A stretch of 64,000 bases of DNA from a virus. The notes beneath the pieces are model-generated. The model searched no databases. It worked only from the letters and a program-made list of their open reading frames with translations, and was not told the origin of the DNA. The translations under genes and the position numbers were made by a program. Positions within the stretch are counted from its first letter, which is position 1, and every line of letters begins with the position of its first letter. Location of the stretch: positions 19,582-83,581 of IMG/VR virus record IMGVR_UViG_3300005095_000128, one strand, 5' to 3'. Below, piece after piece: positions 1 through 64,000 of the stretch.

Positions 1-1326
1 CTTCGAGAATAGCTTGGCTGTCTTGACCTCGAAACGCCGGAGGTCGAAGAGAATGCTATCGAGCGAGCTACGGAACTTATTCAGGACCTCACGGTCCTTG
101 TCGAAGGCGGAGAAAAGCGCAACGCGCTTGAACTCGCGGAGCCTCGCGAGTTGCGTCATGAGCACGCCAACGGCCTCCTCGGCGGCATTGGCGTTGGTCG
201 CAATCAAAACGAGGTTGTTGGCAAAGGTGGCAAGACCGGGCGCGTTGGCGGCAGCGTGCGCCATGAGCAGGCTACGCGCCATCGCATCAAGCATCTTCCC
301 GGTTTGGTAGCTCGCGAGGCCGAGCTCGGTGATGATCATGTTGGCCTCGCGGAACGCCCGCACACCGAGCGCAATGGCGCGGATGGTATCGGCCATCGTG
401 CGCTTGACGGTGGTGACAAAGCGCAAGATGTTCGATACGGTGAGGAAGATCACGCCGCCAAGCAGGGTAGCGATGCTCGCCCAGGTAGCGAACATACCGA
501 GAATCGTCCTAATGGGTCGCGGCAACGCATTGAGCACGTCGAGCGTCACGCGGATGCTCGTGATGAACGGCGCGAGGCCAGCGGCAACGCCCTTACCAAA
601 ATCCTGAATAAAACGACGCCAGGAGCGGGTGAGCTTCTGAATCTCGCCGCGGAAGCCAGAGAGATATTCCCGCGCGAGACCCACACGGTTCGCCGTGGAC
701 TGGATGACCAGGTTGTACATTGCCTGGCGCTTCTCGGCCTCGGTGAGCGCGGAAACGCTCTTGTTGAGCGCGTCGGCGTATTGCGCAAAGGCGGTGGATA
801 TGTTCTCGGCGATACCAACCGAGTTGAGCAGGATCGACCGCTCCTGCAAGAGCGCCGAGGCGCCGGCCTCCATACCGTCGGCAATGTCCTGACCAACGTT
901 CACGGCGGCGTCGGCGAACCGCTCAAGAAGTACGGTAGCCTCTTCGATGGCATACCCCTTACGAAGCAAGAGGCCCATCGCGTTGGCCACCTGGTCGGGC
1001 AAAATGTCGAACTGATCGGAGAGACGCTGCACGGCGGCCGTCGCCACGTCCATCGACTCGCCGGAAGTGCGCACCGCCTGCTCGAAGGAGGCGAGCTTCA
1101 AGCGAATCACATCGGCCTGGGTAGCAATGTCGTAGAGGTTTTCCACCCAGTTCCGCCCGGCAACGGACATCTGGAAGCCGAGAACGGTAGCATTCCACAA
1201 TGCACCCTGGGTCTGCTCGATGGCAGCGGTGAACACAGACCACGCATGCTCGAGCGAGCGCATCGACTGCATGAACTGTTGCGCTTCGAGTGCTAGCGCA
1301 ACGCGAAATACCCGTTGCTCTGCCAT
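1..1326 (-). CDS. Tail tape measure protein, N-terminal part (runs off the left edge)
   Basis: Absent from the ORF track because it is truncated. ATG at 1326 follows AAGGAAGGGGG, reading MAEQRVFRVALALEAQQFMQ. Ala-rich helical sequence downstream of the tail chaperones. Confidence 0.85.
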   Translation of the reverse strand, partial: MAEQRVFRVALALEAQQFMQSMRSLEHAWSVFTAAIEQTQGALWNATVLGFQMSVAGRNWVENLYDIATQADVIRLKLASFEQAVRTSGESMDVATAAVQRLSDQFDILPDQVANAMGLLLRKGYAIEEATVLLERFADAAVNVGQDIADGMEAGASALLQERSILLNSVGIAENISTAFAQYADALNKSVSALTEAEKRQAMYNLVIQSTANRVGLAREYLSGFRGEIQKLTRSWRRFIQDFGKGVAAGLAPFITSIRVTLDVLNALPRPIRTILGMFATWASIATLLGGVIFLTVSNILRFVTTVKRTMADTIRAIALGVRAFREANMIITELGLASYQTGKMLDAMARSLLMAHAAANAPGLATFANNLVLIATNANAAEEAVGVLMTQLARLREFKRVALFSAFDKDREVLNKFRSSLDSILFDLRRFEVKTAKLFSK

Positions 1327-1342
1327 AACTCACCCCCTTCCT

Positions 1343-1930
1343 TTAACGGCGTAAGACAATCCGGCGAGTCTCAGGTTTGTCGTACCGTCTTGCCCACGCA
1401 TCGAGCACACGGCCGAGGCGGTTGTAGTAGAGGTAGTTCCCCGTTGCAATGATCGCCGGAATCATGTGCGGCCGTGGCGGCATCTCGTGCCAGCCGTACT
1501 TACCAAAGAAGCGCACGAAGACGCCAGTTTGCGACTTACCCATCGCTTTTGCCACGACCGACGTGATGTCGTCGATGTCCCGGGCATACTGCCCCTGACC
1601 AAGCTCAACAACCGATGGATACGGGAAGAAAAGCTGACCCATCGTCGGGTCGCGGTTGACCGCCGTATTGTAGAGACCTACGTCGAGGTTCAAGGCTCCA
1701 CGATATACGCCGTAGGCGTTGATGCCTTCCATCAACTGGTAAGTGCGGTCGTATACCTTTGGCTGATATACGTCGTAGACCTCGAAGACGAGCCGCGACG
1801 CCTCACGCAATGCGTAGTAACGCAACTCGGCGGCTAGGTTGCGACCGTACTGGCGGAAGAAGGGGAGTGCCCGCTTAAGCCAGTTGGTCACGTTGTCGCG
1901 CACGGTGAGGCCAATCTGGAAACTCGGCAT
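1343..1930 (-). CDS. Putative virion/tail-completion protein (possibly HK97 gp10-like)
   Basis: Start re-called to MPSFQIG after SD AAGGAAGGAGG, because the longer ORF runs through the tRNAs. VVELG...HEMPPRPHMIPA resembles gp10-like C-termini. Confidence 0.5.
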   Translation of the reverse strand: MPSFQIGLTVRDNVTNWLKRALPFFRQYGRNLAAELRYYALREASRLVFEVYDVYQPKVYDRTYQLMEGINAYGVYRGALNLDVGLYNTAVNRDPTMGQLFFPYPSVVELGQGQYARDIDDITSVVAKAMGKSQTGVFVRFFGKYGWHEMPPRPHMIPAIIATGNYLYYNRLGRVLDAWARRYDKPETRRIVLRR

Positions 1931-1947
1931 GCCCCCTCCTTCCTTAT

Positions 1948-2022
1948 TGGCTGGCCGGGCAGGACTCGAACCTGCACCGCCGGGTCCAAAGCCCGATGTG
2001 CTGCCGATTACACCACCGGCCA
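1948..2022 (-). tRNA. tRNA-Gln(UUG) with encoded CCA
   Basis: Cloverleaf TGGCCGG...CTTTGGA anticodon loop...GCAGG TTCGAGT CCTGC CCGGCCA G CCA. Confidence 0.95.
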
Positions 2023-2025
2023 ATG

Positions 2026-2100
2026 TGGCTGGCCGGGTAGGAGTCGAACCTACGACCAGGCGGTTAACAGCCGCCCGCTCTACCACTGAGCTACCGGCCA
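2026..2100 (-). tRNA. tRNA-Asn(GUU) with encoded CCA
   Basis: TGGCCGG TA GCTC AGTGGTA GAGC G GGCGG CTGTTAA CCGCC...GTAGG TTCGACT CCTAC CCGGCCA G CCA. Confidence 0.96.
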
Positions 2101-2106
2101 GCGAAT

Positions 2107-2511
2107 CTAGCTCCCCCCGCCCATGAGGGCGGAAAGGAAGAACTTCTCCATCTCCTTCGCGAGCTCTTCGCCACTCTTCTTTTGCGGCGTCGAACGCTCG
2201 GCCTCATCGACATTCACGCCAAGCACGCGATAGAGGCGCTTGACGTGCTCCTTGAACCCAACCGGGTCGCTCTTACCGCCGCCACGAATCAGGCGGCCGT
2301 GTTCGTCGTAATGTTTGATCTCAGCCGAAATCTCGTTGGAGGCCACCCGATCGTTGATCCAGTCGAGCCGGCGGCGAACGTCGTTGCGCACGGCGGCGTA
2401 CCACAAAGCGGCAGCATCAGGGATGGGCCAGTTTGCCACCTCGAACGGAGATACGCCATACCGATGCGCCAGGAAATCCACCATGTCCCATGTGGGAATG
2501 GGACGAATCAC
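2107..2511 (-). CDS. Tail assembly chaperone, second (frameshifted gpT-like) segment
   Basis: Lies in the -1 frame relative to 2556..2984. That frame is open back to 2697. Confidence 0.7.
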   Translation of the reverse strand: MIRPIPTWDMVDFLAHRYGVSPFEVANWPIPDAAALWYAAVRNDVRRRLDWINDRVASNEISAEIKHYDEHGRLIRGGGKSDPVGFKEHVKRLYRVLGVNVDEAERSTPQKKSGEELAKEMEKFFLSALMGGGS

Positions 2512-2555
2512 CTGAAGGAAGATCTCTAGGGCGCGGCGAATGAATCCGATGAGAT

Positions 2556-2984
2556 CTAGCTCTTCGCCTCCGCCATCCTGGTGATTTGCGGCGCCTCCTG
2601 CTCCGGCTCCACCTGCTGCACCATCTCGGTTAGCGCCCGAGCCACGTTCGCCACCATCGGCTCGAGGCGCTTCAACAAGTTTGGGACGCCGTTCACCTCA
2701 TAAACGGCAATGAGCACTTCCACCAAATCGTCGATGCCGGTGATCTTCTCGGCCTCCTCTTCGCTAGGAACCGACGCCTCGACGATCTGCACCACGGCAT
2801 CCCACTTGCTCTCAACGAAGAGCGCGAGCGAGCTTGCCAGCTTGTCGGGTGTGGTTGCAAGCTCCCCAAAGAGCTTCACCAAGTCGGTGACGACGCCGAT
2901 GAGCAGCTTCTGATCCTTGAGCTTGAGCGCATTGATGGTAACCGAGTTGCCGGAAGGAAGCTGAACCGCCTTGGAACGAGCCAC
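2556..2984 (-). CDS. Tail assembly chaperone (gpG-like)
   Basis: Located between major tail and tape measure genes. Contains the in-frame slippery heptamer C CCA AAC. Confidence 0.8.
   Translation of the reverse strand: MARSKAVQLPSGNSVTINALKLKDQKLLIGVVTDLVKLFGELATTPDKLASSLALFVESKWDAVVQIVEASVPSEEEAEKITGIDDLVEVLIAVYEVNGVPNLLKRLEPMVANVARALTEMVQQVEPEQEAPQITRMAEAKS
2679..2685 (-). other. Programmed -1 ribosomal frameshift site CCCAAAC
   Basis: X XXY YYZ pattern in the correct phase (GTC CCA AAC). The -1 frame has no stop until 2107. Confidence 0.8.
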
Positions 2985-3019
2985 TATCTCACCTCTCCTT
3001 TGCTATACATGCATGCACA

Positions 3020-3062
3020 AACAACAAAAGGCGGGGGTATGGAATCAAATCCATACCCCCGC
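3020..3062 (-). terminator. Intrinsic terminator after major tail gene
   Basis: 13-bp stem GCGGGGGTATGGA/TCCATACCCCCGC followed by CTTTTGTTGTTT on the minus strand. Confidence 0.85.
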
Positions 3063-3092
3063 AATGAAGATAAAGACTAAGCGCCTAGGCTA

Positions 3093-3929
3093 CTAGAGCG
3101 TGATGTCGTAGCGGATGTAGCCGAACGGCGCGGGCCGCGGAGTACCGCCCACGTTGACGGTCGCGTTCTTGTCGTAGAGCGCCTCGAAGTTGAACTCGAA
3201 CTGGGACACCTCGGTGACGTTGAAGTTCGCGGTGCCGGTGGGCTTGAGCGACCCGATGGTGTGGAAGTACTGCCAGTTCTTGCCGACGGGGCCAGCCCGG
3301 AAGGTGACCCGCACGCGACCCTCGATCGCATCCGCAGTGAGCGGAGTGATCACGGTCGAGTCACCCTCGGTGTAGGAGTAGTCCACGAGAACGGTCGCAC
3401 CCGCCGGGATCGCGCCGTCGGGGTCGCGGAACAGGTAGGGCTTACCATCCGGCCCGATGACGATCTCGTAGTCGGTACCAGCGGTGTAGGTGGTGGTACC
3501 AGTGCTGTCGGTTACCACCGGCGCCGGGGTGGCAAGCGGAACGTTCTGCAGCGGAGCAAGGTTGTTGGTCCCGAAGGTAGTGCTCTCGTCAACCACGCTC
3601 TGGGTGGTCCCGCTCTCATGGTAGCCGGAGCCCATGAAGAGCACCGACATGTTGAAAGGATGAGCCTCATCCACCGTAAAAGTAAAGCTAAGCGCCTTGG
3701 AAATCACCACGCTCAGGTCCTTCACCTGAGTTCCGGGGCGCGGGTCGTAGTGGTCGTAGGTCTCGAGGTTCACGTTGGGCGTGAACCCGGTGATCGGACC
3801 CAGGTTCACCCACACCCCCGAGTACGACCCACCAATCTTGGGGTCGATCTCGAAGGTGATACCACCCATCGCATAGTACTCGACCCCGTTCTTCCCAAGG
3901 TCAACAGTAGGGAAGGTGTAGTCTGCCAT
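3093..3929 (-). CDS. Major tail (tube) protein
   Basis: 278 aa, Thr/Gly-rich beta-strand pattern with an Ig-like insertion (TYTAGTDYEI...VLVDYSY). Position fits. Confidence 0.85.
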   Translation of the reverse strand: MADYTFPTVDLGKNGVEYYAMGGITFEIDPKIGGSYSGVWVNLGPITGFTPNVNLETYDHYDPRPGTQVKDLSVVISKALSFTFTVDEAHPFNMSVLFMGSGYHESGTTQSVVDESTTFGTNNLAPLQNVPLATPAPVVTDSTGTTTYTAGTDYEIVIGPDGKPYLFRDPDGAIPAGATVLVDYSYTEGDSTVITPLTADAIEGRVRVTFRAGPVGKNWQYFHTIGSLKPTGTANFNVTEVSQFEFNFEALYDKNATVNVGGTPRPAPFGYIRYDITL

Positions 3930-3941
3930 CTCTTACCTCCT

Positions 3942-4373
3942 TCAAACTTCGGTCACTACCGTCTCTAGGTAGACCTGCCAGATGTAAACGCCATCGCCAA
4001 CGACCAGGCCGCCACCAAGCTCGGCCGCAATCACCGGTTCCCCCGGCCGCACGCGCTCGACAGCATTGATCACCGCCGACATGAGCCGCTCGGAGTACTC
4101 GTAAGCATCCACCGGCTCACCGTCGATCGCGTACTCGTCGCCGAACGGAACGACTACCTCGGCGACGAGCCGCACGCGCCACCGCTTGAAGCCATCCTTC
4201 ACGTGGCTTTGCGGGTAATAGAAGATATGCGGCCCAAGGGACGTGCGATCCTGGAACGAATAAAGCCGGTTGATGGGGATGACGCCGCCAGTCGCGAGCG
4301 CCTGCACGGTGACATCGCTAGAAATGAGCTCGTAAACGCGACGCCTAGCCTCGCGTAAAGTCCACCCGCTCAC
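3942..4373 (-). CDS. Putative tail terminator protein
   Basis: 143 aa immediately upstream of the tail tube gene. Called by synteny. Confidence 0.55.
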   Translation of the reverse strand: MSGWTLREARRRVYELISSDVTVQALATGGVIPINRLYSFQDRTSLGPHIFYYPQSHVKDGFKRWRVRLVAEVVVPFGDEYAIDGEPVDAYEYSERLMSAVINAVERVRPGEPVIAAELGGGLVVGDGVYIWQVYLETVVTEV

Positions 4374-4735
4374 GTTTCCACCACCAGGAGCTCCTCGTGC
4401 GACGGGTAGCGTAGCACATTGCGCACGGCATACCGCTTGCCATCAGCATCGACAAAGAGCTCATCGACGCCAAAGCCAACCGGGTCCGTCGCCACAATGT
4501 GTACGCGCCCACCATTTTGACGCACGAAATCCTCGAAGCCGGCAACCGCCGAATCACGATACAGACTCGGCTGCCACATGATGTAGCGGATCGTCTGCTC
4601 GATCTCGCGTCCCGGGCGTGGGGATCCCGTCTCCGGGTCAACCGTGGCCACGGTGCGGTACACCCGCTTACCGATCAAACCACGGTTCGCGAGGAGGGAG
4701 CGGATCCCCGCCCCTAACCCCAGCAACGGCATCAC
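4370..4735 (-). CDS. Putative head closure/stopper protein
   Basis: About 120 aa, beta-rich, with DGKRYAVRNV motif. Synteny. Confidence 0.55.
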   Translation of the reverse strand: MMPLLGLGAGIRSLLANRGLIGKRVYRTVATVDPETGSPRPGREIEQTIRYIMWQPSLYRDSAVAGFEDFVRQNGGRVHIVATDPVGFGVDELFVDADGKRYAVRNVLRYPSHEELLVVET

Positions 4736-5132
4736 CCCCTAGCCAGTCGAAGCCGGCCTGAGATAGATAGCGGATCGCATTGCTCAAGTAGCGATTCGCG
4801 GTTGCAGCAGCCGCTTGCGGATCACGCGCAATCTCGAGCGAGCCGGCACGCTCCCGCACGGCATCGCTTGCCCGCTTGGCCATCTCGAGGTCGTAGCGCA
4901 CGAGCCAGTACTCGGCCCACCGTAAGTTGCGCTGGTCCTCGGTGGCTGTATCGGTAGCGAGCGCACTCACCGCGTCACGGTACGTCGACTCTGGTACCGA
5001 CTTGCGAAGCGTGAGGTAGGCTCGCTCAATAGCATCGCGAATGGCGTCACGTAGACCGTTCTCGTCCTTAGCGCCGAACTGGTCTGGCGTATACAGGCCG
5101 ATGTAGTCGTCGACGCTCGTGAGGTATTGCAT
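4668..5132 (-). CDS. Putative head-tail adaptor protein
   Basis: Helical 154 aa with RERAGSLEI hairpin motif, downstream of the capsid gene. Confidence 0.55.
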   Translation of the reverse strand: MQYLTSVDDYIGLYTPDQFGAKDENGLRDAIRDAIERAYLTLRKSVPESTYRDAVSALATDTATEDQRNLRWAEYWLVRYDLEMAKRASDAVRERAGSLEIARDPQAAAATANRYLSNAIRYLSQAGFDWLGGDAVAGVRGGDPLPPREPWFDR

Positions 5133-5134
5133 CG

Positions 5135-5497
5135 CTACTCCTCGTCAGAGGAAGCAAACGCCTCGCGAATCTGCTTTAACTTGGCGGGGCCAATCCCCTC
5201 CAGCGCGAGAAGCTCGTCGTCATCGGCGGCCTTCACCTCTTCCGGGGTGTAGCCGAACTTGACGAGCGTCTCCACGATGTCGGCCCGGAGATCTTTGGGC
5301 CACTTGGCACTCTTGCGCTTCTCTACGGCCTTCTCTTCTACCTCAACGATCTGCCCGGTAGACAGCCAACGCATGACGTACTGGGTGAGCTCCACCTCGA
5401 CCGGCTCGGTGCCAATCATGACGCCAGACGCCGGATCGGTGAAGGCTCCACCGTACCTAGCAATCTTGTCGTTGACGCGCACCTTGATCTTGGGCAC
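5135..5497 (-). CDS. Helix-hairpin-helix domain protein
   Basis: C-terminal ELLALEGIGPAKLKQIRE HhH motif. Confidence 0.7.
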   Translation of the reverse strand: MPKIKVRVNDKIARYGGAFTDPASGVMIGTEPVEVELTQYVMRWLSTGQIVEVEEKAVEKRKSAKWPKDLRADIVETLVKFGYTPEEVKAADDDELLALEGIGPAKLKQIREAFASSDEE

Positions 5498-5551
5498 GCT
5501 ATCCCCTCCTATAAGGGATGGGGCCGGGCAAATGCCCGGCCCCAGGCTTCA

Positions 5552-6622
5552 TTACACCAGAGTGATGGTGCGCGAAGCGCCGGTGAAGAGTTTGGCGTAG
5601 CCAACCACCTCGGAGAAAGCGATGACGTTGAACTGCTGGGTAATGAGCCGCTCGGTCTCGACGAGCTCGGAGCCCTCCTCGTAGACCTCCTCAAGGGCGT
5701 ACCGCTTGTCGACGGCGAGCACCTTGTTCGCGATCTCCGGGGTGGACTCGACGAACCGGAGCTCCTTGCCGAGGGGCATCGGCCACTGGCCAGTATCCCG
5801 GAAGTTCGCACCGGTGGCGGTGGAGTCCTTGGCGGTGAAGATGTCGAGCTTGAGGATATCGCGCACGACGGTGCCCTTGTCGCCCACGAGCACGTTGGGC
5901 TCGAAGCCCTGAGTGAAGTCAACCACGAGGTCGACGAGGTGCTCGAAGGCAAGCGGGGCAGTCACGTTCCGGTTGGGCGCCGGGTTCGCGTTGCCGTCAC
6001 CGTTAATGAGGGTGGCAACCGCCCGACGCACCTTGGCCCGGCGGGTATCAAGCGCAATCTTCCGCACGAAGGTGGCCAGGTGGTCGAGCCGCGACCGGCG
6101 CACCGCCTCGTAGCTCATCTTAAGCTGAGCGCCGTACTTGTAGAGGCTGATCGCCTGCTCGTGCCGCTGCACGATCACCGCGGGGAGCTCGGCGCCCTCG
6201 GAAACCTCGAGGAGCTCCACCGACTGGTCCTCGTCGATGTACTCACCCCGGTAGGCGCCGGAATTGATCCCCACGCGGGAAGCGATGATGTCCTGGATCT
6301 TGAGCTCGTTCGCCCCCTCCTGCTCGGCGAACCGGAACTCACGCACCAGGAACTCGGGGAAGAGCACCCGCGCGTTGGGGTCGTAGAAGAAGGCATCACC
6401 GGTGGACGCCTTCTCACCCCGCACCCGGATGCCGAACTGCATCAGCGCCTGCTCGAAGGCATCGAGCTCCTTGAGCTCGGGGTTGTACCACTCAAAGAGG
6501 TGCCCTTCGCCCTTGGAGGCGGTCTTCGCCTTCCAATCGAGCCACTCGCTGAAGGTCATCCCGGCCTTGGCGGCCTCCTGATACATGCCAATTTCAAACT
6601 TGGGCTTGACGTTCTTGCTCAT
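5552..6622 (-). CDS. Major capsid protein (HK97 fold)
   Basis: 356 aa with VSEGAELP...LYKYGAQLKMSYEAVRR motif and LINGDG. Strong SD and a downstream hairpin at 5520-5543. Confidence 0.92.
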   Translation of the reverse strand: MSKNVKPKFEIGMYQEAAKAGMTFSEWLDWKAKTASKGEGHLFEWYNPELKELDAFEQALMQFGIRVRGEKASTGDAFFYDPNARVLFPEFLVREFRFAEQEGANELKIQDIIASRVGINSGAYRGEYIDEDQSVELLEVSEGAELPAVIVQRHEQAISLYKYGAQLKMSYEAVRRSRLDHLATFVRKIALDTRRAKVRRAVATLINGDGNANPAPNRNVTAPLAFEHLVDLVVDFTQGFEPNVLVGDKGTVVRDILKLDIFTAKDSTATGANFRDTGQWPMPLGKELRFVESTPEIANKVLAVDKRYALEEVYEEGSELVETERLITQQFNVIAFSEVVGYAKLFTGASRTITLV

Positions 6623-6650
6623 GTTGTACCTCCAATCACATTCGCGCTAG

Positions 6651-7004
6651 CTAGCTAAGGTAAACAGCGATCTCGCCGGTGGTGTCGTCCTCCTCGATCA
6701 CCAGCACCTTGTGCGCACCAGCGGAAACCTTGATCCGCCCATCGCCAGTCACGGCAACGGTCGCGTACCCGGGCGGGTTGATGCTACCGTCTTGCTTGAC
6801 AACCATCATCCCGCCAACCTGCACGGTGGCCATCCCGCGGTCGTCGATTGCGATCACCTTACCCACAAAAGGGACGTCGGGCTCGCCGCGACCAACTACA
6901 CCCTGTTCGACGAAAGTCACCGCATCACCAACCTGGACCGTTCCGTCGTGCTTGAAGGTCCAGGTATCCGCCATTCCAAGCCGATACTTATCCAGCTTAG
7001 CCAT
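6651..7004 (-). CDS. Capsid decoration/cement protein paralogue 3 (DUF2190-like)
   Basis: Shares TFxHDGT, GxAV, FxGKV, ATVQ motifs with the two upstream ORFs. Confidence 0.6.
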   Translation of the reverse strand: MAKLDKYRLGMADTWTFKHDGTVQVGDAVTFVEQGVVGRGEPDVPFVGKVIAIDDRGMATVQVGGMMVVKQDGSINPPGYATVAVTGDGRIKVSAGAHKVLVIEEDDTTGEIAVYLS

Positions 7005-7015
7005 AAGCTACCTCC

Positions 7016-7354
7016 CTACGCGCCCGGCAGTAGCGCAATCTCCCCGGGGGAGATCCGCAACACCAAGCACCGCCTTCCGTTCGTATCGTCGATGCGGGCA
7101 ACGCCGTCCTCAACGGAAAACCCGCGAATGGTGCCAGCCATCGGAGCAAGGCCGGTGAATGGAACGACGAGCACGCCGTCAAACTGCACGGTCGCCTTGT
7201 CGCCGCTCACCTGCAAGACCTTGCCAAAGAGCGGGCCTGTGTTCTGCACAACATCGCCCGCTCCATTCACCGATACGGCTTTGCCCACTTCCACGAGAGG
7301 ATCGGCAATGTCAAGCGAGACCGTCCTCCCGATAAACCGGAGATCCTTGAACAT
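7016..7354 (-). CDS. Capsid decoration/cement protein paralogue 2
   Basis: VGKAV, LFGKVLQV, ATVQFDG motifs. Confidence 0.6.
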   Translation of the reverse strand: MFKDLRFIGRTVSLDIADPLVEVGKAVSVNGAGDVVQNTGPLFGKVLQVSGDKATVQFDGVLVVPFTGLAPMAGTIRGFSVEDGVARIDDTNGRRCLVLRISPGEIALLPGA

Positions 7355-7363
7355 GTGCACCCC

Positions 7364-7741
7364 CTACCGCAAGCGCACAACCACGCGCTGGTTCGCCTCG
7401 TCCACTTCGATCACGTCCACGTTCGTCACCTGATCAAGTGGCAACGACGTGTCGAAGCTCACGCCACCAGCACCGTCGAGCGTCATCTGCACTCCAACGC
7501 CAATGAGCGGCGTCGGCCCCGAATACCTAGCAGTCACAAGCCCGGCGTAAACGATGGTGGCCTTCTCGGCACCCACGCGAATGGCCTTACCGAACGGGCG
7601 AACTCCAGGACCAGCACGTCCCACGAGCGCCGGCCCGACCAGGCCAACCATGTCGCCTTCCTGGATCGTGCCGTCGTGGGCGAACGTGTAGGTATTCGGG
7701 TTGAGTAGCTCGTACTGCTTGTACCGCCGCTCAAGGTCCAT
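7364..7741 (-). CDS. Capsid decoration/cement protein paralogue 1
   Basis: TFAHDGTIQEGDMV, PFGKAIRV, ATIVYAG motifs. Confidence 0.6.
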   Translation of the reverse strand: MDLERRYKQYELLNPNTYTFAHDGTIQEGDMVGLVGPALVGRAGPGVRPFGKAIRVGAEKATIVYAGLVTARYSGPTPLIGVGVQMTLDGAGGVSFDTSLPLDQVTNVDVIEVDEANQRVVVRLR

Positions 7742-7754
7742 GACGCCCTCCTAG

Positions 7755-9485
7755 CTAGCGCTGGCGGAAGGCGTCAAGCTTGGGCGGAATGTCGTTGATC
7801 GGCCCCTCTTCCACGTCTTGCGAGAGGCGCTCGTTCGGGAGCTCTTCGAGCTTCTTCTGCAAGCGCTCCCGCTCGGCTTTGAGCGCGTCGATCTCGCCAC
7901 GCTCGGCCATCGCCTCGACCATCTTGGCGTAGCCTTCCGCATTCTCGACGCCTTCGCTAGCAACGAAGAGCCGCTTGACCTCCTCAACGAGATCCTTCAC
8001 GTACTGCTCACCGAGCTTCGCCTTCGGCTCCAGGTCGGCAAGCTTCGCCTCGAGTTCCGCAAGCTTCGCCTCAAGCTCGTCGACCTTGGCCGCCTTGTCC
8101 GCCTGCTCATTCAGCTTGGCCTGCATGGCCTCGACGAGCTCGGCGAACGCCTTGTTTAGCTCGGCCTCGAGCTTCTCACGATCACCCTCTACGGTGATCA
8201 CGTCCTCGCCAAGTTTGACGGTAAGCTCCATAACCTCAACCTCCTTCTCTTCTTCGTCGTCGGCAAAGAGCCGCTTTACAAGCGCAGACGCCTCATCGAG
8301 GAGCTCGCTCTCCACGTACCCGCTGGCGAGAAGCCGCGCAACCTCCACGTAGCGCTCCCAGGAAGCGGCATCGCGCTCCCAAGGCGCCTTGCGCCCAAAC
8401 TCGTGATAGTGCTCAGCAAGGTGGCGCTGGATCGCGGGAACCTCGTCCTCCGGCACATCAGCGGTAGGAAGCCGCTGAGCCGCCGCCCGCACACCACCCC
8501 ACTTGACCACCGAGTTCGGATATCGCTCGGTGGGAATGTGGTGAGGAAGCTTCAAGTCGGAGAAGGTGTATTCCTCGGTATTGCGCGACGGGGCCCAGGC
8601 AAAGTGACTCGCAACCCAGCGCCGCTGGGCAGCAGAAAGGTCCTCCCACCGCGTGTCGCGCGGAAGGTCCATCGCATCGAGGAACTGCTCGAAGGTCGGC
8701 CGCGTCCAGTCGCTCCTGTTGTCCAGGCCATACCCGGGCGGGTTCGGGGGAACGTAAGCCTTCTCCATCCGCCCCTTCTTCATCTCATCAACCTCCTCAA
8801 TGGTCTTGGCGCCATGCTCGGCAGCAGCGGCAGCAAGCAGACCACCAACCTTGGTATCGGGGTGCGCACCCTTGTAAACGATCGAAGCCTCGACGAACTT
8901 GAGGTTGCCAGTGGTACGGATGTAGCAAACCTCTCCGTCGTACTCGAACCCGCGCATGTGCGGGCAGTACTCGCCATCCTCGTTCGGCTCCAAGCCGAAG
9001 TAGTCGCCACCACAAATCGAGCAGATCGCCTTGTCGTAGAACCAGGTAATCGAGGCTTCGTTATAAATGCCCTTGTCGATCTTCTCGACGAGCTTGCGCC
9101 CCTCCTCGTCGTTGAGGACGTAGAACCACCCGTCGATCCAGTGCTCACCGCCATCCTCGACGACCTTGGCGGCAAAGAACGTGCCAATGGGCGCCATCTC
9201 GTAGTTGTGCCCGATGAGCAGCGCCTTCCCGGGCACCTGCCCAACCATCTTCTCCAGGTCCTCCTTCTCGAACTTGGTGAAGATGGAGGTCACCTTGGTG
9301 CCCACCATCCGCATGGGGCGGATGAGCACATCATCAGCGGTAAGCTCGGGCTTACCGCGCTGCCGCTGCAACTCGTTGATCTTGGCCAGATGCTTCTGGA
9401 TCTCTGCCTGGGAAGGGGCGGCGCCGAGCGAGCCCTTTGCCGCAGAAGCAACGATCATGTTCTCGGTAAACTTCTCATGCTTCAC
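7755..9485 (-). CDS. Prohead protease-scaffold fusion protein
   Basis: LLIGHN...IG...EASI, CSICG...CPH zinc motif, EASIVYKGA protease motif and a C-terminal coiled-coil scaffold. GTG start at 9485 after SD. Confidence 0.82.
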   Translation of the reverse strand: MKHEKFTENMIVASAAKGSLGAAPSQAEIQKHLAKINELQRQRGKPELTADDVLIRPMRMVGTKVTSIFTKFEKEDLEKMVGQVPGKALLIGHNYEMAPIGTFFAAKVVEDGGEHWIDGWFYVLNDEEGRKLVEKIDKGIYNEASITWFYDKAICSICGGDYFGLEPNEDGEYCPHMRGFEYDGEVCYIRTTGNLKFVEASIVYKGAHPDTKVGGLLAAAAAEHGAKTIEEVDEMKKGRMEKAYVPPNPPGYGLDNRSDWTRPTFEQFLDAMDLPRDTRWEDLSAAQRRWVASHFAWAPSRNTEEYTFSDLKLPHHIPTERYPNSVVKWGGVRAAAQRLPTADVPEDEVPAIQRHLAEHYHEFGRKAPWERDAASWERYVEVARLLASGYVESELLDEASALVKRLFADDEEEKEVEVMELTVKLGEDVITVEGDREKLEAELNKAFAELVEAMQAKLNEQADKAAKVDELEAKLAELEAKLADLEPKAKLGEQYVKDLVEEVKRLFVASEGVENAEGYAKMVEAMAERGEIDALKAERERLQKKLEELPNERLSQDVEEGPINDIPPKLDAFRQR

Positions 9486-9862
9486 TTTGCACCCCCTTCC
9501 CAGTTGCACGTTAGTTCATATGGCGACCAACCATCATCCACTAGCCACGTATGCCCGGCGTTGCGGATCGAGAGCATAATCTCATTGATTTGGGCAACAG
9601 TAGTAGCAGCTTTCACCTTCGCATACGTATCCTTAAAAAGGAGCTTGCCGGCATCGAGCACAGCTTGCAACTGAGCCAGCGTGCGACCTTCTGGATCCGG
9701 TGATGGCACGCCAAGCTCCTCAGCGGTGGCCACGGCCGCCATTCGATCCTTGAGCTCCTGGAACGCGTAGTATGCATTGAAGTAAAGGTGCTCAAGCGCA
9801 AGCTGCTTGATGTACGCCACCCAATCAGGTGGGCACGGGACTTTCTCGATAGCGGGTGCCAT
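9482..9862 (-). CDS. Hypothetical protein
   Basis: ORF with SD, coupled to neighbouring genes. Confidence 0.7.
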   Translation of the reverse strand: MAPAIEKVPCPPDWVAYIKQLALEHLYFNAYYAFQELKDRMAAVATAEELGVPSPDPEGRTLAQLQAVLDAGKLLFKDTYAKVKAATTVAQINEIMLSIRNAGHTWLVDDGWSPYELTCNWEGGAK

Positions 9863-9863
9863 G

Positions 9864-10385
9864 CTAACCTCCGATCATGAGCCTTGGGTCAGGCGGCAAG
9901 ATGTAAATTGTCATCCTCCGCACCCAAGTACTTGCATTGCGCAACGTCAGCGGCTTGTCCGGCCACGCTCGCTCGATCCACATGCGGAAGTAGCCGCCAC
10001 CCGGATCGCGGTAATCGTTAATGCGCCAACCGCCAGTAAACGAATGCCCGCGTAGATACGATGTTGGGCCAGTCCCACGCGCAAACCACCCAACAAAACC
10101 ACCCGGGTAAATATTATCGTCGTTGTCTGGCGACACAGCGATCACACCAGTGCGCGGCAAACCGTCAGCGTCGCTAAAGCGCACGATGTTGCCAGGCGCA
10201 AGCGTAATCGTTGCAAGCTGCATCGCCCGCGTACCGCTCATGCCGGCATAATTCCAGCCGTTTCCGTCATGCACATACATATCTGGTGTGCCACGGATAA
10301 CGGCCACATCACCGGCAGCGTAGCTCTCAGCGGGCGGGAGCGCATCGACGCCGATCACCCGCACATACGCACTCGGTTCAGGCAT
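9864..10385 (-). CDS. Hypothetical protein, possible virion appendage
   Basis: GDVAVI...MYVHDGNGWNYAG resembles a fibre-type repeat. Confidence 0.5.
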   Translation of the reverse strand: MPEPSAYVRVIGVDALPPAESYAAGDVAVIRGTPDMYVHDGNGWNYAGMSGTRAMQLATITLAPGNIVRFSDADGLPRTGVIAVSPDNDDNIYPGGFVGWFARGTGPTSYLRGHSFTGGWRINDYRDPGGGYFRMWIERAWPDKPLTLRNASTWVRRMTIYILPPDPRLMIGG

Positions 10386-10387
10386 GC

Positions 10388-10717
10388 CTACCTCCTATCG
10401 TTATCCATCGGAATCTCAAAACCAGTGAGGCGCTTCAAGACGGCCACCGTCACCGTGAGCACGCCGCGGTGCCCAAAGTGGCCGATGACGGCGCTAATGG
10501 AAGCCAGCGCGGGTGCATCGAGGTTCGTGTAATACGCCAGGAGCCAGCCGGTCAGGCCGCCCCAGAATCCAACCGAGAAAACCTCGCCTACCCAAACCAC
10601 CCAGGGCTTGCTCTCACCCGCGTGCATGGATCGAAGGATTTCGCCCAACATGGCAAACAACCCCGTGAATAGGAACCAGAAAAGGTCAAACTTGTCGGGC
10701 GGCTGAGGGTACGGCAT
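10388..10717 (-). CDS. Holin
   Basis: About 109 aa with three hydrophobic segments, in the cassette with the endolysin. Start MPYPQ follows SD AGGAGGAG. Confidence 0.75.
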   Translation of the reverse strand: MPYPQPPDKFDLFWFLFTGLFAMLGEILRSMHAGESKPWVVWVGEVFSVGFWGGLTGWLLAYYTNLDAPALASISAVIGHFGHRGVLTVTVAVLKRLTGFEIPMDNDRR

Positions 10718-10719
10718 AC

Positions 10720-11073
10720 TCAATCTCCTCCTGTATAGACAACGGTGAGTGCAAACCTCCACCTCGGCGTAAAGTCGTCGATCTCAGCGCCGGCGGCCAC
10801 TTCAAAATCAAGCACCAAACCATCGCCAAGCAGAAGCCGCAAAGCGGTGTACGGGGTAACAAACGTCTCGCCGCCGAAGCGGTGCATCACGTCAACCCCG
10901 TACCACACCTCAGCAGGCCCGAGGCTTGCGCCTGGACGCTCGGCGTAGCAATCCACGTAGCCGCCGTCGTCGGCAAAAGCCACCCGACATGCCGAGGTGA
11001 AACTAGCGGCGTAGCTTGGCTTTGGAAAGAGTAATGTTAGCGCCAGCAGGGGTGGCAACAGAAGCTTTTTCAT
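10720..11073 (-). CDS. Secreted beta-strand protein, possible small outer-membrane beta-barrel
   Basis: Signal peptide MKKLLLPPLLALTLLFPKPSYA, then alternating amphipathic strands ending WRFALTVVY. Confidence 0.55.
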   Translation of the reverse strand: MKKLLLPPLLALTLLFPKPSYAASFTSACRVAFADDGGYVDCYAERPGASLGPAEVWYGVDVMHRFGGETFVTPYTALRLLLGDGLVLDFEVAAGAEIDDFTPRWRFALTVVYTGGD

Positions 11074-11290
11074 CGTCCTCCTCCATTTCAGCTTTGAGGC
11101 CATCTGCCACCCCCTTCATAAACTCGAGCAACCACTTCTCGAGCGCATCACCGGGCACCTTCTTGGCGATCATCCGGCCGATGGACCGCCCATTCTTGAG
11201 TGCCCAATCTAGCATCGCCCGCGACGCAAAGGCGCCGAGCACGATGCCGATAAGGATCGTTAGCGTTGGATTATTGAACAGATCTCCCAT
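11003..11290 (-). CDS. Small membrane protein in the lysis cassette
   Basis: N-terminal TM helix LTILIGIVLGAFAS. Confidence 0.55.
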   Translation of the reverse strand: MGDLFNNPTLTILIGIVLGAFASRAMLDWALKNGRSIGRMIAKKVPGDALEKWLLEFMKGVADGLKAEMEEDDEKASVATPAGANITLSKAKLRR

Positions 11291-11804
11291 TCCAGCACCC
11301 CCTCACCTCATCCGACGCATCGAACTTCTTGAAGAGGTGCATCGGATCGAGGTAGTTCCTCTTGATGAAGTCCCTGTCTACACCGGGCCAGTAATCGGGT
11401 GGCAGATCGGCAAGCCGCACCTCGAAGTGCAAGTGCGCCACGAACGGACGCATCGGATCGCCGCGGCCAATGGAGCCGATGTCCTCGCCCTCGCAAACGC
11501 GCATCCCCTCCTCGACGCTCATGTGCCGAAGGTGCGCGTATTGCGTCCACACGTTGAGCCCGGGATGCCAGATGACCACGATGTTGCCCCATACGCGGTG
11601 GCGCCCAGCGTGCGTGACAACGCCGCGATAGATAGCCCGGACCGGATAGCCGTCATCCCAGTTGCCTGGCGCACCCACGTTGATGTCGATACCCGGGTGC
11701 TCAGCGGCGGGAAGCCCGGCACGCACGCGCCAGTTGCGATACTCTGGGTCGAGGAAACCGGCGCTAACGCGGGCCCTGCTCCACGGCTTTACCGGATACA
11801 CCAT
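11271..11804 (-). CDS. M23 family peptidase (endolysin)
   Basis: HPGIDIN, GNIVVIWH, YAHL and HLHFEVR zinc-peptidase motifs. Confidence 0.92.
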   Translation of the reverse strand: MVYPVKPWSRARVSAGFLDPEYRNWRVRAGLPAAEHPGIDINVGAPGNWDDGYPVRAIYRGVVTHAGRHRVWGNIVVIWHPGLNVWTQYAHLRHMSVEEGMRVCEGEDIGSIGRGDPMRPFVAHLHFEVRLADLPPDYWPGVDRDFIKRNYLDPMHLFKKFDASDEVRGCWNGRSVQ

Positions 11805-13098
11805 CTTGGTCCTCCACCGGCTCAGGGGGCAACCCGTGCTTCTCGCGTAGGCGCTTCATGAGGTCGGGGTCGGCGCCGAAGATGTCGAGAAGCATCTTGT
11901 CAGCCTCGATATCGGTGCGGCGCGCCCTAGCATTGGACTCGGTGAACGGCGATTGCGGCTCCTTAAACTCGATCTCGACCGTCGCTGCAATGCCCTGCAG
12001 GCGAAGGTGAAGATTCAAGCCAAACTCGAGCTGCCGCTTGACCACCGCCTGGATATTCTTTGCCTCGGCAAGGATGATCGGGAAGGCAACCTTCGCCCAG
12101 GTCTCCGAGAGGCTCTCGGAGCGGCCGCGCATGAACGGCAGGGTGCGCACACCCGACCAGATCCGGTGCTCGTTGTCCTGCCACGCCGGAAACGCGCCGG
12201 AGATGTCACGCGCCGGCGAAGTCACCTTCATCTCGGTTCCGGCCGGTGTGACAAACACCCCCTGCCGCTCTCCTTCAGTGAGTAGATCGGCGACCTTCCT
12301 GAGCTTACGGGTCACCATGTCGATGTAGGCCGGATCTAGCTCGGACTCAAACCCAGCCTCTTGCGGCGGAGGAATCTGCACGGAGACGTGTACGATGCCG
12401 GCGATACCGAGAATCTCGATCAGGCGGTCGATGTTCTCGATCATCCGCCCCTTGCGCTGCAATGCCGAGAGGGCGGCGATGATGAGCGGGATACCATATG
12501 GCGAATCGCCGACGGTTTGAAGTGGCGCGTACAGGAATGTCGCCGGGTTGAGGCGCACTTCCTGGCCAGCGACCTCTTGCCAGAACTCGAGCGTTCCGTC
12601 GCGCCGGCGAACCAGCTTTATCGTTTCCGCCGGAACCGGATACGCCTGTTTGATAGCGGTTCTTCCACGGTTTGGGACCCATTCGACAGCCGACGCGCCA
12701 GCAACGACCACCTCGACGATTTGATTGTTGACAAACGCATGAAGCGAGCCGGTCTCAAAAAGCGAATCAATACTGGCCAGGGCTTCTCTGGCACGCTTTT
12801 CGTGCCTCCCACCTTTCGCCTTGATATTGAACTCGAAACCCGGGTTCGCGAGCACCACGAGATCGCGAACCGCGCCGTAAACGTCCTCGTCGGCAAGCGC
12901 AAGGTAGCGCAAATACCGGATGATGCTCGGGGTAATCTGCACCCCGTCGGCCACCACACGGTCGAGCTCACCGACCTCGTATCCCGACCGGCGGTTGTAC
13001 CCACCGATCACCACCATATCGGGCGTAATCGTGCGGCTACCTTGCGGCTGGGGCCCAGTGCGACGAAAGCGCGATGCCAGCCAGTCTAAAAGCCCCAT
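11764..13098 (-). CDS. Portal protein
   Basis: 444 aa directly after terminase, with SPYGIPLI motif. Confidence 0.85.
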   Translation of the reverse strand: MGLLDWLASRFRRTGPQPQGSRTITPDMVVIGGYNRRSGYEVGELDRVVADGVQITPSIIRYLRYLALADEDVYGAVRDLVVLANPGFEFNIKAKGGRHEKRAREALASIDSLFETGSLHAFVNNQIVEVVVAGASAVEWVPNRGRTAIKQAYPVPAETIKLVRRRDGTLEFWQEVAGQEVRLNPATFLYAPLQTVGDSPYGIPLIIAALSALQRKGRMIENIDRLIEILGIAGIVHVSVQIPPPQEAGFESELDPAYIDMVTRKLRKVADLLTEGERQGVFVTPAGTEMKVTSPARDISGAFPAWQDNEHRIWSGVRTLPFMRGRSESLSETWAKVAFPIILAEAKNIQAVVKRQLEFGLNLHLRLQGIAATVEIEFKEPQSPFTESNARARRTDIEADKMLLDIFGADPDLMKRLREKHGLPPEPVEDQDGVSGKAVEQGPR

Positions 13099-13109
13099 CT
13101 GCCACCTCC

Positions 13110-14711
13110 CTAGTCATTCGGTCTATAAATGCGCCCAATCATCGCTAGCAATGCGTCAAGGCCGGGCGCCCACCCATCGCTTCCGGTTTCACCCTGAAAG
13201 ACCGCGAGCACGAAAGCGTCAGCCCGGTCAGGGCTACGCCCGAGCCGGCGCTTGATCGCCTCCTTGCTCTCGATCTGGATCCGCCCCGTGTTATCGATGC
13301 GGTAGCGATGCTCGAGGAGCTCGCGGTCCAACCGATCGTCCCGCGGCACACCCACGTCCTTGAGCGCGTCGCGGAGGTAGTAGTACATCTCGGCCCGCTT
13401 GTTGGCGTAGCGCACCCCGTTGGAAGGCGCACCGCCAAACTGAATCGGCACGAGCTCGAACCATGGCGCGTTTTCTTTGCGCAAGATCACGTCGCGAATC
13501 TGGTCGACGACGCCACCGCCAACGCCACCCTCGTCGATGAGCAGACGCACGCGGGCGTTTTTGACACCGCGCTGACGCGCCTTTGTGCGTGCGGCAGTAG
13601 CGATTTTCCAGATACGGTTCGCCGTCTCAACGGTCGACGCCTCGCCCCACACATGGGCCGGCATGACCATCCCGCCCCAGTTCTCGTAAACCACGTTTTC
13701 GTCGGCACCAAAACGAGCGATGTCAGCGCCAAGTTGGATGGTGAAGGTGTCCTTGTTCGGCAGGCGAACGTCGTCGCTCCACCGACGGTGGGCGGCCTCG
13801 AGAAGATCGAGGCTGATGATCTGGTCCTCGGCCTGGGGCGGCGGAAGGCCGAGGATCTTGCTCATGGCGATCGCGCTCGCCCGCCAGAACTTACCATCCC
13901 ACCAGAAGTAGCCCTTTTCGGCTAGCGCAAGCTGCTCGCGCTCGTCCTCCGGCGGGACGACTTCCTCGCACCACTCGCGCACGTGCTCGTCGACCCAATC
14001 CCAGGTCACCGCACCGGGGATGACGGTCTTACGCTGCACGACGTTTGGGTGCTCAAGCGAGCTAATGCGCATGGCATAGGCGCCGCGCTTCGTCTTGAGC
14101 ATCTCGTGCGGGTCGTTCGGCGAGATCGGGTTGCCAAGCGATAGCACCTTGTTGTTCTCGCCGACGCGGATACCCTCGATGGCGGCGAAAATCTTCGGAT
14201 CAACGCCAGGGCCCTCGTCGATCACCACCAGGATGTTCGGCGAGTGGTGCCCCTGGAAGCGCGTCTCATCGTCGGTGGACAAGCCGATGGCAAACCGGTC
14301 GTCGCTAATGACGATCTCGGTTTGTTTGATGCGCCCGGGCAATCCCTTCCCGCGGCGCATGGTGCGGATCTCCTTCCAAAGGAGCGTGCGCACCTGGTTC
14401 CACGTGGGCGCCGTGGTGAGCACGAGCGCCGGATCGTGAACGTCGAGAAACCAGTTGACGATGGCGGCAGCGCCAGAGGTCTTACCGACGCCGTGACCGG
14501 CGTTTACCCGCACGACCTTGTGCGTGGCCACGGCGCGGGCCATCTCCTCCTGCTTGGCCCAGAAGTTGAACTTGAGAATCTCGCGAGCGTACCCGACCGG
14601 ATCATCCTTGTACGCGAACAAATCGAGGTACTTGCCGGCCTGGTTGGTATCAGGCTCTACCTTGCGAAGCACCTCACGCAAAATGTCTTCCGGTCGGAAC
14701 CTCGGCATCAT
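13110..14711 (-). CDS. terL: Terminase large subunit
   Basis: Walker A AGHGVGKT, APTWNQV, Walker B VVIDEG, LGNP, and RNase H-like GADIARFGAD...SPDRADA. Confidence 0.96.
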   Translation of the reverse strand: MMPRFRPEDILREVLRKVEPDTNQAGKYLDLFAYKDDPVGYAREILKFNFWAKQEEMARAVATHKVVRVNAGHGVGKTSGAAAIVNWFLDVHDPALVLTTAPTWNQVRTLLWKEIRTMRRGKGLPGRIKQTEIVISDDRFAIGLSTDDETRFQGHHSPNILVVIDEGPGVDPKIFAAIEGIRVGENNKVLSLGNPISPNDPHEMLKTKRGAYAMRISSLEHPNVVQRKTVIPGAVTWDWVDEHVREWCEEVVPPEDEREQLALAEKGYFWWDGKFWRASAIAMSKILGLPPPQAEDQIISLDLLEAAHRRWSDDVRLPNKDTFTIQLGADIARFGADENVVYENWGGMVMPAHVWGEASTVETANRIWKIATAARTKARQRGVKNARVRLLIDEGGVGGGVVDQIRDVILRKENAPWFELVPIQFGGAPSNGVRYANKRAEMYYYLRDALKDVGVPRDDRLDRELLEHRYRIDNTGRIQIESKEAIKRRLGRSPDRADAFVLAVFQGETGSDGWAPGLDALLAMIGRIYRPND

Positions 14712-15250
14712 CTCACCTCTAACGACTCGAACTCAGCGGCTAGATCAACGAGCTTGTCGCGAAGCATCATCTCTTCGGTTGGATCGATGAGGAGCGTGAT
14801 CTTCACCTTGCGCGGCTCATCGTCGATGGGTTCGACGGTCACGGAGCTAGCAAGTTCCTTGAGCTCGCTCACGTAATCCTCGTTGAAACCCGTACCGAGC
14901 AAGCCGCCCTCGATCTCGGCAAGCTCGCGGAGAATCCGGGTGAGCTCCTCATCGTCATAGGTGGCAAGGTCGGCGGTGCGGTTGTCGGCAAGAACGATCT
15001 TTAACTCGTCCTGCTCGTCCACGTCGACCCAGGCAACCTGGATCTTCTCCCATCCAAGCTGCCTTGCGGCCTCGTAGGTGTGGTTTCCGGCAAGGATGTG
15101 GCCGGTGCGCAGGTTAGCAACGATCGGGCGGTACTGGCCGTGTACGGCAAGCGATTCCTTGATCGCGTCAAGGTTGCCGCGCCGCGGGTTGCGTGGGTGT
15201 TTGGTGAGGCGATCGAGCTTGACCTTCTCGACCTTCTTGACCGAGATCAT
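14708..15250 (-). CDS. ParB/Srx-like N-terminal domain protein
   Basis: HPRNPR, ILAGNHTYEAARQLG and LADNRTADLATYD motifs. Confidence 0.85.
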   Translation of the reverse strand: MISVKKVEKVKLDRLTKHPRNPRRGNLDAIKESLAVHGQYRPIVANLRTGHILAGNHTYEAARQLGWEKIQVAWVDVDEQDELKIVLADNRTADLATYDDEELTRILRELAEIEGGLLGTGFNEDYVSELKELASSVTVEPIDDEPRKVKITLLIDPTEEMMLRDKLVDLAAEFESLEVR

Positions 15251-15627
15251 CAGTAAACCACCACCACGCTAGGCTTGGCGATTGCCGTCGCACCTTCACC
15301 GCACACCTGGATCTCGTACACATACCTCGGCCAGTCGTTCACGCCGGCCCGCTCGGCAAGCCTACCAAAGCACTCGATGCACACGAAATCGCGCTTTACC
15401 TGCTCAGGTACAACGGAGCCCCACAGGTTCTCGTCGACCACGTAGTCGATATTCGAGTTGCGACCGCAAATCGAGCACGACAAGAGCAGGCCATCGCTTA
15501 CGCGCTCAGGCCAGTAGTCCTCGCCGCCGACCTCAACCTCAAAGACGCCATCCTCACGAAGTCTCGTCCTCACGGTCTCTCCCAGATGCCGAGGAAGTAG
15601 CACACCTCCTCGACCGCCACCTCGCAC
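15250..15627 (-). CDS. Hypothetical zinc-binding protein
   Basis: CSICGR...CIECF motifs. Start uncertain. Confidence 0.55.
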   Translation of the reverse strand: MRGGGRGGVLLPRHLGETVRTRLREDGVFEVEVGGEDYWPERVSDGLLLSCSICGRNSNIDYVVDENLWGSVVPEQVKRDFVCIECFGRLAERAGVNDWPRYVYEIQVCGEGATAIAKPSVVVVY

Positions 15628-15770
15628 CCGATGTCCACCGCCATGTCCATGATTCGATAACCGTTTTCGAGCGGATGCTCGAGGGCGCGAATCAAGTCCT
15701 CGTCGCTATAGTGCGCAAGCTCTGGCGGTGAGTTCGGGCAATCGCGAATCATGTCGACGAGCCGCGTCAT
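15570..15770 (-). CDS. Hypothetical protein
   Basis: Short ORF coupled to its neighbours. Confidence 0.5.
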   Translation of the reverse strand: MTRLVDMIRDCPNSPPELAHYSDEDLIRALEHPLENGYRIMDMAVDIGCEVAVEEVCYFLGIWERP

Positions 15771-15772
15771 GG

Positions 15773-16288
15773 CTACGCCTCCGCAACCGCGCCGCCCTCG
15801 GCCTCGAGTTCGCGCTTAAGCGCGGCCCGCGCCTCCTCTGGCATTTGGCGAACGATCTCCTCGATCGCCTTGGAGTTATCGCCGAAGATGCGGTAGTACT
15901 CCTTGACGACGTTGAGGTAAGCCTGGAAGAGCGCGTCAGCGCTACGCCACTTGAGCTTGAGCTCGCCCTCGGCGTACTGCTGTACTTCCTTCGAGAGGAT
16001 CTGGAACATCGAGCGTAGCGCGATCCAGGTATGCTCGCGCACCTCGGCCGCTTCCTCGGCGAGACGCTTCGCCTGGCTCTCGTACAGGTGTGCCTGGTAA
16101 CGAGCAAGGAACTCCTGCCAGCTAACGGGCACGCCACGCTCGTACCAGCCTTTCACGGTATTGGCAGCCACCTTCACGCCAAAGCGGTCATTGATCCGCC
16201 GGGCAAGCTCAGACCACCCAATGGCGCCGTTGGCCTGAGCCCACATGCGCATGGCCGCCTCGATGATCTCTGGCGAGTAAGACGGCAT
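15773..16288 (-). CDS. Putative terminase small subunit
   Basis: N-terminal HTH (WSELARRI...VAANTVKGW) followed by helices, upstream of TerL. Confidence 0.65.
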   Translation of the reverse strand: MPSYSPEIIEAAMRMWAQANGAIGWSELARRINDRFGVKVAANTVKGWYERGVPVSWQEFLARYQAHLYESQAKRLAEEAAEVREHTWIALRSMFQILSKEVQQYAEGELKLKWRSADALFQAYLNVVKEYYRIFGDNSKAIEEIVRQMPEEARAALKRELEAEGGAVAEA

Positions 16289-16289
16289 G

Positions 16290-16571
16290 CTACTCCCCCC
16301 TCTCGTACACCCGGAGGGTTGCCGCCGTCGAAGTGAGCTCTGAGGATGCGTCTGAGCTCACGATGTAGAAGGTATACACGCCAACCTGGTCAAGCAGGCC
16401 GGCAGGGACGGTGAGCGTCACGAGCGAGCCGGATACGCTCGTCGGTGCAAGCGTACCGGTCGTGCCATCTGGCTTCACGTAGTGGATCGTCATCAAGCCA
16501 GGCGGTAGTGCGCCATCGATATAGAACTCGATGGTGAAGCCGTAATCGCCCTTGTAAACACGCTCACTCAT
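16290..16571 (-). CDS. Small Ig-like/BppU-like beta protein
   Basis: KGDYG...YVKPDGT...LDQVGVY motifs. Confidence 0.5.
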   Translation of the reverse strand: MSERVYKGDYGFTIEFYIDGALPPGLMTIHYVKPDGTTGTLAPTSVSGSLVTLTVPAGLLDQVGVYTFYIVSSDASSELTSTAATLRVYERGE

Positions 16572-16734
16572 CGAAGCTCACCACCAAACGTACACGGGGG
16601 CGAAAGGTAACCGTCGCGGCAACCCTCGTCGCAAACCGCACGTACAAGCGCAAAAGTGTCATGTTCACCCCCGGAAAGGACTAAATAACCGGCGCCCGCT
16701 TTCTGGAGCGCCGGGAGTTCATAGATAACGAAGC

Positions 16735-16980
16735 TCAGTCGGAGAGGCGATTTGCCAAACGGCGCTCGCTTTCAGAAAGGAAGGCGTAAAGCGCTTCCCA
16801 GGTTAGAATCGCCTGCCCACCCTCGAGCGAAAGCCCGTCGAGAAACAACTCGATGCGAACGCCGTTTTTGAGCTCAACGATGAGATTCGGCTCCTGCTGA
16901 TAAATCGCCACCACATCGAAGTCGCCGATTTCCTCCTCGTGCACGATCGGCATAAGCCACAACCCCCTAGCTATAGACAT
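16735..16980 (-). CDS. Hypothetical protein
   Basis: ORF within the operon. Confidence 0.55.
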   Translation of the reverse strand: MSIARGLWLMPIVHEEEIGDFDVVAIYQQEPNLIVELKNGVRIELFLDGLSLEGGQAILTWEALYAFLSESERRLANRLSD

Positions 16981-17479
16981 CTCCCCAGTATCCGTAAATC
17001 AGGCCGCGGACCACATCATCGTCGAGCTCGCTAAGCATTCTGATGACGGTATCGAGGAACCTCGCTTGCGAGAGCTCCATCCCGGTGAGCTCGTGGTAGA
17101 TGTCGGCAAAGCGCTTGTACTGCTGCATGTAGAGCTCGTAGAGGCCCTCGTCAACCGTCGGCAAACGCTTACGACGACTTTGCGACTTGAGCAGGGCGCG
17201 AAGCGTTTGTGAGTCCTTCGATCGCATCAACTCGCGAGCGACCTTGTACCCGCGCTCGTCGGCAAGCCTCGCGCCGTAGTAGAGGCGATCGAGCGACAGG
17301 CTGGCTAGCTCGTCGTCGTCTAGGCGGTCGCGCCACGCCGACATCGCCACCCGCGCCTTGTGCACGAACGTCGGATGCACGCCGTACTCATCGGCAACGT
17401 CGATCGCGTTGCGCGGATCGTCAGCAACGGCCTTGATGAGCTCAAGCCTGGCTCGCTTGTAGTTGTCTACGGCCCCCAT
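16967..17479 (-). CDS. Hypothetical HTH-containing protein
   Basis: DVADEYGVHPTFVHK HTH-like motif. Start re-called to MGAVDN after GGAGG-like SD. Confidence 0.55.
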   Translation of the reverse strand: MGAVDNYKRARLELIKAVADDPRNAIDVADEYGVHPTFVHKARVAMSAWRDRLDDDELASLSLDRLYYGARLADERGYKVARELMRSKDSQTLRALLKSQSRRKRLPTVDEGLYELYMQQYKRFADIYHELTGMELSQARFLDTVIRMLSELDDDVVRGLIYGYWGDVYS

Positions 17480-17859
17480 GCCACCTGCACCACGAGGATG
17501 TCGGTCGGTAGATCCGCAAGCTGGTCGCGGAAGCCCCACAAGCCATACACCTGCTTTTCGTCGTAGAGGACGCCGGCGTTGATGAGGCCATCCACAACCG
17601 CCTGCAACACGCGGGGAAACGGAATCATCTCGTCCCCCGGGCGCGGCGCCTTGATCTCGTAGGTGATCGCGCGAACGTAAACAACGCGCACGGGGATCGG
17701 CTCGATGAGCGGGTAGATGCTACTCGCTCGTTCCCGCACGGCGTCCTTGAACTGGTCGTAGGAAAACCCCTTCTCGATGGGAACGATGAACGGCCCGAAC
17801 GTGCGAGCTACCTGAAAGTAGTTCTCTAGATCTTGCTGACCGTCGATAAGAGATGCCAT
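17467..17859 (-). CDS. Degenerate RusA-like protein
   Basis: VLQAVVDGLINAGVLYDEKQV resembles the RusA C-terminal motif but lacks DxDN. Confidence 0.4.
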   Translation of the reverse strand: MASLIDGQQDLENYFQVARTFGPFIVPIEKGFSYDQFKDAVRERASSIYPLIEPIPVRVVYVRAITYEIKAPRPGDEMIPFPRVLQAVVDGLINAGVLYDEKQVYGLWGFRDQLADLPTDILVVQVAWGP

Positions 17860-18155
17860 ACCTTCACCAGCGCCGCCACGTACTCCTTACCGTGATACCG
17901 CTCTGGCGACTTGAGGATGTTCTTGGTGCTTCGATCCAGCATGAGCCACACCCGCGCCACCTCGTTGCGCCCAATCAAACCAATCAGATCAGGGCGCGTT
18001 GGTGCGCGGTAGTCAGGATCCAACCCAGGCGATGCATAGCGCTTGATGAGCACCCAAATATCCCGCGGGTACGACCCGCCGAGAAAGCGGGCCATCAAGC
18101 GAGCTACTTGAACTAGTTGCTCTGGGCTAACCTCCACGGAGTGTGAGTTGCTCAT
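17826..18155 (-). CDS. Hypothetical protein
   Basis: ORF within the operon. Confidence 0.55.
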   Translation of the reverse strand: MSNSHSVEVSPEQLVQVARLMARFLGGSYPRDIWVLIKRYASPGLDPDYRAPTRPDLIGLIGRNEVARVWLMLDRSTKNILKSPERYHGKEYVAALVKVWHLLSTVSKI

Positions 18156-18522
18156 GCCAGGTATAGGTCCTCCCGCACGTTGGGCACGAGTGCACGAGCT
18201 CGCGGCACAGAATCTCGGGTTTGTCCTCGGCGAAAAACCAGAGTCGCGAGTGCTGGCGCACCCGCGACTTCCTCAACGAGTCTGTGCAGCACGGTCGTTC
18301 ACCGACCGGGCGTTGCTCAAGTGAGTAGAAGTTCGCGCCGCACTTCGTGCACTGGAAACGGTATTGCGTCGCGATGATGTCCGGGTTCATCGTGTCCTTG
18401 CGCGTGCCAGACCGCGCCTGGCGGAGCTTGCCGCCACAGTACGGACACGAAGCCAATCTCGCTATGATTCTCGCATCATCGCGCATGATACTTTCGCATA
18501 AAGTGTCAGTCAATACCTCCAT
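18127..18522 (-). CDS. Zinc-ribbon protein
   Basis: CPYCGG, CTKCG and CPTCG motifs. Confidence 0.65.
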   Translation of the reverse strand: MEVLTDTLCESIMRDDARIIARLASCPYCGGKLRQARSGTRKDTMNPDIIATQYRFQCTKCGANFYSLEQRPVGERPCCTDSLRKSRVRQHSRLWFFAEDKPEILCRELVHSCPTCGRTYTWHEQLTLRGG

Positions 18523-18544
18523 GCGTCATCCTCCGATAGTAGCG

Positions 18545-19324
18545 TCAACTAGAAACAGCGTCATCATCGAGTTTGAGCTTCGCCACAAGCCGCTCGCGCT
18601 CACCCTCCGTGAGATGATATGCATCATCACGCAACTTTATGTCAAGCGCCTCAAGCTCTCTCCTGGTGAGATAAACACGGTCCAGCACCTCAGAATCGAT
18701 GAGGTCAACGAGCTCGGCGAACCCACTACTGATACCCCGCACGAGCATCTTGGTCGCCTCGGCGAACTCACGGGTCTCAGGCTGGGCGTGCTCGCTAATG
18801 CGAAGCTGCCAGAAGTGCATCAGCGCCCGCAAGTTCGCGGTGAAGTAGATTTGGGTCATCGTCGCTAACGGAAGTACGGCCCTTGCCACTTCACGCGGTA
18901 CACCGAACTCGTCGACGAGCTCCTGGTAAGTGCCAACCGCAAAATCGATGGCCTCCCACAAACGATCGAGCGCGTAGACGCTTTCACCTACGCGCTCCTC
19001 ACTCGGAAGCCAGTAATCACCATCGAGGCGCTTGTACCTACCACTCAACTCGTTCCAGCTAAAGCCAATGCGGTGGCGCATCACCTGACGCGCTACGAAG
19101 ATGGGAACCTCGGCCTCAAAGGTAAACACAACGTGCTCGAACGGCGTTCCGTGGTCGTTCTGCAATAGGAAGCGGATGAGGTTGAGGTCCTTCTCGCGCC
19201 CTTTGAGTCCCTTGCCAAAGCTCGTGCGTGCTGCCTCGGCAGGGACAAGCTCGTGCCCCATGTGGCGCACGAGCTTGACGTAGCCACGGCCATCGTAGAG
19301 TTTTACAGTACGCTCACGGTCCAT
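18545..19324 (-). CDS. thyX: Flavin-dependent thymidylate synthase
   Basis: HGTPFEH, ARQVMRHRIGFSWNELSGRY (RHRx7S), REVARAVLP, HAQPE. Confidence 0.96.
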   Translation of the reverse strand: MDRERTVKLYDGRGYVKLVRHMGHELVPAEAARTSFGKGLKGREKDLNLIRFLLQNDHGTPFEHVVFTFEAEVPIFVARQVMRHRIGFSWNELSGRYKRLDGDYWLPSEERVGESVYALDRLWEAIDFAVGTYQELVDEFGVPREVARAVLPLATMTQIYFTANLRALMHFWQLRISEHAQPETREFAEATKMLVRGISSGFAELVDLIDSEVLDRVYLTRRELEALDIKLRDDAYHLTEGERERLVAKLKLDDDAVSS

Positions 19325-19587
19325 TTGGGTAGATCACCCCGCCAGGTGAACGGATGCTTCCAGAACTTCCGATAGCGTTCCCACTCGTCGCAGGTCACTT
19401 CCCAATCGTAGGGTGCCAACGGATGTGGTGGTTGAACCGGATAAGGAACTGGAACAAAAACGGGGCCAACGCCATGCCCCCGCCTAAGCTCCTCAACCTC
19501 GCGCCGAAGCTCTTCTACTTCCCTTGATAAGCGCTCGATCTCACGTGCTAGCTCTCTGCCGATGTCCCTAGCCACGCAACTCACCAA
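19303..19587 (-). CDS. Hypothetical coiled-coil protein
   Basis: REVEELRREVEELRR repeat and a Pro-rich tail. Confidence 0.55.
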   Translation of the reverse strand: MVSCVARDIGRELAREIERLSREVEELRREVEELRRGHGVGPVFVPVPYPVQPPHPLAPYDWEVTCDEWERYRKFWKHPFTWRGDLPKWTVSVL

Positions 19588-19619
19588 CCCTTCTTCGCAA
19601 TGATAACACGATGCATCGA

Positions 19620-20945
19620 CTACGCAACCGCTCCTCGCGCAACGTGGAAGGCCATCCGCTCCGTACCCGGTCGCGGCTTGCTAGCAGAAACCTGGAAACC
19701 GAACAGGAACCTCCATCGTCGCTTCTTCGCTAGCCAGCCGTGCGGATAGAACAGGTTGGCAAGTTCGTCGAGGTAGTGCCTCATGTAGGACGGCATGCGC
19801 TCAAGATCGCGCTTCATTCGCTCGAGGAAGGTCAACCAAACCCATGCACCATACTGGGAGCCGTAGCGGTAGACCCAGCGCCAGTTCTCGATCCACGCAA
19901 GCAGCGTGGAGTGGGACACGCCAACCGCCCTGGCCGCCGCCCGCACACTCGCACCAGCGTTGATGAGCATGAACGCGAACGCATGACGCGGCGACCACTC
20001 AGCCTTCGAGGCGCCAAAAACGTTGTAGGCAACGTGAATCTTGGGCTCCTGGTGGGTGGTCGGTTTTTCGGGTGTAATCATGGAAGCATCCCCTTTGTTG
20101 TGAGGTTGCAAGCCATTATTAATCTCCTTAAAGCCGAGGAAAGAAAGTGAGGCGTTCAATTCATGCCCGGCGTCATAGAACGGTATTTTGACCACCGGAG
20201 CAATTTGCTTAAAGCTCTCCTTACTAAGCGTTCCTAAGTAAGGAGAGCTTTCTTTCCTAACATCCACTTGACGTAAGGTGCTGTAGAATTCGACGAAGAA
20301 ATCCTTAGCAATCCTATCAAGGTAGAGTAAGATACTAAGACCTCCAAGGTTACTAGTGATGCTAACGTAGCCGTACTCCTCGAGTCTTAGTAGATACTTT
20401 CTAAGTACATCGAGATTCATAGGAGCTACGCGGAGCAATTCCGCACGCCGGACCATCAGCCTTGGTGTTCCAAATTTCTGTCGCTCGATTTTTTTCGCGG
20501 TGCTACGCAACGGACGCGGGCGGGCGAGCGCGGCGAGCAGCGAGTGCAGTACGCGTGATGCGTTCGTATCTGGCAGCTTCCACGCCGCCCATGCGCCACT
20601 CTCGAGGCCGCGCACCATGCCGCTGGCCACGTCGCGCACGGTCAGCGGCTTAGCAAACTCCTCGCTTTCGAGAAGAATCTCACGAGCCCCATCGTAGCCG
20701 TAGGCGTCGATGAGGTCGCGCACTGTGGCCTGCCCCACGGCGTCCATGTCGAGGACGCGTGGGTATGCTCGCTTGTAGATGGCCAAGCGCTTGGCTACGC
20801 CCTTTGCCTTCCTGTGCTGGCTCCTTGGGAAGACGATGAGCACTTCCTCGCCATCGCGCACCTCGCTCTCGCGCCAGGTGGCTCTCGTTCCTAGCGCGAG
20901 CTCGAGCATCTTGGCGTCGCCTGGCGAGTAAGCCAGCACAACCAT
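19620..20945 (-). CDS. Multi-HTH DNA-binding protein, candidate replication initiator
   Basis: wHTH-like RAELLRVAPMNLDVLRKYLLRLEEYGYV and HTH GASVRAAARAVGVSHSTLLAW. Near-leaderless start after TTGCAT-17-TATACT. Confidence 0.5.
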   Translation of the reverse strand: MVVLAYSPGDAKMLELALGTRATWRESEVRDGEEVLIVFPRSQHRKAKGVAKRLAIYKRAYPRVLDMDAVGQATVRDLIDAYGYDGAREILLESEEFAKPLTVRDVASGMVRGLESGAWAAWKLPDTNASRVLHSLLAALARPRPLRSTAKKIERQKFGTPRLMVRRAELLRVAPMNLDVLRKYLLRLEEYGYVSITSNLGGLSILLYLDRIAKDFFVEFYSTLRQVDVRKESSPYLGTLSKESFKQIAPVVKIPFYDAGHELNASLSFLGFKEINNGLQPHNKGDASMITPEKPTTHQEPKIHVAYNVFGASKAEWSPRHAFAFMLINAGASVRAAARAVGVSHSTLLAWIENWRWVYRYGSQYGAWVWLTFLERMKRDLERMPSYMRHYLDELANLFYPHGWLAKKRRWRFLFGFQVSASKPRPGTERMAFHVARGAVA

Positions 20946-20954
20946 ATCGGCGTG

Positions 20955-21025
20955 AGTATACATCACTCGTAAAAACTATGCAAGACCCATCATCGTTGAC
21001 GCTGGGGTGGATGATATGCTAACCT
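20955..21025. promoter_or_regulatory. Divergent sigma70-type promoters at the strand switch
   Basis: Plus strand TTGACG-18-TAACCT. Minus strand TTGCAT-17-TATACT. Confidence 0.65.
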
Positions 21026-21042
21026 TTGCCCAGGAGGTGTGT

Positions 21043-22379
21043 ATGCCTGACATCGAAAGAATGGCGAAGCGTATCGCGAGGGAGTGGAAAGATGATGAAA
21101 TCTTCGAGCTCATCAAGCATATTGACCTCATCGTTGGCGATTGCCAATTTACCAAAACGATGCACGACTACTTCGACCGGGCAGTGACCTACGATTGCTC
21201 TGAAGTGGAGGAGGGTTGATGCGCAGACTCATCGACTTTTTCATGTTCGACCTCGTTGCGTGGATCAAAGCACGTAGCTATGGCGTTATCTCCGTGCACG
21301 AGGAGAAGCTCGGCAACTTCTCTATCAAGGTTTACAAGGTCAAGCGTGACGTCTTTTTCATCTCCGGGCGCCACGTGTTCGTCGGCCCGAGCTTTCAGCA
21401 GTTCTGGGAAGGCAAGCTCAAGGTCGTGGCCTTCGTGACAGCGTGCATCCTAACCAAGGCTCCGATTCGTGCCTGGCTTTGCAAGGAGTGCCAGCGTAGG
21501 GCGATCAAGCTTCTGAGCAACATGTACCAGAAGTCAACCGACCCACCTTTTGTCGATGGCTCGTGGGTGAACATCTGCTTGCGGGAGGTGTCCAAGCGTG
21601 GTGCTGCTTCTTGATATTGCAACGGCTATTGCTCTTGGTGCCATCGCCATCCCGATCGTCAACGCCTTCTACTTCGCGTTTGCCGACTTTAGGGAAACCG
21701 GGCAGCGCGGGTTCATCTACCCGATGCTGCTTAGTGCGTTCATCGCAATCGACATCATGCTGTGGTTAGCCGTGCACGAGCTCAAGATCGCGCTTGGCGG
21801 CTTCATGACTGGCATCGTCATCGGCGCTTTTCAAATCGCGCTCGAGGAGGCATAGGCAGTGCGGTTTCTGGCTGGAGTATGCAAGCTACTTGATGCGATT
21901 GGCACGATCCTTGGTGGCATCATCTACGGCATTATGTTTGGTATTGCGTTCGTGCTCGTCGTGATTGCCACCACGATAGACTACGTGCTCGATGCCATTC
22001 GCGAGTTCGTGAGTTGCAAGAAGGATAGCGGCTTCGATGAAGTGCATGGGGAGGCATGATGAGTCGGTGCGTGGCTAGAGTGACGGTGTTTATCAAGGGC
22101 TTTTCCATCTATGAAGAGATAGTGCCAGTTGAGAAGCTTCCGCAAGACCTAGATGCCGCTTTCGATGTTGGCACGGCACTTCTTGCATCAACCGGAACGC
22201 TTCTCGAGGTCGAAATCGAGGAAGGCGTGCGGTTTGCGCACTCCAAGGAGCTAGAAGCGTACATCCTGCATAAATTCCTCGAGAAGTACGGGCGCGATCT
22301 ATTACGCGTGCTCGAGCCAGAATGGATCAAGTTAGATTACGAGATCGTGAACATTGCCGCCGAGTACCGTGGTGAATGA
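21043..22379 (+). CDS. Run of five small hypothetical/membrane ORFs (21043-21219, 21216-21614, 21598-21855, 21859-22059, 22056-22379)
   Basis: Translationally coupled ORFs with SDs. Two are hydrophobic. Confidence 0.6.
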
Positions 22380-22758
22380 TTTGCGTGATGCGTTCTTGCA
22401 TGCGGTCAAACGCTCGAGGTGCCTGGCGTGCGGGCGCGTAGGCGTTGACATGGCTCACGTGCCCTACTGGTCAACGAAGCTGGGCCGCTTCGTTCGCCCC
22501 TCGCACAAGGGTGTGGGGTGGTTTTTCGCCATTCCGCTATGCCGGCAATGCCACCTCGAGCAACACCGCCTCGGATACGAACGCTTTGCGGAGCGTAAGC
22601 TTGGTGGGCTGCTAGCTCAGTATCGCTGGATTGCGCATACCATTGCATCGCTACTTGACATGCATGCACCTAAGTGTGATACGGTTGACACATGCGGGAG
22701 GTGGATACGTGAGGCAATTGAGTCGGAAGCCGCCTGCGCCGGGGCAGGACGCAATTGA
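22354..22758 (+). CDS. DUF968/HNH-like zinc-binding protein
   Basis: CLACGR..DMAHV...AIPLCRQCHLEQH. Confidence 0.7.
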   Translation: MPPSTVVNDLRDAFLHAVKRSRCLACGRVGVDMAHVPYWSTKLGRFVRPSHKGVGWFFAIPLCRQCHLEQHRLGYERFAERKLGGLLAQYRWIAHTIASLLDMHAPKCDTVDTCGRWIREAIESEAACAGAGRN

Positions 22759-22972
22759 GCACTACCGCATGCTGCTCGAAAACGTCGGCATTACGTACTA
22801 CACCAAGGAGATCGCGCGTTTGCACCGCGATGGAAAGGTGCCGGATGAGGCGATGCTTCTTGCGCTCAACATCGCGCTCGAGGCTGAGCAGAAGCTAATG
22901 ACGATCTACCGCGACTACGACGATGATCCGACTATGGAGAACCTGAAGGAGCTTATCGACTAGGGGGTTAGT

Positions 22973-23293
22973 ATGGGAATCGCGCTATTGTTCGCCGTAA
23001 TGGCCGCAACCTTCTTCCTCGTCGGAATGCCGGCGTGGGGGTGGTTCATCACAGCCATCGCCGCCGTGCTCGGTGCATTTGAGCTCTACCTGCACGTGAA
23101 GTACCGGCAAACGCTCTCCTCGCGTTTCTACCACACGTGGAAGACGCGGCCGAGAGCCATCATCATCGTCGGCATCGTATTCTTCATCGTGCTCGGCCTG
23201 CTCATCTACCACCTGCTTGGATACTGGGATGGTAGCCTTGATCTTACGCGGCCGATGAGGGGGATGGTGTGGGCAAGTTGCGCGTGCGCGTAA
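22973..23293 (+). CDS. Membrane protein
   Basis: Three hydrophobic segments. Confidence 0.6.
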   Translation: MGIALLFAVMAATFFLVGMPAWGWFITAIAAVLGAFELYLHVKYRQTLSSRFYHTWKTRPRAIIIVGIVFFIVLGLLIYHLLGYWDGSLDLTRPMRGMVWASCACA

Positions 23294-23410
23294 ATCTTGA
23301 ACGCGACGATGGGGTTGTAGCTCGTTTCGAGAAGGTCGTTGAGGCAGACGACAAGAGCGCATACGAGCTCTACGACTTCATCGTCGCACACGTGAACCAG
23401 TTAGAGCAAC

Positions 23411-23734
23411 GTGAGCGAATCACAAAGGCACCACCGGTTAGAGAGTCGACGTAAGAAGGCATGGGTATACCAGACCTCGCTCTCCCCGCTCGGGCAGTTG
23501 ATCTTGATGCTCCTCAACCTGGGCGGGGGAGCGTTCCACATCAACGAGGTGATCCTCGCCATGTACCGGAACGGCTTTTCGAGGAGGGCGGTGATAGCGA
23601 CGATAGACAAGCTTGGAGACCTCGGGCTCATCAAGTCGGTTGGCGCCGGTCACTGTATCACGCTCACCGAGAAGGGGAGGTGGAACCTTGCTTCGGGCAA
23701 TAGCGCTGGCGTGCACGATGGCGAGGCTGGCTAA
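23411..23734 (+). CDS. Winged-helix protein
   Basis: SRRAVIATIDKLGDLGLI...ITLTEKGR MarR-like wing. Confidence 0.6.
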   Translation: MSESQRHHRLESRRKKAWVYQTSLSPLGQLILMLLNLGGGAFHINEVILAMYRNGFSRRAVIATIDKLGDLGLIKSVGAGHCITLTEKGRWNLASGNSAGVHDGEAG

Positions 23735-23910
23735 GCAGGTTGTGGCCGCGACGGCGTGCACCCACGTCGATCGCTGCACTTCGCCCGTAGAAGTATTCGA
23801 GCAGTGCGTCGACGGGGCGATGTTTGCCCGCTTCGCCGTCGATGAGTTGAAGCGTCCGCGCATTACCGGCGTTGTGTGCTTCTTCGTCGGTTTGTTATCA
23901 TGGTTGCGGC

Positions 23911-24660
23911 ATGGCACGAAGCACATCGAATCCGTCGCGCAAAAGTTCATCGAATCCGCCGGATAGCTACTACTCCGTGCCAGAGCTTGCGGAGATCCTC
24001 GGAGTATCGCGCACAACGATCTACCGGCGTATCGAGAAGCTACGCTTGCGACGTTTCCGCGACAAGAACGGGCACATCTACCTAACACCCAATAGCGCCG
24101 AGCGGCTCATGCAGTCCTTTCCTGGCGAGGTGACGCATGAGTGGATTCCAGGGTGGATCACAACGGGCGAAGCAGTAGAGCGCTACGGATTCACGAAGGC
24201 GACTTTCAAGTGGTGGATTATCACCGGTAAGGTACGTGGCAAGCGCTACCGTCACCTGTGGATCATGGACCCGCGCTCGGTGGAGGAGTACATCGCTAAG
24301 CGCAACACGGCTCCGCAAGGATGGGTTCCGGTTCGCGAAGTAGCCAAGCGCACCGGACGCACCACGAAGTCGGTTATTCGCCTTGCGCGGGCAAACGGGT
24401 GGCCGTTACGCAAGTACCGCCACGACGGGTATCTTGTCTTCCACATTCGGAAGAGCGATGCACGGATTCTCGAATCCGTCGATGAGCTAGTTCCCGTCTC
24501 GAAGTATCTTCGCGAACGCTACGGGCTTAGCGATAGGGCGATCGAGCGCGTCGTAAAGCGGCTCGACGGGCGCATCGTTCGCCTTGCGTACCGCGAGCGG
24601 TTTGCCAAGCAAGAAGACATCGAGGAGGCTTATCATGCGACTTTCGGTAAAGCTTCTTAA
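23911..24660 (+). CDS. Tandem excisionase-like (HTH_17/MerR) DNA-binding protein
   Basis: Several repeated HTH units (YYSVPELAEILGVSRTTIYRRI; WITTGEAVERYG; WVPVREVAKRTG). Confidence 0.75.
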   Translation: MARSTSNPSRKSSSNPPDSYYSVPELAEILGVSRTTIYRRIEKLRLRRFRDKNGHIYLTPNSAERLMQSFPGEVTHEWIPGWITTGEAVERYGFTKATFKWWIITGKVRGKRYRHLWIMDPRSVEEYIAKRNTAPQGWVPVREVAKRTGRTTKSVIRLARANGWPLRKYRHDGYLVFHIRKSDARILESVDELVPVSKYLRERYGLSDRAIERVVKRLDGRIVRLAYRERFAKQEDIEEAYHATFGKAS

Positions 24661-24976
24661 CGAGGTGGCTGAGCGTCTCGAGCGCAAGAACCGCGCGTAT
24701 GCCGGCGGCCAGCACAAACACATCAACTTCATTATTGGCAAGGACGTACTCAACTACGACGAGGCGTGGCAGGCGGCGCTGGCCTACGCGACAAAGCATA
24801 TCGCGACCCTACTCACGTGGTTTAGAGAAGGCAAACTCCCGGAGGACAGCGAGAGGGTGGCCGAGGTGCTCGGCGACATCATCGCGTACATGGCACTCAT
24901 CTACGAGATTCACGAGGAGGCAAAGCGTGCCGAGGAAGAAGGCGATCACTGGGTCTCGTCGACAACTTACCCGTGA
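24635..24976 (+). CDS. DUF1599/Nmad1-like all-alpha NTP-PPase-fold protein
   Basis: LERKNRAYAG...NF...EVLGDIIAYMAL motif. Confidence 0.6.
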   Translation: MRLSVKLLNEVAERLERKNRAYAGGQHKHINFIIGKDVLNYDEAWQAALAYATKHIATLLTWFREGKLPEDSERVAEVLGDIIAYMALIYEIHEEAKRAEEEGDHWVSSTTYP

Positions 24977-25315
24977 GCAACTTGCCGAGTTTGCACCAAA
25001 GCTCAAGGAGGCCAAGCGCATCGCGAACAAGAACCCCGTGCTAGGGTACTTCAAGATTCGCGCGATCATCGAAGAGTTAGAGCGACGCTACGGCGTCAAA
25101 GATGGGCGTGAGTACCTGGCAGAGATCGAGGCCATCGGGAAGGAAGATGATACAGGGTAGGATCGTTTACCGCGTCGCAAGGGGCGGGCCGCTTGATGGC
25201 TTCCGGCTCGCCACGCTCGAGGACGACAGAGAAATCATCGTTAGGCTGGATGACGGCAAGTACGTTTACGAGGTGCACGAAAACGAGTTGAGATACGTTG
25301 GGGTGCTCTATGAAG

Positions 25316-25756
25316 ATGGAGGAGAGGCCGAAGATCGTTGAGCTCACGAACGTGCTTTGGGAGCTCGCGAAGCTATCGGCCGAAGCCGTATGCGAGCAAA
25401 ACGGCTCACGAGCCGGTGTGACGGCACACGCGGCCGAGTTCTGCTACCTAGTTGAGAGCCTACAATATGACAACATCGCAACGCTAAACACCTTCGGCGA
25501 GGTTGACGAAGAGGCTTATAGCTCGGTTGTGTACGTTGCCGAGCGCTCGTCTACCATCGATGGGAACGACACGTTCGAGGTGCACGATGACTACCGCGTG
25601 GTTTATCACCAGCCGACCGGTAGGGTATTCGCCGTGCGCAATGACGTGACGGAAGGAACCTACGACCTTGGCGGCAACGTAGTGCTCGTCGTGCACGCTA
25701 TGAACGACCTCGAGGCACTCTTTGCCAAGGAGCTCGATCAACCAAAAGCCTTTTAA
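25316..25756 (+). CDS. Hypothetical protein
   Basis: Last ORF of the rightward operon. Confidence 0.55.
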   Translation: MEERPKIVELTNVLWELAKLSAEAVCEQNGSRAGVTAHAAEFCYLVESLQYDNIATLNTFGEVDEEAYSSVVYVAERSSTIDGNDTFEVHDDYRVVYHQPTGRVFAVRNDVTEGTYDLGGNVVLVVHAMNDLEALFAKELDQPKAF

Positions 25757-25762
25757 GCGAGC

Positions 25763-25803
25763 AAAGTAAACCGGCGCCGGTTGTTCCGGCGCCGGATGTT
25801 TTA
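25763..25803. terminator. Bidirectional intrinsic terminator
   Basis: CCGGCGCCGG-TTGTT-CCGGCGCCGG flanked by an A-rich left side and a T-rich right side. Confidence 0.8.
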
Positions 25804-26037
25804 CCTAGAAGGGGCGCTTTGAACCGACCCGACCTGACCCGCCTAGTCTATCCGGTAAGGAGGCTCCTATGAGGAACGAACCTGGGAGGGTGCTCAGCTC
25901 TGGCACTTGCCGCGCCCACGGCCTTGGAAAGGAGGTGCGATGATCCGGTTAAAACCCCCGCGCTGATGGACCCGAGGAGGTGATAGCCTTGCACCGCCCC
26001 TTCTAGGTTTTGGCCAGGAGGGCTTTCCTCCTTGGCT
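25765..26037 (-). ncRNA. Candidate ~270 nt structured sRNA with four anti-SD motifs
   Basis: Own promoter TTGACA-18-TATGAT (26073-26044), 5' hairpin, 14-bp closing stem 25803-25816/25995-26008, and a terminator. Confidence 0.6.
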
Positions 26038-26069
26038 ACCTAGATCATACTAACCGCACGCGGCGTGTG

Positions 26070-26570
26070 TCAACCCTTCTTCTTGCGCCGGCGCTTTGGC
26101 CTAGCGGACTCCCAGCGCTCCTCGTTGACGTTGGCCTTCTCGAAGTAGGTCTTGAGCACGTCGTCGCGCTCGATGCCGAACTCCTCACCAAGGCGTAGTA
26201 GGAGGTACGGAACACGCCTCGAAAAGCGCACGCTACCGGCCGCCGCAAGGATGTGCCTGATCGTATCCGGCATGTCCTTTGGTGTCACGTCTTCGTAGAG
26301 TAATTGCGTGCCGTCAGCACGACCATCCTTTAACACGAGTGCAAGTGCGAAGTGCAGCACGTCGGCGAGTTCTTCGGTGGCACGCTCCTTGTCGGTGACG
26401 AAAGCGTCGCCGTGGCGCTTCCACCACGCCCACTTGCCTTTGACCGCGTTCAAAAACTCTCCGAGCTCGGCGACGAGCGCAACCACAAGCTCGCCACGGG
26501 TCGGCTTGTACTCGAGCTTGTCCTGTAGCTCGCGTTGTCGTTCTAGGGTATCGGCTAGGCTATACATCAT
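26070..26570 (-). CDS. dut: Dimeric (all-alpha) dUTPase
   Basis: AELGEFLNA..KWAWWK...EELADVLHFAL...YFEKANVNEERW. Confidence 0.88.
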   Translation of the reverse strand: MMYSLADTLERQRELQDKLEYKPTRGELVVALVAELGEFLNAVKGKWAWWKRHGDAFVTDKERATEELADVLHFALALVLKDGRADGTQLLYEDVTPKDMPDTIRHILAAAGSVRFSRRVPYLLLRLGEEFGIERDDVLKTYFEKANVNEERWESARPKRRRKKKG

Positions 26571-26857
26571 CCCTCCTCGATGGCCTTCTTCTGTTGCAAC
26601 CGAGGTGCCGGGTTGAGCTTCACCATGCGCCGGCGCACGCGCATACCGCGAATGTCGCCGCCGAAGTTCACACTAAACAGCCGTTCGTGCGGAACGAACT
26701 TGCCGCACTTTGCAAACATGACATGGTTGCCCTTCACGAGCACCTCGTCCTTGATGAGATCACAGTACGCACGCAAGACGGCTTCAACGTCTTGCTGGCG
26801 CACCCCGGTGCGCTTGGCGATTTCGCGCTTAATGTCGAGCATCTTCCACGTCTTCAT
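26567..26857 (-). CDS. HU/IHF-family DNA-binding protein
   Basis: EIAKRTGVRQQDVEAVL...GNHVMFAKCGKF...VKLNPAPRL. Confidence 0.8.
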   Translation of the reverse strand: MKTWKMLDIKREIAKRTGVRQQDVEAVLRAYCDLIKDEVLVKGNHVMFAKCGKFVPHERLFSVNFGGDIRGMRVRRRMVKLNPAPRLQQKKAIEEG

Positions 26858-26994
26858 GTTCCAACCCCCTAACACACATAGCGGAATGTGCGCGGATTTC
26901 TTTATCCGCGCACACCCAGAGTGAGGCAAGGAAGGCGTGCCCCGTTCGGCCTCGCCCTTTTGGTTTTGTCACGGGCTACCGCCCGTGCAATAGA

Positions 26995-27055
26995 AGCATA
27001 GCGCATTAGGTGCCCCTTGTCAAGGGTTGCATATATGTCGCACACGTGCTATGTT
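26995..27055. promoter_or_regulatory. Back-to-back promoters
   Basis: Minus strand TTGACA-17-TATGCT. Plus strand TTGCAT-17-TATGTT with ATG 6 nt later (leaderless). Confidence 0.75.
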
Positions 27056-27061
27056 GCTCGT

Positions 27062-27424
27062 ATGAACGGTGCGTGGCGTAGCAAAGAGGTCACGGTTGGC
27101 TACCTTTGCCGCATTGGCGAGGTGATTTTTGTTTATGAGGCTGGCCACGCACCGCCAAGTATCACCATCCCCATCCCAGTTACGTTGCCACGTGTCGTGG
27201 AAGGCAAGGAACTCCAGTCTATTCTTCTAGCAAAACCAGAGATCGTCGATCAATGGATGAAGTTCCCGCTCAACATCGGAGATCGAGTCGTGCACCTTGT
27301 CGTCTACGGAAGTGGCCACGAGTGTAGCCGACACTTTAGGTGCGAGTTCGGTGACGACTTTTTCCACAAGATGGCGCACGTGCTCAACGCGATCAACCGC
27401 GCGTTGCGCGGAGGTGGTAAGTGA
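27062..27424 (+). CDS. Hypothetical protein (leaderless)
   Basis: ATG at the predicted TSS. Confidence 0.6.
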   Translation: MNGAWRSKEVTVGYLCRIGEVIFVYEAGHAPPSITIPIPVTLPRVVEGKELQSILLAKPEIVDQWMKFPLNIGDRVVHLVVYGSGHECSRHFRCEFGDDFFHKMAHVLNAINRALRGGGK

Positions 27425-27912
27425 TGGAAAGCAAATGTGAACTGGTTAAGGTTAGCATAGCTGAGGCTGCCGATGGCATTGCATGGTTGTTGCTAAACCG
27501 ACACGAGCATATGTGGCTTGCGGCAAAGTTCGCCGCGATTTTGACAGAGCGTTTCGCGCGTATGGATGATGTAAGCGACGACGAACTCGTCGACACAATC
27601 CTGGCGTGGGGAGTGCGCTATTTGTACAACCATACCAATGGTTCCGTACACTTTCCGCACCACTCACTCTTTGCGTTCATTGCAGTAGCATCTCGACGGT
27701 ATGTGCTCACTTTAGATGGGCTCGGGCGCGTCTTGAGTGACACGTGGAGCTTGCGCTTTTCACTTACACAACGTGCACTAGGCGCGGATAGCGAACTCAT
27801 TGTTCGCGTAGGTGGAGCGATTTCGGAAGCGCTTGATCAGATCGGAATGCACGAGCTTGCATCCGATGTGTCGCTATCCACGGAAAGCATGCTAGTGCTC
27901 GAGGCTAGTTAG
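27421..27912 (+). CDS. Hypothetical protein
   Basis: Coupled ORF with GGAGG SD. Confidence 0.6.
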   Translation: MMESKCELVKVSIAEAADGIAWLLLNRHEHMWLAAKFAAILTERFARMDDVSDDELVDTILAWGVRYLYNHTNGSVHFPHHSLFAFIAVASRRYVLTLDGLGRVLSDTWSLRFSLTQRALGADSELIVRVGGAISEALDQIGMHELASDVSLSTESMLVLEAS

Positions 27913-28316
27913 AGCTCGAGTTCAAAAGCAGCAAGCTGTGCGGGTGCGCAACCGAGCGACGGGTCGATGATACTCACGGATACGCCGATGCTACCGTACT
28001 GCATGCAACCAGAGCGCAACATGACCATGATCGACCCGAAGTAATGGCCATCTAAGTTGAACATCAACGACGTGCCATTGCTAACGTGCGTAACCCGCAC
28101 GCGCTTGCTAGCGGCAACCTCCTTCACCTTGCCGCTCTCGTCTAGAATTACGTTGGCCGCATCTTTTGCTCCGTTGCGCACGATGAGCATGCGTGTCTCG
28201 CCATCGATGGCTACGCTGATTTGGTCTTTGCCGTAGTGCGCGTCGTCGAGTTCAATGCGGAACCCGTCGTCAAAGACGATCACCTTCGCATTTGGTTTAA
28301 TACGCCTAACCCTCAT
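27909..28316 (-). CDS. Hypothetical beta-rich protein
   Basis: ATG 9 nt after TATAAT. Confidence 0.55.
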   Translation of the reverse strand: MRVRRIKPNAKVIVFDDGFRIELDDAHYGKDQISVAIDGETRMLIVRNGAKDAANVILDESGKVKEVAASKRVRVTHVSNGTSLMFNLDGHYFGSIMVMLRSGCMQYGSIGVSVSIIDPSLGCAPAQLAAFELEL

Positions 28317-28374
28317 CTCGCCGACATTATAGCGGCGTTGTGGTGAGGTTGCCAATATGCTAACATCTGAGGTG

Positions 28375-28665
28375 ATGGAAGTCGGGCTCTACACGATCGA
28401 CAAAAGTAAGCCGGTGGATAGCATTGCTCGCGTGATCCGCCGCACACGAGAGCGTCGCGGGATTCCACAGCGCGAACTTGCCGCGAGGACCGGCAAGACG
28501 CGCACGACGCTAAGTAGGATGGAGTCTGGCAAGCACGACTTGCGCATTAGCACGATCGTCGAGTTGCTCGACGAGCTCGGCATGGAGCTCATTGCCGTTG
28601 ACCGTGATACGGCGGCAATGCTACGCGACATGTTCGAGCTTGACAAAGAGAGAGACGCGGGTTAA
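28375..28665 (+). CDS. XRE/HipB-like HTH regulator
   Basis: IRRTRERRGIPQRELAARTGKTRTTLSRMESGK...ISTIVELLDELG. Confidence 0.88.
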   Translation: MEVGLYTIDKSKPVDSIARVIRRTRERRGIPQRELAARTGKTRTTLSRMESGKHDLRISTIVELLDELGMELIAVDRDTAAMLRDMFELDKERDAG

Positions 28666-28668
28666 GCT
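28640..28668 (+). promoter_or_regulatory. Consensus promoter driving the Y-RNA-like locus
   Basis: TTGACA-17-TAAGCT. No ORF follows for about 295 nt. Confidence 0.8.
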
Positions 28669-28708
28669 ATTGGCGATGTCCGATACGGGCACCCGACAAC
28701 GAGCAAGC

Positions 28709-28816
28709 GCGAGCGGTATGCCGTGGCGGGTTATTGGGCGAATAGCTAGAGGTTCGACTCCTCACCATAGCGCGGTCAAACCGCGCGTGACTCCCGCCAC
28801 GAGTTCGACCGCTCGC
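28709..28816 (+). ncRNA. Y RNA-like (YrlA-like) RNA 1 with tRNA T-arm
   Basis: Stems GCGAGCGGT/ACCGCTCGC and CGTGGCGGG/CCCGCCACG enclose GAGG-TTCGACT-CCTC and two more hairpins. Directly upstream of Ro60. Confidence 0.75.
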
Positions 28817-28833
28817 TTCTAATACGAGAATCT

Positions 28834-28917
28834 CCCCGGTATGCTGCAAGGGGTTACCGAATGTGGATCGGGACACCCTGCTAAGGTGTACAAACCCCCT
28901 TGCGAACTTGACCGGGG
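28834..28917 (+). ncRNA. Y RNA-like RNA 2
   Basis: Stems CCCCGGT/ACCGGGG and GCAAGGGG/CCCCTTGC with the same GGTATGC / GAxxTxGACC internal loop as RNA 1. Followed by a U-rich tract. Confidence 0.7.
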
Positions 28918-28964
28918 TTGATTTTTATCTCTAGGGGTGATAAGCTTGCTACCGGGAGGATGAG

Positions 28965-30467
28965 ATGCAGGTTAACCGTGTAAAGGGTATGTATAATAGT
29001 GCTCGTTCAAAGCTTCCTGGCCGCGAACATGAGATGACCTATAACGACGCCGGTGGCGCCGTCTTCATCGACGATGCGAAGCGACTCGAGCGGTTCATCA
29101 TTCTCGGCATCGACGAGGGGACGATCTACGCTACGCCGGAAGAAATCCATGAGCGTACCATCGAGCTTATTCGCGAGCTTCCCTATGAGACCTTCAAGCG
29201 CGTCATGATCGAGGCGGCACCGAAAGCGTGGCGCAAGCGGAACCCGATTGCGGCCATTGCGATCCGCGCCGCCCTTACCGACGATCGCGCTCTCATTTTC
29301 AACGATTTGCTACCGAACCTTCCTGGCTTGTTCAAGACGCCCTCCGACCTGCTTTACTTCGCCTCCATGTACCGTGGCGCGTTCAGGAAGCCGTTTAGCC
29401 GCTCGGTGCGCCGGTTCGTCCAGCGCAAGCTCCACGACTTCGACGACTACCAGCTTGCCAAGTACCGCAAGCGCTATGGCATTTCCACGAGCGATCTCCT
29501 AAAGCTCGCGCACCCGCACCCTGGCGATCGCAACGCTGTCTTCCACTACCTCCTGGATGGTGAATACACCGACGAACTTGCCGGCACCATCTTCGAGGGC
29601 CTCAAGCTGGCCAACATCGCCGGTACGGTCGACGAGGTGCTCAAGGTCGCCGAGCGCTTCAACCTCTCGTGGGAGATGCTCCCCTCGTGGGCGCTCAAGG
29701 ATGCGGACACCTGGGTTGGCCTCTACCGCATGGGCAAGATTCCGGCAATGGCGCTCCTGCGCAACGCATGGCGCTTTGACCGGGATGGCGTACCAGGCGA
29801 TGTTTTCGATAGCGTTGTGGAAGATCTCTCCAAGATCCACCGCCGTGGCGTGCACCCCGGGTACATCCTGACGGCCGCCATCGAGTTAAAGCGCCGCAAC
29901 GCAAGCTACGATTTGGTCGATGCGCTCTTCAAGGCGTTCGACGCCGCATCGAGTAGCAACGCTGCGCACGACATGCGCATCGGGCTTGCCATCGACAATA
30001 GCGGCTCCATGTGGTGGGGCATGATCGGTGGGATGTTGCGCCTCGAGGCCGCACTCGCGCTTGGTAGCGTGATCGACTCTGCCTTCCGGCGCGTATCGGT
30101 GACCTACTTTAGCAATAGAGCGTACAACCTCAACATCCGCCCGCGTTCCGCGCTCGATAGCTTCGAGGATACGTTGCGCGAGTATAGCGGAGGCACTAGC
30201 GTGGCTAGCGCTCTAAGCCACCTTGCCGATCGCCGTGGCGACGGATACGACGCGACCGTAGTGATCACCGACGAGCAGAACTGGGCTGGCGAGAGCGTGC
30301 AGATGACCTACCAGCGGCACAAGAAGACGCTTGGCAAGCTCATCATCGTGACCGTTGACGCTAGCGCGAAGGGCTCGCTCACCGACCCCAAGGATCCTGA
30401 CCAGGTGACGGTCGTCGGCTTGGTGCCCGAGATCGACAAGGTGATCGCTGAGTTCGTGCGCGGGTAA
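28965..30467 (+). CDS. rsr: Ro60/Rsr-like TROVE + vWA RNA-binding protein
   Basis: NDAGGAVF, RLERFIILG..GTIY, YQLAKYR, DLLKLAHP, MALLRN; vWA MIDAS DNSGSM, GGT, ITDEQ. Own promoter TTGATT-17-TAAGCT. Confidence 0.92.
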   Translation: MQVNRVKGMYNSARSKLPGREHEMTYNDAGGAVFIDDAKRLERFIILGIDEGTIYATPEEIHERTIELIRELPYETFKRVMIEAAPKAWRKRNPIAAIAIRAALTDDRALIFNDLLPNLPGLFKTPSDLLYFASMYRGAFRKPFSRSVRRFVQRKLHDFDDYQLAKYRKRYGISTSDLLKLAHPHPGDRNAVFHYLLDGEYTDELAGTIFEGLKLANIAGTVDEVLKVAERFNLSWEMLPSWALKDADTWVGLYRMGKIPAMALLRNAWRFDRDGVPGDVFDSVVEDLSKIHRRGVHPGYILTAAIELKRRNASYDLVDALFKAFDAASSSNAAHDMRIGLAIDNSGSMWWGMIGGMLRLEAALALGSVIDSAFRRVSVTYFSNRAYNLNIRPRSALDSFEDTLREYSGGTSVASALSHLADRRGDGYDATVVITDEQNWAGESVQMTYQRHKKTLGKLIIVTVDASAKGSLTDPKDPDQVTVVGLVPEIDKVIAEFVRG

Positions 30468-30469
30468 AC

Positions 30470-30859
30470 ATGGGCGTCGTGCACGTCTATAGCCCGAACT
30501 ACGGCTACTCCGGCAAGCTCCACCCGTGTCCGGTGTGCGGCTACGAATACGACCGCGGCGAGCACTACCTACAACGCCCGTGTCCCGTATGTGGCGCCGC
30601 CGAGCTCGAGGTCGAGAGCTTGCCGGAGCTTGTGCACGGCGCCGTCTCGACGTTCGTGCATAGGTATGGTATCCCGCGGCGTGAAATCGCCCAAGTTATT
30701 GGTATCTCGCCACACACGCTCAAGTCGTGGGAATACCGCAAGTGTACATATGAGCAGTTTGAGCGCTTTAGCGAGGCGATTCGCTTGATCGCCGCAGAGC
30801 GCAAGTTGTACGACGTGGCACGGCGTGAAGAGGCAGAGCACGAGAACGGAGGTGCATGA
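30470..30859 (+). CDS. Zn-ribbon + XRE HTH protein (MqsA-like architecture)
   Basis: CPVCG..CPVCG followed by GIPRREIAQVIGISPHTLKSWE. Confidence 0.7.
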   Translation: MGVVHVYSPNYGYSGKLHPCPVCGYEYDRGEHYLQRPCPVCGAAELEVESLPELVHGAVSTFVHRYGIPRREIAQVIGISPHTLKSWEYRKCTYEQFERFSEAIRLIAAERKLYDVARREEAEHENGGA

Positions 30860-31281
30860 TGGAATGGCTTGTCATTTGGTTCTACCTCATAGATGTCATC
30901 GACACTCTCAATATTCTTTCTGGTCTACTCGCACTTGCGGCTGCTGTCTTTGCTGGCATGGCATGGCTAGTGTCCATCATGACGCGATCGGAGCTAAGGA
31001 GCTATAGCGTACGCGACAATGAATCGGCACAGCGCATACTACTGGAGCAGTTTCGCATTGAGCGCAAGATCGCGATTGTACTCACCGTTGCATCCGTCTT
31101 GCTCACGACTATTAACGTGCTCGCACCATCCCGCACGACAATGGAAAGGATGCTAGCCGCAAAAGCGCTCGTTGAAGTTGTCAACACCGATGCAGCCAAG
31201 CGCATCATCCCGAAGAGCGTTGAGCTAATTGAACGCTACCTGGACAAAGCACTACGCGACGACGAAGACAACGGGAGGTAG
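30856..31281 (+). CDS. Membrane protein
   Basis: Two TM segments and APSRTTMERMLAA. Confidence 0.65.
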   Translation: MMEWLVIWFYLIDVIDTLNILSGLLALAAAVFAGMAWLVSIMTRSELRSYSVRDNESAQRILLEQFRIERKIAIVLTVASVLLTTINVLAPSRTTMERMLAAKALVEVVNTDAAKRIIPKSVELIERYLDKALRDDEDNGR

Positions 31282-31284
31282 AGC

Positions 31285-32040
31285 ATGGTGATCGCCGAGA
31301 ATGATGTCTTCGATCTAGACGACATTGATGGCCTAACGGAGGAGCAGAAGGCCCAGGTCGTTAGTTTGGTTGCTAGAAAGCTCTGGGAGCTTGAAGAGGG
31401 CACTACGGGGCGGCTCGACTTTGCCGGCAAGAGCTATGACCCGGCAACGATCGTTAAACTCGATGGCGCATACCGTGTGCACTCCTACGTTTATTCCCCA
31501 CAGGGACGTAGCTTCGTCGCACCCACGCTCAACGATGCGCTCAACCACTTTCTTGCGGCTGTGCTAATGAACCTTACGAAGCTACCGTGGTGCGCTGCTA
31601 AGGCGATGGCACTTACGCTTTTCCCTACGCCCACTCTCTTTACCGACGACGAGATCGCGCTAGCCAAAAAGAGCGGCATGTGGACAGGCGAAAAGTACGA
31701 CGCGCTTGCCAAGCAGCTATGCGCCGGCAAACGGGAGCAGCCGTTTGCCACCTACAAAGTTGATGGTGCGATCGACATTACCAACCTACTCATGGAGATT
31801 GCCGAGTACTACACGGTCGACGAGATTGGCCGCGCGTTCGTGTACGTGCGCATGGCAAACGAGCTCGCGCAAGATGGTCGCGCTCTGGTCGACAAAAGCG
31901 GTAAAGAGCCCTGGCTTTCCGTGCCGACCAACCCGCTTTACTTCAAGAACGGCTACCTGGTGGTTCCGCGCGGATACAAAGCGCGTATCGTCGAGGATGA
32001 GCGGCACTACGGCCGCGTAGTATTGGAGCGTGCGAAATGA
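31285..32040 (+). CDS. Hypothetical protein
   Basis: 251 aa with GGGAGG SD. Confidence 0.7.
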   Translation: MVIAENDVFDLDDIDGLTEEQKAQVVSLVARKLWELEEGTTGRLDFAGKSYDPATIVKLDGAYRVHSYVYSPQGRSFVAPTLNDALNHFLAAVLMNLTKLPWCAAKAMALTLFPTPTLFTDDEIALAKKSGMWTGEKYDALAKQLCAGKREQPFATYKVDGAIDITNLLMEIAEYYTVDEIGRAFVYVRMANELAQDGRALVDKSGKEPWLSVPTNPLYFKNGYLVVPRGYKARIVEDERHYGRVVLERAK

Positions 32041-32444
32041 CCTTCGAGGAGTGGTTCGAGTCGCTCGAGAGATCTGAAACGGAGAAGCTCGCCTATAGCC
32101 TCGTGATGGCGCTAAACGCCGAGCGGTCGTCGATCTGGCTCGCACCGACGGCGCGAGCACTTGTCGGCACGTTGATAAGCGCCGTTGCGTCCATTGCCCT
32201 ATCTCAGTGGTACATTATCGGCTTGCTCATCGGCCTTATCTTGCTCGAGGCAACGGCGAGCAAGGTCTACGTGCTTGGCGAACTCGACGAGGGTTTAGAG
32301 GAAAGCTTCATTACACAGCTATACGCGATGGCCTATTGGGTAGAACGGCACAACGTCGACAAGATGCGCTTCTTGCGCTACGCCACGATGGCGTACATGT
32401 GGGTAGTGGCGGTAGTGCTCGGCATACACCTCATCGCATTCTAG
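32037..32444 (+). CDS. Membrane protein
   Basis: Three hydrophobic segments. Confidence 0.65.
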   Translation: MTFEEWFESLERSETEKLAYSLVMALNAERSSIWLAPTARALVGTLISAVASIALSQWYIIGLLIGLILLEATASKVYVLGELDEGLEESFITQLYAMAYWVERHNVDKMRFLRYATMAYMWVVAVVLGIHLIAF

Positions 32445-32455
32445 GCGTCTACAAA

Positions 32456-32484
32456 AGTGCGGCGCGGCATAGCCGCGCCGCTTT
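32456..32484. terminator. Bidirectional terminator between convergent genes
   Basis: GCGGCGCGGC-ATA-GCCGCGCCGC hairpin. Confidence 0.75.
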
Positions 32485-32938
32485 ATGCATGCGCACCGAT
32501 ATATAGCGTGCCATACGTTGACGAGGCAACCATCACGTTCGACGGAGCAAACCATGTCACCGTGTCGAACGCGATGTAGTGATCGGTCTCGAGCTTCGCC
32601 GGGACGAATGCGATCCAGTCCTCGTCGCCGTAGAGCGTGGATAGCTTCTGTAGCTCGCGAGGCGCTTCGCCAAACCGCATCACGATGGCTAGGTTGCGTT
32701 CGACTGCATAGCGGATTGGTTCGATCTTCAATAGCATCTCGTCGAACTCGCGTTGTACGTCAAACCAGTATTGCGGCGTGGTCTTTAGATAGCGCGACAA
32801 CGCATTGGCGATGTCTTCGTTCACGACAAGCCATCCATCCAAGAATAGGGAGAGCACGTCGTCGTTTTCCATCTCAATGGCCAGTACGTCGTTGTTGCCG
32901 ATGAGTTCGTCCGCTACTACATGTGGTGGCTTTGCCAT
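32483..32938 (-). CDS. HigA/VapI-like antitoxin-fold protein (leaderless)
   Basis: VNEDIANALSRYLKTTPQYWFDVQREFD matches the HigA C-terminal pattern. Confidence 0.6.
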   Translation of the reverse strand: MAKPPHVVADELIGNNDVLAIEMENDDVLSLFLDGWLVVNEDIANALSRYLKTTPQYWFDVQREFDEMLLKIEPIRYAVERNLAIVMRFGEAPRELQKLSTLYGDEDWIAFVPAKLETDHYIAFDTVTWFAPSNVMVASSTYGTLYIGAHA

Positions 32939-32983
32939 GTGCGTAGTATAGCACACTAGCTAGCCATCAGCTATACTAAACGC

Positions 32984-33445
32984 ATGAAGCTCGTGCACAG
33001 AGATTTGTTTGACTCGGTACATACTATATCGCATGACACACTTGTCCTCGTCGTGACAACAAACCGCATGCAGGATAGCCGTGGGTGCCTTGTCATGGGC
33101 GCCGGAGCCGCCAAGCAGATGGCCGAGCTATACCCGCTAGCACCGTGCAAACTCGGACGCATCGTGGATGCAAAGGGCAAGGGCGATTACTACCTCGTGG
33201 TTTGGGAGGAGCACAGGCCACGCCTCGGTGCCCTACAGGCCAAGCGACACTGGCGAGACCCATCGCCGATTGGTCTCGTGCTATCGAGCATTGAGGCGCT
33301 ACGCCGCTATGCGCTTGAGAACCAAGATCTAGAGATCCACGTCAACTTTCCAGGTATCGGCCTCGGCGGATTAAAGGAACAGGAGCCCATTATCCTCAAG
33401 GCGCTAGAGCAGTTGCCGAGCAATGTCTTCGTGCACAAATTATAG
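32984..33445 (+). CDS. Macrodomain protein, Poa1p/TARG1/DarG-like (leaderless)
   Basis: DLF, VVTTN, VMGAGAAKQ..ELYP, KRHWRDPS, FPGIGLGGL motifs. Confidence 0.82.
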   Translation: MKLVHRDLFDSVHTISHDTLVLVVTTNRMQDSRGCLVMGAGAAKQMAELYPLAPCKLGRIVDAKGKGDYYLVVWEEHRPRLGALQAKRHWRDPSPIGLVLSSIEALRRYALENQDLEIHVNFPGIGLGGLKEQEPIILKALEQLPSNVFVHKL

Positions 33446-33486
33446 CCGCCAGCTGTTCTAGCTAGCGGCAATGCGTAGCCGATTGC

Positions 33487-35254
33487 TCACCAATGAAGCG
33501 GTATGTGTAGCATCTCCGGGCTTAGCACGCGCTCAACTACAACCAGGTTCTGTGAGGTTGTGAGGGCGAAGTCGTACACGTGAACGACATCTTTGCTCAC
33601 ATCTACTACGCCAAGCGAGAACTCGACACCATTGATGGACGGTTTGAAGGCATAAGCTAGGAGTAGCTGTGTTGACGCTACCTTGAGGATTTCAACGGAC
33701 GGAGGCGCATTCTCGTACTCCGATTTCGTGATGCCAATCTCAATGGGCGTGCTATATGCACGTGCGAGGATGGTCGTGCTAGGATTATCACCAAACAGGC
33801 TCATGTGTGGTACAATAGTGATGACATATGCGTGATTGCTCTTTTTGCTGACATAGAGAACGAGTAAGTCGTTAAACTCGTATGTACTTCCGCTAGAATT
33901 ACGCTCGTGCATTATACCACCCCCTCTACAATGACGCGAACAAGCACCTCGTCCACTCGCTCGTCATCAAATGCGAGCGACACATCGGCAACAAGATTGC
34001 GGTCTTCGATACGCCAATCAACGTATGCAGAATACAAGTGTTGCGTATTGCCGTTGAGATAGCTTACGTGTGCACTATACGCTTGTGCAACAAGCTCTAC
34101 GTAGCACTTACACGCGTCAACGCGCGACACTAGGACTTGCGTTAGTGCCGGTCCTTCGAACAAAGGGAATGGAACAATGAATTCCGTTGTCGGTACACCA
34201 TCGCCAGCGCCCTCAATGAGCACCTCGAGTGCATCATCGGGGTCGTCCCTCAAGAGGAAGCGCATGGTAGCGAAGTACGTGTTGTCGCGTCTAATGACGA
34301 TGGCGTCCTTATTTAGCCCGCTCTCGGCAACGACGGAACCGCTATCTGTCTTAGCGCTAATATAGGCGATACGCGTCTCATGTGCCAACTAGAACACCCC
34401 CTAATCGCACTCGATCTTTACTTCATCCAACTTGAAACTAGCACGCAAGCCGGCGTTAGCATTCTCGGCAGCAACGTCTAGCTCTGGTAGCTTACGGCGA
34501 ACCTCCTCCACGATTGCATCGTGAATTTCATGCCGGCTAAACCAGCTACCATCGAGGCGGATTGCGACAAACGCGCTATCCGACTCGTTGAACTCTTGCA
34601 CCACACGCTCGAGAGCGGCAACCGCTTCGTCGCTAGCACCTCCCCCCGGATAAGCCTCGAGTTCTATAACGAACACGTCCATGTAAATGCTCGGCATGCT
34701 TAACCTCCAATGACGAACAAGATGCTATGCCCGCGAACCGCCACACGCACTACATCGCCTTCGATGGTAATCTCAAAACGATAGCCTGGGCTGAAACGCA
34801 CGCTAAAGGTATCGCTATAAACGCGCTCTATGGCTAAGCCAGCTTCTGATAACACCCTATCGACCACGAGTGCGCCATTGCTTACGTCAAACGACACCGA
34901 GTTATCGTATTCGCTGTGGCTTGGACCGTAGATGACCGTCAAGTATTGCCCGTCAAAATACGCGTGATGCTCGTGGTCGAATGAGTACGCCTCACCAACG
35001 ACGCGGGCAAGCGCTACGCTCAATGGCTCGTCATTCTCGACTTTGAGCGGATGGCCGTATTGGAGCACGTCGGCTAGGCTCGTGTTCGCGGAAAGTTGCA
35101 GGAACACGAGCTCACCGCCTCGCTCCGATACACCGAAGGCGCCCCTCGCAGTGTTGCTAGCGATCACGCTCGAGTTGCGCACCAACCGCGCAAAGTCGTC
35201 AATGGAATGGACGACAATCACCTTCAGGTCTTCGACGTCTTGCCTTCTCATCAT
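33487..35254 (-). CDS. Operon of four hypothetical, mostly beta-rich ORFs (33487-33912, 33912-34388, 34401-34697, 34700-~35254)
   Basis: Coupled ORFs with SDs behind promoter TTGCAC-17-TAAGCT. Confidence 0.6.
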
Positions 35255-35397
35255 CTCACCCGCCCATAGCTTAACCCACAGGTGCATTATGTGCAACCGG
35301 TTGACGTAGCAACGAAAGTAGTGTACTATGCCTACTGGCGGACACTGCAGGGGCCTATGGCGAACCCCCTAGCCAACGAAGGCTAGGGGGCCTCGCC

Positions 35398-35922
35398 TTA
35401 TGGCATTGCGAACGCGAGCTTTCCATGAAGTGTGCCTAGTACGATCCCCCGCGTGCCGGGTAGTTGAATCGCCTCTTGCGCCTGCTCGGCGTTGCGCGGA
35501 ATGAAGGCCACCATCGTGTATTCTTTCTCAGCGCTATTGTCCTCGAAGAGCGTCTTGATGTTGTAATGGCTAGCGAAGCGCGAGTCCGAGTTTCCGACCA
35601 ATACCACACCCCACTGCACGGCTGTTTGGATGATCGGCGCTTGAATGATGTAGGTGTCAATGAGCGCTTGCCGCTTCAACCATTCATCTGCCGGAACTCC
35701 GGTGACGTGCTCAAGGCCGCTAGCGATCTGCTCGTCGATCACGATGTCGCCAAGTAGCAACTTTGCGAGTTGCGCGTGTGAAAGGCCGCCTTTGTTGAGC
35801 AGTGCTTCGATCGCATCGGCAGCGCCCGACACATCATCCTCGGTTGGCATGCCAGCAAGCATGTCGGCAAAGATAAGCGCCGGGTGCATGTAAGTTGGGT
35901 ATCCTGACAAGTCCTTACCCAT
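35398..35922 (-). CDS. Second HigA-like protein (paralogue of 32483-32938)
   Basis: MHPALIFADML...IDEQIASGLEHVTGVPADEWLKRQALID, with a similar C-terminal PIxxAV...AFIP...GxL region. Confidence 0.6.
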   Translation of the reverse strand: MGKDLSGYPTYMHPALIFADMLAGMPTEDDVSGAADAIEALLNKGGLSHAQLAKLLLGDIVIDEQIASGLEHVTGVPADEWLKRQALIDTYIIQAPIIQTAVQWGVVLVGNSDSRFASHYNIKTLFEDNSAEKEYTMVAFIPRNAEQAQEAIQLPGTRGIVLGTLHGKLAFAMP

Positions 35923-36290
35923 CAGAACTGCACCTCCTCGTATAGGTCGACCATCGAGTAGCACAATTCCACTATGGCAATGCCCCCGTTCTGCTCACCG
36001 TATGGCGCATAGGAGCATTTGTGCGTGACGTTGATGATGTACAACGTACTACCTGATTGGTAATGCCACTCTTTTGTCTTTATGTCCTGATACCATCCAA
36101 ACTCCTCGAGTACGGCTCCAATATGATGGAGTACGCGTGATAGGACATCTAGCTCTACGCCTAGCACAACGCTAATCCTGCACCCCACATCAAGCGAGTC
36201 ATCACGTATCTTGCGCACTCCATCTAACTGGAGCGCATTGGCGGCGGCGAGGTCGAATACGGCCGCGGGTGATTCACACTTCGTATCCAT
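35922..36290 (-). CDS. Hypothetical protein
   Basis: ATG 9 nt after TACAAT of a TTGCAT-17-TACAAT promoter. Confidence 0.6.
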   Translation of the reverse strand: MDTKCESPAAVFDLAAANALQLDGVRKIRDDSLDVGCRISVVLGVELDVLSRVLHHIGAVLEEFGWYQDIKTKEWHYQSGSTLYIINVTHKCSYAPYGEQNGGIAIVELCYSMVDLYEEVQF

Positions 36291-36527
36291 AGCAACCCCA
36301 TTGTACCCGGGTGGTGCAATATATGCAACCCCGCCTATATAGGCTCCATGCCGCGCACAAAAATCGCACTACCCCTCCCATCGGAAAATGGTGGGGGTGC
36401 GGTTAGGGTTGACACCATCGATACCGTGGGCTAGACTGATAGTGCCAGCTACGAGAACCCTTGTGGGAGTTGGGCCGGGCTCCGGGAAACCGGAGCCCGG
36501 AAGCTTTTTGTGTGTTATAGTGTGGGC

Positions 36528-36929
36528 ATGGCTGGCTATGTTGAAGCAGCGCAAACGAAGCTAGCACACCTCAACCACGCACATAAAGATAGTCTATCTC
36601 ATGAAGTTTACGTTGAAGGCAAGTTAGTAGCGCTTATCCGGTCACATGGACCATCGCGCACCGTATTTATCGAAGCTTTCAAGGATGGTGAACAATGCCT
36701 TCACGTAAGCGTGCAACTCAGCAATGAGGGGGATATATACGACATCAAGGTGTACAAGCTTGGCGGCGGGTTGCAGTTGGTTGGGAACGAAATAACTATC
36801 CTTGATAGTTGTAGCGTTGAGTATATACGCATCGTTAGTGGTGGCCCGCCACCGGTGATGACGGTCAACATCAGGAAGGTTGCGCGACAGCAAGAAGTTG
36901 CCTCTGTGCTCATCTCCTACCTAAGCTAG
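36528..36929 (+). CDS. Hypothetical beta-rich protein
   Basis: ATG shortly after extended -10 TGTTATAGT. Confidence 0.55.
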   Translation: MAGYVEAAQTKLAHLNHAHKDSLSHEVYVEGKLVALIRSHGPSRTVFIEAFKDGEQCLHVSVQLSNEGDIYDIKVYKLGGGLQLVGNEITILDSCSVEYIRIVSGGPPPVMTVNIRKVARQQEVASVLISYLS

Positions 36930-36944
36930 TGGTGGTGATGTGCA

Positions 36945-37691
36945 ATGTGCCAGCTACAAGGTTTTAGACTCCTCCATAGCCAGGACGGCGGAGTTGTTCG
37001 CCTCAGCGCCCATATGGGCCAGGACGGCGTACTATTCCGCGAGGAGGGCCCTAATGGCGAGCTCGACATCACTATCGATGGCAAGCTCATCCTCATCCAG
37101 GAACACGGTGAGGGCGAATACGCAAGCATAGACATCAATGATGACGGAAGCGTCGATGTCGTTGACCAAAGCAACAACGTAATCGCTCGAGCCAATGGCG
37201 CTATCGTCATCAACGGCACAACGACATACGTTCTCGTCGTGCGCCCATCCGGTCACACTATCACCGTGGATCGCGACGGCATCTACCGGGTGTCGGCAAG
37301 CTTCGGCGACGGTAGCCCGGTAAGCACGAAAGCTATCTACGGCGACGACTCCATCTTCATGTCACGTGACAAGGTGGCTTACACGTTGGATCGTGAGCAC
37401 CTCTTCGTATCGGTTCGCCTATGCGACCAGAGCGGGATAGCGCTTATCACGTTGCAAAGCACTCTTACCGGCGAAGATGCGACCCTACTAGCTACCCAAA
37501 ATGGTGGGTTCATTCCAGCCGATGGCTCGGCTCAAATCGAGCTTGGCTTGGGCGACGTGAATGTGTACGTCAACGGTAGCAGGTTAACGGTGAGTAGGTC
37601 TAGCGCTAGCAGCGGCTCGTGTGGCGACATTAACATGCGATACGATGGGGAGTCGCTCCTGCATGTTATCCTCGACGAGCAACAACCCTAA
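36945..37691 (+). CDS. Hypothetical beta-hairpin-repeat protein
   Basis: 248 aa of short strand-DG/NG-turn units. Confidence 0.65.
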   Translation: MCQLQGFRLLHSQDGGVVRLSAHMGQDGVLFREEGPNGELDITIDGKLILIQEHGEGEYASIDINDDGSVDVVDQSNNVIARANGAIVINGTTTYVLVVRPSGHTITVDRDGIYRVSASFGDGSPVSTKAIYGDDSIFMSRDKVAYTLDREHLFVSVRLCDQSGIALITLQSTLTGEDATLLATQNGGFIPADGSAQIELGLGDVNVYVNGSRLTVSRSSASSGSCGDINMRYDGESLLHVILDEQQP

Positions 37692-37697
37692 CCCGAC

Positions 37698-37727
37698 CTG
37701 TCGAAGGGCGTTAGCCCTTCGCAGCGG
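37698..37727. repeat. 30-bp palindromic element, exact inverted copy at 43051-43080, related copy at 41188-41212
   Basis: CTGTCGAAGGGCGTTAGCCCTTCGCAGCGG is the reverse complement of CCGCTGCGAAGGGCTAACGCCCTTCGACAG. Confidence 0.9.
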
Positions 37728-38253
37728 CAACGTGCGCACCATGCTCACCAATAGCAAAGACAAGGCAAAGATCACCGTAGCTGACCACGAGCTCACCATC
37801 TATGCGATCGTTGGTAAACGCACCAACGGAAAAAGCGCCCTACTTATTGTCATAGGCGATGATAATGAACAAGACCAGCAGCTAGGTATACGCTTGGATT
37901 TTTGACGCTCGACAGTTGTCTGTTGGTTGGTTTGTCTTGGGGTTTTGTCGGCGCTTGTGTGGCTAGCAGAGGGGTGGCCTAGCCTTCGTTTGCTTTTGGG
38001 GTTGTGAGTTTTGGCTTTTTGCGCTTGGTGCTTGGCTGGGTATCGGGGTGCTTTATTGGGGGATTCTACGCTCGAGAAAAAAGAGAGTACCCCCTCCCTC
38101 TTCAGTTGCTTCCTCGATGGAAAGTGTTCTCTCCCTCACAATCCATAATCATTCTAACAACACTTCCCACATTCCTTGAGTCCCTCACGCTCAGGCTTGC
38201 TGAGCTTGGCCGCCCATAGGGTATAAACTTTGACTGAGTTCAAAAACGCTAGA

Positions 38254-38348
38254 AAATGCGATAAGCATGGGCTTTATGCGCTACGCAGCATAAATGCGAT
38301 AAGCATGCATACTTTACATATGCATAGCGGAAAAATGCGATAAGCATG
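38254..38348. repeat. Three direct repeats AAATGCGATAAGCATG (iteron-like)
   Basis: Copies at 38254, 38292 and 38333 in AT-richer non-coding DNA. Confidence 0.85.
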
Positions 38349-38566
38349 GGTTTTATGCAAGCCGTCTGAGCTTGCCTACAGCATACCCCCCTGGGGGCGC
38401 TGAGGGGGATAGGCTTAGGGTGGGCTTGCGATAGATACGCAAAGCTTTACTTTTGTATAGCGTCTTGGAGGGATTCTAGGAAATGCGCATAGAAAGTGCG
38501 TAGATATGCGTGATATGAGGGATAGAATGCATAAGTTGGAATGTGTGTTCTGGTGCACATATGGGC

Positions 38567-38598
38567 TTGACACTAGGGTAGCATATATGCTACCCTAG
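38567..38598 (+). promoter_or_regulatory. Early promoter overlapped by a perfect 26-bp palindrome
   Basis: TTGACA followed by CTAGGGTAGCATATATGCTACCCTAG, which contains TGnTACCCT. Confidence 0.75.
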
Positions 38599-38615
38599 GG
38601 GCGTAGGGGGATGTT

Positions 38616-38804
38616 ATGAGCAAGCGCTACCGGCAAATCTACCTTGAGCAAGCCCAGGCGTATGTTGTTACGGCCTGGAAAGATGGCAAGCGGGCCGAGC
38701 GTCATGTGTTTACCCGCTACACTGATGCATCCGCATGCGCCGATGAACTGCTAAAACGATATGACGACGTACGCATGGTGTGCCCTGGTACTCCTGAGCC
38801 ATAA
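38616..38804 (+). CDS. Small early hypothetical protein
   Basis: SD AGGGGG, first ORF after the promoter. Confidence 0.6.
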   Translation: MSKRYRQIYLEQAQAYVVTAWKDGKRAERHVFTRYTDASACADELLKRYDDVRMVCPGTPEP

Positions 38805-38848
38805 GCGGGATAGGGGCCTTTGGCCCCTATCCTACCCCCCCTATCCTA

Positions 38849-38915
38849 CCCCCTCATGGCCGGCCGCCTTGACGCGGCGAGGGGGCTCCCCCGAGAGGGG
38901 GTCTAAGTGCCGGCC
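38849..38915 (+). ncRNA. HDV-like ribozyme candidate 1 (non-canonical)
   Basis: P1 CCCCCTC/GAGGGGG; P2 GGCCGGC/GCCGGCC; P3 GCC/GGC; L3 TTGACGC; P4 CCCCC-GAGA-GGGGG; J4/2 CTAAG with putative catalytic C at 38903. Confidence 0.75.
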
Positions 38916-39045
38916 GGGGACCTTGAAAGCCTAGCCCATGCGCCGCCCCGCCCATGCGCGTATGCCCCCGCGTATGGGCATAGGGGTAGGCTAGGGGCGC
39001 GTTAGGCCCATACGCGCGTAAGCGCGTATGGGCTAGGGGGTAAAA

Positions 39046-39477
39046 ATGACCTGGAGCGAATACTCACGCGAATACGAAAAACTAACTAAGGCTATCCAGG
39101 ACGCACTTGCGGCGCACCTTGGCAAGGGCGCCGCCAAGCGCTTGGTGTCCGCCGGCGAATCGGCGGCGCTGAACACCCTAAAGGCCTTAGACCCGGCCAA
39201 GGGCCGGGAACTGGCCAAGGCGCTTGACGCCTTGGCCGCCCAAGCGCGTAACGTGGCCTTAGATACGGCCACGGAATACGCAAGGCAAGCGCTTCAGGCG
39301 CGTGAGCGATACGAAAAAACGCTCAGCAAGCTCAACGCGCGTTTTTCGAGCAAAGGCGATAAGGTAAGTATTGCCCTAATGGGTAATACTTACACTTTTG
39401 TAATCAAGGCCGGGGGGCGCTTGGAGCTCATCCCCAAGACCCCACGGGGGGCCAAGGGCCCCCGCCGGCGCAAGTAA
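39046..39477 (+). CDS. Ala/Lys-rich basic hypothetical protein between the two ribozyme folds
   Basis: 143 aa, SD AGGGGGT, helical, with basic tail KTPRGAKGPRRRK. Confidence 0.75.
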   Translation: MTWSEYSREYEKLTKAIQDALAAHLGKGAAKRLVSAGESAALNTLKALDPAKGRELAKALDALAAQARNVALDTATEYARQALQARERYEKTLSKLNARFSSKGDKVSIALMGNTYTFVIKAGGRLELIPKTPRGAKGPRRRK

Positions 39478-39479
39478 GG

Positions 39480-40136
39480 CATAGGCGCATGGGCTAGGCT
39501 CAGGGGGCGGATTATCCCGCCCCCTAAAATAAACCCGGCAAGCCATAATCATCATAAACATTTTTCCAGGCTTGCCGGGCGGCGCGAAGGCCGGAGTGAG
39601 TCCAAGCTCCGGCCGGGGCCGCGGTTGCGCTTGCATCCCGGCCCTAAATACGCGGCCTAGTATTCGGCCGCGTATCGCGCCGGAATTTTTGAACAAATAA
39701 AGCGGGACTCCCTACGCGCTTGCCGCCGGCGCGTAGGGGTTTAGCGAAACGGCGGTGTGCCCCGGTAGGGGGTGCAAAAGTAGGCCACGGGCTTAGGGTC
39801 CTTGCGCTAGCCCGGGCATATGCGTGTACATGCTGCCATACGTTTAGTATCACGCCGCGCAACATATGCTTACGCAAGCTCGCCCGGCTACCTGGCTCCG
39901 GGTAGCCGTAGCCCGTGCTAGCGCGTAGAGAGGACGTGGCAACCCCGCCTATGGGCGGGCGGGGTTATGGCCGTGGCCGGGGCGCGTAGCGATATGCGCT
40001 AACGCAAGGCATTGCGCCGGAAAAGACTTCGTGCGCCCTAGGTGGACCACTGCACCACCCGATTGGTATTTGAACCGGCTAGCGGGTGGTGTGCAAGTGG
40101 TCTACCGACTCGGGTGGTGAATGCAGCCCGAGGTAT
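39480..40136 (+). ncRNA. ~650 nt densely structured non-coding segment
   Basis: Near-continuous hairpins and multiway junctions, with no credible ORF. Confidence 0.55.
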
Positions 40137-40205
40137 CCCCCGCGAATCCGCCCCGCCTTGACGTGGCGCGGGGGCTCGGCGCGTAGGCGCCGCGAAGAGG
40201 GCGGA
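40137..40205 (+). ncRNA. HDV-like ribozyme candidate 2 (non-canonical)
   Basis: P1 CCCCCGC/GCGGGGG; P2 TCCGCCC/GGGCGGA; P3 GCC/GGC; L3 TTGACGT; P4 CGGCGC-GTAG-GCGCCG; J4/2 CGAAG with putative catalytic C at 40193. Confidence 0.75.
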
Positions 40206-40254
40206 AGCCCGTAAGTCCTGACCCGCATGGGCAGGCTGGGCAAGGGGGTATACA

Positions 40255-40698
40255 ATGCTCAAGGGCATGCAAGTGCAGCGCAAGGCGGAAGTGCGTGGGA
40301 ACAACGTCAAGCTTCGTTATATCATCGAAAAAGATGGTGCATCGCATGGGATCTTCAACCAGGGCGGAACAAACAACGGCAAAACTGGCGTACTAAACCA
40401 CCTTTTGGCATACGAGCTCGCAAAAGATGTGTTTCCAAGCCTAACCGAGAGGGAAGTGGTCGAAGCGTTTGGCGAGTTCTACTTCCCAGATGGAACTTGG
40501 CTCGATTCTGGCGGCTACTACTATTCTATTGTGGCCACATACAAGGACAAAAACGTGATCACACAGGTGCACCGTGCAATCTTTGATTGGCTCCGTCGCG
40601 GCATAGAAGCAGCCGCGGCGCTTGAAGAGCGCCGCGGGCTCGAGCGGTGGCTCTGGGAAGAAGCCACCTTTAGCTTGGATGGACGGAGGGTTGGCTAA
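40255..40698 (+). CDS. Early hypothetical protein
   Basis: SD AAGGGGGT, 50 nt downstream of ribozyme 2. Confidence 0.7.
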   Translation: MLKGMQVQRKAEVRGNNVKLRYIIEKDGASHGIFNQGGTNNGKTGVLNHLLAYELAKDVFPSLTEREVVEAFGEFYFPDGTWLDSGGYYYSIVATYKDKNVITQVHRAIFDWLRRGIEAAAALEERRGLERWLWEEATFSLDGRRVG

Positions 40699-41030
40699 TG
40701 CGATACAGAATCGTTTACCGCGCCCCGGGGGTTCTTCCCCGGGGTACCAGGCGGGAGGAGTATTCCTCCCGCGACAAGGCAATGGCCCGTGCGGTGGAGC
40801 TAAGCCGCGCGGGGTACATGGTCGAGGTCTACCCCGTTTACCCGCGTCCAAACGGGCGCGAGTGGCGGGGTACGCCCCTACGCCTGGAGCCTAGGCCGGC
40901 GTAGGGGTGATAGGGCATGGCCAAGGTACGCCGCTACCCCGCCCCGCCCAGCAAGGGGCGGGGCTACTATCCCACATGGCTCGAGCGAGACGCCGGGCCA
41001 CTGGGCAAGTTTTCGTGGCGGAGGAAGTAA
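40698..41030 (+). CDS. Two small basic ORFs (40698-40904; 40917-41030, MAKVRRYPAPP..., 37 aa)
   Basis: SDs GGAGGG and AGGGGTGA, followed by a terminator. Confidence 0.55.
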
Positions 41031-41057
41031 AGTACCCTCCGCCACGCAAGTAAGCTC

Positions 41058-41108
41058 GAGCCCTGGGACTTTGGCCCCAGGGCTTTTATTTTTTTGTTTT
41101 TATTTTTG
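41058..41108 (+). terminator. Strong intrinsic terminator
   Basis: AGCCCTGGG...CCCAGGGCT followed by a long T tract. Confidence 0.9.
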
Positions 41109-41225
41109 AGCACACAAACCTAGTTTCCCGGTCTATATTTCCGCGCGGTGTAGGCCGGGGTTTTGCAGTTTACGCGCGGGCATGTGACTGCGAAGGGCAA
41201 AGCCCTTCGCAGAAAGGAGGATGAA

Positions 41226-44200
41226 ATGCCAAAGTATATGGTCACCTACAACCAGCCCGGCTACCTCCCCGAGTCGGAACCCATCTACGCCGACTCGGTG
41301 GAGGAAGCCATCGAGGCATATCGGCATGTAGTTGAAGACATCCTCGAGGCTGGCCCACTCGACACGGCCGGCCTCAAGGAAACCATCCTTCGCTTTGGCG
41401 GGGTGGCTGGCACATTCGCCACCCCCGAAGGTATCTGGTACGCGGTCGACATTGACCTTGTACCGGAAGGCAACGGAGGGGGTGAGATTTAGGTAAAAAT
41501 CTTAGTCGGCTCGGGGTGTTGCCTGCACCCCACTAGGCGGAGCCCTGGGGTTTGGGTCATATTTGGGAATCATTTTAGCGCCAACCCTAGGGCTCAGGAG
41601 CTTTTTGTGCCTTGCTTATCGCATTTGAACTCGGTACAAAAATCCATTTTTACCAAAGAATCGCTCCAAATAACTCATTCGCACGCGATTTTCCGCGTGC
41701 GCATCGGCATTCCCGCGCTCCGGTCGGGCGCGGATACGAGCTCGTGAAACACTGGAAACTTTTTAGGGCTTGTATCCGCCCTAGGAGCGATTGGCATTTT
41801 TCGCGATAGGCAAGGCAAGTGAAGAAAGAGCACAAGCGTGAAACATATGGGGGTTCGAGATGCAGGCTAAGGTAGTCGTCAAGCGGCTTGAGGACCAAGA
41901 GGTCCTAGAGGTACAGCACGCGCCGAGCGTGCGCACGCTCCTGCACTACGCCCTCGCGCGGGGCGTGGATGTGGGGTTCCCCGTCGCATCCGGCGGGGAA
42001 TACACGTTCGAGCTCCTAGGCGATCGCCTTGCGCATGTGGTGCAGGGCGATGCTGAGTTCATGCGGCAGCTTGCGGACCTGACTGCCTTGCTGGTTTTCC
42101 GGCTTGAGGACTGCATGCCCGAGTCGGTACGCAAGCGGGCACGAAAAGCGTTCGCTACTGAAGACGTCGCTCAAGCGGTCTGGAACGCCTTCCGGGCGCT
42201 GCTGGACGCGGGGTTCCATGCCCGCAAGTGGTGCCCGGAGAAGGTCGTGGAAATCCTGAAGGAGGGATAGCGTGCGGGTGAATGTTCATGTACATGACAT
42301 GCCCGAATACGGGCTAATCTCGGTGGATTGGAAAGACGCAAAGATGGAAAACAACATGCGGCAGTTGCGTCTCAAAAGACGGCGGATTTGGTTCGTCCCA
42401 AGCAAGCGCACCACCGAACGTCTCCTCGACGCCATCCGCCAGCTCCTCGACGCTGACCCCGAAGTAGACCAAGCCGCCAAAAACGCCGTCCTGGACGCAA
42501 TCAAATCGGCAAAGGGCTGGTGGCTCGACCTGGACAACAACACCATTGAGCTTGAAGTGAGTGGGAGGTGATTTTTGCGATGCCCAAGGCAAATCTCGAA
42601 GTCAAGGAAGCCTTGCGGTTGATCCGCAAGCTCGAGCGTAGGGTCAAGAAATCCCTTGCCCATCGGGATTCTGCCCTCGCCGAGCTCGCCGAGGCTCGGC
42701 GGGCGATCCAAGAAGGCCGATGGGAATGGGCAGAATTGTTCATCCGCGATGTGAAGGAGGCGCTCCAATGGGCCAACCGATAGCTAATCTGGCACGAAAC
42801 ACAAAGGTCAACCGAAGGGGTAGCATATATGTTGCCGTGGCAAAAGCCCCAGGCTACCCCGCGTTGGGTTATCCCAAATGGTGGGATGACCAAGATGTAA
42901 TACGCGCTTACATTGTTGACTTGGTGCAAATAGGTTTGGTGCATCTAGTGAAGGGGGGTGAAAGTGGTGAAGCGTTATATCTAGGTGGGGAGTAGTGGTG
43001 ATTAGTGGTAGTAGGTCTAAAGGCGTTTTGGGGTGTGGTGAAGTCCCGTTCCGCTGCGAAGGGCTAACGCCCTTCGACAGCAATAGCTAGTGGGAGGTGA
43101 GAAAATGACGAAAGATCTGGTGCTCGTGAATTTGTACGACCGCGGCCTTCGGCAGTTCGACAACTTCCTCTTCGCTATCTTCAAGCGCGAGGAGCTAATC
43201 AAGACGGCTAAATGGCTTCTGCAGGCGCACAAGCGCTTGCAGGGCGTTGACGAAGTGGACCCGCTCACCGGCGTGATCTTACGTACAGAGAATCCGCTCG
43301 TCATGTTCGAGTACGCGCCGGCGTTGAGTGAGGTAGTTCCCGCTCCCGAGAAACTTCGCGAAAGCATGATCGGCGTCTCAGAAGAGACTAAGAACCGCAT
43401 CCTCGAGCTCGTGGAGCAGCACAGGCTTGCGTTGCCTGTCGCGCTAACGCATATGACGTACTATCCAGAGTTCAGCACGAATGGCATCATCGGCATTGAG
43501 GCAGAAAGTGAGTACAACAACCTTGCAACGATCTACGTTGACAAGGACTACTTCATGCGGTGGATTGGGGGTGATGCGAATGAAAATCAATAGGTACGAT
43601 AACGGCGAACTCGTTGTGGAGATCGAATCACCACAACTACTACGAATCTCGTCTGAGACAGCGGACGAGGTTCTTCCGGTTCTGGTCGTCGATAGCAACA
43701 CCATCGCGATCGATCGCATGAAAGTCACTTTGCGCGACGGCGACGCGCGGTCGATTGCGATGGAAATCAAACGCGCCGACGAAGCCGCATACCGCGACCT
43801 TGCCGTTCAAGCGCGTATGCCACTCATCGCCTACGTGGCGTATTGGTGGAGGCCGCAAACTACCGAATACGAAATCATCGAGCGCTTTCGCCATTTTTGG
43901 CCAAACCTCCCCGACGAATACACTCTTGCATTTTTCGATTTTGAGCCAAATGAAGACGGGTATGTGATCGCGTACCCGGATAAATACCGCATTGTCTTTG
44001 ACGAGGACCGCGATGCGTACATTGGTATCGAAGATGGCGGGGGCTACATCGCTTCGATCTGGCTCCCGCCGCGGTTAGTGAGCGCTTACGTGTTCGAGGG
44101 TTCACAGCTTCTACCGGCGGGCTTAGCTATTGGCATGCCAGAGGGTAAGAAAAACCGGCTTGGGCAAATCATCACTTAGGGGGGTGAATCCTATGGGCAA

Positions 44201-47200
44201 GGCGAAGTTGTACCTGGTCGAATTCCACAACGACAAAGGCGAAAAGCTTGGTAAGTACCGCTACGCAACTTACGAAGACAACCCGCTCAACCACCACTTC
44301 TACGACAACATGCGCGAGTACGCTGAATACATCATTGGCAATTACGGCTCACGCGCCGAAGTGCAAGATCTCGGAGCAACGGAGACGCACGTGCACCCGT
44401 CCATGCTCAATCCATATGCGCGGGATGGGCGGTGGCCAGACTTCATCCCGAACTACGGTGGCATCATGCCGCGTGGCGACTTCCTCATGGTTACGCGGCA
44501 CCGCGATTCAAGCTTTGTGGAGAACTGGGTATTCGAGCAGTACGAAAAAGCGCTCAAGGCATTCTGGCCATATGTGTACGTAAACCGGGCGTCGCACTGG
44601 GCCGTGGGATGGATGGAGCATCTCATGGTGTCACAATTTGCGCCGCCCGACGTGCTTGAAAAGATCATCGAGACCATCGAGGATTTTCCGCGCGACACCA
44701 TTCCGAACGAAGACGAGTTCTACGAAGCAGTCCACGAGCGGATCGTTGAGGTGTGGGAAGAGATGACGGCAGACGAAAAGCTCGAGTACCTCCGCAAATC
44801 CGCGGACGAGGGCGAAATCGACCCGATTCCGCCGGAGCTCGAGCAGGAGGTGGAAGAAGACTGGCATACCGATGCAGTGGACAAATGGCTCGAAGAGCAG
44901 GGCAAGAAGCACTACTTCACCTTCTTGCCCTCCGAAGCGTACCACCGCATCGAGGAGGATTACATCTGGCACTAAGGAGGTGGCAATGCGCGTCGCAACG
45001 GTGGCGGATGATGGGATTTTCATAATGGCCGTGGGCTACATCGCCCTTATTCAACGCGATGAGGGCGATCGTCCATACGGTATCACGATGGTAGCTGAGT
45101 GCCGCGAGCATGGCGAAATTGTGATGTGGTTTACTAGCGAGGAGAGCGCTCGCAGGTGCTTCGACGAGCTCTTAGCGCGGGCGCAGAGTAGCCACCTCGT
45201 CATGCTAGATACGTTGGCCGCGATCCACGGCGGTAGAATTGATGTGTTTTTGTAAGGAGCAAGCATGTTGCGCCTAGCAAGGAAGTTCTTTAGGAGTGGA
45301 AGGAAGTTCATCTATGTGATTCGGGTTGATATACCCAACCCGGATTGTTGCATTCCAAAAGTGATTATTCGCGCATTCATTCCTAGCGAGTTTGGGTTGG
45401 ATGAATACGATTCATCCATTGACGAGTTTTTGTTCGAGTGGTGGGAAGGGGGGCCAGAGGGAGCGCAAGAGATTACGGAAGAGGAATTCGCAAACAGTGT
45501 GCCCGGTGGTAGAGAGTTGGTGGAAAGGGAGCAGCAAAGGCTACTAGAGGTATTGTAAATGCCCTTCGTGGGCCATGAAGTTGTTCCAGTGGGGAAGGTG
45601 GAAGCATGTCGCTCAAACCATACGGGGCAATCCTAATGCAGGATGTCGGTAAGGCAGACTTGGCATTGCTCATCATCGCCAACAACATTGTATTACCCAA
45701 GGTACGCGCGTTGCACAAACGCGCCAAGGAGCTTCTCGGTGAACGCGAGATGGACGTAATGCTTTGCGAGCATGTCAAGGGCGGCATTGTTGCACTCGTG
45801 CGCGTTGTGCCGTTGTGGGTCATCGCGCGGCTAACGGATAACAACTTTGCTCAGTTAGACAAAAACGAGCTCAATGTGATTCTCGACATTAGCCTACACG
45901 CTGGTGATCTCTTTGGTCCATCCAACGCGGAGATTGCCGAGCTCAACCAGTTGCATAGCCTCACCATTTGCCCAATGCATCCGATGGGCATGACCAAGTT
46001 GGTTCTCGAGCTAAACAAAGTCGACGATAATGGAGTGGAGTACATAGAGGAGCTAGTGGCCACGTTTATCGTGGAAGGGAGGTGAGTAATATGCCAACCG
46101 TGCAAATCCCTTTGCGTGCGCAACTAGTGGTCAACGGGAATACCATCGATTACCCGCTTCTTAGCGTAGCCGTTGACCAGCATGTGTGGGAGAGTGTTGC
46201 AAAAATCGTCAAGCGGCAATGGATCGCTGGCATCGACAAAAGTGCTGGCACCGATGTAGCAATTCGCTTTCCGTTGCTTGGGGAGTTCGCCGACGAACTC
46301 GTGGATAGCTTGATGCAGTACTTGCGCGAGCATTGGGATGAGCTTTCCGTTGAGCAGGTGGAATCACTCATAAGGCAAGTTAGGAAAACGCCCGCAATCG
46401 AGGTGAAGTTCGACATCGATGATACCCTTGGCGGCATTGTGGGGTACACCACGCTTAGGGTGTCCCTGTAATAGAAGGAGGTGGAATGATGGAACTCAAG
46501 AAGGAAATGGAACGCATTGCGGAGGACATCCGTGAAGCGTTGGAAGCGCTCGAGCGAGTAGTGCAAGGCAATGCAGACAGCAACGATGAGCGCACGGTTC
46601 GCGAGTGGCTTGACGTGCACGATTGTAATGCTGACCTCTTTGAAGCCTTTTTAGATCAACTCCTCGACATTGAGGTACATGAAGCATACTCGTTCGCCAC
46701 GCGCAATCGCTACCCGCACGAAGTGCACTTGGTGCATGGCGTGGGCGGGCCAAACGTGCGTACGATCGTCAACACAAATGGTGAAGGCGTCGTGCGCGTG
46801 GCATGGGGAACCGATGTCGTGGAGTTGCCCATTTGCATCTCCGAAATCACGGACTACATCCTCACGATGCAGGGGGACATGTAATGTTGCTCGGCGCACT
46901 AGATAAGGAGGTACGCAATGGGTAAGCTATACGCGATTGCAGCTGGATTTAGGGACGACCCTGTGGCTTTGTTGGTGCCGCGCGAACAGTTTGACTACGC
47001 CGTAACGAAACTCATGGAGCGAGCCAAGCGGTGCAATGGCCCGGTAGCAGAAAGCATTGGACCAATCGATGCATTTGTGCTCTATGACATCTACGACCAA
47101 GCACCACGCTTGCCGGCATTAGACGAAAAGAGCATCATTACCGTAGATGGGCACCACGTGCAACCAGACATGGAAATGCAGGAAGTAACGCTTGTGCTTG

Positions 47201-50200
47201 ATGGCGATAAGCTCATCGTGTATGCCCATCCAGCATACAGCGCAGATGACGCGCTATATGCGGTCTTGTCCATCGAGGAGGTGGGAAATGCTACCTCGGC
47301 GCACTAGAGAATGGCTTTCCCGCGTCATCGAGTTCACGCTCAATAATGCTGAAGTAAACAACGAACAAGCAAAAGCAATTGACGATAGCCTCGTGCGAAT
47401 CATCGAAGAGTCGCCATCTTTCGCTATTCGAGACATTGCGCGTGCAATGCGTTATGCATTGTTCCAATGGCAGAAAATGGGCAACAAGCTAGATCCATTC
47501 GGCCAAGGCCACTTTGGGCTTCACGCGCGAACGCGATTTTACACGCTCGCAAAGGTGCTTGATGCACTACTCGCCGAGCTAGCTTATCCGTCGTTGGGTG
47601 AGCTAAGGGATAAGTGGTCGGATGAGCTCGAGAACAGATAGGAGGTGGCAAGATGGCACAATACTTGAACTGGCGAAAACTCGAGCATAGCGAACCGTGC
47701 AAGTATGCGTTTGTATCGCCACCGCCGGCGTTTGATGCGGCAGCAATGAACTGGGAGCGCATGCAACGCTTAGAGGTCAGTGCTAATGCCGCCACTTTCG
47801 ACGACATCATGGCTTTGGCAAGCGTGTCGAGCGAGGTGGTGCGCAATCAAATTTTGCAACGCGCTCTCCGGCTACCGTTGGGCGACATCGCTGTCTTTCT
47901 TGCACTCAGTGAAGACATTTACTACGGCGGCGAAGGCGATCCATGCTCCATCATCAAGGAAGCAGACGACCCACTAGAGGCAGAAAATGATCTCTGGCGA
48001 CAGGTTGAGGTCGTGACTACTCGCGCTACCGCCATAGTGGTGGTCCATAACCACCAAGCAAAGCATGGACTCGAGAAACTCATCGAGGAGCACGATCCAT
48101 ACGCTAACGTGCTTGTTCTAGCCGGCTGGAAGGGACTCTACGCATGGATCAAGGATGAGTTTGATTGGATCTTGCAGAGGGGGTGATAAGCATGCGGTTC
48201 GATGAGTTTGTTGCCAAGGTGGAAGAGGCCATCGAAAGGAAGTGCTCGGAAGCACCGGTAGCATTTGACATCTTCCCGGAGCTCAAAAACGATCGCACAT
48301 CCCTTGTGCTACACGTTGATGCAGATGGCGCATACGTCGTGACCGTACATGAGTCGAGCGGCACGCCGGAATCCGTTTGCTTTGGCCGTGCCGTTGAATA
48401 CGACATTCCAAAGCTACTCAAAGGAAGCGAGCTTTTGCACTTGCTGCGCCAGGCCAAGCCGCTCGTTGAGCGAATCATTGCCGGCATTGACGAGTATTGG
48501 GATGGCTCGCGGTGGCGTGCGCAGTGGAGCGACGACGCGGTAGCCGCCAACCGCGAACTCGAGCGCTTATTCGTCGAGAAGGTCAACGAGCTAGAATGGG
48601 CTACGCCCGTCGACGAGTACGACTACATCGAGGACTACATCAACCACTGGCATGCTGGACATGCGGAGCGCTTCCTCGATGAGGTAGAACGCGCTGGCAT
48701 CGAACGGTGGGTTGAGGAAACCGTGAATGAGGAAGCATGCAATGGATTTTTGCTTGACGGCGAACTGCTGATGCGGGCAATTCGTGAGCTCAAAGAAGGG
48801 AGGTGGTGGTAATGGTGGTAAGGCTTATCCAGGTGCGTGAGCGCGATGGACGTGAGGAGGTCATCATGCAAAAACCGCACCTCGAAGAGGCGGCCATTGT
48901 GATGTCGATGCTCGCCGGCGAGTCAACGCACGAGGGTGCTCTGCATGCGCTCAAAAATGAGCATGAAGCCATCGTGCGCGATGGCGAGTTTGTTTACATT
49001 GCGGAGGTGATTCATGAATAGAGCGGAGATTGATAGAATCGTCGAGCTGCTAGACAGGATGGGTGTCGAAGTTTTCGTTGACGATGATTTTGCAACGATC
49101 GCTTGGGGCACAACCGAACAATGCGCCGTTGTGCCCTATACGCATGATGACACCCAGGTAACGCACTGGATCTCAACGTGGCGCGAGCCGGATCTTACGC
49201 CACGCGGGTACTGGATGTACGAATCGCGCGATGGCGTATATCCGCTCGAGGATCCCGAGCGGCATGACACGCTCATGGTGAGCGAATACATCGATTGGCT
49301 CAGAAAAAACGTTGGCAAGTCCACCGCTAACACCGTGGCGCTACGCATCTACAAAGATGTGTGCGACACGGTGTTTTTCTGCTTGGGGAAGTGAGAGCAT
49401 GGCGCGATACGTCGCATGGTTCGGCCATTACGGTTTTGGACCGGAGGAAAGCATCGAGGGAGATTTTGACGAGGTGGCGCTGTTCTTAGACCGCGTTCAG
49501 CGCGAGAACGGCGTCGCCGATCCGGTGCCATTCACGGAAGATGCCATCGCTCAGAATGGCGGCCGGATGATGGCTTATGTGTACGACTTGTTCGGAGATA
49601 TGCTCGAGCTTGGCGTAGAGGAGGTGGGAGATGAGTGAAAGCAAACGAGAAATGAACGAAACCCTAACGAACATCGCCCGCATCGTCGCTGAAGCCACCG
49701 GCTTCGACGGCGAATATGCCGTTGAAATCGATACGAGCGATCCGCGCACATGGGCAATCGTCGCTCGGTTTGGCGACGAGGAGCAGCTATTCTACATCAA
49801 CACACTCAACGAGCTTCAGGAAGCCGTCGAGGCAATGGTGGAGTGGATGCTCAAGAAGGCCGGCGGCAACATGCCGCCGTCGATGGTTTGGGGAAACGTA
49901 GCTAAGGCGTGAGGGTTCTTCTTGGCATCGTTGTCGGCCTCGGCGTGCTAACGTTGGCAAGCTACATCATGCCAATCGCCATCGCCATCGTGGCCGCCGA
50001 GGCCATTTTTGAACTCATTGAGCTGGGAAGGAGGTGGTTGCGTGGGTCTTTATGACAAGATGCGCGTCATCAATATGACGCCGCATGTGATTAGGATTAG
50101 GGCACTAGATGGAAGGATCGACACGTTCGAGCCTAGCGGAAAGCTCATCCGCGTCGATGAGGATGTGGCGACGTATATAGCCCCCGTCAACGATTACGAC

Positions 50201-53148
50201 GCCGTGCGCAAGTGGACAACCACGCTCACGTCGCAAAGCAAGCAGATCTTGCGCGAACTCGAGGGCGACGAGCCGGTTCTTGTGCTAGTTAGCTGGCGTG
50301 CTGGCGAGCTCATCGAGAAGGCGGGGGTCGTTTTCAAAAATGTCGTCATCGCCTCACCAGATACATCGACGTTCTTCATCGACGAGGGTGGCAATTTAGC
50401 CGTTGAGCGTATCACCATTCACTCCGATGGGAGGCTCATTGAATGACAACGAGTAGGGCCATTTCGCTTTTTGCGTTTGTGGTGATGTTCATCACGCTTA
50501 TAGCCTGGCCAATGGCTAAGCGCTACGTTGAAGCGCATCCGCGTCCTAAGCACTACAACGAGGACATTGTTCTCATTGCGGATGCGCTCGACCTAGCTAA
50601 TGAACGTCTTGAGCGCATGGGAGAATCGCTCCGCCAAGCGGAGGAAGCACTCGAGCTTGCTTCACAAAAACTCGACCTGCTCGAAGACGCCCTCCGCGTG
50701 CGCCAGGGCAAGATGCAGTGGATCAACGCTGAGGTCACCGCGTATACGCCGTACTACGAATCAACGCAAAAGACTCCTAGCCACCCAGCATTCAACATCA
50801 CAGCAAGCGGATTGCGTGGTGGATTCGGCGTGTGCGCGGCTGATCCGATTTGGCCGTTTGGCACGGTTTTTTATGTACCAGGGTTAGGTGCTTGCGTTGT
50901 CCTCGACCGCGGTGGAGCCATCCGCAACCACCGCACAGGAGGGCGGCACGCGATCGACTTCATGGTTGCGCCGGAGTGGTTGGACCGCACAACCGCAGTG
51001 CGCATCGCACGCGAATGGGGCCGTAGAAGGCTAGCCGTGCGTGTGCTCTATGTGCCATAATGGAGATGCTATGGACGTGATGGATTTGTATCACCAGGTA
51101 CGCAAAGCTGATCGGAACACGTTCCTCGGCATGCTCAAGGAAGCCAAGGACGAGGAGCTGATTGCGATTCAGAACGTTCTCGAACTGCTCCGCGTTGAAC
51201 TCGACGGAAAGCTCAAGGCGAAAGCGACCCTCGCTGAAAAGGCAAGGGTAGATGGCGACAACGATCGTCTGAGCCGGATTCTTGAAGAGATTAGCCAATT
51301 GCAAACCGGCATTGGCTGGACAAAGTGGAAGGAGGTGGCATTGCGACATGAGTTTGAGAGGAGGTTCAAGCGTGCTGAATCGCTTGCGGAACAAGTCGAG
51401 CAATATCTCCTCAAGCACGCTTGATGGCCAGGCCGTTGTACTTGCGTCGTCGGCGGAGCTAAGCACCGATCGCTTCGCCGGCGATGTGATCGCACAGCTA
51501 ATCGATCGGTACGGCGCCGAGGCAACCGGGGTGGTGGAAGCCATCGTACAATCACGCATTCCAGGCTACTACCCGCATCTGCACCGCCGGTACTTCGTGC
51601 GCCGCTTGGAAAGTGTCTTCTCGCGCCCTAGCGACAAGCGGGCGCAAGCAGCGATGGCGATGCTACAGCGCATCGCCTCGCATGTGAAAGCGGGGGAGGT
51701 GGAGATGGCATGACATTGATGCAGCTTGCTAGTCGACTCCAAAAACTTGGCCTAAAAGTTGTTAAAAAAGACGGTGGCTTGTTGATTTCTTTCAATGGCA
51801 AGACCGTGCGCGTTGACCAGCCCGACGAAGAACAACTTCGACAGATCGCCAACAAGCTCGTTGGGCGTGGGTACGGGAAAAAGTTCGTCGAGGCGTTCCT
51901 CGGACTGACACCCATGCACCCGTACATTGCACACGTATTCGAGTCGACGATCGGATCCTGGGGTGACGTGATCACCCCAGAGGATGCGAGGCGGCTAAAA
52001 ATGCCACCCGAGGCGCTCGTCGAGGGTAATTTGCTCCTTGCCTACGCCATTGGCAGCGAGGTGCACATTCGCCTCGCGTCAGCGGTAAGTAAAGCCCTCG
52101 AGCGCTTGGGTATGCGCGAGACCGGTCCGGCGCGAGCAGCGCTCGCCGACGCCATCAAAAAGGCTGGCCTCGATGAGCCGTACCACATCGAGTACGGTCC
52201 TGGCCTTCGCGGGCGTGGTGAGCGTTTCGTGATTCGCGAGGGAAAGCTCAAGGACATATGGGAACAATACATTGACGAGCTCGTTAGCCTCGGCGAAGAA
52301 ATCTTCTCCTCCGTCGAGGTTGAAGTTGCCGACAAAGACGTGATCTCGGCGATGGCCACGCTCATCGAGGCTGGCGTGGTCAATGCCGATGGCGGCATCA
52401 ACATGAACAAGTTCCGCCGTGTGCTCGAGGAGGCAAAGCGCCATGCGGTGCCCGCGGTGCGGTCGTGACATCTATGCGGATGATTCCCACTGGGGACACG
52501 GCTCAACTACATGCCCGATACGCGCATTTGCTACTCTCGATGACTTCAAGGCCGAGTTTGCCCCTTGGGGCATCGACTCTCCCCGGCGCTTGCCCCGCGA
52601 GGCAATTGTGAACCACGTCCCGCTCATGGTGGATCGGGCGCTTGCGCTACTCATCACGCAAGCGCCAGAGGATCTAAGGCGGCAAATCAAAAGGATTGTC
52701 GGGAGGTGATAGCATGATGTGTGAGGAAAGGATCAAGGCTGGCAAGAAGATGATGGAGTTCTTGGGGTCGCTGTGCCGTGAGCAGTACATGGAGTACCCG
52801 TTGTGGTGTGCATTCAAAAGCAATCGCTATGGCATCGTAGAGTTGATTGATGAATTTAACAACGCAATGCGCGAGCTCGTACATAAACTAGATGCATCAT
52901 TTTGGACCAAGAGCCAGTCGTTCTCCATCAAAGAGATTACGACTATACCAGAAGGAAACCACCCCCTCCTTGCGGCTGCTCGTCAAGTTCTAGAAGCCGA
53001 AATGTGGCGGATCATCTACAACGCGCTCCAATTTGTCAAGCCAAAGGGTGTGAGGCTACAGCTTTATGTGCACCTCACAAACAAAGACCGCAAGCTCAAC
53101 CTAGAAGTAAGGGTTGAGCCGAGGTGGGAAGGGGAGGAAGCTGAGTGA
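41226..53148 (+). CDS. Array of about 30 small hypothetical early/host-takeover ORFs (e.g. 41860-42270, 43105-43593, 44193-44975, 46486-46884, 47653-48186, 48192-48812, 51710-52468)
   Basis: Closely packed ORFs with strong GGAGG SDs. No motifs recognised except the 3D protein listed separately. Confidence 0.65.
50443..51060 (+). CDS. Membrane-anchored 3D-domain (MltA-like) cell-wall protein
   Basis: TM helix, coiled coil, then VTAY...ITASG...AADP..PFGT..YVPGLG...DRGGAI...IDF...WGRR. Confidence 0.88.
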   Translation: MTTSRAISLFAFVVMFITLIAWPMAKRYVEAHPRPKHYNEDIVLIADALDLANERLERMGESLRQAEEALELASQKLDLLEDALRVRQGKMQWINAEVTAYTPYYESTQKTPSHPAFNITASGLRGGFGVCAADPIWPFGTVFYVPGLGACVVLDRGGAIRNHRTGGRHAIDFMVAPEWLDRTTAVRIAREWGRRRLAVRVLYVP

Positions 53149-54785
53149 TTCGCCTAACGGCCAATGGCCCAAAGGCTGTTGGTAGGCGGGATGCCGTAGC
53201 GCTCGACGCGCTCGATCGGCGCTACGGCATCTCCGCCATCGTGCGGAGGATGGGATGGCCAGGCTACATGCCGGAGGTCATCCCAATCCTCCGGGGTGCT
53301 GGGCTCAAGGTTGAAGCCCCGCTCGATCTGCTTCGCCAGATCGACCGTGAGCTCTCGCCACTCAAGGGGTGGAACGGCAAGGAATACACATGGCTAGATA
53401 CCTGGCGCAAATTCCACCCGGAGATCGAGCGGGTGCGCAAGAAGCTCGAGCGGTTTGAGCTTCACCCGTTTGCTCGCGACGATGTGGCTGAAATCGCTGC
53501 CACGCGCGAGCAGGCGATCATCGCCTATGAGCCCGGGCTTGGGAAGACTCGCACTTCACTCGCTATCGCCTATGCCTGGGGTAGCAAGCGCGTGCTAATC
53601 GTCGTTCCCGGGCGCTTGCGTGAGCAGTGGAAGCGTGAGATAAAAACATTCTTTGGTGGTAAACCACCTTTTGAATACGCCATTCTTAGCTACGAGCAAC
53701 TTGTTCGCGAGGAGGACGAGTTCGCTCGGTACGATACCGCTATTCTCGACGAAGCACATTACATCAAAAATCCCGAGACGGAACGGTTCAAGGCAGCCAT
53801 GAAGCTTGCCGCCACTAGGCGCATTGCGCTCACCGGCACCCCGATCGGCGGATACGTTGACGACCTCATTGGAATTGTTAAGTGGATTACGGCTCAAAGG
53901 CCTTATCTTGATCGCCTTGGGCCTGACTTTCGCGAGCGGTTTAGCTATACCAATGGCTCGCGCCGCGCACCGGGCATCAAGCTTGCCGGCGTCTTGCGCG
54001 ACAAGCTCGCGCATATCATCAAGATCCGCACGCGCGAGGAGCCCGAGGTAAGCATTGCCAACCAAGTGCCGAAGATGCGTCTCATTCGCATTCAGTTCGA
54101 GCGCGAGCTTCGTGATTTTTACTTGCAAAACGCTCGCAAGATTCGCGAGTGGTGGCTGTCTCTTGAAAATCCATCCGAGGCAAAGGCAAGGCTCGGCATC
54201 CACCGTATCGTCAAGGCGGCAGTGTTGCCGCAGTCGCTATCTGGATGGGGTGCAAAGGAAACGCGCTTACAGCGAAAGGTGCTCGAACTCGTTGAACAGC
54301 ACCGCCATCGCAATCCAATCGTGATTGCTAGCCATATTGACGTGGCGAAGTTCTACGCCGACCGGCTTGGCGTCAAGGCGGTGACGAGTCGCATCCCGAT
54401 CAAGCGCCGCCAGGACATCATCGACCAGTGGCGCGAGCATGGCGGTGTGCTCGTGGGGACCATCGGAGTGCTCGGCGAGGGCTGGAACTTCCAACACTCC
54501 GGCACGATCATCTTCGCCGAGCCGGATTGGAAGGCAACACTCATCATCCAGGCAATCTTTAGGGTGTTGCGGCCGGGCCAACGTTGGCAGCCTGAGATCA
54601 TCTTTGTTAGCTACGCGAATAGCGTGCTAGACTACATGTACGAGGTGGTTGCCGAGAAGTCGAAGGCCATGACCGCACTCAACCGTGGCCAAGACATCAA
54701 AGGCCGCATGCCGTCCTTTAGGCATCTCATGATGAAGCTCGTTGTGGAGGCGCAAGGTGAACGTCGACATCGTTCGCGTCGCTGA
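53145..54785 (+). CDS. SNF2-like (SF2) helicase
   Basis: EPGLGKT, ILDEAHYIKN, LTGTPI, GEGWNFQ, QAIFRVLRPGQ. Confidence 0.9.
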   Translation: MIRLTANGPKAVGRRDAVALDALDRRYGISAIVRRMGWPGYMPEVIPILRGAGLKVEAPLDLLRQIDRELSPLKGWNGKEYTWLDTWRKFHPEIERVRKKLERFELHPFARDDVAEIAATREQAIIAYEPGLGKTRTSLAIAYAWGSKRVLIVVPGRLREQWKREIKTFFGGKPPFEYAILSYEQLVREEDEFARYDTAILDEAHYIKNPETERFKAAMKLAATRRIALTGTPIGGYVDDLIGIVKWITAQRPYLDRLGPDFRERFSYTNGSRRAPGIKLAGVLRDKLAHIIKIRTREEPEVSIANQVPKMRLIRIQFERELRDFYLQNARKIREWWLSLENPSEAKARLGIHRIVKAAVLPQSLSGWGAKETRLQRKVLELVEQHRHRNPIVIASHIDVAKFYADRLGVKAVTSRIPIKRRQDIIDQWREHGGVLVGTIGVLGEGWNFQHSGTIIFAEPDWKATLIIQAIFRVLRPGQRWQPEIIFVSYANSVLDYMYEVVAEKSKAMTALNRGQDIKGRMPSFRHLMMKLVVEAQGERRHRSRR

Positions 54786-56202
54786 ACGGTTAGGCGTAGC
54801 CCTTCAGCCTAGCGGCGACGAATACAAAGGGCTTTGCCCGATTCACGTGGAGGACACGCCATCGTTCTACGTCAACCCCGAGAAGGGCGTGTTCTATTGC
54901 TTTGGCTGTGGAGCCGGCGGCAACGCTATCACGCTCGTTGCCAAAGCGCATGGTATTAGCAACGCTGAGGCCAAGCGCCTCCTCGCCAAGTGGTTCGGCA
55001 TTCCGCTTGAGGGCAAGGACGAGACGGCGATCGAAGCGGCCAGCCGGCTCGAGCGGCTCGCCGAAGATTTCCACAAAGATGTGGACAAGGCTGTGGATTA
55101 CCTCCACCGCCGGGGCATTTACGATGCGGATGTTATTGAACAATTCCAGGTCGGCTTTGCTGAGCCTGGGTACGCGAAGGATTTGCCGCACGAATTTGCC
55201 CTAGAACTCAAGCTCATCACCGATAGCGGTTTCGAGACCCTCGCCAATCGGGTGATTCTCCCGATCCACACTGCAAGCGGCATGGTCATCGGCCTATCAG
55301 GACGTGCTATCTCCGATGACGTGCAACCGAAGTACATGACAACGAGCGGTTTCAACAAGGCCGATGTGCTGTACGGCCTGCATGCCGCTCGCGACCAAAT
55401 ACGAAAAACTGGACAGGCAGTCGTAGTGGAGGGGCAATTTGATGTGCTCGCCCTCCACCAGGACGGCATTAGCAATGCAGTGGCCGCACTTGGGTCAAAT
55501 CTCATGCTCGAGAATGCGATAGCGCTCAAGCGTGCTGGCGCCGAGCGTGTAATTTATCTCGCCGACGGCGATAAGGCTGGTATAAAGGCGATGTTGCACG
55601 CTTTCGAGGTGTTGTCGTCGATCGGCTTGCGGCCGTATGGATACGTCTTCCCCAAGGGCAAGGACGCCGCCGATTTTGTTGGCGAGCTTAACAAAATTGT
55701 TAACAAGGCATTGCCAGAGGGCGAGATGATCTTTGAGCTCGTTTGTCGCAAAACATGCGAGCCCGATGAATTCATCAATGTGGCCAGGAAAGTGATGAAG
55801 CCGCGCGGCAGGCTCGACCCCGCCTTCCTAGCATTCGCGCGGCGCGCTCATGAGCGCTTTGGATTTAGCGAGTCCGACCTTTACCACGCTCTCAAGAGCA
55901 CCAAGCGCACGCGCAAGATCGTGCGCAAGGTCGCAGGTAGCACCAACGGCGAGCGCAAGGCGTGCGGTACTGTGGCCGTGCGCACCAAGGAAGCCGAGGA
56001 GTACGCTCAAACGCTCGGCGTTCCGGTTGAACGAGTTGGCGATGACGACGGCAAGATGTCGGTAGAAGAGGAGATGGCCATCGATTTCGCATATATATGC
56101 ATTCTCCGGCAAAAACTCGAGGAGGCGCAACGTGCAAATGACTTGCAATCCGCGTGGGAATTGCGTACACTCATTGATGTATATGCGTCGAAGTGGAAGT
56201 GA
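54757..56202 (+). CDS. dnaG: DNA primase
   Basis: CPIH.EDTPSF...CFGCGAGGN zinc finger, PKY, VVEGQFDV, DGDKAG, KDAAD Toprim motifs. Confidence 0.95.
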   Translation: MNVDIVRVAERLGVALQPSGDEYKGLCPIHVEDTPSFYVNPEKGVFYCFGCGAGGNAITLVAKAHGISNAEAKRLLAKWFGIPLEGKDETAIEAASRLERLAEDFHKDVDKAVDYLHRRGIYDADVIEQFQVGFAEPGYAKDLPHEFALELKLITDSGFETLANRVILPIHTASGMVIGLSGRAISDDVQPKYMTTSGFNKADVLYGLHAARDQIRKTGQAVVVEGQFDVLALHQDGISNAVAALGSNLMLENAIALKRAGAERVIYLADGDKAGIKAMLHAFEVLSSIGLRPYGYVFPKGKDAADFVGELNKIVNKALPEGEMIFELVCRKTCEPDEFINVARKVMKPRGRLDPAFLAFARRAHERFGFSESDLYHALKSTKRTRKIVRKVAGSTNGERKACGTVAVRTKEAEEYAQTLGVPVERVGDDDGKMSVEEEMAIDFAYICILRQKLEEAQRANDLQSAWELRTLIDVYASKWK

Positions 56203-56464
56203 TAAGTATGAAGTTGCTAACGAAACGAGAGCGAATCCGAGAGCGACTCGAGAAGCTTGGCGTCAACGCCGACAAGGTATTTTTGTTTGCCGATCAGCAT
56301 AGCGCATTAGTTGCAATGGAAGTGATACCATCCACGGTGCTCGTGATTACGGCCGAGGATTGGCAGCTACGGGCGTACCCGAATGGCAAACCAAGCCAGG
56401 GGAAGTACGCGTGGAAGGTGTTCGGTAGTGGACCGGCGTCTAGCCTAGAGGAGGTGCTCATGTC

Positions 56465-57337
56465 GTGATCATCAACACGACAGCCCTCGACACGCCACGC
56501 GGCATCAATATGGACGAGGTGGTGCAGGCCGCCTACCTTGGCATTCCAATGCGCGACCTAGCGCATAAGCTAGGTGTCCCTCAAACGATGCTAGGCCGGT
56601 GGTTAGGCCTACACTTCCCGCAATACACGCAAGTGCAGCGTGGCACGAGGGAAGCGTACCGCGCCATTGAGGAGTGGCGCGAGTTTCTCGAGAACGTCGA
56701 GTTCGACAATCTACCGGAGGGAATGCAGCACTTCATCGGGATGACGTTCCCTCCGTATGTTTGGATGAGGGAGGATAGGCTATATGACCACAACTGGCTA
56801 AGGAACTTTAGGTATACGCTATACCGCGATAGGAAGTTTCTAGAGCTCTATCTAAAACGCACAACGGGTCAACTACAAGAAAGGGAATACACCTACGTGT
56901 CGCTTAGGCGCCGCTGGGGTACAAAATCCCTAGCGGTCATGGATCTGCTCTGGGGACTCATCGAGCCCGGCTCCCGCGAAGAAGCGCGTGCTCGCAAACT
57001 GTACGGAGCCGTGCTCATCGAAAAAGGAGGGTTGTACGGTGCTAAACAAAAGCCACCTAAAACTGTTAAGGAACTTCACCGACTTTGGCTTAGTGAGGTT
57101 CACGGTAAGCGATGGATCGATCAGGTTAGAAGGAGCTCGTTTTACATATGCGAAGATGGGCCAGACCGGTGGCACCTCCGTTTCCGCTATCGTCGACGTG
57201 GGCGCTATCGCGGACGCTATTGGCACTTTAGGCAGTTCGGAAACGATTACCTTGCGCAACTCAAGCGTAAGGATCGAAGGCGCGGCGGGGTACGTAGACG
57301 TGCCCGTAGTCCGAAGCGAGATCGTGACGATGAGTGA
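56465..57337 (+). CDS. Hypothetical HTH protein
   Basis: MRDLAHKLGVPQTMLGRWL HTH. Its C-terminus overlaps the next gene. Confidence 0.6.
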   Translation: MIINTTALDTPRGINMDEVVQAAYLGIPMRDLAHKLGVPQTMLGRWLGLHFPQYTQVQRGTREAYRAIEEWREFLENVEFDNLPEGMQHFIGMTFPPYVWMREDRLYDHNWLRNFRYTLYRDRKFLELYLKRTTGQLQEREYTYVSLRRRWGTKSLAVMDLLWGLIEPGSREEARARKLYGAVLIEKGGLYGAKQKPPKTVKELHRLWLSEVHGKRWIDQVRRSSFYICEDGPDRWHLRFRYRRRGRYRGRYWHFRQFGNDYLAQLKRKDRRRGGVRRRARSPKRDRDDE

Positions 57338-58037
57338 TTTCGACTACGGCGAGGTCGAGTGGAGCGACGGCGACGATTTGCGCAAACTGGCACTATTCCA
57401 CAAGATTACGCCAGCCAACATCGACTTCCATGCATACTTCATCGCTAGTCGTCGCATCGTTCTTACAGACGGCTACGTGCTTGACTTTGCCGATACCAAG
57501 CTTGACGGCGAGATTGCCCTATCCATGAATTTCATCGAGCATGCCAAGGCGCTATTTGGCGCCGCCAACGAGCTTGAGGCCGCCATCGTCGATGATGGTC
57601 TCCTGGTCAAGGCAAAGCTCGACGACAACGCCGAAGCTACGGTGCTCATTCCGCGCGTTAGCGCGAAGATCCCGCCCGTCGGGCAGATCATCGAGACGGC
57701 CACGAAGGCCCAAACGCTCGCCACCTTCGAGCCATCCAAGGCAGCCAAGGTGGTACGGTACATCGCGTCGCGGCGCCCAGAGCTCGTCGAGCTACGCGCC
57801 GACAGCGAAGAAACGAGGATCTGGGCTGTAAAGGATGGGCACGAGATGCAAATCGGCATCGGCGGTAGCGGTGACGGAACGCTTCCGCTGCCGCAATACA
57901 TCTACCAGAGCCTCGTGAGAAAGGGGGCGAAGAGCGGGGAGGTGCGCACGATCGAGCATAAACCTGGGGCAGTCATGGTTGTAGTGGCGGACAATACCGG
58001 GGTAAACTTTGTATCAGCGGTGAACGTTGGAGGTTAA
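57039..58037 (+). CDS. Sliding-clamp (beta-clamp-like) protein
   Basis: About 332 aa, three alpha/beta repeats, VLTDGYVL (cf. ATDG.RL). GTG start after AAGGAGG. Confidence 0.55.
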   Translation: MLNKSHLKLLRNFTDFGLVRFTVSDGSIRLEGARFTYAKMGQTGGTSVSAIVDVGAIADAIGTLGSSETITLRNSSVRIEGAAGYVDVPVVRSEIVTMSDFDYGEVEWSDGDDLRKLALFHKITPANIDFHAYFIASRRIVLTDGYVLDFADTKLDGEIALSMNFIEHAKALFGAANELEAAIVDDGLLVKAKLDDNAEATVLIPRVSAKIPPVGQIIETATKAQTLATFEPSKAAKVVRYIASRRPELVELRADSEETRIWAVKDGHEMQIGIGGSGDGTLPLPQYIYQSLVRKGAKSGEVRTIEHKPGAVMVVVADNTGVNFVSAVNVGG

Positions 58038-58039
58038 GG

Positions 58040-58714
58040 ATGGCACCAGAAGCGATTAGGACTAAGTGGGATGAGCTCACCGAGCCATTCAAACCAGAGG
58101 ACCACGAATGGCTCACGAAGAGCAAGTCGCGCGACAAGCGTAAAGTCATGCTCGTGCCGTACATCCGCAAGCCGGCCATCATCGAGCGGCTTGTGAGTGT
58201 GTTTGGCGTCGATGGGTTCTCGCTCACAATCGACACCCCAGTAGTACAGAGCGTAGTCAACAGCGATGGCGTCGAAAGCTACATCGCCTACACCAAAGCT
58301 ACGCTCTCGCTCTCGAAGGAGGGCGTAGTTTTTAGCGACATTGGCGCCTCCACGATTGGCTACGATCCCGAAACGGCAATCAAGGGGTCAGCCACAGATG
58401 CGGTCAAAAGGGTGGCCAAGCTCATCGGCATTGGCCTTTACCTCGACCGCGGAGGCGACCTAACCACCTGGGTGCCAGCCAACGAGTACGGATACCCCGA
58501 GTGGTATCCGTTGCTTGTCGTGTACGGCAATCGGCCGTATGCCGTTAACCCAGATCCAGAATTCCCGACCGGCAACAACAAGGGTAAGCGGCTCTCGCAG
58601 GTGGACCGCAAGACCCTTGAAGCTGCTTACGACTGGTTCGAGAAGAACGAGGACGCCAAGCAAAAGCAGCTTGCGTTCTTCCTCGCGCTTGCGCACAAGC
58701 TTGGGAGGCTATAA
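58040..58714 (+). CDS. Rad52/Rad22-family single-strand annealing protein (Sak/DdrA-like)
   Basis: LTEPF, PYI...IERLVSVFG, KGSATDAVKRVAKLIGIGLYL. Confidence 0.88.
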   Translation: MAPEAIRTKWDELTEPFKPEDHEWLTKSKSRDKRKVMLVPYIRKPAIIERLVSVFGVDGFSLTIDTPVVQSVVNSDGVESYIAYTKATLSLSKEGVVFSDIGASTIGYDPETAIKGSATDAVKRVAKLIGIGLYLDRGGDLTTWVPANEYGYPEWYPLLVVYGNRPYAVNPDPEFPTGNNKGKRLSQVDRKTLEAAYDWFEKNEDAKQKQLAFFLALAHKLGRL

Positions 58715-59106
58715 TGCGCATCAACTACGGAATCGAGTTTAGGCTGGCTAGCGACCCTCGCACCATCGACACGCGCACCGGGAACGTCATGCTCTCGCTG
58801 TTTGGCATCTTCTCCAAGCGCAAGAAGGTCAATGGACGGTGGGAAGACGACCCGCGCTACGAGGCCATGAAAGTTAACGCCATTGCTTTTGGCGATGTGG
58901 CCAACGCGCTTATGCAACTAGGCTTGCGCAAGGGGGACACGATCATCATCACCAATGGCACCATCGCCAAGCCACGCAACACCCAGTACAACGACCTGGA
59001 AATCATGATCAACGACTTTGAGCTCAAGGATGCCGGTGAGCGCGGCAGCAATACCAATGACGCGCCCGTAGGATCCGACGAGGCATTGAGCGATCTTCCG
59101 TTCTAG
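58714..59106 (+). CDS. ssb: Single-stranded DNA-binding protein
   Basis: RLASDP, AFGDVA, LRKGD OB-fold pattern and acidic tail SDLPF. Confidence 0.85.
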   Translation: MRINYGIEFRLASDPRTIDTRTGNVMLSLFGIFSKRKKVNGRWEDDPRYEAMKVNAIAFGDVANALMQLGLRKGDTIIITNGTIAKPRNTQYNDLEIMINDFELKDAGERGSNTNDAPVGSDEALSDLPF

Positions 59107-59121
59107 GCGTCGGAGGTCGAC

Positions 59122-60390
59122 GTGCGCGATCCCAAGAACGTAGAGCTGGCCCTCATCGGGTCAGCTCTACTTGCCCCACATATCCTAGACGACATCCTCG
59201 TTCCAAAGGAGGCGTTTGCCTACCCAGCGCATCGCGAAGTATGGCAAGCGATTCTCGCGGCGCATGAAGCCGGCGAGGCGGTCGATCCGCTCATTATCCA
59301 GGAGCAACTCGATGGCACTGCCGCTGAAGCGGTCAAGGCGATCCTTGCCGAGCAGAGCTTCTCGTCAGCGCACTACAAGCGCTACGCCGAGGAAGTCATC
59401 CAGCTATGGCAGTACCGCCGCCTGCATCGCGTAGCCGTCGATGTGATAGACCAGGTGAACGCCGGCCAGAAGCCGCCAGGCGAGATCGTGGAGTATGGCA
59501 TCCGCGAGCTCGAGGCTATCGTGGATCAAATCGGTGGCGATGATGAGGAGCTCGTTACGTCGGATATCGCCGTCGATCCGGTTGTTGACCTCATCGAGCG
59601 TGGCGGCGACGTAGGGCTCTCAACGGGCTTTCATCCGATCGACGAATACTTCACCCTCAGCAAGGGGGCATTCGTCATTCTGGCGGCTAGGCCGGGTATG
59701 GGAAAGACCGCCCTGGCTGACCAGATCGCGGAGAACGTAGCACTTGGCGGGCACGCTGTGCTGTTCGTGTCGATGGAAATGCCACGGCACGAATTGCTTA
59801 TTCGCCGCATCGCGAGGCATGCGCAAATCCCAATCACCGACCTCCGGCATGGGCGTATCAAGACGGATGACCAGAAGCTTGCTATCGAACAAGCAAAAGA
59901 GGAGCTCAAACGACTCTCGAACCTTTACATCTACGACAACTCATCGGCCACTATGGCCCAGATTCTCGCCGCCGCTCGCAAGATCAAGCGCCGGCGTGGA
60001 AGTTTGGGTCTAATTGTAGTGGATTACATCCAGCAGATGATCGAAGGTGGGGTGGAGGGCAACACGGTTCAAGAGATGACAGCCATTGCTCGCGCCGCCA
60101 AGGTAATGGCCCGCAAGCTAGACACCACCGTCCTTGCCCTCTCTCAGCTTTCCCGCGGAGTCGAGATGCGCAAGGATAAGCGGCCGCAACTCGCCGACTT
60201 GCGTGAGTCTGGTGGTCTCGAGCAAGCTGCCGATGTGGTGGCCTTCATCTTCCGACCGGCTTACTACAAGGAAGATCCAGAGCCGGAGGAGATGAACCTG
60301 GCCGAAGTCATCGTGCGCAAGAACCGACAGGGCCCGCTCGGCAGCGCCATGCTTCGCTTTGACTCGCCGTTTGCTAAGTTTTATGTATAG
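59122..60390 (+). CDS. dnaB: Replicative DNA helicase
   Basis: LAARPGMGKT, SMEM, VVDYIQ, LSQLSRGVE.R.DKRPQLADLRESGGLEQAAD, KNRQGP. Confidence 0.97.
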   Translation: MRDPKNVELALIGSALLAPHILDDILVPKEAFAYPAHREVWQAILAAHEAGEAVDPLIIQEQLDGTAAEAVKAILAEQSFSSAHYKRYAEEVIQLWQYRRLHRVAVDVIDQVNAGQKPPGEIVEYGIRELEAIVDQIGGDDEELVTSDIAVDPVVDLIERGGDVGLSTGFHPIDEYFTLSKGAFVILAARPGMGKTALADQIAENVALGGHAVLFVSMEMPRHELLIRRIARHAQIPITDLRHGRIKTDDQKLAIEQAKEELKRLSNLYIYDNSSATMAQILAAARKIKRRRGSLGLIVVDYIQQMIEGGVEGNTVQEMTAIARAAKVMARKLDTTVLALSQLSRGVEMRKDKRPQLADLRESGGLEQAADVVAFIFRPAYYKEDPEPEEMNLAEVIVRKNRQGPLGSAMLRFDSPFAKFYV

Positions 60391-60525
60391 GAGGTGGTTT
60401 GATGCTAGAAGTATCACTCATCTTCATCGAGGCTAAAGGCAAGGTCGTCTATCAGCCGTCGCTATTCCCGCTTCCCCTACTCTACGTGGCGCAGCTTGCG
60501 GAACGCCATCTGATCGAGGTGAGCC

Positions 60526-60882
60526 ATGCCTGGGCGCCGATCCCGTGACAAGGGCAAGCGTGGCCAGCGCGAGTTCGTCAAACGTGTGGAGGAGGCTGGC
60601 TTCAACGCCATTGACCTCGGCAACTTGCAAGCGTCTAGTACGGTCAAGGTGCCAGATGTCACCATCGACGACGTGGCGATCGTCGAGGTGAAGTACCGCG
60701 AAGCATTCCAGCTATACCCGTCGCTCGAGCAAGCCATCGAAGCTTTTGGCGGGTACAAGCTCCGCAAGCCGTGTGCGTTTCCGGTGGTGGCCCATAGACG
60801 CAACTACAAAGACTGGGTGGTAGTGTTGCGCCTGGAAGACTTCTTCGAGCTACTCCGCGCCTATGAACTATCACGTTGCTAG
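60526..60882 (+). CDS. Hjc-like PD-(D/E)xK Holliday junction resolvase
   Basis: SRDKGKRGQRE, PD...IVEVKYRE, PVVAHRRN..DWVVVLRLEDF. Confidence 0.8.
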   Translation: MPGRRSRDKGKRGQREFVKRVEEAGFNAIDLGNLQASSTVKVPDVTIDDVAIVEVKYREAFQLYPSLEQAIEAFGGYKLRKPCAFPVVAHRRNYKDWVVVLRLEDFFELLRAYELSRC

Positions 60883-61267
60883 CTACTGCATTCCAGTCAT
60901 TCTCGACGCACCCGGCTACTCGGAGGTCATTCTACCAGCGCCGAACGTCATTCAGCAAATCGACCGGGTGCGTTGGACGGTGTTCAACACCATGTGGCTA
61001 CCGCACAAGCGGCCGCACTCGCTCGTGCGCTTCGTACACGCATTCAAGCGGCACATCATCATCGGGTTTGAGCCGCTCGCCTACTGGCGGCGACCTTACA
61101 TGAACATCGTCGTTGACGATCTCGCACTTGGGTCGTCGGCGACGATCCCTTTGTGCGTTGGAGCCATGCACGATATAATCGACCTAGGAGAGATGGAGTG
61201 CAAAGATGGTGATTGGACAAAAAAGTTTAAAAGAGTTGGCACCAAGTATCGGCTACGACTCCGATAA
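60863..61267 (+). CDS. Hypothetical protein
   Basis: ORF within the operon. Confidence 0.5.
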   Translation: MNYHVASYCIPVILDAPGYSEVILPAPNVIQQIDRVRWTVFNTMWLPHKRPHSLVRFVHAFKRHIIIGFEPLAYWRRPYMNIVVDDLALGSSATIPLCVGAMHDIIDLGEMECKDGDWTKKFKRVGTKYRLRLR

Positions 61268-61811
61268 CGTTCAGCCATCCAGTGTTGATTTGCGCCTTGC
61301 GGGGGAGATCCTCGAAGTGCCTAGCCCAGCTTTTGACCAGGCCATGATCCGGGCTGCCTTTCCGCGCCCGAACATCGAACAGTTCAGGCAGCCAGTTAGC
61401 GCGTCCAAGCTATACGACAAGCTACCGGAGCATTGGCGTAGACTAGGATTGCTAGAGCACGCTTACCATTTCGATGTACCGGAAGGCGAGGAATTCCTCT
61501 TTCTACCGGGATTCTTTTACCTAGCCACCACGGTTGAAAGGTTGCGCATTCCACAAGGCATTCGTGGCGTTGCTTACTTGCGGTCTACGCCAGCGCGGAA
61601 TGGCGTTGACCATGCCACTGCCCTCTATCTTGACCCGTGCTTTGAGGGCAATGTCACTCTAGAACTCATCTTCATGCTGCCCTTCCCCGCGCAAATCGGC
61701 AGCCGGCTCATCCAGGTCGAGTTTGCCCGCGTCGAGGGAAGCGGGTGCTACCAAGGTAAGTACGCCGGCCAGGTAGGACTAACGCCGGCGAGAAAGGATG
61801 AGAGGCCATGA
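61206..61811 (+). CDS. dcd: dCTP deaminase
   Basis: QPSSVDLRL, LATTVE, RSTPARNG, DPCFEGNVTLEL, YQGKYAGQ. Confidence 0.9.
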   Translation: MVIGQKSLKELAPSIGYDSDNVQPSSVDLRLAGEILEVPSPAFDQAMIRAAFPRPNIEQFRQPVSASKLYDKLPEHWRRLGLLEHAYHFDVPEGEEFLFLPGFFYLATTVERLRIPQGIRGVAYLRSTPARNGVDHATALYLDPCFEGNVTLELIFMLPFPAQIGSRLIQVEFARVEGSGCYQGKYAGQVGLTPARKDERP

Positions 61812-61926
61812 CGGTTGATCAGATTTTGGCTATCGGCTTTTCTGTTATGCTCGTCGTCGTTGCACTTGCTATTGGTATCGTCGAGATCATCGACAGATGG
61901 AAGTGCAGCGATAAGTAGGGGGTGTG

Positions 61927-62304
61927 ATGATGAAGTTTAGGTTGGTGGTAGATGGAGCGCCACTAGAGTGGCGCTCGTCGCTAGCAGATGCGCTCGAGGA
62001 CGCCGAACGCGCTAGCCGAAACGCTCGCATGTACATCGAGCGCGAGGACGGCGAGCGTATTCCTCTATACCGTGTCAAACACATCACTATCACCAAGCAC
62101 GTCAAAGGCAACGGACAGCCGCCAGACTTCGAGATTGCCTTTGACCCGGAGCAGTTCCCCGACGGCGTGCACGAAGGTGAGGCATGGCACGCGCTCTACC
62201 AGCATGATGAAGCGCGTGGCTACATCAACGTAGGCTACGATCCGGTCTTGCGTCGCATTGACCGGTGGACGTTCTACATGGCGACCTACTCGTTAGGAAG
62301 TTAG
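61927..62304 (+). CDS. Hypothetical protein
   Basis: ORF with SD. Confidence 0.55.
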   Translation: MMKFRLVVDGAPLEWRSSLADALEDAERASRNARMYIEREDGERIPLYRVKHITITKHVKGNGQPPDFEIAFDPEQFPDGVHEGEAWHALYQHDEARGYINVGYDPVLRRIDRWTFYMATYSLGS

Positions 62305-62313
62305 GGGGTTTGT

Positions 62314-63009
62314 ATGCAGCACAAACTTGTGGCTTTTGATATTGAAACCGCACCCACGACCGACGAGAAGGTTATCAAGCAACTCGCTGAGCGCATCAAG
62401 GCGCCGGCAAACTACAAGGACGAGGAGAAGATCGAGCAGTACAAACGCGAGAAGCTCGTTGAGAAGGTCAAGGAGACCGCCCTCAACCCGACGTTTGGCC
62501 GCGTTGTTGCGTTCGCCGTCTACGATGGTGAGCAGACGATCAGTCGCACCATCGTAGACTTTGACGGTAGCGAGCGCAAGTTGCTAGACGCACTTGCTAC
62601 AGCGTTAGCAAACGCATATACAACCCTCTCTCCTAAGCGCGGCAACTTCATCGTCGGGCACAACATCATTGGCTTCGACATCCCGTTCGTTATTCGACGG
62701 GGCATCATCAATGGTTCTGAGCGTGTGCTCAAGCTCGTGAGCTCGTCGCTGTTGCCCAAGCCGCTTGAACCGGCATGGCGTATCGAGCACGTCATCGACA
62801 CCATGCTGGCATGGGGCAAGCCATATGCTAGGCTCAAGGACATCGCCGGAGCCCTCGATTTGTTAGATGGCGCCGAAGACGACATGGATGGTGGCGACAC
62901 CTTGGAGGCGTTCCTTGCCGGCAACATCGATTTGGTGCGTGAGCACGTCGAGAACGACGTTGTGATTAGCTACAGGGTTGCTGAGAAGATGATGGGGGTG
63001 TTCTGGTGA
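62314..63009 (+). CDS. Stand-alone 3'-5' exonuclease (PolB-related DnaQ-like)
   Basis: FDIET, GHNIIGFDIPF, IDTM, HVENDV exo I-III motifs. Confidence 0.88.
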   Translation: MQHKLVAFDIETAPTTDEKVIKQLAERIKAPANYKDEEKIEQYKREKLVEKVKETALNPTFGRVVAFAVYDGEQTISRTIVDFDGSERKLLDALATALANAYTTLSPKRGNFIVGHNIIGFDIPFVIRRGIINGSERVLKLVSSSLLPKPLEPAWRIEHVIDTMLAWGKPYARLKDIAGALDLLDGAEDDMDGGDTLEAFLAGNIDLVREHVENDVVISYRVAEKMMGVFW

Positions 63010-63967
63010 GCCATAGAAACGCCGTGTCGATCGTGCCAAGTGGGCGTGATCGCTATAGCATTGCATTTTCGTGGGCAAATGACGCCCCAGAAGACGTTCG
63101 GAGCATCAAGCAGGTCAGTGTCTTGCGCGAGCGACTCGATGACATCTTCGGTGATACGCTTGACATGTACAACCCAGGTGATCCTTACGAGGTCATCAAA
63201 GCGCTTCAACAGTATCTCCGCCTAACATGGATCGTTGGGGGGCCTGATTACGACGCTTGGGTTGAGAAGGCATTGCCCTACCTAAAGAGTGTGCGCACAA
63301 GAGACATGCTCGAGCAAGCAAAAGAAGTACGCCATAAGTTTGCCGCATTCTTGCGCGAGCTTGACGAAGCCATCGCGAAGGTTGAAAGCGGAAAGGCTAA
63401 CCGCATCTACGTGAAGCCATGCTCGCGCGACGTTTACACATGGAACGAAGAAGAATGAGCCTCGATAAGACTCTCAAAGCCCTTAACCAATTCTGGCACG
63501 GCGATGTAAAATGCGAGCATATCATTGATGCGCTTGCAAGGCAACGATACGATGTGCTGGCGCTTACAGGAGCAATCGCTGACATCCTCCCGCTTGACGA
63601 CTTCATCGACATTGACCAATACGATCGGCGCACGCTAGTGCTCGCCAAGCTCGTTGGGTGTCCAGAGCGCCTATGGCTACTAGATGCAATGCACGTTGAG
63701 TTATACGGCAAACTTGCCACGGATCCGCTAAAATCGCAATACACCATTGCCGGATACGACTATCCGCGCCCAAGCCCTGTGTGGCTTCACGCGGATGATC
63801 TTAGGTACGTCAAGGTGGACCGCATGGACATGTTGAGCCTCACTAGTGCAGAGGTGAAGCTCGCCAGGCGCATTCGTCGCATGAGCCAAGAGGAGTTCGT
63901 ACAAGCCGTGGAGGACATGCGAGGCAAATGGGATGTGCTATACGAGCGCATCAACTACGTGTGGTAG
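63006..63967 (+). CDS. Two hypothetical proteins (63006-63458; 63455-63967)
   Basis: Coupled ORFs ending before a probable terminator at the window edge. Confidence 0.6.
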
Positions 63968-64000
63968 TCTACCAAAAACAAAAAGGCGGGGGTGCCATGT

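What the first reader, a model, noticed from the sequence alone, without database searches (positions are those of the whole stretch)
25765..26073. Independently promoted sRNA carrying four 16S-like anti-Shine-Dalgarno motifs (or a minigene chain on the other strand)
Seen: a minus-strand promoter TTGACA-18-TATGAT (26073-26044), a 5' hairpin, a perfect 14-bp stem (25803-25816/25995-26008) and a terminator. Inside, the minus strand reads CAAGGCTATCACCTCCTC, GGATCATCGCACCTCCTTTCC, GCACCCTCCC and CATAGGAGCCTCCTTA. Three of these are complements of SD + spacer + start codon, and the first two closely mimic the 16S 3' end (GGAUCACCUCCUU). On the plus strand the same text is a chain of coupled minigenes: 25869-25943 (24 aa), 25940-25966 (MIRLKPPR), 25966-25983 (MDPRR), 25989-26006. 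Inference: a multivalent antisense or anti-SD decoy RNA that silences several host or phage translation starts. GGAGGTGATAGC also occurs at the RBS near 52702. Alternatives are a ribosome-sponge minigene array or a GGA-rich CsrA sponge.
Basis: partly seen in the sequence, partly recalled or inferred. Interest (0 to 1): 0.8.

Follow-up and report, generated by a model that had tools for sequence, protein, structure and literature searches.

The report
Candidate phage anti-Shine-Dalgarno small RNA
Between two converging genes of an uncultured phage lies what looks like a gene for a folded RNA of about 270 bases that carries several copies of the ribosome's own mRNA-docking sequence, so it may damp translation starts, but no relative, transcript or specific target was found.

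Summary
This covers the near-consensus minus-strand promoter, the 5' hairpin, the perfect 14-bp closing stem, the GC hairpin terminator and the plus-strand mini-ORFs. The stretch holds 5 GGAGG (CCUCC on the minus strand) in 248 nt, the densest such window in the 83.6-kb virus record.

Transcription signals favour the minus strand. The element lies between the dUTPase-like gene and the only terminator that could end that operon, and it also has its own promoter.

The specific claims are not supported:
- Its modules match phage ribosome-binding sites no better than ordinary GGAGG sites match each other. The 12-mer at 52702 is at chance level.
- Its likeness to the 16S tail is no greater than that of the complement of any strong Shine-Dalgarno site in this phage.
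- The CCUCC motifs are not predicted to be exposed.

No relative, Rfam family or peptide homologue was found. A Ro60 gene lies 3 kb away, but better Y-RNA candidates sit next to it.

My best reading is a new, unconfirmed member of the known class of RBS-masking small RNAs or 3' UTRs. This scan has noted similar phage anti-SD RNA candidates on other DNA (83 notes). Interest is modest.

The parts
26044..26073 (-). Sigma-70-type promoter TTGACA-18-TATGAT. The -35 box overlaps the stop codon of the upstream dUTPase-like gene. Inferred start near 26037.
   Evidence: 11 of 12. (2 sites at 11/12 or better in the record against 0.3 in shuffles). Sequence.
26012..26036 (-). 5' hairpin in which an SD-like AAGGAGG pairs with CCCUCCU.
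   Evidence: pairing probability near 1. (opening cost 13.3 kcal/mol).
25995..26008 (-). 5' arm of the perfect 14-bp closing stem.
25970..25987 (-). Module 4, GCUAUCACCUCCUCGGG. It is an anti-SD with anti-UUG (CAA) 8 nt away. The loop CAAGGCUAU is predicted to be open and the CCUCC paired.
   Evidence: The 10-nt identity to the E. coli 16S tail is.
25925..25949 (-). Module 3, GGAUCAUCGCACCUCCUUUCC. It is an anti-SD with anti-AUG.
25881..25898 (-). Module 2, GAGCACCCUCCCAGG. It is an anti-SD-like word without an anti-start.
25853..25871 (-). Module 1, CAUAGGAGCCUCCUUACC. It is an anti-SD with anti-AUG, partly self-paired with the adjacent AGGAG.
25803..25816 (-). 3' arm of the closing stem.
25771..25795 (.). 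Two-way terminator-like hairpin with 10 G-C pairs. It lies 14 nt after the stop of ORF 25298-25756(+) and 275 nt after the stop of the dUTPase-like gene.
   Evidence: No other minus-strand terminator-like site lies between 26070 and 25796.
26070..26570 (-). Upstream gene of the same transcription unit, a dUTPase_2 / NTP pyrophosphohydrolase. The element would be its 3' UTR if read through.
   Evidence: PF08761, 1.6e-15. (phrog_173, 9e-20).
25869..26006 (+). Rival reading: a chain of four mini-ORFs (24, 8, 5 and 5 codons) with SD sites 5, 4 and 8 nt before three of the starts.
   Evidence: Spacer distribution. No plus-strand promoter at 9/12 or better.

Best explanation
The stretch is a gene for a non-coding RNA of about 270 nt on the minus strand. 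The RNA is made from its own near-consensus promoter and also as the 3' UTR of the HU-like/dUTPase-like operon. It ends at the GC hairpin 25795-25771. It folds into a domain closed by a 14-bp stem behind a protective 5' hairpin.

Its four CU-rich words (CACCUCC-type) are complements of the phage's own standard Shine-Dalgarno site, GGAGGTG. Three of them are followed by an anti-start codon. The RNA most likely pairs with SD-led translation initiation regions in a generic way and lowers their translation, as csRNA-, cuckoo- or RoxS-type small RNAs do. The partners could be phage genes, host genes, or its own operon in cis.

Shown: the signals, the motif density, the fold and the absence of specific targets within the phage. 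Inferred: that the RNA is made, that the motifs open up, and that pairing affects translation.
For: - Promoter 11/12 at the right place.
- The only terminator-like site that could end the minus-strand operon lies beyond the element, so minus-strand transcription through it is expected whether or not the internal promoter fires.
- No plus-strand promoter at 9/12 or better, and no plus-strand terminator after the element.
- GGAGG/CCUCC density is unique in the record.
- The 14-bp long-range stem is unusual. Fold z-score is -2.45.
- The phage uses GGAGGTG as its SD: 28 copies on the + strand and 6 on the - strand, and 78 of 214 GGAGG sites precede an ORF of 40 aa or more. Partners are therefore plentiful.
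- The cost of opening modules 1-4 (4.3-6.2 kcal/mol) is well below the duplex gain (-14.7 to -17.9 kcal/mol).
- In one strain variant (run X1, one contig covering 25000-26159) the core 25803-26008 has 1 listed difference. ORF 25298-25756 has 15, and 26091-26118 has 6.
- The 48-aa minus-strand ORF has no homologue or family. Its start lies inside the 14-bp stem.
Against: - No transcript evidence exists.
- No relatives were reachable, so there is no covariation or conservation test.
- The CCUCC motifs are not predicted to be exposed: mean unpaired probability 0-0.43 and P(5 nt open) of 0.005 or less. The known families show them in loops or linkers.
- No target within the phage is matched better than chance.
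- A crude duplex scan did not separate the RNA from its sense text or from shuffles.
- The strain evidence is weak. 25000-25297 also has at most 1 difference, so diversity is patchy. Table 3 leaves 120 rows unshown.
- The SD-plus-start layout fits real plus-strand translation starts equally well.
Confidence: 0.4

Rival explanations
1. The element is a structured 3' UTR or insulator without a trans-acting role. It would stabilise or terminate the dUTPase operon message, and the GGAGG words would be relics of decayed small genes or incidental parts of the fold.
For: - The element sits in the 3' UTR position.
- The motifs are mostly paired.
- No target exceeds chance.
- No relatives are known.
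- Codon scores of both candidate ORFs fall between coding and non-coding values.
Against: - The element has its own 11/12 promoter.
- Five GGAGG sites in 248 nt is an extreme for the record, and only one is balanced by a CCTCC partner on the same strand.
- A perfect 14-bp closing stem is retained.
Confidence: 0.22
2. The plus strand carries a chain of coupled mini-ORFs (24, 8, 5 and 5 codons) that are translated. They would yield either tiny peptides or lambda bar-like minigenes that tie up ribosomes or peptidyl-tRNA. One of them reads ATG GAC CCG AGG AGG TGA.
For: - The ORFs and their stop-start overlaps are real.
- Three starts have strong SD sites at 5, 4 and 8 nt, within the phage's range of 5-8 nt with a mode at 6-7.
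- In this phage 78 of the 104 GGAGG sites followed by a start codon precede an ORF of 40 aa or more.
- Minigenes of 3-8 codons and AGG/AGA codons near a start codon sequester tRNA (abstract of PMC2490762, seen in the listing).
Against: - They lie downstream of a 10-bp GC terminator hairpin. There is no plus-strand promoter at 9/12 or better and no terminator after them.
- The start codons next to GGAGG are only about P = 0.05 (plus my own arithmetic).
- Mean codon score is -0.04 to -0.14, below the in-frame mean of 0.22.
- The AGG AGG pair is simply the next SD site.
Confidence: 0.15
3. The element is a third partner RNA (Y-RNA-like) of the phage Ro60 protein encoded 3 kb away.
For: - Ro60 (TROVE + vWA_Ro60) is at 28965-30467(+).
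- The element lies within the 4-kb range used by Chen et al. 2014 (PMC4201824, sections read).
- Its ends pair in a long stem, as in Y RNAs.
Against: - It has no GNCGAA motif on either strand, no T-arm, and none of the GGTATGC loop shared by the two Y-like modules at 28709-28917.
- The likely strand is opposite to the Ro60 gene.
- ARAGORN and Rfam find nothing.
Confidence: 0.05
4. The plus-strand RNA is a GGA-rich sponge for a CsrA/RsmA-type protein.
For: There are 8 GGA words in 248 nt on the plus strand.
Against: - Only 3 of them are A-N-GGA.
- They are not predicted to sit in hairpin loops.
- There is no plus-strand promoter.
- The host is unknown, so whether it has CsrA is unknown.
- No CsrB/RsmY/RsmZ family hit in Rfam.
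Confidence: 0.03
5. The minus strand encodes a 48-aa protein (GTG 25994 to TAG 25848).
For: The ORF exists downstream of the promoter.
Against: - No homologue and no PHROG family.
- The start codon lies in the 14-bp stem, with a poor SD only 2 nt away.
- Codon score is -0.04.
- The one strain difference in it (25895) changes the amino acid.
Confidence: 0.03

Closest known systems
csRNAs (cia-dependent small RNAs) of streptococci (PMC3091779; abstract and passages read)
   Same: These are small RNAs with a promoter and a terminator. They carry an anti-SD word followed by an anti-start codon (CAU in 53 of 61) and are proposed to block translation initiation regions. Modules 1 and 3 here have CAU, and module 4 has CAA, at SD-to-start distance.
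   Different: csRNAs are 51-202 nt with two stem-loops, and the anti-TIR word lies in the unpaired linker. They depend on CiaR promoters. Here there are three or four such words in one closed fold of about 270 nt. The words are predicted to be mostly paired, and the promoter is of the sigma-70 consensus type in a phage.
Cuckoo / alpha-r14 RNAs of Alphaproteobacteria (PMC4615179; passages read; Rfam RF02344 as named there)
   Same: They carry several anti-SD words in one RNA. The question of global versus specific RBS occlusion is open there too.
   Different: The defining CCUCCUCCC loop motif is absent here (read). There is no series of 2-4 hairpins showing the motif in their loops. No Rfam hit.
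RoxS/RsaE, S. aureus RNAIII and LhrC C-rich-seed small RNAs; icaR 3' UTR anti-SD (all recalled, not read here)
   Same: They use several C-rich regions that pair with SD sites. The icaR 3' UTR anti-SD acts in cis on its own message.
   Different: In those RNAs the C-rich words sit in loops. None of these families matched in Rfam.
c4 antisense RNA of phages P1/P7 (review PMC12197685; passages read)
   Same: A phage-encoded RNA that blocks a ribosome-binding site by pairing, with the complementary words thought to lie in loops.
   Different: c4 has a specific target (ant mRNA). No specific target was found here.
Lambda bar minigenes and toxic minigenes (abstract of PMC2490762 seen in the listing; the bar details are recalled)
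   Same: Very short ORFs with strong SD sites in a phage, one ending in AGG AGG.
   Different: They need plus-strand transcription, for which no signal was found.
YrlA/YrlB bacterial and phage Y RNAs (PMC4201824; sections 5, 6 and 18 read)
   Same: The element lies within 4 kb of a Ro60 gene and its ends pair in a long stem.
   Different: It has no GNCGAA motif and no tRNA-like T or D arms, and it is on the opposite strand. Better candidates lie at 28709-28917.

Membership tests
csRNA-type anti-TIR small RNA | Anti-SD plus anti-start word complementary to translation initiation regions | tested here: met
   Modules 1, 3 and 4 are complements of SD + 5, 4 or 8 nt + ATG, ATG or TTG.
csRNA-type anti-TIR small RNA | The anti-TIR word lies in an unpaired region between two stem-loops | tested here: not met
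   P(CCUCC fully unpaired) is 0.005 or less. Mean unpaired probability is 0-0.43. This is a single-sequence prediction only.
csRNA-type anti-TIR small RNA | CiaR-activated promoter; size 51-202 nt | tested here: not met
   The promoter is a sigma-70 consensus type and the RNA is about 270 nt. The CiaR box was not searched for, since its sequence is only recalled.
Cuckoo / alpha-r14 (RF02344) | CCUCCUCCC motif in the loops of 2-4 consecutive hairpins | tested here: not met
   No CCUCCUCCC is present; the nearest word is CCUCCUCG. The motifs are not in loops. No Rfam match even at E up to 10.
YrlA-type Y RNA | GNCGAAN0-1G motif near the 5' end | tested here: not met
   The regular expression found none on either strand.
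YrlA-type Y RNA | tRNA-like T and D arms | tested here: not met
   ARAGORN found only two tRNAs, at 1948-2100. GGTTC occurs twice on the minus strand, but not in a T-arm hairpin.
YrlA-type Y RNA | Within 4 kb of Ro60 and on the same strand | tested here: inconclusive
   The distance of 2.96 kb meets the rule. The favoured strand is opposite to the Ro60 gene.
YrlA-type Y RNA | Match to the authors' covariance model | not testable with these tools
   The model is in the paper's supplements, which are closed. Rfam gave no Y-RNA hit. However, it also gave none for the Y-like RNAs at 28709-28917, so this blank carries little weight.
Lambda bar-like minigene | Very short ORF with an SD site, transcribed and translated | tested here: inconclusive
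   The ORFs and SD sites are present. No plus-strand promoter at 9/12 or better, and a terminator hairpin lies upstream. Expression cannot be tested here.
16S rRNA 3'-end fragment or mimic | Likeness to the 16S tail beyond what any SD complement has | tested here: not met
   - Identities to the E. coli rrsH tail are 9-10 nt, equal to those of ordinary phage SD complements.
- The SSU model finds nothing in the record.
- The 17-mer of module 3 gave 74 hits in bacterial and archaeal genomes. In 0 of 74 was it preceded by GGATCA, as it would be at a 16S end.

The most novel reading that the evidence does not exclude
The phage makes a scaffolded RNA that carries four ribosome-like anti-SD tails. 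The RNA acts as a general competitor of the 30S subunit for SD-led messages. This would be a timing or host-shutoff device that spares leaderless or weak-SD genes. It is encoded beside the phage's own Ro60/Y-RNA module and might work with it.
Probability: 0.12. Interest if true: 0.7.

Novelty: new member of a known kind. Interest (0 to 1): 0.3.

Why it matters
If the RNA is real and active, it adds a phage example to the RBS-masking small RNAs. It would show that a phage can carry a general brake on SD-dependent translation rather than an antisense RNA against one gene. The three literature searches run here turned up no published phage small RNA with generic anti-SD words. The review PMC12197685 (passages) names specific cases such as c4. 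The evidence for this particular locus is thin, resting on one sequence with no transcript. Its main value is as one more case in a pattern that this scan has noted repeatedly in other phages.

Tried and rejected
**Searches for relatives (all blank)**
- blastn of 25000-27000 against phage records found nothing.
- Ro60, the dUTPase-like protein and P0002 were searched in viral, metagenome and genome contigs without result.
- The large terminase reaches at most 28% identity over 80 loci, too distant to use.
- Exact-pattern scans of viral contigs for the closing stem and for modules 3 and 4 found nothing.
- The only near relative seen is protein P0002 (46% identity to the Ro60, on a 79-kb JGI contig). 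Its DNA could not be fetched.

**Y-RNA idea.** This was my first guess after finding Ro60. I dropped it.

**Transposon (MITE) idea.** The 14-bp inverted repeat has no copies elsewhere. The 8-nt direct repeat TACCTAGA is about what chance gives, and it is not next to inverted ends.

**Other checks**
- No tandem repeat of modules was found by TRF.
- There is no paralogue in the record.
- The whole-RNA duplexfold scan against 353 candidate starts was uninformative, because long loops are allowed. The observed mean was -41.4, against -38.2 to -39.7 for shuffles.
- The single strain difference at 25895 says nothing about strand or fold.
- Codon scoring was inconclusive.

**Sequencing runs.** No RNA holder was listed. 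The four runs are DNA contigs from one study and may include the source sample. X3 and X4 leave parts of the stretch without cover.

Full report
**What is there.** The window is part of an 83,581-base IMG/VR virus record with an estimated completeness of 61%. The flagged stretch fills the gap between two converging genes.
- One is an unassigned ORF at 25298-25756(+), with no Pfam or PHROG family.
- The other is a dUTPase_2 / NTP-pyrophosphohydrolase gene at 26070-26570(-) (PF08761 at 1.6e-15; phrog_173 at 9e-20). It follows an HU-like gene.

- The promoter TTGACA-18-TATGAT at 26073-26044(-) matches 11 of 12 positions.
- A 5' hairpin lies at 26012-26036.
- The perfect 14-bp stem pairs 25803-25816 with 25995-26008.
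- A hairpin of 10 G-C pairs lies at 25771-25795 and scores as a terminator on both strands.
- The four CU-rich minus-strand words are there.
- The four plus-strand mini-ORFs translate as stated.

**Is it more than chance?** Yes.
- Promoter-like sites at 11/12 or better number 2 in the record, against 0.3 in shuffles.
- The 14-bp repeat is the only perfect inverted repeat of 14 bp or more with a loop over 11 nt, among 14 repeats of 12 bp or more. Repeats of that length arose in 2 of 10 shuffles.
- The 248 nt hold 5 of the record's 111 plus-strand GGAGG and 4 of its 40 AGGAGG. No other window of that size has 5.
- Fold energies are moderately better than shuffles on both strands, with z-scores of -2.45 and -2.05.

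**Which strand?**
- The GC hairpin stands 14 nt after the stop of the plus-strand ORF but 275 nt after the stop of the dUTPase-like gene.
- No other minus-strand terminator-like site lies between them.
- So the minus-strand operon message should run through the element, and the element also has its own promoter.
- On the plus strand the element lies behind the terminator hairpin. It has no promoter at 9/12 or better and no terminator after it.
- I therefore favour a minus-strand RNA of about 270 nt, either as a separate small RNA, as a 3' UTR, or both. This is inference; no RNA data could be had.

**Known families.**
- Rfam gave only two tRNAs in the window, and nothing for the element even at E up to 10 beyond noise.
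- ARAGORN found no tRNA-like or tmRNA gene here.
- A Ro60 gene (TROVE + vWA_Ro60) lies at 28965-30467(+), so I tested whether the element is a Y RNA.
- It lacks the GNCGAA motif, the T and D arms and the same-strand rule described by Chen et al. (PMC4201824, sections read; tests).
- Much better candidates sit right before the Ro60 gene at 28709-28917. They share a GGTATGC loop and have a T-arm-like GAGGTTCGACTCCTC and a fold z-score of -5.05. Earlier notes of this scan also point to them.

**The antisense claim.**
- Exact words shared with the rest of the phage are at chance. The longest is 12 nt, with 2 of 12 nt or more. Thirty shuffles gave means of 12.7 and 2.5.
- I aligned all GGAGG sites on their core. 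The five element sites then reach 8, 9, 9, 12 and 9 contiguous matches to their best partner.
- The 208 ordinary sites average 10.46, and 41 of them reach 12 or more.
- The 12-mer at 52702, in front of ATG 52714 of the gene before the large terminase, is thus not special.
- The host is unknown, so host targets could not be tested.
- A scan of bacterial and archaeal genomes for the 17-mer of module 3 gave 74 scattered hits. Many fall in one conserved Bacteroidota coding sequence, and none forms a coherent target set.

**The 16S-mimic claim.**
- Against the E. coli rrsH 3' end the minus strand shares runs of 10, 10 and 9 nt.
- The complements of ordinary phage SD sites share as much.
- The SSU rRNA model finds nothing in the record.
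- None of the 74 genomic hits lies at a 16S end.
- The likeness is just what any complement of a strong SD site has.

**Display.**
- In the partition function the CCUCC words have mean unpaired probabilities of 0 to 0.43.
- The chance that all five bases are open is 0.005 or less, no better than typical 5-mers of this RNA.
- Two of the words are paired with SD-like words of the same strand.
- Opening costs of 4.3-6.2 kcal/mol are still well below the duplex gain. Pairing is therefore feasible but not favoured by design, unlike in csRNAs (PMC3091779) or cuckoo RNAs (PMC4615179).

**The phage's own translation signals.**
- About half of 121 crude ORFs (62) have an SD-like word at a plausible start.
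- 78 of 214 GGAGG sites precede an ORF of 40 aa or more.
- GGAGGTG is common, with 28 copies on the + strand and 6 on the - strand.
- The spacer peaks at 6-7 nt.
- An anti-SD RNA would thus meet many phage messages as well. The idea of a phage that escapes because its genes are leaderless is not supported as a general rule.

**The coding rivals.**
- The mini-ORFs have SD sites at 5, 4 and 8 nt, inside the phage's range but off its mode.
- Start codons follow 26 of the 136 GGAGG sites that do not precede an ORF of 40 aa or more, so 3 of 5 here is only about P = 0.05 (plus my arithmetic).
- Codon scores of the plus-strand chain and of the 48-aa minus-strand ORF (-0.04 to -0.14) lie between coding values (0.22-0.23) and non-coding values (-0.35).
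- The 48-aa ORF has no homologue or family.

**Strain variation.**
- Contigs from four DNA runs of one study cover the stretch.
- In run X1 one contig spans 25000-26159 with 26 differences, of which 25 are listed.
- Of these, 15 lie in ORF 25298-25756, 2 at 25796 and 25799, 1 in the core (25895), 1 at 26038, and 6 in 26091-26118.
- The element is thus quieter than both flanks. However, 25000-25297 is quiet too, and 120 rows of the table are unshown. I take this as a weak hint only.

**Verdict.** The most likely identity is a minus-strand non-coding RNA or 3' UTR carrying generic anti-SD and anti-start words. That makes it a new and untested member of the known kind of RBS-masking RNAs. This scan has noted similar phage anti-SD RNA candidates on other DNA (83 notes). 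This one is among the less well supported because nothing comparable could be aligned to it.

Noticed in passing
window 28965-30467 (+): Phage Ro60/Rsr orthologue (TROVE 2.5e-16, vWA_Ro60 9e-15). The nearest database relative is 46% identical, on a 79-kb JGI contig. Ro-like proteins of actinophages are about 28-30% identical.
   Followed up: partly
window 28709-28917 (+): Two stacked-stem RNA modules lie just upstream of the Ro60 gene. They share a GGTATGC loop, and the first has a T-arm-like GAGGTTCGACTCCTC. Fold z-score is -5.05. No Rfam hit.
   Followed up: partly
window about 26090: In runs X1 and X2 the differences from the window begin abruptly at 26091 inside the 3' end of the dUTPase-like gene, with 6 in 28 nt. 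This looks like a mosaic or recombination boundary next to the element's promoter.
   Followed up: no
window 28355-28326 (-): This is the second promoter-like site at 11/12 in the record, TTGGCA-18-TATAAT, at the start of ORF 27909-28355(-).
   Followed up: no
window 1948-2100 (-): Adjacent tRNA-Gln(TTG) and tRNA-Asn(GTT) genes.
   Followed up: no
window 20211-20251: A perfect 15-bp hairpin (AAAGCTCTCCTTACT, loop 11), one of the two longest perfect inverted repeats in the record.
   Followed up: no
window 26002-26044: TCTAGGT (26002-26008) can also pair with ACCTAGA (26038-26044) around the 5' hairpin. In read-through transcripts from the dUTPase gene this would compete with the 14-bp closing stem, giving a possible two-state fold. 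I read this and did not model it.
   Followed up: no
loci L085, L087, L090 and others: The 17-mer of module 3 recurs in a conserved protein-coding context in many Bacteroidota genomes (Chryseobacterium, Riemerella, Chitinophagaceae). This is unrelated to the element.
   Followed up: no

Follow-up and report, generated by a model that had tools for sequence, protein, structure and literature searches.

Results

Two HDV-like elements in a phage genome

The window analysed here is a stretch of 64,000 nt from the viral record IMGVR_UViG_3300005095_000128 (positions 19,582 to 83,581 of that record). Its plus strand carries two copies of a putative HDV-like element, A and B, which are found together with the following features:

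38807..38833, plus strand: GC-rich hairpin after the stop of the ORF at 38616-38804, with a 12-bp stem and a 3-nt loop, 15 nt before the predicted copy A cut
38849..38915, plus strand: copy A, flipped-core HDV-like fold; predicted cut 38848/38849, putative general-acid C38903
39046..39477, plus strand: ORF of 143 aa after copy A, with a basic C-terminus and of no known family
39478..40136, plus strand: very strongly structured non-coding stretch of 659 nt, the 3' end of which would be set by the copy B cut
40109..40132, plus strand: hairpin predicted by folding, ending 4 nt before the predicted copy B cut
40137..40205, plus strand: copy B, flipped-core HDV-like fold; predicted cut 40136/40137, putative general-acid C40193
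40255..40698, plus strand: ORF of 147 aa, 50 nt downstream of copy B, of no known family

No Pfam or PHROG family was assigned to the genes downstream of the two copies, and a related-locus search found no relative of the protein after copy B. Similarly, the phage collection contained no blastn match for positions 38000-41000. Among sequencing runs, the sequence was listed for three DNA runs of a single study, with small word shares, and for no RNA run. As the relatives of this phage's terminase in that collection are at most 33% identical, no close cultured relative could be used. The non-coding stretch upstream of copy B reached a minimum free energy of -358.6 kcal/mol compared to -292.7 ± 6.4 kcal/mol in 20 shuffles (z = -10.39), and its comparison with Rfam at E ≤ 10 returned nothing beyond weak unrelated matches. 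The sole tRNAs of the window are located at 1948-2100, in line with the earlier statement that the elements are not next to tRNAs, and neither copy has its predicted cut within a few nucleotides of a tRNA 3' end, as theta ribozymes do.

A base-by-base re-parse of both copies agreed with the nested double-pseudoknot order described in the initial annotation (P1-J1/2-P2-P3-L3-P3'-P1'-J1/4-P4-J4/2-P2'), with all of its positions and pairings: the helices are unlike between the copies, yet fully paired. In copy A, P1 is formed by 38849-38855 and 38879-38885 (7 pairs, all standard), P2 by 38858-38865 with 38907 and 38909-38915 (8 pairs), and P3 by 38866-38868 and 38876-38878, which enclose L3 (38869-38875); J1/4 (CT, 38886-38887) leads into P4 (38888-38892 with 38897-38901) and J4/2 (CTAA, 38903-38906). 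The corresponding parts of copy B are P1 (40137-40143 with 40168-40174), P2 (40147-40154 with 40197 and 40199-40205), P3 (40155-40157 with 40165-40167), P4 (40177-40182 with 40187-40192) and J4/2 (CGAA, 40193-40196). Both copies thus have the P1 of 6-7 bp and the 3-bp P3 by which HDV-like ribozymes are recognized. As also proposed earlier, a single nucleotide is bulged from P2' (T38908 in copy A, A40198 in copy B), pair 1 is C-G and P1.1 could form as G-C plus U-U in both copies, and equivalents of U20 and G25, the reverse-wobble pair of L3, and of C24, C75, A77 and A78 are present in both. Only J4/2 had to be redrawn. The letters CTAAG and CGAAG given for it are present, but their closing G covaries as the P2 pair beside P3 (C-G 43, A-T 4, G-C 2 and T-G 1 among 50 unique family sequences), and J4/2 therefore comprises four nucleotides, C-N-R-A.

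The 13-nt P3-L3-P3' core is found at two sites in the window and at no others in the whole record of 83,581 nt. Single-sequence folding gave z-scores of -0.40 and +0.46 for the two elements, neither of which is significant. Their pseudoknot-free minimum-energy folds are alternatives to the HDV-like fold, and in copy A the 5' strand of P1 is able to pair with the 3' strand of P4 instead. As single-sequence folding does not single out the two elements, the support for both folds is comparative rather than thermodynamic.

Both copies were missed at the Rfam gathering thresholds. Searched alone, copy B matched RF02682 best (20.1 bits, E = 0.037, full length 1-74; gathering score 44), while RF00094 was among the weak matches of copy A (12.8 bits, E = 6.4; gathering score 50), both in the register of the initial annotation. 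A covariance model of the family (R1) scored copy A with 27.5 bits (E = 0.00019) and copy B with 28.0 bits (E = 0.00014).

The elements belong to a phage-borne family

A descriptor with fixed J1/4 CT, L3 and C-N-R-A, for which at least 5 of 6 P2 pairs were a selection criterion, found 104 sites, 50 of them unique, in the fetched viral loci and this genome, counts that overstate the number of independent lineages because many of the sequences come from one closely related contig cluster. The full descriptor had 0 matches in reversed sequence (2.24 Mb). When 118 database sites were picked by the 15-nt core alone, 24 passed a loose P1 and P2 pairing test, compared to 4.6% of shuffles, and 13 of these 24 have identical CT ... 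C[T/C]AAGA junctions. Together with the covariance-model search, these results bear out that the same variant, with covarying helices, is present in many phage contigs. Its members occur in unrelated contigs, AT-rich as well as GC-rich, and the AT-rich relatives come from samples of IMG data set 3300045988. A record carries between 1 and at least 7 of these elements, clustered and all on one strand.

In an earlier pairing scan, 5 of 65 passing sites (L019, L022, L093, L128 and L153) were dropped as false; four lacked the CT junction, and L128 had CT but a 25-nt J1/2 that was out of range and imperfect P1 and P2. A scan of genome contigs gave at least 120 matches; among the matches listed, 2 loci passed the descriptor and the others were unrelated, many of them 42-nt matches in diverse bacteria. 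A scan with the linker and J4/2 word yielded 100 parsed sites, with the core in 46 and unrelated sequence in 54. A relaxed general HDV descriptor had 17 chance matches in reversed sequence. The one further match that it gave in this genome, on the minus strand at genome position 76198, was disregarded. As a MAFFT alignment of 33 sequences (A1) misplaced the variable J1/2 and P4, counts were taken from a covariance-model alignment (A3) and our own parse.

The upstream ORF ends a median of 69 nt ahead of the elements and the next ORF starts a median of 28 nt behind them; 46 of the 50 are outside same-strand ORFs. In many family members a hairpin ends 1-3 nt before the element, compared to 15 nt for copy A. 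Two of the phages also carry Twister-P5 ribozymes on the same strand.

Helices covary around an invariant core

In an alignment of 44 distinct sequences fitted to the model, pairing reaches 98.4% in P1 and P3 and both sides change in 7 of 10 pairs, values that were reached in 0 of 500 shuffles. P2, for which pairing had been a selection criterion (at least 5 of 6), is 93.7% paired in register but only 22-43% paired when slid. The strand is fixed by the presence of U·G pairs. An insert of P4 size is found in 16 of the 50 unique sequences; 13 of these fold as hairpins, starting directly after J1/4 CU and ending 0-1 nt before the J4/2 C. The remaining 34 are without P4 and have a linker of 4-6 nt instead.

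L3 reads UUG-N-CGY in 50/50 sequences, position 4 being the only free one. The descriptor had fixed this motif, but a covariance-model search that left it open found no other form of L3. J4/2 is CUAA in 35, CCAA in 11, CCGA in 2, CUGA in 1 and CGAA in 1 of the 50, so that its first position, the putative catalytic C, is kept throughout. The same junctions were present in 13/13 family members of the core-only set, which had been chosen before the descriptor. Searches with A, G or T in place of this C gave 0 independent matches, only spurious re-parses of elements with the proper C. At the sequence level, the invariant residues L3 UUG-N-CGY, J1/4 CU and J4/2 C-N-R-A occupy the positions of the functional residues of HDV.

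Position +1, a G in canonical HDV-like ribozymes, is occupied by a C with a G partner in the two window copies and in 50/50 unique sequences, and also by C in 13/13 further unique metagenome members; G at +1 paired with U37 or C37 does not occur among them. P1.1 can form as G22-C38 plus U21·U39 in all members and is invariant within the family. At -1, A was found in 38, T in 11, C in 1 and G in 0 of 50 sequences; a G at this position would pair with C38 and thereby break P1.1.

Flipped elements share their slot with canonical ribozymes

Seven flipped copies in a 42-kb phage record (G001) share their intergenic slot with two HDV-like ribozymes of the canonical type. The latter have G1, an L3 starting with UCC and J1/4 GG, and reach 37.9 and 33.7 bits with the RF02682 model. 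Each of the nine elements follows the order hairpin, ribozyme, conserved leader, ribosome-binding site and ATG. In their genomic slot, flipped elements are interchangeable with canonical HDV-like ribozymes. A related-locus search with the protein after a canonical ribozyme returned G001 itself only.

We also scanned for unflipped twins with the same P3, L3 frame and CUAAGA, excluding G22. This gave 56 stretches, 6 of which have P1 with 7/7 and P2 with at least 5 of 7 pairs. Pair 22-38 is Watson-Crick in all six (C-G in 3, U-A in 3), compared to G-C in the flipped family; judged from these few sequences, P1.1 covaries across the flipped and twin groups. Because P1.1 and C1-G37 never vary within the flipped family, the evidence on both comes entirely from this comparison with six sequences. 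The twins have G at +1 in four cases and C in two. Among the twins with the same P3/L3/J4/2 frame, one with G1 abuts the 3' end of a tmRNA gene, beginning at the very next base, and a tRNA array also harbours this frame.

Discussion

A candidate self-cleaving ribozyme that would divide phage messages

We consider it likely that copies A and B are plus-strand RNA motifs of a phage-borne subclass of HDV-like self-cleaving ribozymes. Fold, conservation and genomic slot are seen directly; from here on we infer cleavage, its chemistry and an effect on RNA stability. As far as the sequence goes, the proposal of a variant HDV-like class with C1-G37 and a P1.1 of G-C plus U-U, missed by standard descriptors, holds. 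The family is widespread in phages and probably cuts long messages into pieces.

According to this model, each element would fold into the nested double pseudoknot while the rightward polycistronic transcript is made. The first cytosine of J4/2 (C38903 or C40193) would act as general acid, with a Mg2+ ion positioned near the L3 U-G pair, and the chain would be cut directly 5' of C38849 and C40137. The stack at the cut site would be reversed compared to the canonical one, with G1·U37 or G1-C37 replaced by C1-G37 and C22-G38, the first pair of P1.1, by G22-C38, followed by U21·U39. The upstream RNA product would end with the hairpin, a few nucleotides and a 2',3'-cyclic phosphate. The downstream mRNA would carry a 5'-OH and have the compact ribozyme fold at its very start, 22-131 nt ahead of the start codon. 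Cleavage would thereby split the operon into separately stable, translatable pieces and would represent a nuclease-independent counterpart of the RNase III processing of phage early mRNAs.

Alternative explanations

The elements may instead be conserved structured RNAs that do not cleave and keep the HDV-like fold for another purpose, such as cap-like protection of the 5' end, enhanced translation of the downstream gene or binding of a protein or ligand, or they may be ribozymes dependent on a cofactor from phage or host. We regard this as unlikely. It would account for the C at +1, as G1 is called invariant in a passage of PMC8495972, and for a position that, in well-resolved cases, is always 6-131 nt upstream of a start codon, as for a 5'-UTR element; retrotransposon HDV-like ribozymes have also been proposed to double as IRES-like elements (in a passage of PMC6765202). 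However, the invariant residues are the exact catalytic-site set with a J4/2 C that is never substituted, no sequence has G at -1, P4 can be missing as it can in minimal HDV-like ribozymes, and canonical HDV-like ribozymes occupy the same slot of the same operon in G001. In addition, there is neither a terminator nor a platform sequestering the ribosome-binding site, features that would hint at a riboswitch.

Another explanation, which we think quite improbable, accepts cleavage but assigns it a different purpose. Copies A and B would act as a pair to release an RNA of 1,288 nt (38849-40136) with 5'-OH and 2',3'-cyclic-phosphate ends, and the flipped core, with C1-G37 stacked on G22-C38, would be a second naturally selected catalytic solution of the HDV fold. 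The excised RNA would consist of ribozyme A, the 143-aa ORF, which a long-range stem of 17 bp closes, and the hyper-structured RNA of 659 nt, a unit that would be no ordinary mRNA. A host ligase of the RtcB type would then circularise it, or it would be dealt with by the Ro60 (TROVE) protein that the phage itself encodes. RtcB (PF01139) and the DRB0094 RNA ligase (TIGR02306) were not found in this record, which itself is 61% complete, a result that has little bearing on circularisation in either direction.

A signal at the level of DNA, either a promoter with TTGACG as -35 box or a protein-binding or recombination site, is highly improbable. TTGACG does resemble the sigma-70 -35 hexamer, and the elements precede genes. 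The promoter reading was nevertheless rejected, as no site in a promoter scan used either TTGACG and the spacing between TTGACG and the conserved block that follows ranges from 20 to 50 nt, depending on the P4 insert. In many relatives the abutting hairpin leaves no room for a promoter, and double-stranded DNA offers no reason for four covarying helices with U·G pairs on one strand only. Finally, chance pairing in GC-rich sequence or a functionless local duplication, to which the base composition, the non-significant z-scores and the presence of only two copies in this genome might point, is close to negligible, as the copies have only the core in common and differ in every helix without loss of pairing, phage contigs that are unrelated and either AT-rich or GC-rich show this grammar again, and both the reversed-sequence control and the pairing-versus-shuffle tests contradict it.

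Implications of the proposed cleavage

If the elements cleave, the HDV class would occupy more sequence space than the published descriptors cover, and a G at +1 could no longer be taken as a rule. The joint reversal of both pairs around the scissile phosphate would amount to a natural experiment on active-site architecture. Rfam and motif searches based on G1 would overlook many phage ribozymes. Beyond the trimming of tRNAs, phage ribozymes would serve as general operon punctuation, and their long-suspected role in the processing of polycistronic messages would become directly testable. With its seven flipped and two canonical copies, the G001 operon provides a ready-made set for comparison. 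A literature search, outside of which lay supplementary lists (the theta descriptor and sequences, the tables of Luo et al.), retrieved no paper describing the flipped variant; searching for the core as a word returned unrelated primers only, and for G1C/U37G-type mutants nothing relevant.

Comparison with known systems

RNase III sites between the early genes of phage T7 are cut intercistronically and leave a 3' hairpin on the upstream message. The analogy to our elements is functional only, as these cuts are protein-catalysed, occur in a double-stranded stem and bear no structural relation to the elements. Closer relatives may be the minimal HDV-like ribozymes of Caudoviricetes, reportedly described by Riccitelli et al. 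in 2014. Like the flipped family, the theta or minimal ribozymes of these phages are phage-borne nested double pseudoknots with a 7-bp P1 and a 3-bp P3, have an optional P4 or a short linker and the catalytic C first in J4/2, and are located in sense orientation in non-coding gaps. According to Kienbeck et al. 2024 (PMC10879173), theta ribozymes cleave at G1 and owe their definition to a position next to the 3' end of a tRNA. In contrast, the window copies have C at +1, a predicted P1.1 of G-C plus U·U and no tRNA nearby, and, unlike the minimal form of theta, both possess a P4 of 5 or 6 bp.

The HDV-like ribozyme of Faecalibacterium prausnitzii (RF02682), the best Rfam match of copy B, has a consensus that shares a 7-nt L3 ending in ACGU, Watson-Crick pairing at the first position of P1 and CUAAGA ahead of P2', but differs by G1-C37 and a P1.1 of U-A / C-G. 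The genomic and antigenomic HDV ribozymes (RF00094) have the same topology, and copy B even shares their CGAA; unlike the window copies, they carry a G1·U37 wobble and a P1.1 of C21C22/G38G39. A phage HDV ribozyme with a P1.1 of U:A and U:U cleaves fast, with G25 and the J4/2 C being essential (PMC13635239). As predicted for the flipped family, P1.1 of the ribozymes in that study consists of one Watson-Crick pair and U:U (or C:U), and their cleavage is still fast; the Watson-Crick pair is U:A there and would be G:C in the window copies.

A flipped HDV-like core in two copies

The window covers bases 19582-83581 of a single virus record of 83,581 nt in all, which encodes a large terminase and a helicase; nucleotide and terminase comparison found no close relative among deposited phages. 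All elements of the nested double pseudoknots proposed by the initial annotation were recovered at 38849-38915 (copy A) and 40137-40205 (copy B), both on the plus strand. Checked base by base, the helices of both copies consist of standard pairs only, with P1 of 7 bp, P2 of 8 bp plus one bulged base, P3 of 3 bp, and P4 of 5 bp in copy A and 6 bp in copy B. The core (P3, L3, P3', J1/4 CT and J4/2) is common to both copies, while P1, P2 and P4 differ throughout. The two copies account for every occurrence of the 13-nt core, both in the window and in the full record. As the initial annotation had also noted, pair 1 and the putative first P1.1 pair are reversed relative to HDV and the second is U.U; we refer to this arrangement (C1-G37 plus G22-C38, HDV numbering) as the flipped core.

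The flipped core defines a phage-borne family

An IMG/VR scan with a 15-nt core returned at least 118 stretches. In a pairing test blind to junction sequence, 24 of the 118 listed sites passed (shuffled flanks: 4.6%), and 13 of these share the junctions of the window copies, namely a CT that follows P1' and a C[T/C]AAGA immediately 5' of P2'. After the set had been enlarged by further scans and a covariance model from 15 P4-less members, the descriptor, applied to 2.24 Mb of viral loci together with this genome, found 104 sites (50 unique), and none in the same sequences reversed. A metagenome scan added 13 unique members, in 14 of the 117 listed loci. Among the matches listed from bacterial genomes only 2 of 120 qualify, and the family is therefore essentially phage-borne.

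In 44 distinct sequences aligned to the covariance model, P1 and P3 were paired at 98.4%, with 7 of 10 pairs changing on both sides and the outer P3 pair being G-C, A-U or C-G; none of 500 shuffles reached the observed values, and slid registers were 41-56% paired. P2, in our own parse, was paired at 93.7% in register and 22-43% when slid, with at least four pair types at every position. The P3-adjacent P2 pair (C-G 43, A-T 4, G-C 2, T-G 1; n = 50 unique) varies with pairing kept, so that the G of 'CTAAG' is a P2 base and J4/2 has four nucleotides. Hence the J4/2 initially annotated as CTAAG or CGAAG holds for its first four nucleotides, its final G belonging to the covarying P2. An insert at the P4 position is present in 16 of the 50 unique sequences, 13 times as a hairpin flush with J1/4 and J4/2 like both window copies; the other 34 have a linker of 4-6 nt instead. 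Three inserts (P4 region of L148:2470, L140:2299 (-) and L123:2981, all fetched database loci) contain AGUA...GAA, which we take to be a loop-E-type motif. E-loop P4 variants are mentioned among known HDV-like ribozymes by Luo et al. (PMC13635239). In L148, an array of 10 tRNAs follows the flipped-core copy at a distance of 76 nt.

Across the 50 unique sequences, the fourth base is the only free one in L3, which reads UUG-N-CGY; J1/4 reads CU and J4/2 reads C-N-R-A (CUAA 35, CCAA 11, CCGA 2, CUGA 1, CGAA 1), copy B holding the sole CGAA. Position +1 is a G-paired C in 50 of 50, and the -1 base is A 38, T 11, C 1 and G 0. The constant positions match HDV U20, C24, G25, C75, A77 and A78, and the free ones the variable U23 and N76. 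As a control after Kienbeck et al., A, G or U was put in place of the catalytic C in the descriptor; this returned only re-parses of elements already carrying the proper C.

Judged from these sequence patterns, both copies are probably self-cleaving ribozymes, the most likely reading. Structured RNAs that are non-cleaving or cofactor-dependent would fit the same helices and the +1 C; with the C75 equivalent constant, we consider them unlikely. A DNA signal or chance, set beside the two-sided changes in the helices and the empty reversed search, is very improbable even for both taken together.

Resemblance to Rfam families is genuine but distant

At gathering scores, an Rfam search of the whole window gave two tRNAs only and no HDV-type match; a permissive search of 38600-40500 gave five weak matches, all unrelated. 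With isolated elements of 91 nt each, the top family for copy B was the F. prausnitzii HDV ribozyme RF02682 (20.1 bits, E 0.037; gathering score 44), aligned over its full length, with 40137 as the first base of P1. For copy A the HDV ribozyme RF00094 (12.8 bits, E 6.4) came third among four weak matches, with P1 placed at 38849. The likeness is therefore real, yet far short of the membership score. Folding without pseudoknots gave no signal: z-scores were -0.40 and +0.46, and for both elements the structures of minimum energy are alternatives to the proposed fold, whose nested part amounts to -25.9 and -29.4 kcal/mol with P2 not yet counted.

Flipped-core elements lie mostly between genes, many of them behind hairpins

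The median distance is 69 nt from the end of the preceding ORF to a member and 28 nt from the member to the next ORF. Of 50 members, 46 lie outside same-strand ORFs (at least 50 aa); copies are clustered on a single strand, with one to at least seven per record. Many GC-rich members follow a tetraloop hairpin lacking a U-tract, with 1-3 nt between this hairpin and the predicted cut.

Features of the window and of related loci
38807-38833: hairpin, 15 nt before copy A
40109-40132: hairpin, 4 nt before copy B
1948-2100 (-): tRNA-Gln(TTG) and tRNA-Asn(GTT), 3 nt apart, no ribozyme adjoining
G001:26900-36420 (about 9.5 kb): one operon with nine HDV-type ribozymes, seven flipped-core and two canonical, each before a gene
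L188:2541-2612 and L188:3415-3472: the two canonical HDV-like ribozymes of this run, with G1-C37 or G1.U37, L3 UCC.. and J1/4 GG
L066:2189-2279 (-) and L100:9362-9452 (+): Twister-P5 ribozymes, scoring 51.5 and 46.5 bits where Rfam's gathering threshold is 37.6
L475 (REGX01102530.1, 1168 nt) (-): tandem array, ~2.6 units of 447 nt, apparently identical by eye

G001 (IMGVR_UViG_3300009481_000027; L057 and L188) is a 42-kb record. Its two canonical ribozymes score 37.9 and 33.7 bits with RF02682, and all nine ribozymes have one layout: stop codon, GC-rich hairpin, 1-2 nt, ribozyme, conserved leader, ribosome-binding site and ATG. Both this shared layout and the unflipped twins described below have a bearing on function. 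One gene behind a G001 ribozyme encodes an ATPase (phrog_19600). The Twister-P5 ribozymes come from two large AT-rich phage contigs, where each shares its strand with a flipped-core element located about 4.5 kb upstream. The L475 unit runs from a hairpin through a flipped-core ribozyme and a ribosome-binding site to a ~110-aa ORF. Such a repeat may represent tandemly arrayed genes, or else the concatemeric assembly of a small circular element. A promoter scan of the region gave four weak sigma-70-like sites against 2.0 expected, including 38230 and 38501 upstream, an excess that does not amount to evidence; the TTGACG of L3 is part of none of them.

Predicted products of the two cuts

If both copies cleave, a rightward transcript would be cut 5' of 38849 and of 40137, yielding upstream RNAs with a hairpin at their end and, downstream, ribozyme-capped 5'-OH messages for the 143-aa and 147-aa genes. 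For bacterial ribozymes, processing of polycistronic transcripts has been suggested but not shown (PMC6765202). Around the 143-aa ORF, 38928-38944 pairs perfectly with 39484-39500 in a long-range stem of 17 bp, and the 5' UTR of this ORF (38930-39037) is full of GCGCGTATGGGC-type palindromic word copies. Positions 39478-40136 (+) form 659 nt of non-coding sequence with a folding z of -10.39 (20 shuffles), including a long bulged stem at about 40042-40108; this stretch matched no Rfam family, tRNA or tmRNA. Its 3' end would be set by the cut of ribozyme B, and both cuts together would free a 1,288-nt unit that holds the 143-aa ORF and this structured stretch.

Known ligands of Ro60 proteins are Y RNAs and misfolded RNAs. 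A 500-aa Ro60/TROVE protein, encoded at 28965-30467 (+) 9 kb from the large structured RNA, is a phage Ro60 orthologue (PF05731 2.5e-16; PF25045, Ro60-vWA, 9e-15). RtcB and DRB0094 ligase were not found in the record, which is 61% complete. One may speculate that the 1,288-nt unit is circularised or Ro60-bound.

Relation to known HDV-like ribozymes

Pair 1 is C-G in the flipped-core family but G.U or G-C in canonical HDV-like ribozymes, and the first P1.1 pair, C22-G38 in HDV, would be G22-C38. The second would be U21.U39; in two crystallised, fast HDV-like ribozymes it is U:U or C:U (PMC13635239). A Luptak-laboratory review (PMC8495972) counts G1 as an invariant nucleotide and terms the cleavage-site wobble essential, and by that account the +1 C departs from a defining HDV-like feature. 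The flipped core is a variant of the HDV-like fold for which we found no published description in the literature searched.

When P3, the L3 frame and CUAAGA were kept but G at position 22 was excluded, a scan returned 56 stretches, six of which have P1 7/7 and P2 at least 5/7. Pair 22-38 is Watson-Crick in all six of these unflipped twins (C-G in three, U-A in three), and their first base is G in four and C in two.

Unflipped twins
L406:1097-1548: phage tmRNA (ARAGORN, 1097-1492) and a G1 twin, a canonical minimal HDV-like ribozyme, from the very next base
L443:1835-1902 and L399:8024-8081 (-): C1-G37 folds with unflipped P1.1 (U22-A38 plus C.U or U.U)

The L406 ribozyme is placed as if making the tmRNA 3' end, and the C1 twin of L443 sits within an array of 12 tRNA genes. 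The two C1 twins indicate that a +1 C is not limited to the flipped core. With six twin sequences on the unflipped side, pair 22-38 thus covaries between the flipped and unflipped groups, and the flipped family differs from theta-type ribozymes by one compensatory swap.

What the first reader, a model, noticed from the sequence alone, without database searches (positions are those of the whole stretch)
38849..40136. Ribozyme-bracketed ~1.29 kb unit: possible phage-made circular or precisely processed RNA encoding a basic protein
Seen: the two ribozyme folds are in tandem on the same strand. They enclose one ORF (39046-39477, Ala/Lys-rich, basic tail) plus about 650 nt of dense structure, and the segment is more GC-rich and palindrome-rich than its flanks. 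Known: HDV-type cleavage leaves a 5'-OH and a 2',3'-cyclic phosphate, which are RtcB ligase substrates, and tandem ribozymes release circularisable monomers in retrozymes and viroid-like RNAs. Inference: cleavage at both sites would release a 1288-nt RNA that could circularise or be stabilised, either as a long-lived early mRNA/RNP or as an embedded viroid-like passenger. The phage's Ro60, a family often linked with RtcB, may handle such ends. No RtcB is seen in this window.
Basis: inference. Interest (0 to 1): 0.85.

Follow-up and report, generated by a model that had tools for sequence, protein, structure and literature searches.

The report
Two HDV-like ribozymes punctuate phage operon
Two previously uncatalogued RNA folds of the hepatitis-delta self-cutting type sit 1.29 kb apart in the early genes of an uncultured phage, where they most likely chop a long transcript into separate, end-protected RNAs; nothing yet shows that the piece between them becomes a circle.

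Summary
Positions 38849-38915 and 40137-40205 (+ strand) both fold as complete HDV-type nested double pseudoknots. They have a catalytic-position C in J4/2 and the U...G pair in L3. A third copy, in a diverged relative (metagenome contig L105), gives compensatory changes: 51 of 51 cells paired, 6 of 17 pairs changed on both sides. Rfam does not detect the window's copies. They start with C1-G instead of the canonical G1-U wobble, so activity is unproven.

Between them lie a real-looking gene for a basic 143-aa orphan protein and 659 nt of non-coding, + strand-specific RNA structure. The last ~160 nt of that structure are conserved in L105.

Similarity to relatives breaks at the ribozymes' outer edges, and a ribozyme-plus-leader module precedes different genes. 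This fits operon punctuation and cassette insulation, as proposed for clustered hammerheads in prophages (Perreault 2011).

The circular-RNA idea has no support: no RNA data, the unit's ends do not pair, and the incomplete record encodes no ligase. It is not excluded.

Earlier notes of this scan report ribozyme-bracketed phage RNAs and a C-starting HDV-like subclass on other DNA.

Verdict: a new variant of a known kind, of moderate interest.

The parts
38808..38832 (+). 11-bp GC-rich hairpin just after the ORF62 stop codon (38802-38804), 16 nt before the Rz1 cleavage site. It would become the 3'-terminal hairpin of the upstream cleavage product.
   Evidence: Read from the sequence. No U-tract follows it, and the terminator scan did not list it.
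38849..38915 (+). Rz1, an HDV-type double-pseudoknot fold. P1 38849-38854 with 38880-38885. P2 38858-38864 with 38909-38915. P3 38865-38868 with 38876-38879. L3 38869-38875. P4 38888-38892 with 38897-38901 (GAGA loop). Catalytic-position C at 38903. Predicted cut between A38848 and C38849.
   Evidence: Descriptor hits. Structural parse with all helices perfect. Covariation. Shuffle null. Not found by Rfam.
38916..39045 (+). Structured leader of ORF143. It holds repeated GCGYATGGGC-type motifs that form hairpins, including a 12-bp stem with a GTAA loop at about 39006-39033. A Shine-Dalgarno-like GGGGG lies 5 nt before the ATG.
   Evidence: Repeat families D12, I10, I18 and I19. Sequence. 300-nt window 38800-39099 has z = -6.2.
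38928..38944 (+). 5' arm of a perfect 17-nt long-range inverted repeat that, with 39484-39500, encloses ORF143.
   Evidence: I5 (100% complementary, 539 nt apart). The helix forms in both the MFE and the centroid fold of the whole unit.
39046..39477 (+). ORF143: a 143-aa orphan protein, Ala/Lys/Arg-rich, pI 10.25, with a basic C-terminal tail.
   Evidence: ORF list. Coding-like GC by codon position. Composition. No Pfam or PHROG family, no homologue other than itself in 5.8 billion proteins, no usable Atlas or PDB relative. In one relative's contig, 8 codons differ by 4 synonymous changes and 1 replaced codon (my reading of the loose end at 39341).
39484..39500 (+). 3' arm of the 17-nt inverted repeat, starting 7 nt after the ORF143 stop codon.
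39478..40136 (+). 659-nt non-coding, densely folded RNA tail. Its 3' end would be set by Rz2 cleavage.
   Evidence: z = -10.4 on the + strand and -8.95 on the - strand. Flat codon-position GC and 6-12 stops in every frame. No Rfam family at E<=10. No tRNA or tmRNA. Single-base indels in relatives at 39851, 39876 and 40136.
39980..40136 (+). Conserved 3' domain of that RNA: a multibranch domain, a long hairpin (40041-40106) and a terminal hairpin (40109-40132), followed by GUAU and the cleavage site.
   Evidence: 75% identity to L105 over 231 columns including Rz2. Both sequences fold alike on their own. Of 45 shared pairs, 36 are the same, 6 changed on one side, 3 are compensatory and 0 are broken; 14 cells are G-U and 0 are A-C, so the structure belongs to the + strand RNA.
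40137..40205 (+). Rz2, an HDV-type double-pseudoknot fold. P1 40137-40142 with 40169-40174. P2 40147-40153 with 40199-40205. P3 40154-40157 with 40165-40168. L3 40158-40164. P4 40177-40182 with 40187-40192 (GUAG loop). Catalytic-position C at 40193. Predicted cut between U40136 and C40137.
   Evidence: Not found by Rfam.
40206..40698 (+). Leader (40206-40254) plus ORF147 (40255-40698). This cassette is absent from relatives. Its leader resembles the leader behind a different ribozyme (RzB) in L105.
   Evidence: In L105 the ribozyme is followed directly by the ORF68 homologue. Joints 40204->40752 and 40205->40728 appear in relatives' contigs. The Rz2 end plus leader against the RzB end plus leader shows 80% mean column identity. 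ORF147 has no Pfam or PHROG family.
40698..41095 (+). The rest of the transcription unit after Rz2: ORF68 (40698-40904), a conserved 37-aa basic ORF (40917-41030) and an intrinsic-terminator-like hairpin with a T-run (41058-41095).
   Evidence: ORF68 is 60% identical to its L105 homologue. The 37-aa ORF was translated and has a 42-aa counterpart in L105. Terminator scan.

Best explanation
Rz1 (38849-38915) and Rz2 (40137-40205) are paralogous members of a small, uncatalogued subtype of HDV-like self-cleaving ribozymes. They lie on the + strand in the rightward early-gene block of an uncultured tailed phage.

Most likely each cuts the nascent early transcript at its own 5' edge (A38848|C38849 and U40136|C40137). 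This turns a polycistronic RNA into separate linear RNAs.
- Every upstream product ends in a stable hairpin plus a 2',3'-cyclic phosphate.
- Every downstream product begins with a 5'-OH buried in the compact ribozyme fold.
- Both kinds of end should be poor substrates for 5'-monophosphate-dependent RNase E/J entry and for 3'-OH-dependent exonucleases and polyadenylation.

The middle product is a 1,288-nt linear RNA: ribozyme, structured leader, the gene for a basic 143-aa protein enclosed by a 17-bp long-range helix, and a 659-nt structured tail whose exact 3' end Rz2 makes.

The ribozymes behave as portable modules at cassette junctions. They travel with a downstream leader or an upstream structured RNA while neighbouring genes are swapped. 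So they probably also insulate each cassette's expression from whatever lies upstream.

Shown here: the folds, their covariation, the coding and non-coding assignments, conservation of the upstream RNA, and the junction pattern. Inferred: cleavage itself, the chemistry of the ends, and the effects on stability and insulation.
For: Fold:
- All four helices are perfect in Rz1, Rz2 and L105's RzA, although P2 and P4 differ in sequence.
- 51/51 cells pair and 6/17 pairs are compensatory, 5 of them in the pseudoknot helix P2. Only 1-2/500 shuffles reach this.
- Scores are 42.2 and 41.8, against <=36.0 in 24 shuffled strand-scans.

Catalytic features:
- C sits at the start of a C-N-A-A-G J4/2 in all copies. 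This is the position named as catalytic in passages of PMC10879173.
- L3 is 7 nt with U at position 1 and G at position 6. G25 pairs with U20, and G25A shows no observable cleavage after 60 s (passages of PMC13635239).
- The candidate P1.1 has one C-G pair plus U-U. An active Ackermannviridae ribozyme has U:A plus U:U.

Lineage: L105 has a second, canonical copy (RzB, with a G-U wobble). It is the top ribozyme hit of Rfam on that contig: RF00094 at 30.1 bits, E = 0.069, below the gathering score of 50.

Context:
- The early region lies between the accessory genes and the replication genes.
- A hairpin sits 4-16 nt before each cut site.
- Similarity to relatives breaks at 38845 and at 40204/40205.
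- ORF147 is absent behind the ribozyme in L105.
- The ribozyme-plus-leader module is shared at 80% identity in front of different ORFs.
- The upstream RNA domain is conserved with + strand-specific G-U pairs.

Precedent: multiple hammerheads flank genes in prophages, cleave in vitro and in E. coli, and were proposed to process long phage transcripts (passages of PMC3088659).
Against: - No Rfam HDV family matches Rz1 or Rz2, even at E<=10.
- The cleavage-site pair is C1-G. [quoted passage not shown]
- The -1 base of Rz1 is A, which is less favourable than U or C in HDV (same paper).
- P1.1 has at most one Watson-Crick pair.
- Only three sequences of this subtype exist, two of them from one genome, so the covariation rests on few independent events.
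- No RNA data exist for this phage. Transcription across both sites, cleavage and the ends are therefore unobserved.
- Promoters and terminators inside the unit cannot be excluded. There is a strong hairpin without a U-tract at 39503-39526, and a terminator-like hairpin inside ORF143 at 39364-39393 (where the total count equals the shuffle expectation).
- The generic descriptor's decoys hit 19 loci, so HDV-like shapes are easy to find in this GC-rich genome.
Confidence: 0.5

Rival explanations
1. Conserved but non-catalytic pseudoknots. The HDV-shaped folds are kept for their shape, for example as blocks to 5'-3' or endonucleolytic decay, as protein-binding sites, or as translation-modulating leader structures. 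They do not cut, because the C1-G pair and weak P1.1 have abolished catalysis.
For: C1-G replaces the required G1:U37 wobble. P1.1 has one Watson-Crick pair at most. There is no Rfam match. HDV-like ribozymes are known to have non-cleavage roles such as IRES-like function and protein binding in R2 elements (passages of PMC6765202).
Against: The residues needed only for chemistry are all kept in all three copies, while the helices drift: C at the start of J4/2, the C-N-A-A motif, and U1/G6 of L3. A weak P1.1 with U-U is compatible with fast cleavage. The sister copy RzB in the same lineage is canonical. An earlier, unchecked note of this scan reports a recurrent C-starting HDV-like subclass in another phage.
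Confidence: 0.2
2. Circular RNA. After both cuts, the 1,288-nt RNA is joined end to end by a host RtcB-type ligase, which accepts 5'-OH and 2',3'-cyclic phosphate ends. This gives a long-lived circular mRNA or RNP.
For: The chemistry of HDV-type cleavage gives exactly the ends that RtcB joins (established knowledge). Tandem ribozymes release circularisable monomers in retrozymes (passages of PMC7761336). The unit carries one ORF and much structure. An earlier, unchecked note of this scan reports one ribozyme-derived circle in a gut phage.
Against: The MFE and centroid folds of the unit do not juxtapose its ends. The two ribozymes are diverged paralogues, not repeat copies. No ligase family was found in the record, which is incomplete. 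A circle would contain an intact Rz1 able to re-cut the junction, and I found no sequence that would mask it (inference; repeats). For hammerhead-flanked prophage genes, circular or spliced products were sought and not detected (passages of PMC3088659). In L105 the homologous ribozyme is paired with a second one beyond a terminator and an AT-rich region.
Confidence: 0.08
3. Mobile or viroid-like passenger. The ribozyme-bounded unit is a selfish element that moves between phages (retrozyme- or delta-like), and ORF143 is its RNA-binding protein.
For: Similarity to relatives breaks at the unit's outer edges, 38845 and 40204/40205. The enclosed protein is basic and an orphan. The unit is richer in GC than its left flank.
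Against: No copy exists elsewhere: phage records, viral contigs and the protein collection. There is no reverse transcriptase or integrase next to it. No relative's contig shows a precise absence among the joints listed (10 further joints were not shown). The breakpoints are equally explained by swapping of the genes outside the unit: ORF62 replaced and ORF147 absent. ORF143 has no similarity to delta antigen or any Pfam family.
Confidence: 0.04
4. Chance or DNA-level feature. The GC-rich palindromes serve as DNA sites (operators, origin or recombination sites) and merely happen to fit an HDV descriptor.
For: Both strands of 39478-40136 fold far better than shuffles, z = -10.4 and -8.95. Decoy descriptors hit 19 loci. 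Repeated GCGYATGGGC motifs look like binding sites.
Against: 0 of 24 shuffled strand-scans reach the observed scores. The compensatory changes include a pseudoknot helix. There are 14 G-U cells against 0 A-C cells in the conserved upstream domain, which only makes sense for + strand RNA. The sister element RzB has an Rfam HDV hit.
Confidence: 0.03

Closest known systems
HDV-like (delta-like) self-cleaving ribozymes, including the Ackermannviridae phage ribozyme (PMC13635239) and Rfam RF00094 / RF02682
   Same: The nested double pseudoknot P1-P2-P3-P4 is present, with 7-bp P2, 3-4-bp P3 and 7-nt L3. C sits at the head of J4/2 followed by N-A-A. U and G occupy L3 positions 1 and 6. Size is 67-69 nt and cleavage is predicted at the 5' edge. 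The weak P1.1 with a U-U pair matches the active Ackermannviridae example.
   Different: The cleavage-site pair is C1-G rather than the G1-U wobble. L3 reads UUGACGY. No Rfam model scores these sequences, even at E<=10. Only the sister copy RzB in L105 is canonical, and it is sub-threshold. Activity is untested.
Theta ribozymes: minimal HDV-like ribozymes of gut phages (Kienbeck et al. 2024, PMC10879173)
   Same: These are HDV-type ribozymes in tailed-phage genomes whose cut defines the 3' end of an upstream structured RNA. Non-tRNA examples in non-coding regions are reported with unknown function (passages).
   Different: Theta ribozymes lack P4, start with G1 and mostly abut tRNA 3' ends. 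Here P4 is full (5-7 bp). No tRNA lies within 36000-43500. The upstream RNA is a 659-nt structured tail of an mRNA.
Clustered hammerhead ribozymes flanking genes in prophages (Perreault et al. 2011, PMC3088659)
   Same: Several self-cleaving ribozymes on one strand bracket single genes or short gene blocks of variable identity in phage DNA. They were proposed to process long phage transcripts into gene-length mRNAs. One archaeal-virus example maps to the 5' end of an early transcript (passages).
   Different: The ribozyme class differs (hammerhead against HDV-type). HDV-type ribozymes stay entirely on the downstream product. Here the bracketed unit also holds a large conserved structured RNA.
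HDV-like ribozymes at the 5' end of R2 and L1Tc retrotransposon RNAs (reviewed in PMC6765202)
   Same: A ribozyme at the 5' edge of a unit frees it from an upstream co-transcript. Comparisons show conserved sequence on one side of the ribozyme and varying sequence on the other (passages; compare).
   Different: There is no reverse transcriptase or endonuclease here, and the setting is bacterial-virus DNA. At Rz2 the conserved side is upstream (the structured RNA) as well as the downstream leader.
Retrozymes, viroid-like and delta-like circular RNAs (PMC7761336)
   Same: Two same-strand ribozymes bound a unit of about 1.3 kb. It is highly structured and, like HDV, encodes a small basic protein.
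   Different: There is no evidence of a circle. The ribozymes are not repeat copies. There is no rod-like fold or end pairing, no antigenomic ribozyme, and no copies elsewhere.
Synthetic ribozyme insulators such as RiboJ
   Same: A self-cleaving ribozyme is placed between the promoter or upstream context and a gene's leader, so that the mRNA 5' end is the same whatever lies upstream. This is the function I infer from the shared ribozyme-plus-leader module.
   Different: RiboJ is engineered and derived from a hammerhead-type satellite ribozyme. The natural role here is inferred, not shown.

Membership tests
HDV-like self-cleaving ribozymes | Nested double-pseudoknot secondary structure (P1, P2, P3, P4 in the canonical order, with P2 crossing P1) | tested here: met
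   All helices are perfect in Rz1, Rz2 and RzA. 51/51 cells pair and 6/17 pairs are compensatory, including 5 in P2. Scores lie beyond all 24 shuffled strand-scans.
HDV-like self-cleaving ribozymes | Catalytic cytosine at the start of J4/2 (C75 equivalent) | tested here: met
   C38903 and C40193 head a C-N-A-A-G joiner, as in L105's RzA and RzB. The role of this position comes from passages of PMC10879173 and PMC13635239.
HDV-like self-cleaving ribozymes | L3 with the U20...G25 pair next to the active site | tested here: met
   L3 is 7 nt with U at position 1 and G at position 6 in all four sequences. The importance of G25 comes from passages.
HDV-like self-cleaving ribozymes | Two-base-pair P1.1 between L3 and the joiner after P1 | tested here: inconclusive
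   The joiner CU can form C-G with L3 position 3 and U-U with position 2 (my reading). One Watson-Crick pair plus U:U is seen in an active phage ribozyme. These positions are invariant in the three C-type copies, so there is no covariation. RzB has the canonical GG:CC.
HDV-like self-cleaving ribozymes | G1-U37 wobble pair at the cleavage site (required in HDV proper) | tested here: not met
   Rz1, Rz2 and RzA have C1-G; only RzB has G-U. The requirement is stated in passages of PMC1874588. For this reason I call the window's copies a variant of the kind, not plain members.
HDV-like self-cleaving ribozymes | Match to a curated covariance model (RF00094, RF02682, RF01787, RF01788) | tested here: not met
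   There is no such match on the window at gathering scores or at E<=10 on 38400-40700. The sister element RzB in L105 scores 30.1 bits on RF00094 (gathering 50) and 20 bits on RF02682.
HDV-like self-cleaving ribozymes | Site-specific self-cleavage that gives 5'-OH and 2',3'-cyclic phosphate ends and is abolished by C-to-U at the catalytic position | not testable with these tools
   This needs a bench assay. No RNA run holds the stretch.
Theta ribozymes (minimal HDV-like) | P4 absent or minimal, and the cleavage site within a few nt of a tRNA 3' end | tested here: not met
   P4 is 5-7 bp. ARAGORN finds no tRNA in 36000-43500. The only tRNAs of the window are at 1951-2100.
Ribozyme-derived circular RNAs (retrozyme or viroid-like) | Covalently closed RNA, shown by junction reads or RNase R resistance | not testable with these tools
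   No RNA holder was listed. The contigs laid were DNA.
Ribozyme-derived circular RNAs (retrozyme or viroid-like) | Ends brought together by the RNA's own fold (rod-like or end-pairing), and ribozymes that are repeat copies | tested here: not met
   The ends are not paired in the MFE or centroid fold. P2 and P4 of the two ribozymes differ throughout.
Large catalogued phage-associated RNAs (GOLLD, ROOL, HEARO, OLE), considered for 39478-40136 | Match to the Rfam model | tested here: not met
   No such family appears among the 5 matches at E<=10.

The most novel reading that the evidence does not exclude
The 1,288-nt RNA released by the two HDV-type cuts is closed by a host RtcB-type ligase into a circular, translatable RNA that encodes a basic, possibly RNA-binding protein. 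That would be a DNA-templated, delta-like circular RNA made by a bacteriophage. Its 659-nt conserved structured tail, and perhaps the phage's own Ro60/Y-RNA system, would handle the ends or the folding.
Probability: 0.07. Interest if true: 0.9.

Novelty: new variant of a known kind. Interest (0 to 1): 0.55.

Why it matters
Functions of most genomic self-cleaving ribozymes, and of HDV-like ones in phages outside tRNA processing, are unknown (passages of PMC6765202 and PMC10879173).

This locus gives a compact, testable case. Two HDV-type ribozymes that the standard catalogue misses sit at the junctions of swappable early-gene cassettes. One of them sets the 3' end of a conserved large structured RNA.

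If they cleave, three things would follow:
- HDV-type catalysis tolerates a C-G pair at the cleavage site in nature, which would widen search descriptors.
- Phages use ribozymes as natural operon punctuation and context insulators.
- There would be a route to phage RNAs with 5'-OH and cyclic-phosphate ends, the substrates of RtcB-type repair, in a phage that also carries Ro60 and Y-like RNAs.

Tried and rejected
- My first rigid descriptor missed both sites, because it forced a 3-bp P3 flush against P2. I replaced it.
- MAFFT alignments A1, A5 and A6 misaligned the variable helices. P4 is still out of register in A7, so the tool-based pair count covers P1, P2 and P3 only. P4 pairing comes from my parse.
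- Relatives were sought and not found through: phage records by blastn; the exact core pattern in viral contigs; ORF147 and ORF143 in viral contigs; ORF143, ORF88 and ORF248 in the 5.8-billion protein collection, each finding only itself; and the A2 and A3 profiles in viral and genome contigs.
- The relaxed core patterns gave 45 viral and 109 metagenome stretches. My script examined 154 sites and only 1 (L105) has a full fold with C; 3 fit decoys.
- Conserved blocks of the upstream RNA gave 7 chance hits in unrelated coding sequence and 0 hits.
- The exhaustive profile search with A2 gave 4 proteins. One new small homologue (P0005) could not be placed on a contig. The other two are long proteins with weak partial matches, which I did not follow. 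The only locus returned (L164, a Schlesneria MAG, 34% identity) has no ribozyme-like fold and no similarity to the window.
- No RNA holder was listed for the stretch, so nothing can be said about expression. The three DNA runs come from one study and hold small shares. Parts without cover are not used as evidence.
- ORF143 has no Pfam or PHROG family, no usable Atlas hit and no meaningful PDB relative (best E = 0.0054 to an antifreeze repeat). I ran no further search on it.
- No RtcB, RNA_ligase or 2_5_RNA_ligase2 family is in the record. The record is 61% complete, so this is weak.
- Scan look-ups by sequence and by relatives returned only my own stretch or nothing.
- Supplementary files of papers were closed and were not opened. 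The supplementary lists of isolated theta and minimal ribozymes of PMC10879173 may contain C-starting or mRNA-linked examples that bear on novelty.
- I found no paper describing HDV-type ribozymes bracketing an mRNA in a phage. The searches were 'HDV-like ribozyme' + 'bacteriophage', 20 papers, listing read; 146 papers, 15 listed. This is no proof of absence.


Full report
WHAT THE WINDOW IS. The window is bases 19582-83581 of an 83,581-nt IMG/VR virus record estimated to be 61% complete. Structural genes lie on the - strand: major head protein 5552-6622, portal 11764-13098 and large terminase 13110-14711. A middle block holds a Ro60/TROVE-vWA gene at 28965-30467. From about 36.4 kb a long + strand block of small orphan genes leads into the replication genes: helicase 53145, primase 54742, Erf-like 58040, DnaB-like 59122, dCTP deaminase 61206 and a polymerase exonuclease 62314. 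The finding therefore sits near the start of what looks like the early region.

ARE THE TWO RIBOZYME FOLDS REAL? Rfam does not see them. At gathering scores the window gives only two tRNAs. At E<=10 on 38400-40700 there are five weak matches, none to a self-cleaving ribozyme family. I therefore tested the fold from first principles.
- A generic HDV descriptor with C at the catalytic position hits exactly two loci in the whole genome on both strands: 38849-38916 and 40137-40205.
- The same descriptor with A, G or U at that position (the decoy control of Kienbeck et al., passages) hits 19 loci. Shape alone proves nothing in this GC-rich DNA.
- A scored version separates the two sites clearly. 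They score 42.2 and 41.8. The best other C hit scores 29.6 and the best independent decoy 34.0.
- 0 of 24 strand-scans of 12 dinucleotide-preserving shuffles of the genome exceeded 36.0.

The two sites share P3, L3 (UUGACGY), the 3' strand of P1 and a CU joiner as a 25-nt direct repeat spaced 1,289 nt apart. P2 and P4 are entirely different sequences that still pair perfectly.

A THIRD COPY AND COVARIATION. Relaxed core patterns found 45 viral and 109 metagenome stretches. Of the 154 sites my script examined, only one has a complete fold with C. It lies on L105, a 1,998-nt metagenome contig. Three sites fit decoys. L105's copy (RzA) again has new, perfectly paired P2 and P4.

On the three-sequence alignment A7, all 51 cells of P1, P2 and P3 pair. 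Six of 17 pairs changed on both sides, five of them in the pseudoknot helix P2. Only 1-2 of 500 shuffles reach these values, and sliding the partners drops pairing to 48-57%. P4 could not be put in register by MAFFT, so it is supported only by my parse.

I regard the fold as established. The caveat is that it rests on three sequences, two of them from one genome.

COULD THEY CUT? In favour:
- C heads a C-N-A-A-G J4/2 in every copy.
- L3 keeps U at position 1 and G at position 6. G25 pairs with U20, and the G25A mutant shows no observable cleavage after 60 s (passages of PMC13635239). A roughly 3000-fold loss is quoted in PMC1874588.
- The putative P1.1 has one C-G pair plus U-U. This resembles the U:A plus U:U of an active Ackermannviridae ribozyme.

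Against:
- The cleavage-site pair is C1-G. HDV proper specifically requires the G1:U37 wobble.
- The -1 base of Rz1 is A, a less favourable choice in HDV.

The same lineage also has a canonical copy. RzB lies in L105, at reverse-complement positions 911-977. It has a G-U wobble, a GG:CC P1.1 and a GNRA-capped P4. It is the best ribozyme hit of Rfam on that contig: RF00094 at 30.1 bits, E = 0.069, below the gathering score of 50; and RF02682 at 20 bits. I put activity of Rz1 and Rz2 at roughly two in three.

WHAT LIES BETWEEN THEM.
ORF143 (39046-39477) looks like a real gene.
- It has a GGGGG Shine-Dalgarno-like element 5 nt before the ATG.
- Its GC by codon position is 0.60/0.49/0.69, like the confident genes.
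- Over 8 codons that one relative's contig reads on beyond 39341, there are 4 synonymous changes and one replaced codon (my reading).
- The protein is basic (pI 10.25), has 26 Ala, 15 Lys and 13 Arg, carries a K/R-rich tail and has no detectable relative.

A perfect 17-nt inverted repeat (38928-38944 and 39484-39500) encloses the ORF. It forms in the MFE and centroid folds of the whole unit. By analogy with rRNA and T7 early-RNA processing stems it could be an RNase III site or a stabilising clamp. That is inference only.

The 659 nt after the ORF are non-coding, with flat codon-position GC and 6-12 stops in each frame. They are extremely structured, with z = -10.4 on the + strand. They match no Rfam family and no tRNA.

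The last ~160 nt are conserved in L105 at 75% identity over 231 columns including Rz2, which is higher than the 64% of the adjacent protein-coding DNA. The two sequences fold alike on their own. Of 45 shared pairs, none is broken and 3 are compensatory. There are 14 G-U cells and no A-C cell, so this is + strand RNA and not a DNA palindrome.

In both phages a terminal hairpin ends 2-4 nt before the cleavage site. A hairpin also precedes Rz1 by 16 nt.

JUNCTION BEHAVIOUR. DNA contigs of three runs from one study contain relatives of this phage.
- Their similarity to the window stops and restarts at 38845, with about 233 different letters upstream.
- It also breaks at 40204/40205, resuming at 40728-40752.
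- A contig that follows the window to 40243 then runs into a different ribosome-binding site and ORF.

L105 explains the second break. There the ribozyme is followed after 13 nt by the homologue of ORF68 (60% identity), so ORF147 with its leader (40206-40697) is an insertion or deletion difference. That leader, together with the ribozyme's 3' end, is 80% identical to the sequence behind RzB in L105, where it precedes an unrelated small ORF.

So a ribozyme-plus-leader module sits in front of different genes, and ribozyme edges coincide with mosaic joints. After Rz2 the unit runs through ORF147, ORF68 and a conserved 37-aa basic ORF to a strong terminator at 41058-41095. L105 has the same order and then an AT-rich region before RzB.

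MOST LIKELY MECHANISM. The ribozymes cut the early transcript at their 5' edges and divide it into separate linear RNAs.
- Upstream pieces end in a hairpin plus a cyclic phosphate.
- Downstream pieces begin with a 5'-OH inside a compact fold.
- From what is established about bacterial RNA decay, such ends should slow degradation. This refers to 5'-monophosphate sensing by RNase E and RNase J, and the 3'-OH dependence of PNPase, RNase II/R and poly(A) polymerase.

The module structure suggests a second benefit: each cassette gets the same 5' end whatever lies upstream. This is what synthetic ribozyme insulators do (recalled). The arrangement mirrors what Perreault et al. described for hammerheads that flank genes in prophages. 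They proposed transcript processing, and they looked for circular or spliced products without finding them (passages). It also mirrors the 3'-end-making role of theta ribozymes behind phage tRNAs.

THE CIRCULAR-RNA IDEA. Nothing I could test supports it.
- There are no RNA data.
- No fold brings the ends together.
- The two ribozymes are not repeat copies.
- No ligase is found in the incomplete record.
- A circle would keep an intact Rz1 able to re-open it (inference).

Nothing excludes it either, because hosts commonly carry RtcB: the family rang in 10 of 14 control genomes. I give it 0.07-0.08.

The viroid-like passenger reading is weaker still. No copy exists elsewhere, and the breakpoints are explained by exchange of the outside genes.

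NOVELTY. HDV-like ribozymes in phages are known, and so is ribozyme bracketing of phage genes. What is new here:
- a subtype that the catalogue misses and that starts with C-G;
- its placement at cassette junctions of an early operon;
- its coupling to a conserved large structured RNA tail.

Earlier, unchecked notes of this scan report a C-starting HDV-like subclass and ribozyme-bracketed large RNAs in other phages. The theme therefore appears recurrent rather than unique. I rate it a new variant of a known kind, with interest 0.55.

Noticed in passing
window 37698-37727 and 43051-43080; also 41187-41211; L105 reverse-complement about 1470-1498: A perfect 30-nt inverted repeat lies 5.3 kb apart, and each arm is itself a hairpin (stem CGAAGGGC/GCCCTTCG). 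A third copy sits directly before the ribosome-binding site of ORF88 (41226). L105 has an equivalent hairpin, with a compensatory G-to-C/C-to-G change, before the homologous gene. It is probably a recurring 5'-UTR or boundary hairpin rather than transposon ends.
   Followed up: partly
window 38253-38358 and 41610-41626: Three tandem copies of a 27-nt repeat (core AAATGCGATAAGCATGG, spacing 38-41 nt) lie in the gene-poor stretch upstream of ORF62 and Rz1. An inverted copy sits 3.3 kb downstream. They look like operators, iterons or a promoter array that may drive or control the ribozyme-containing transcript.
   Followed up: no
window 38576-38594, 42818-42836, 36312-36330: A 19-nt palindrome (GGGTAGCATATATGCTACC), preceded by TTGACA at 38567, recurs three times in the early region. 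It is a candidate operator or phage-specific promoter.
   Followed up: no
window 37730-38615: About 0.9 kb has no convincing ORF, lower GC (0.48-0.53) and many short repeats. It lies between ORF248 and ORF62. In relatives part of it (38140-38519) is replaced by 332 other letters.
   Followed up: no
window 39364-39393: A perfect 13-bp AT-rich hairpin followed by ACTTTTGTAA lies inside the ORF143 coding sequence, and the terminator scan listed it. It could attenuate transcription within the unit. The scan's total count equals the shuffle expectation.
   Followed up: no
window 40917-41030: A conserved 37-aa very basic ORF (pI 11.0) lies between ORF68 and the terminator. L105 has a 42-aa counterpart.
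   Followed up: partly
L105 1022-1088 (- strand): A second, canonical HDV-like ribozyme (RzB) lies in the relative. It follows a terminator and an AT-rich region, so it may sit at the very 5' end of a primary transcript and remove the triphosphate leader. It is a sub-threshold Rfam RF00094 hit.
   Followed up: partly
L105 1541-1583 (- strand): There is a weak match to the Rfam COG2908 RNA motif (24.8 bits, E = 0.00081, gathering score 58.7). It spans the 3' end of the ORF68 homologue and the start of the next small ORF. It is probably chance.
   Followed up: no
window 38865, 39459, 42673 (contigs of run X3): The same roughly 25-letter loose end appears at three unrelated places in contigs of one run. 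It looks like a library or assembly artefact rather than biology (table 7).
   Followed up: no
window 40600-41800: 300-nt windows keep z-scores of -5.4 to -6.4 beyond the ribozyme-bounded unit, across ORF68, the small ORF, the terminator and ORF88. Heavy RNA structure is therefore a property of this whole early segment.
   Followed up: no
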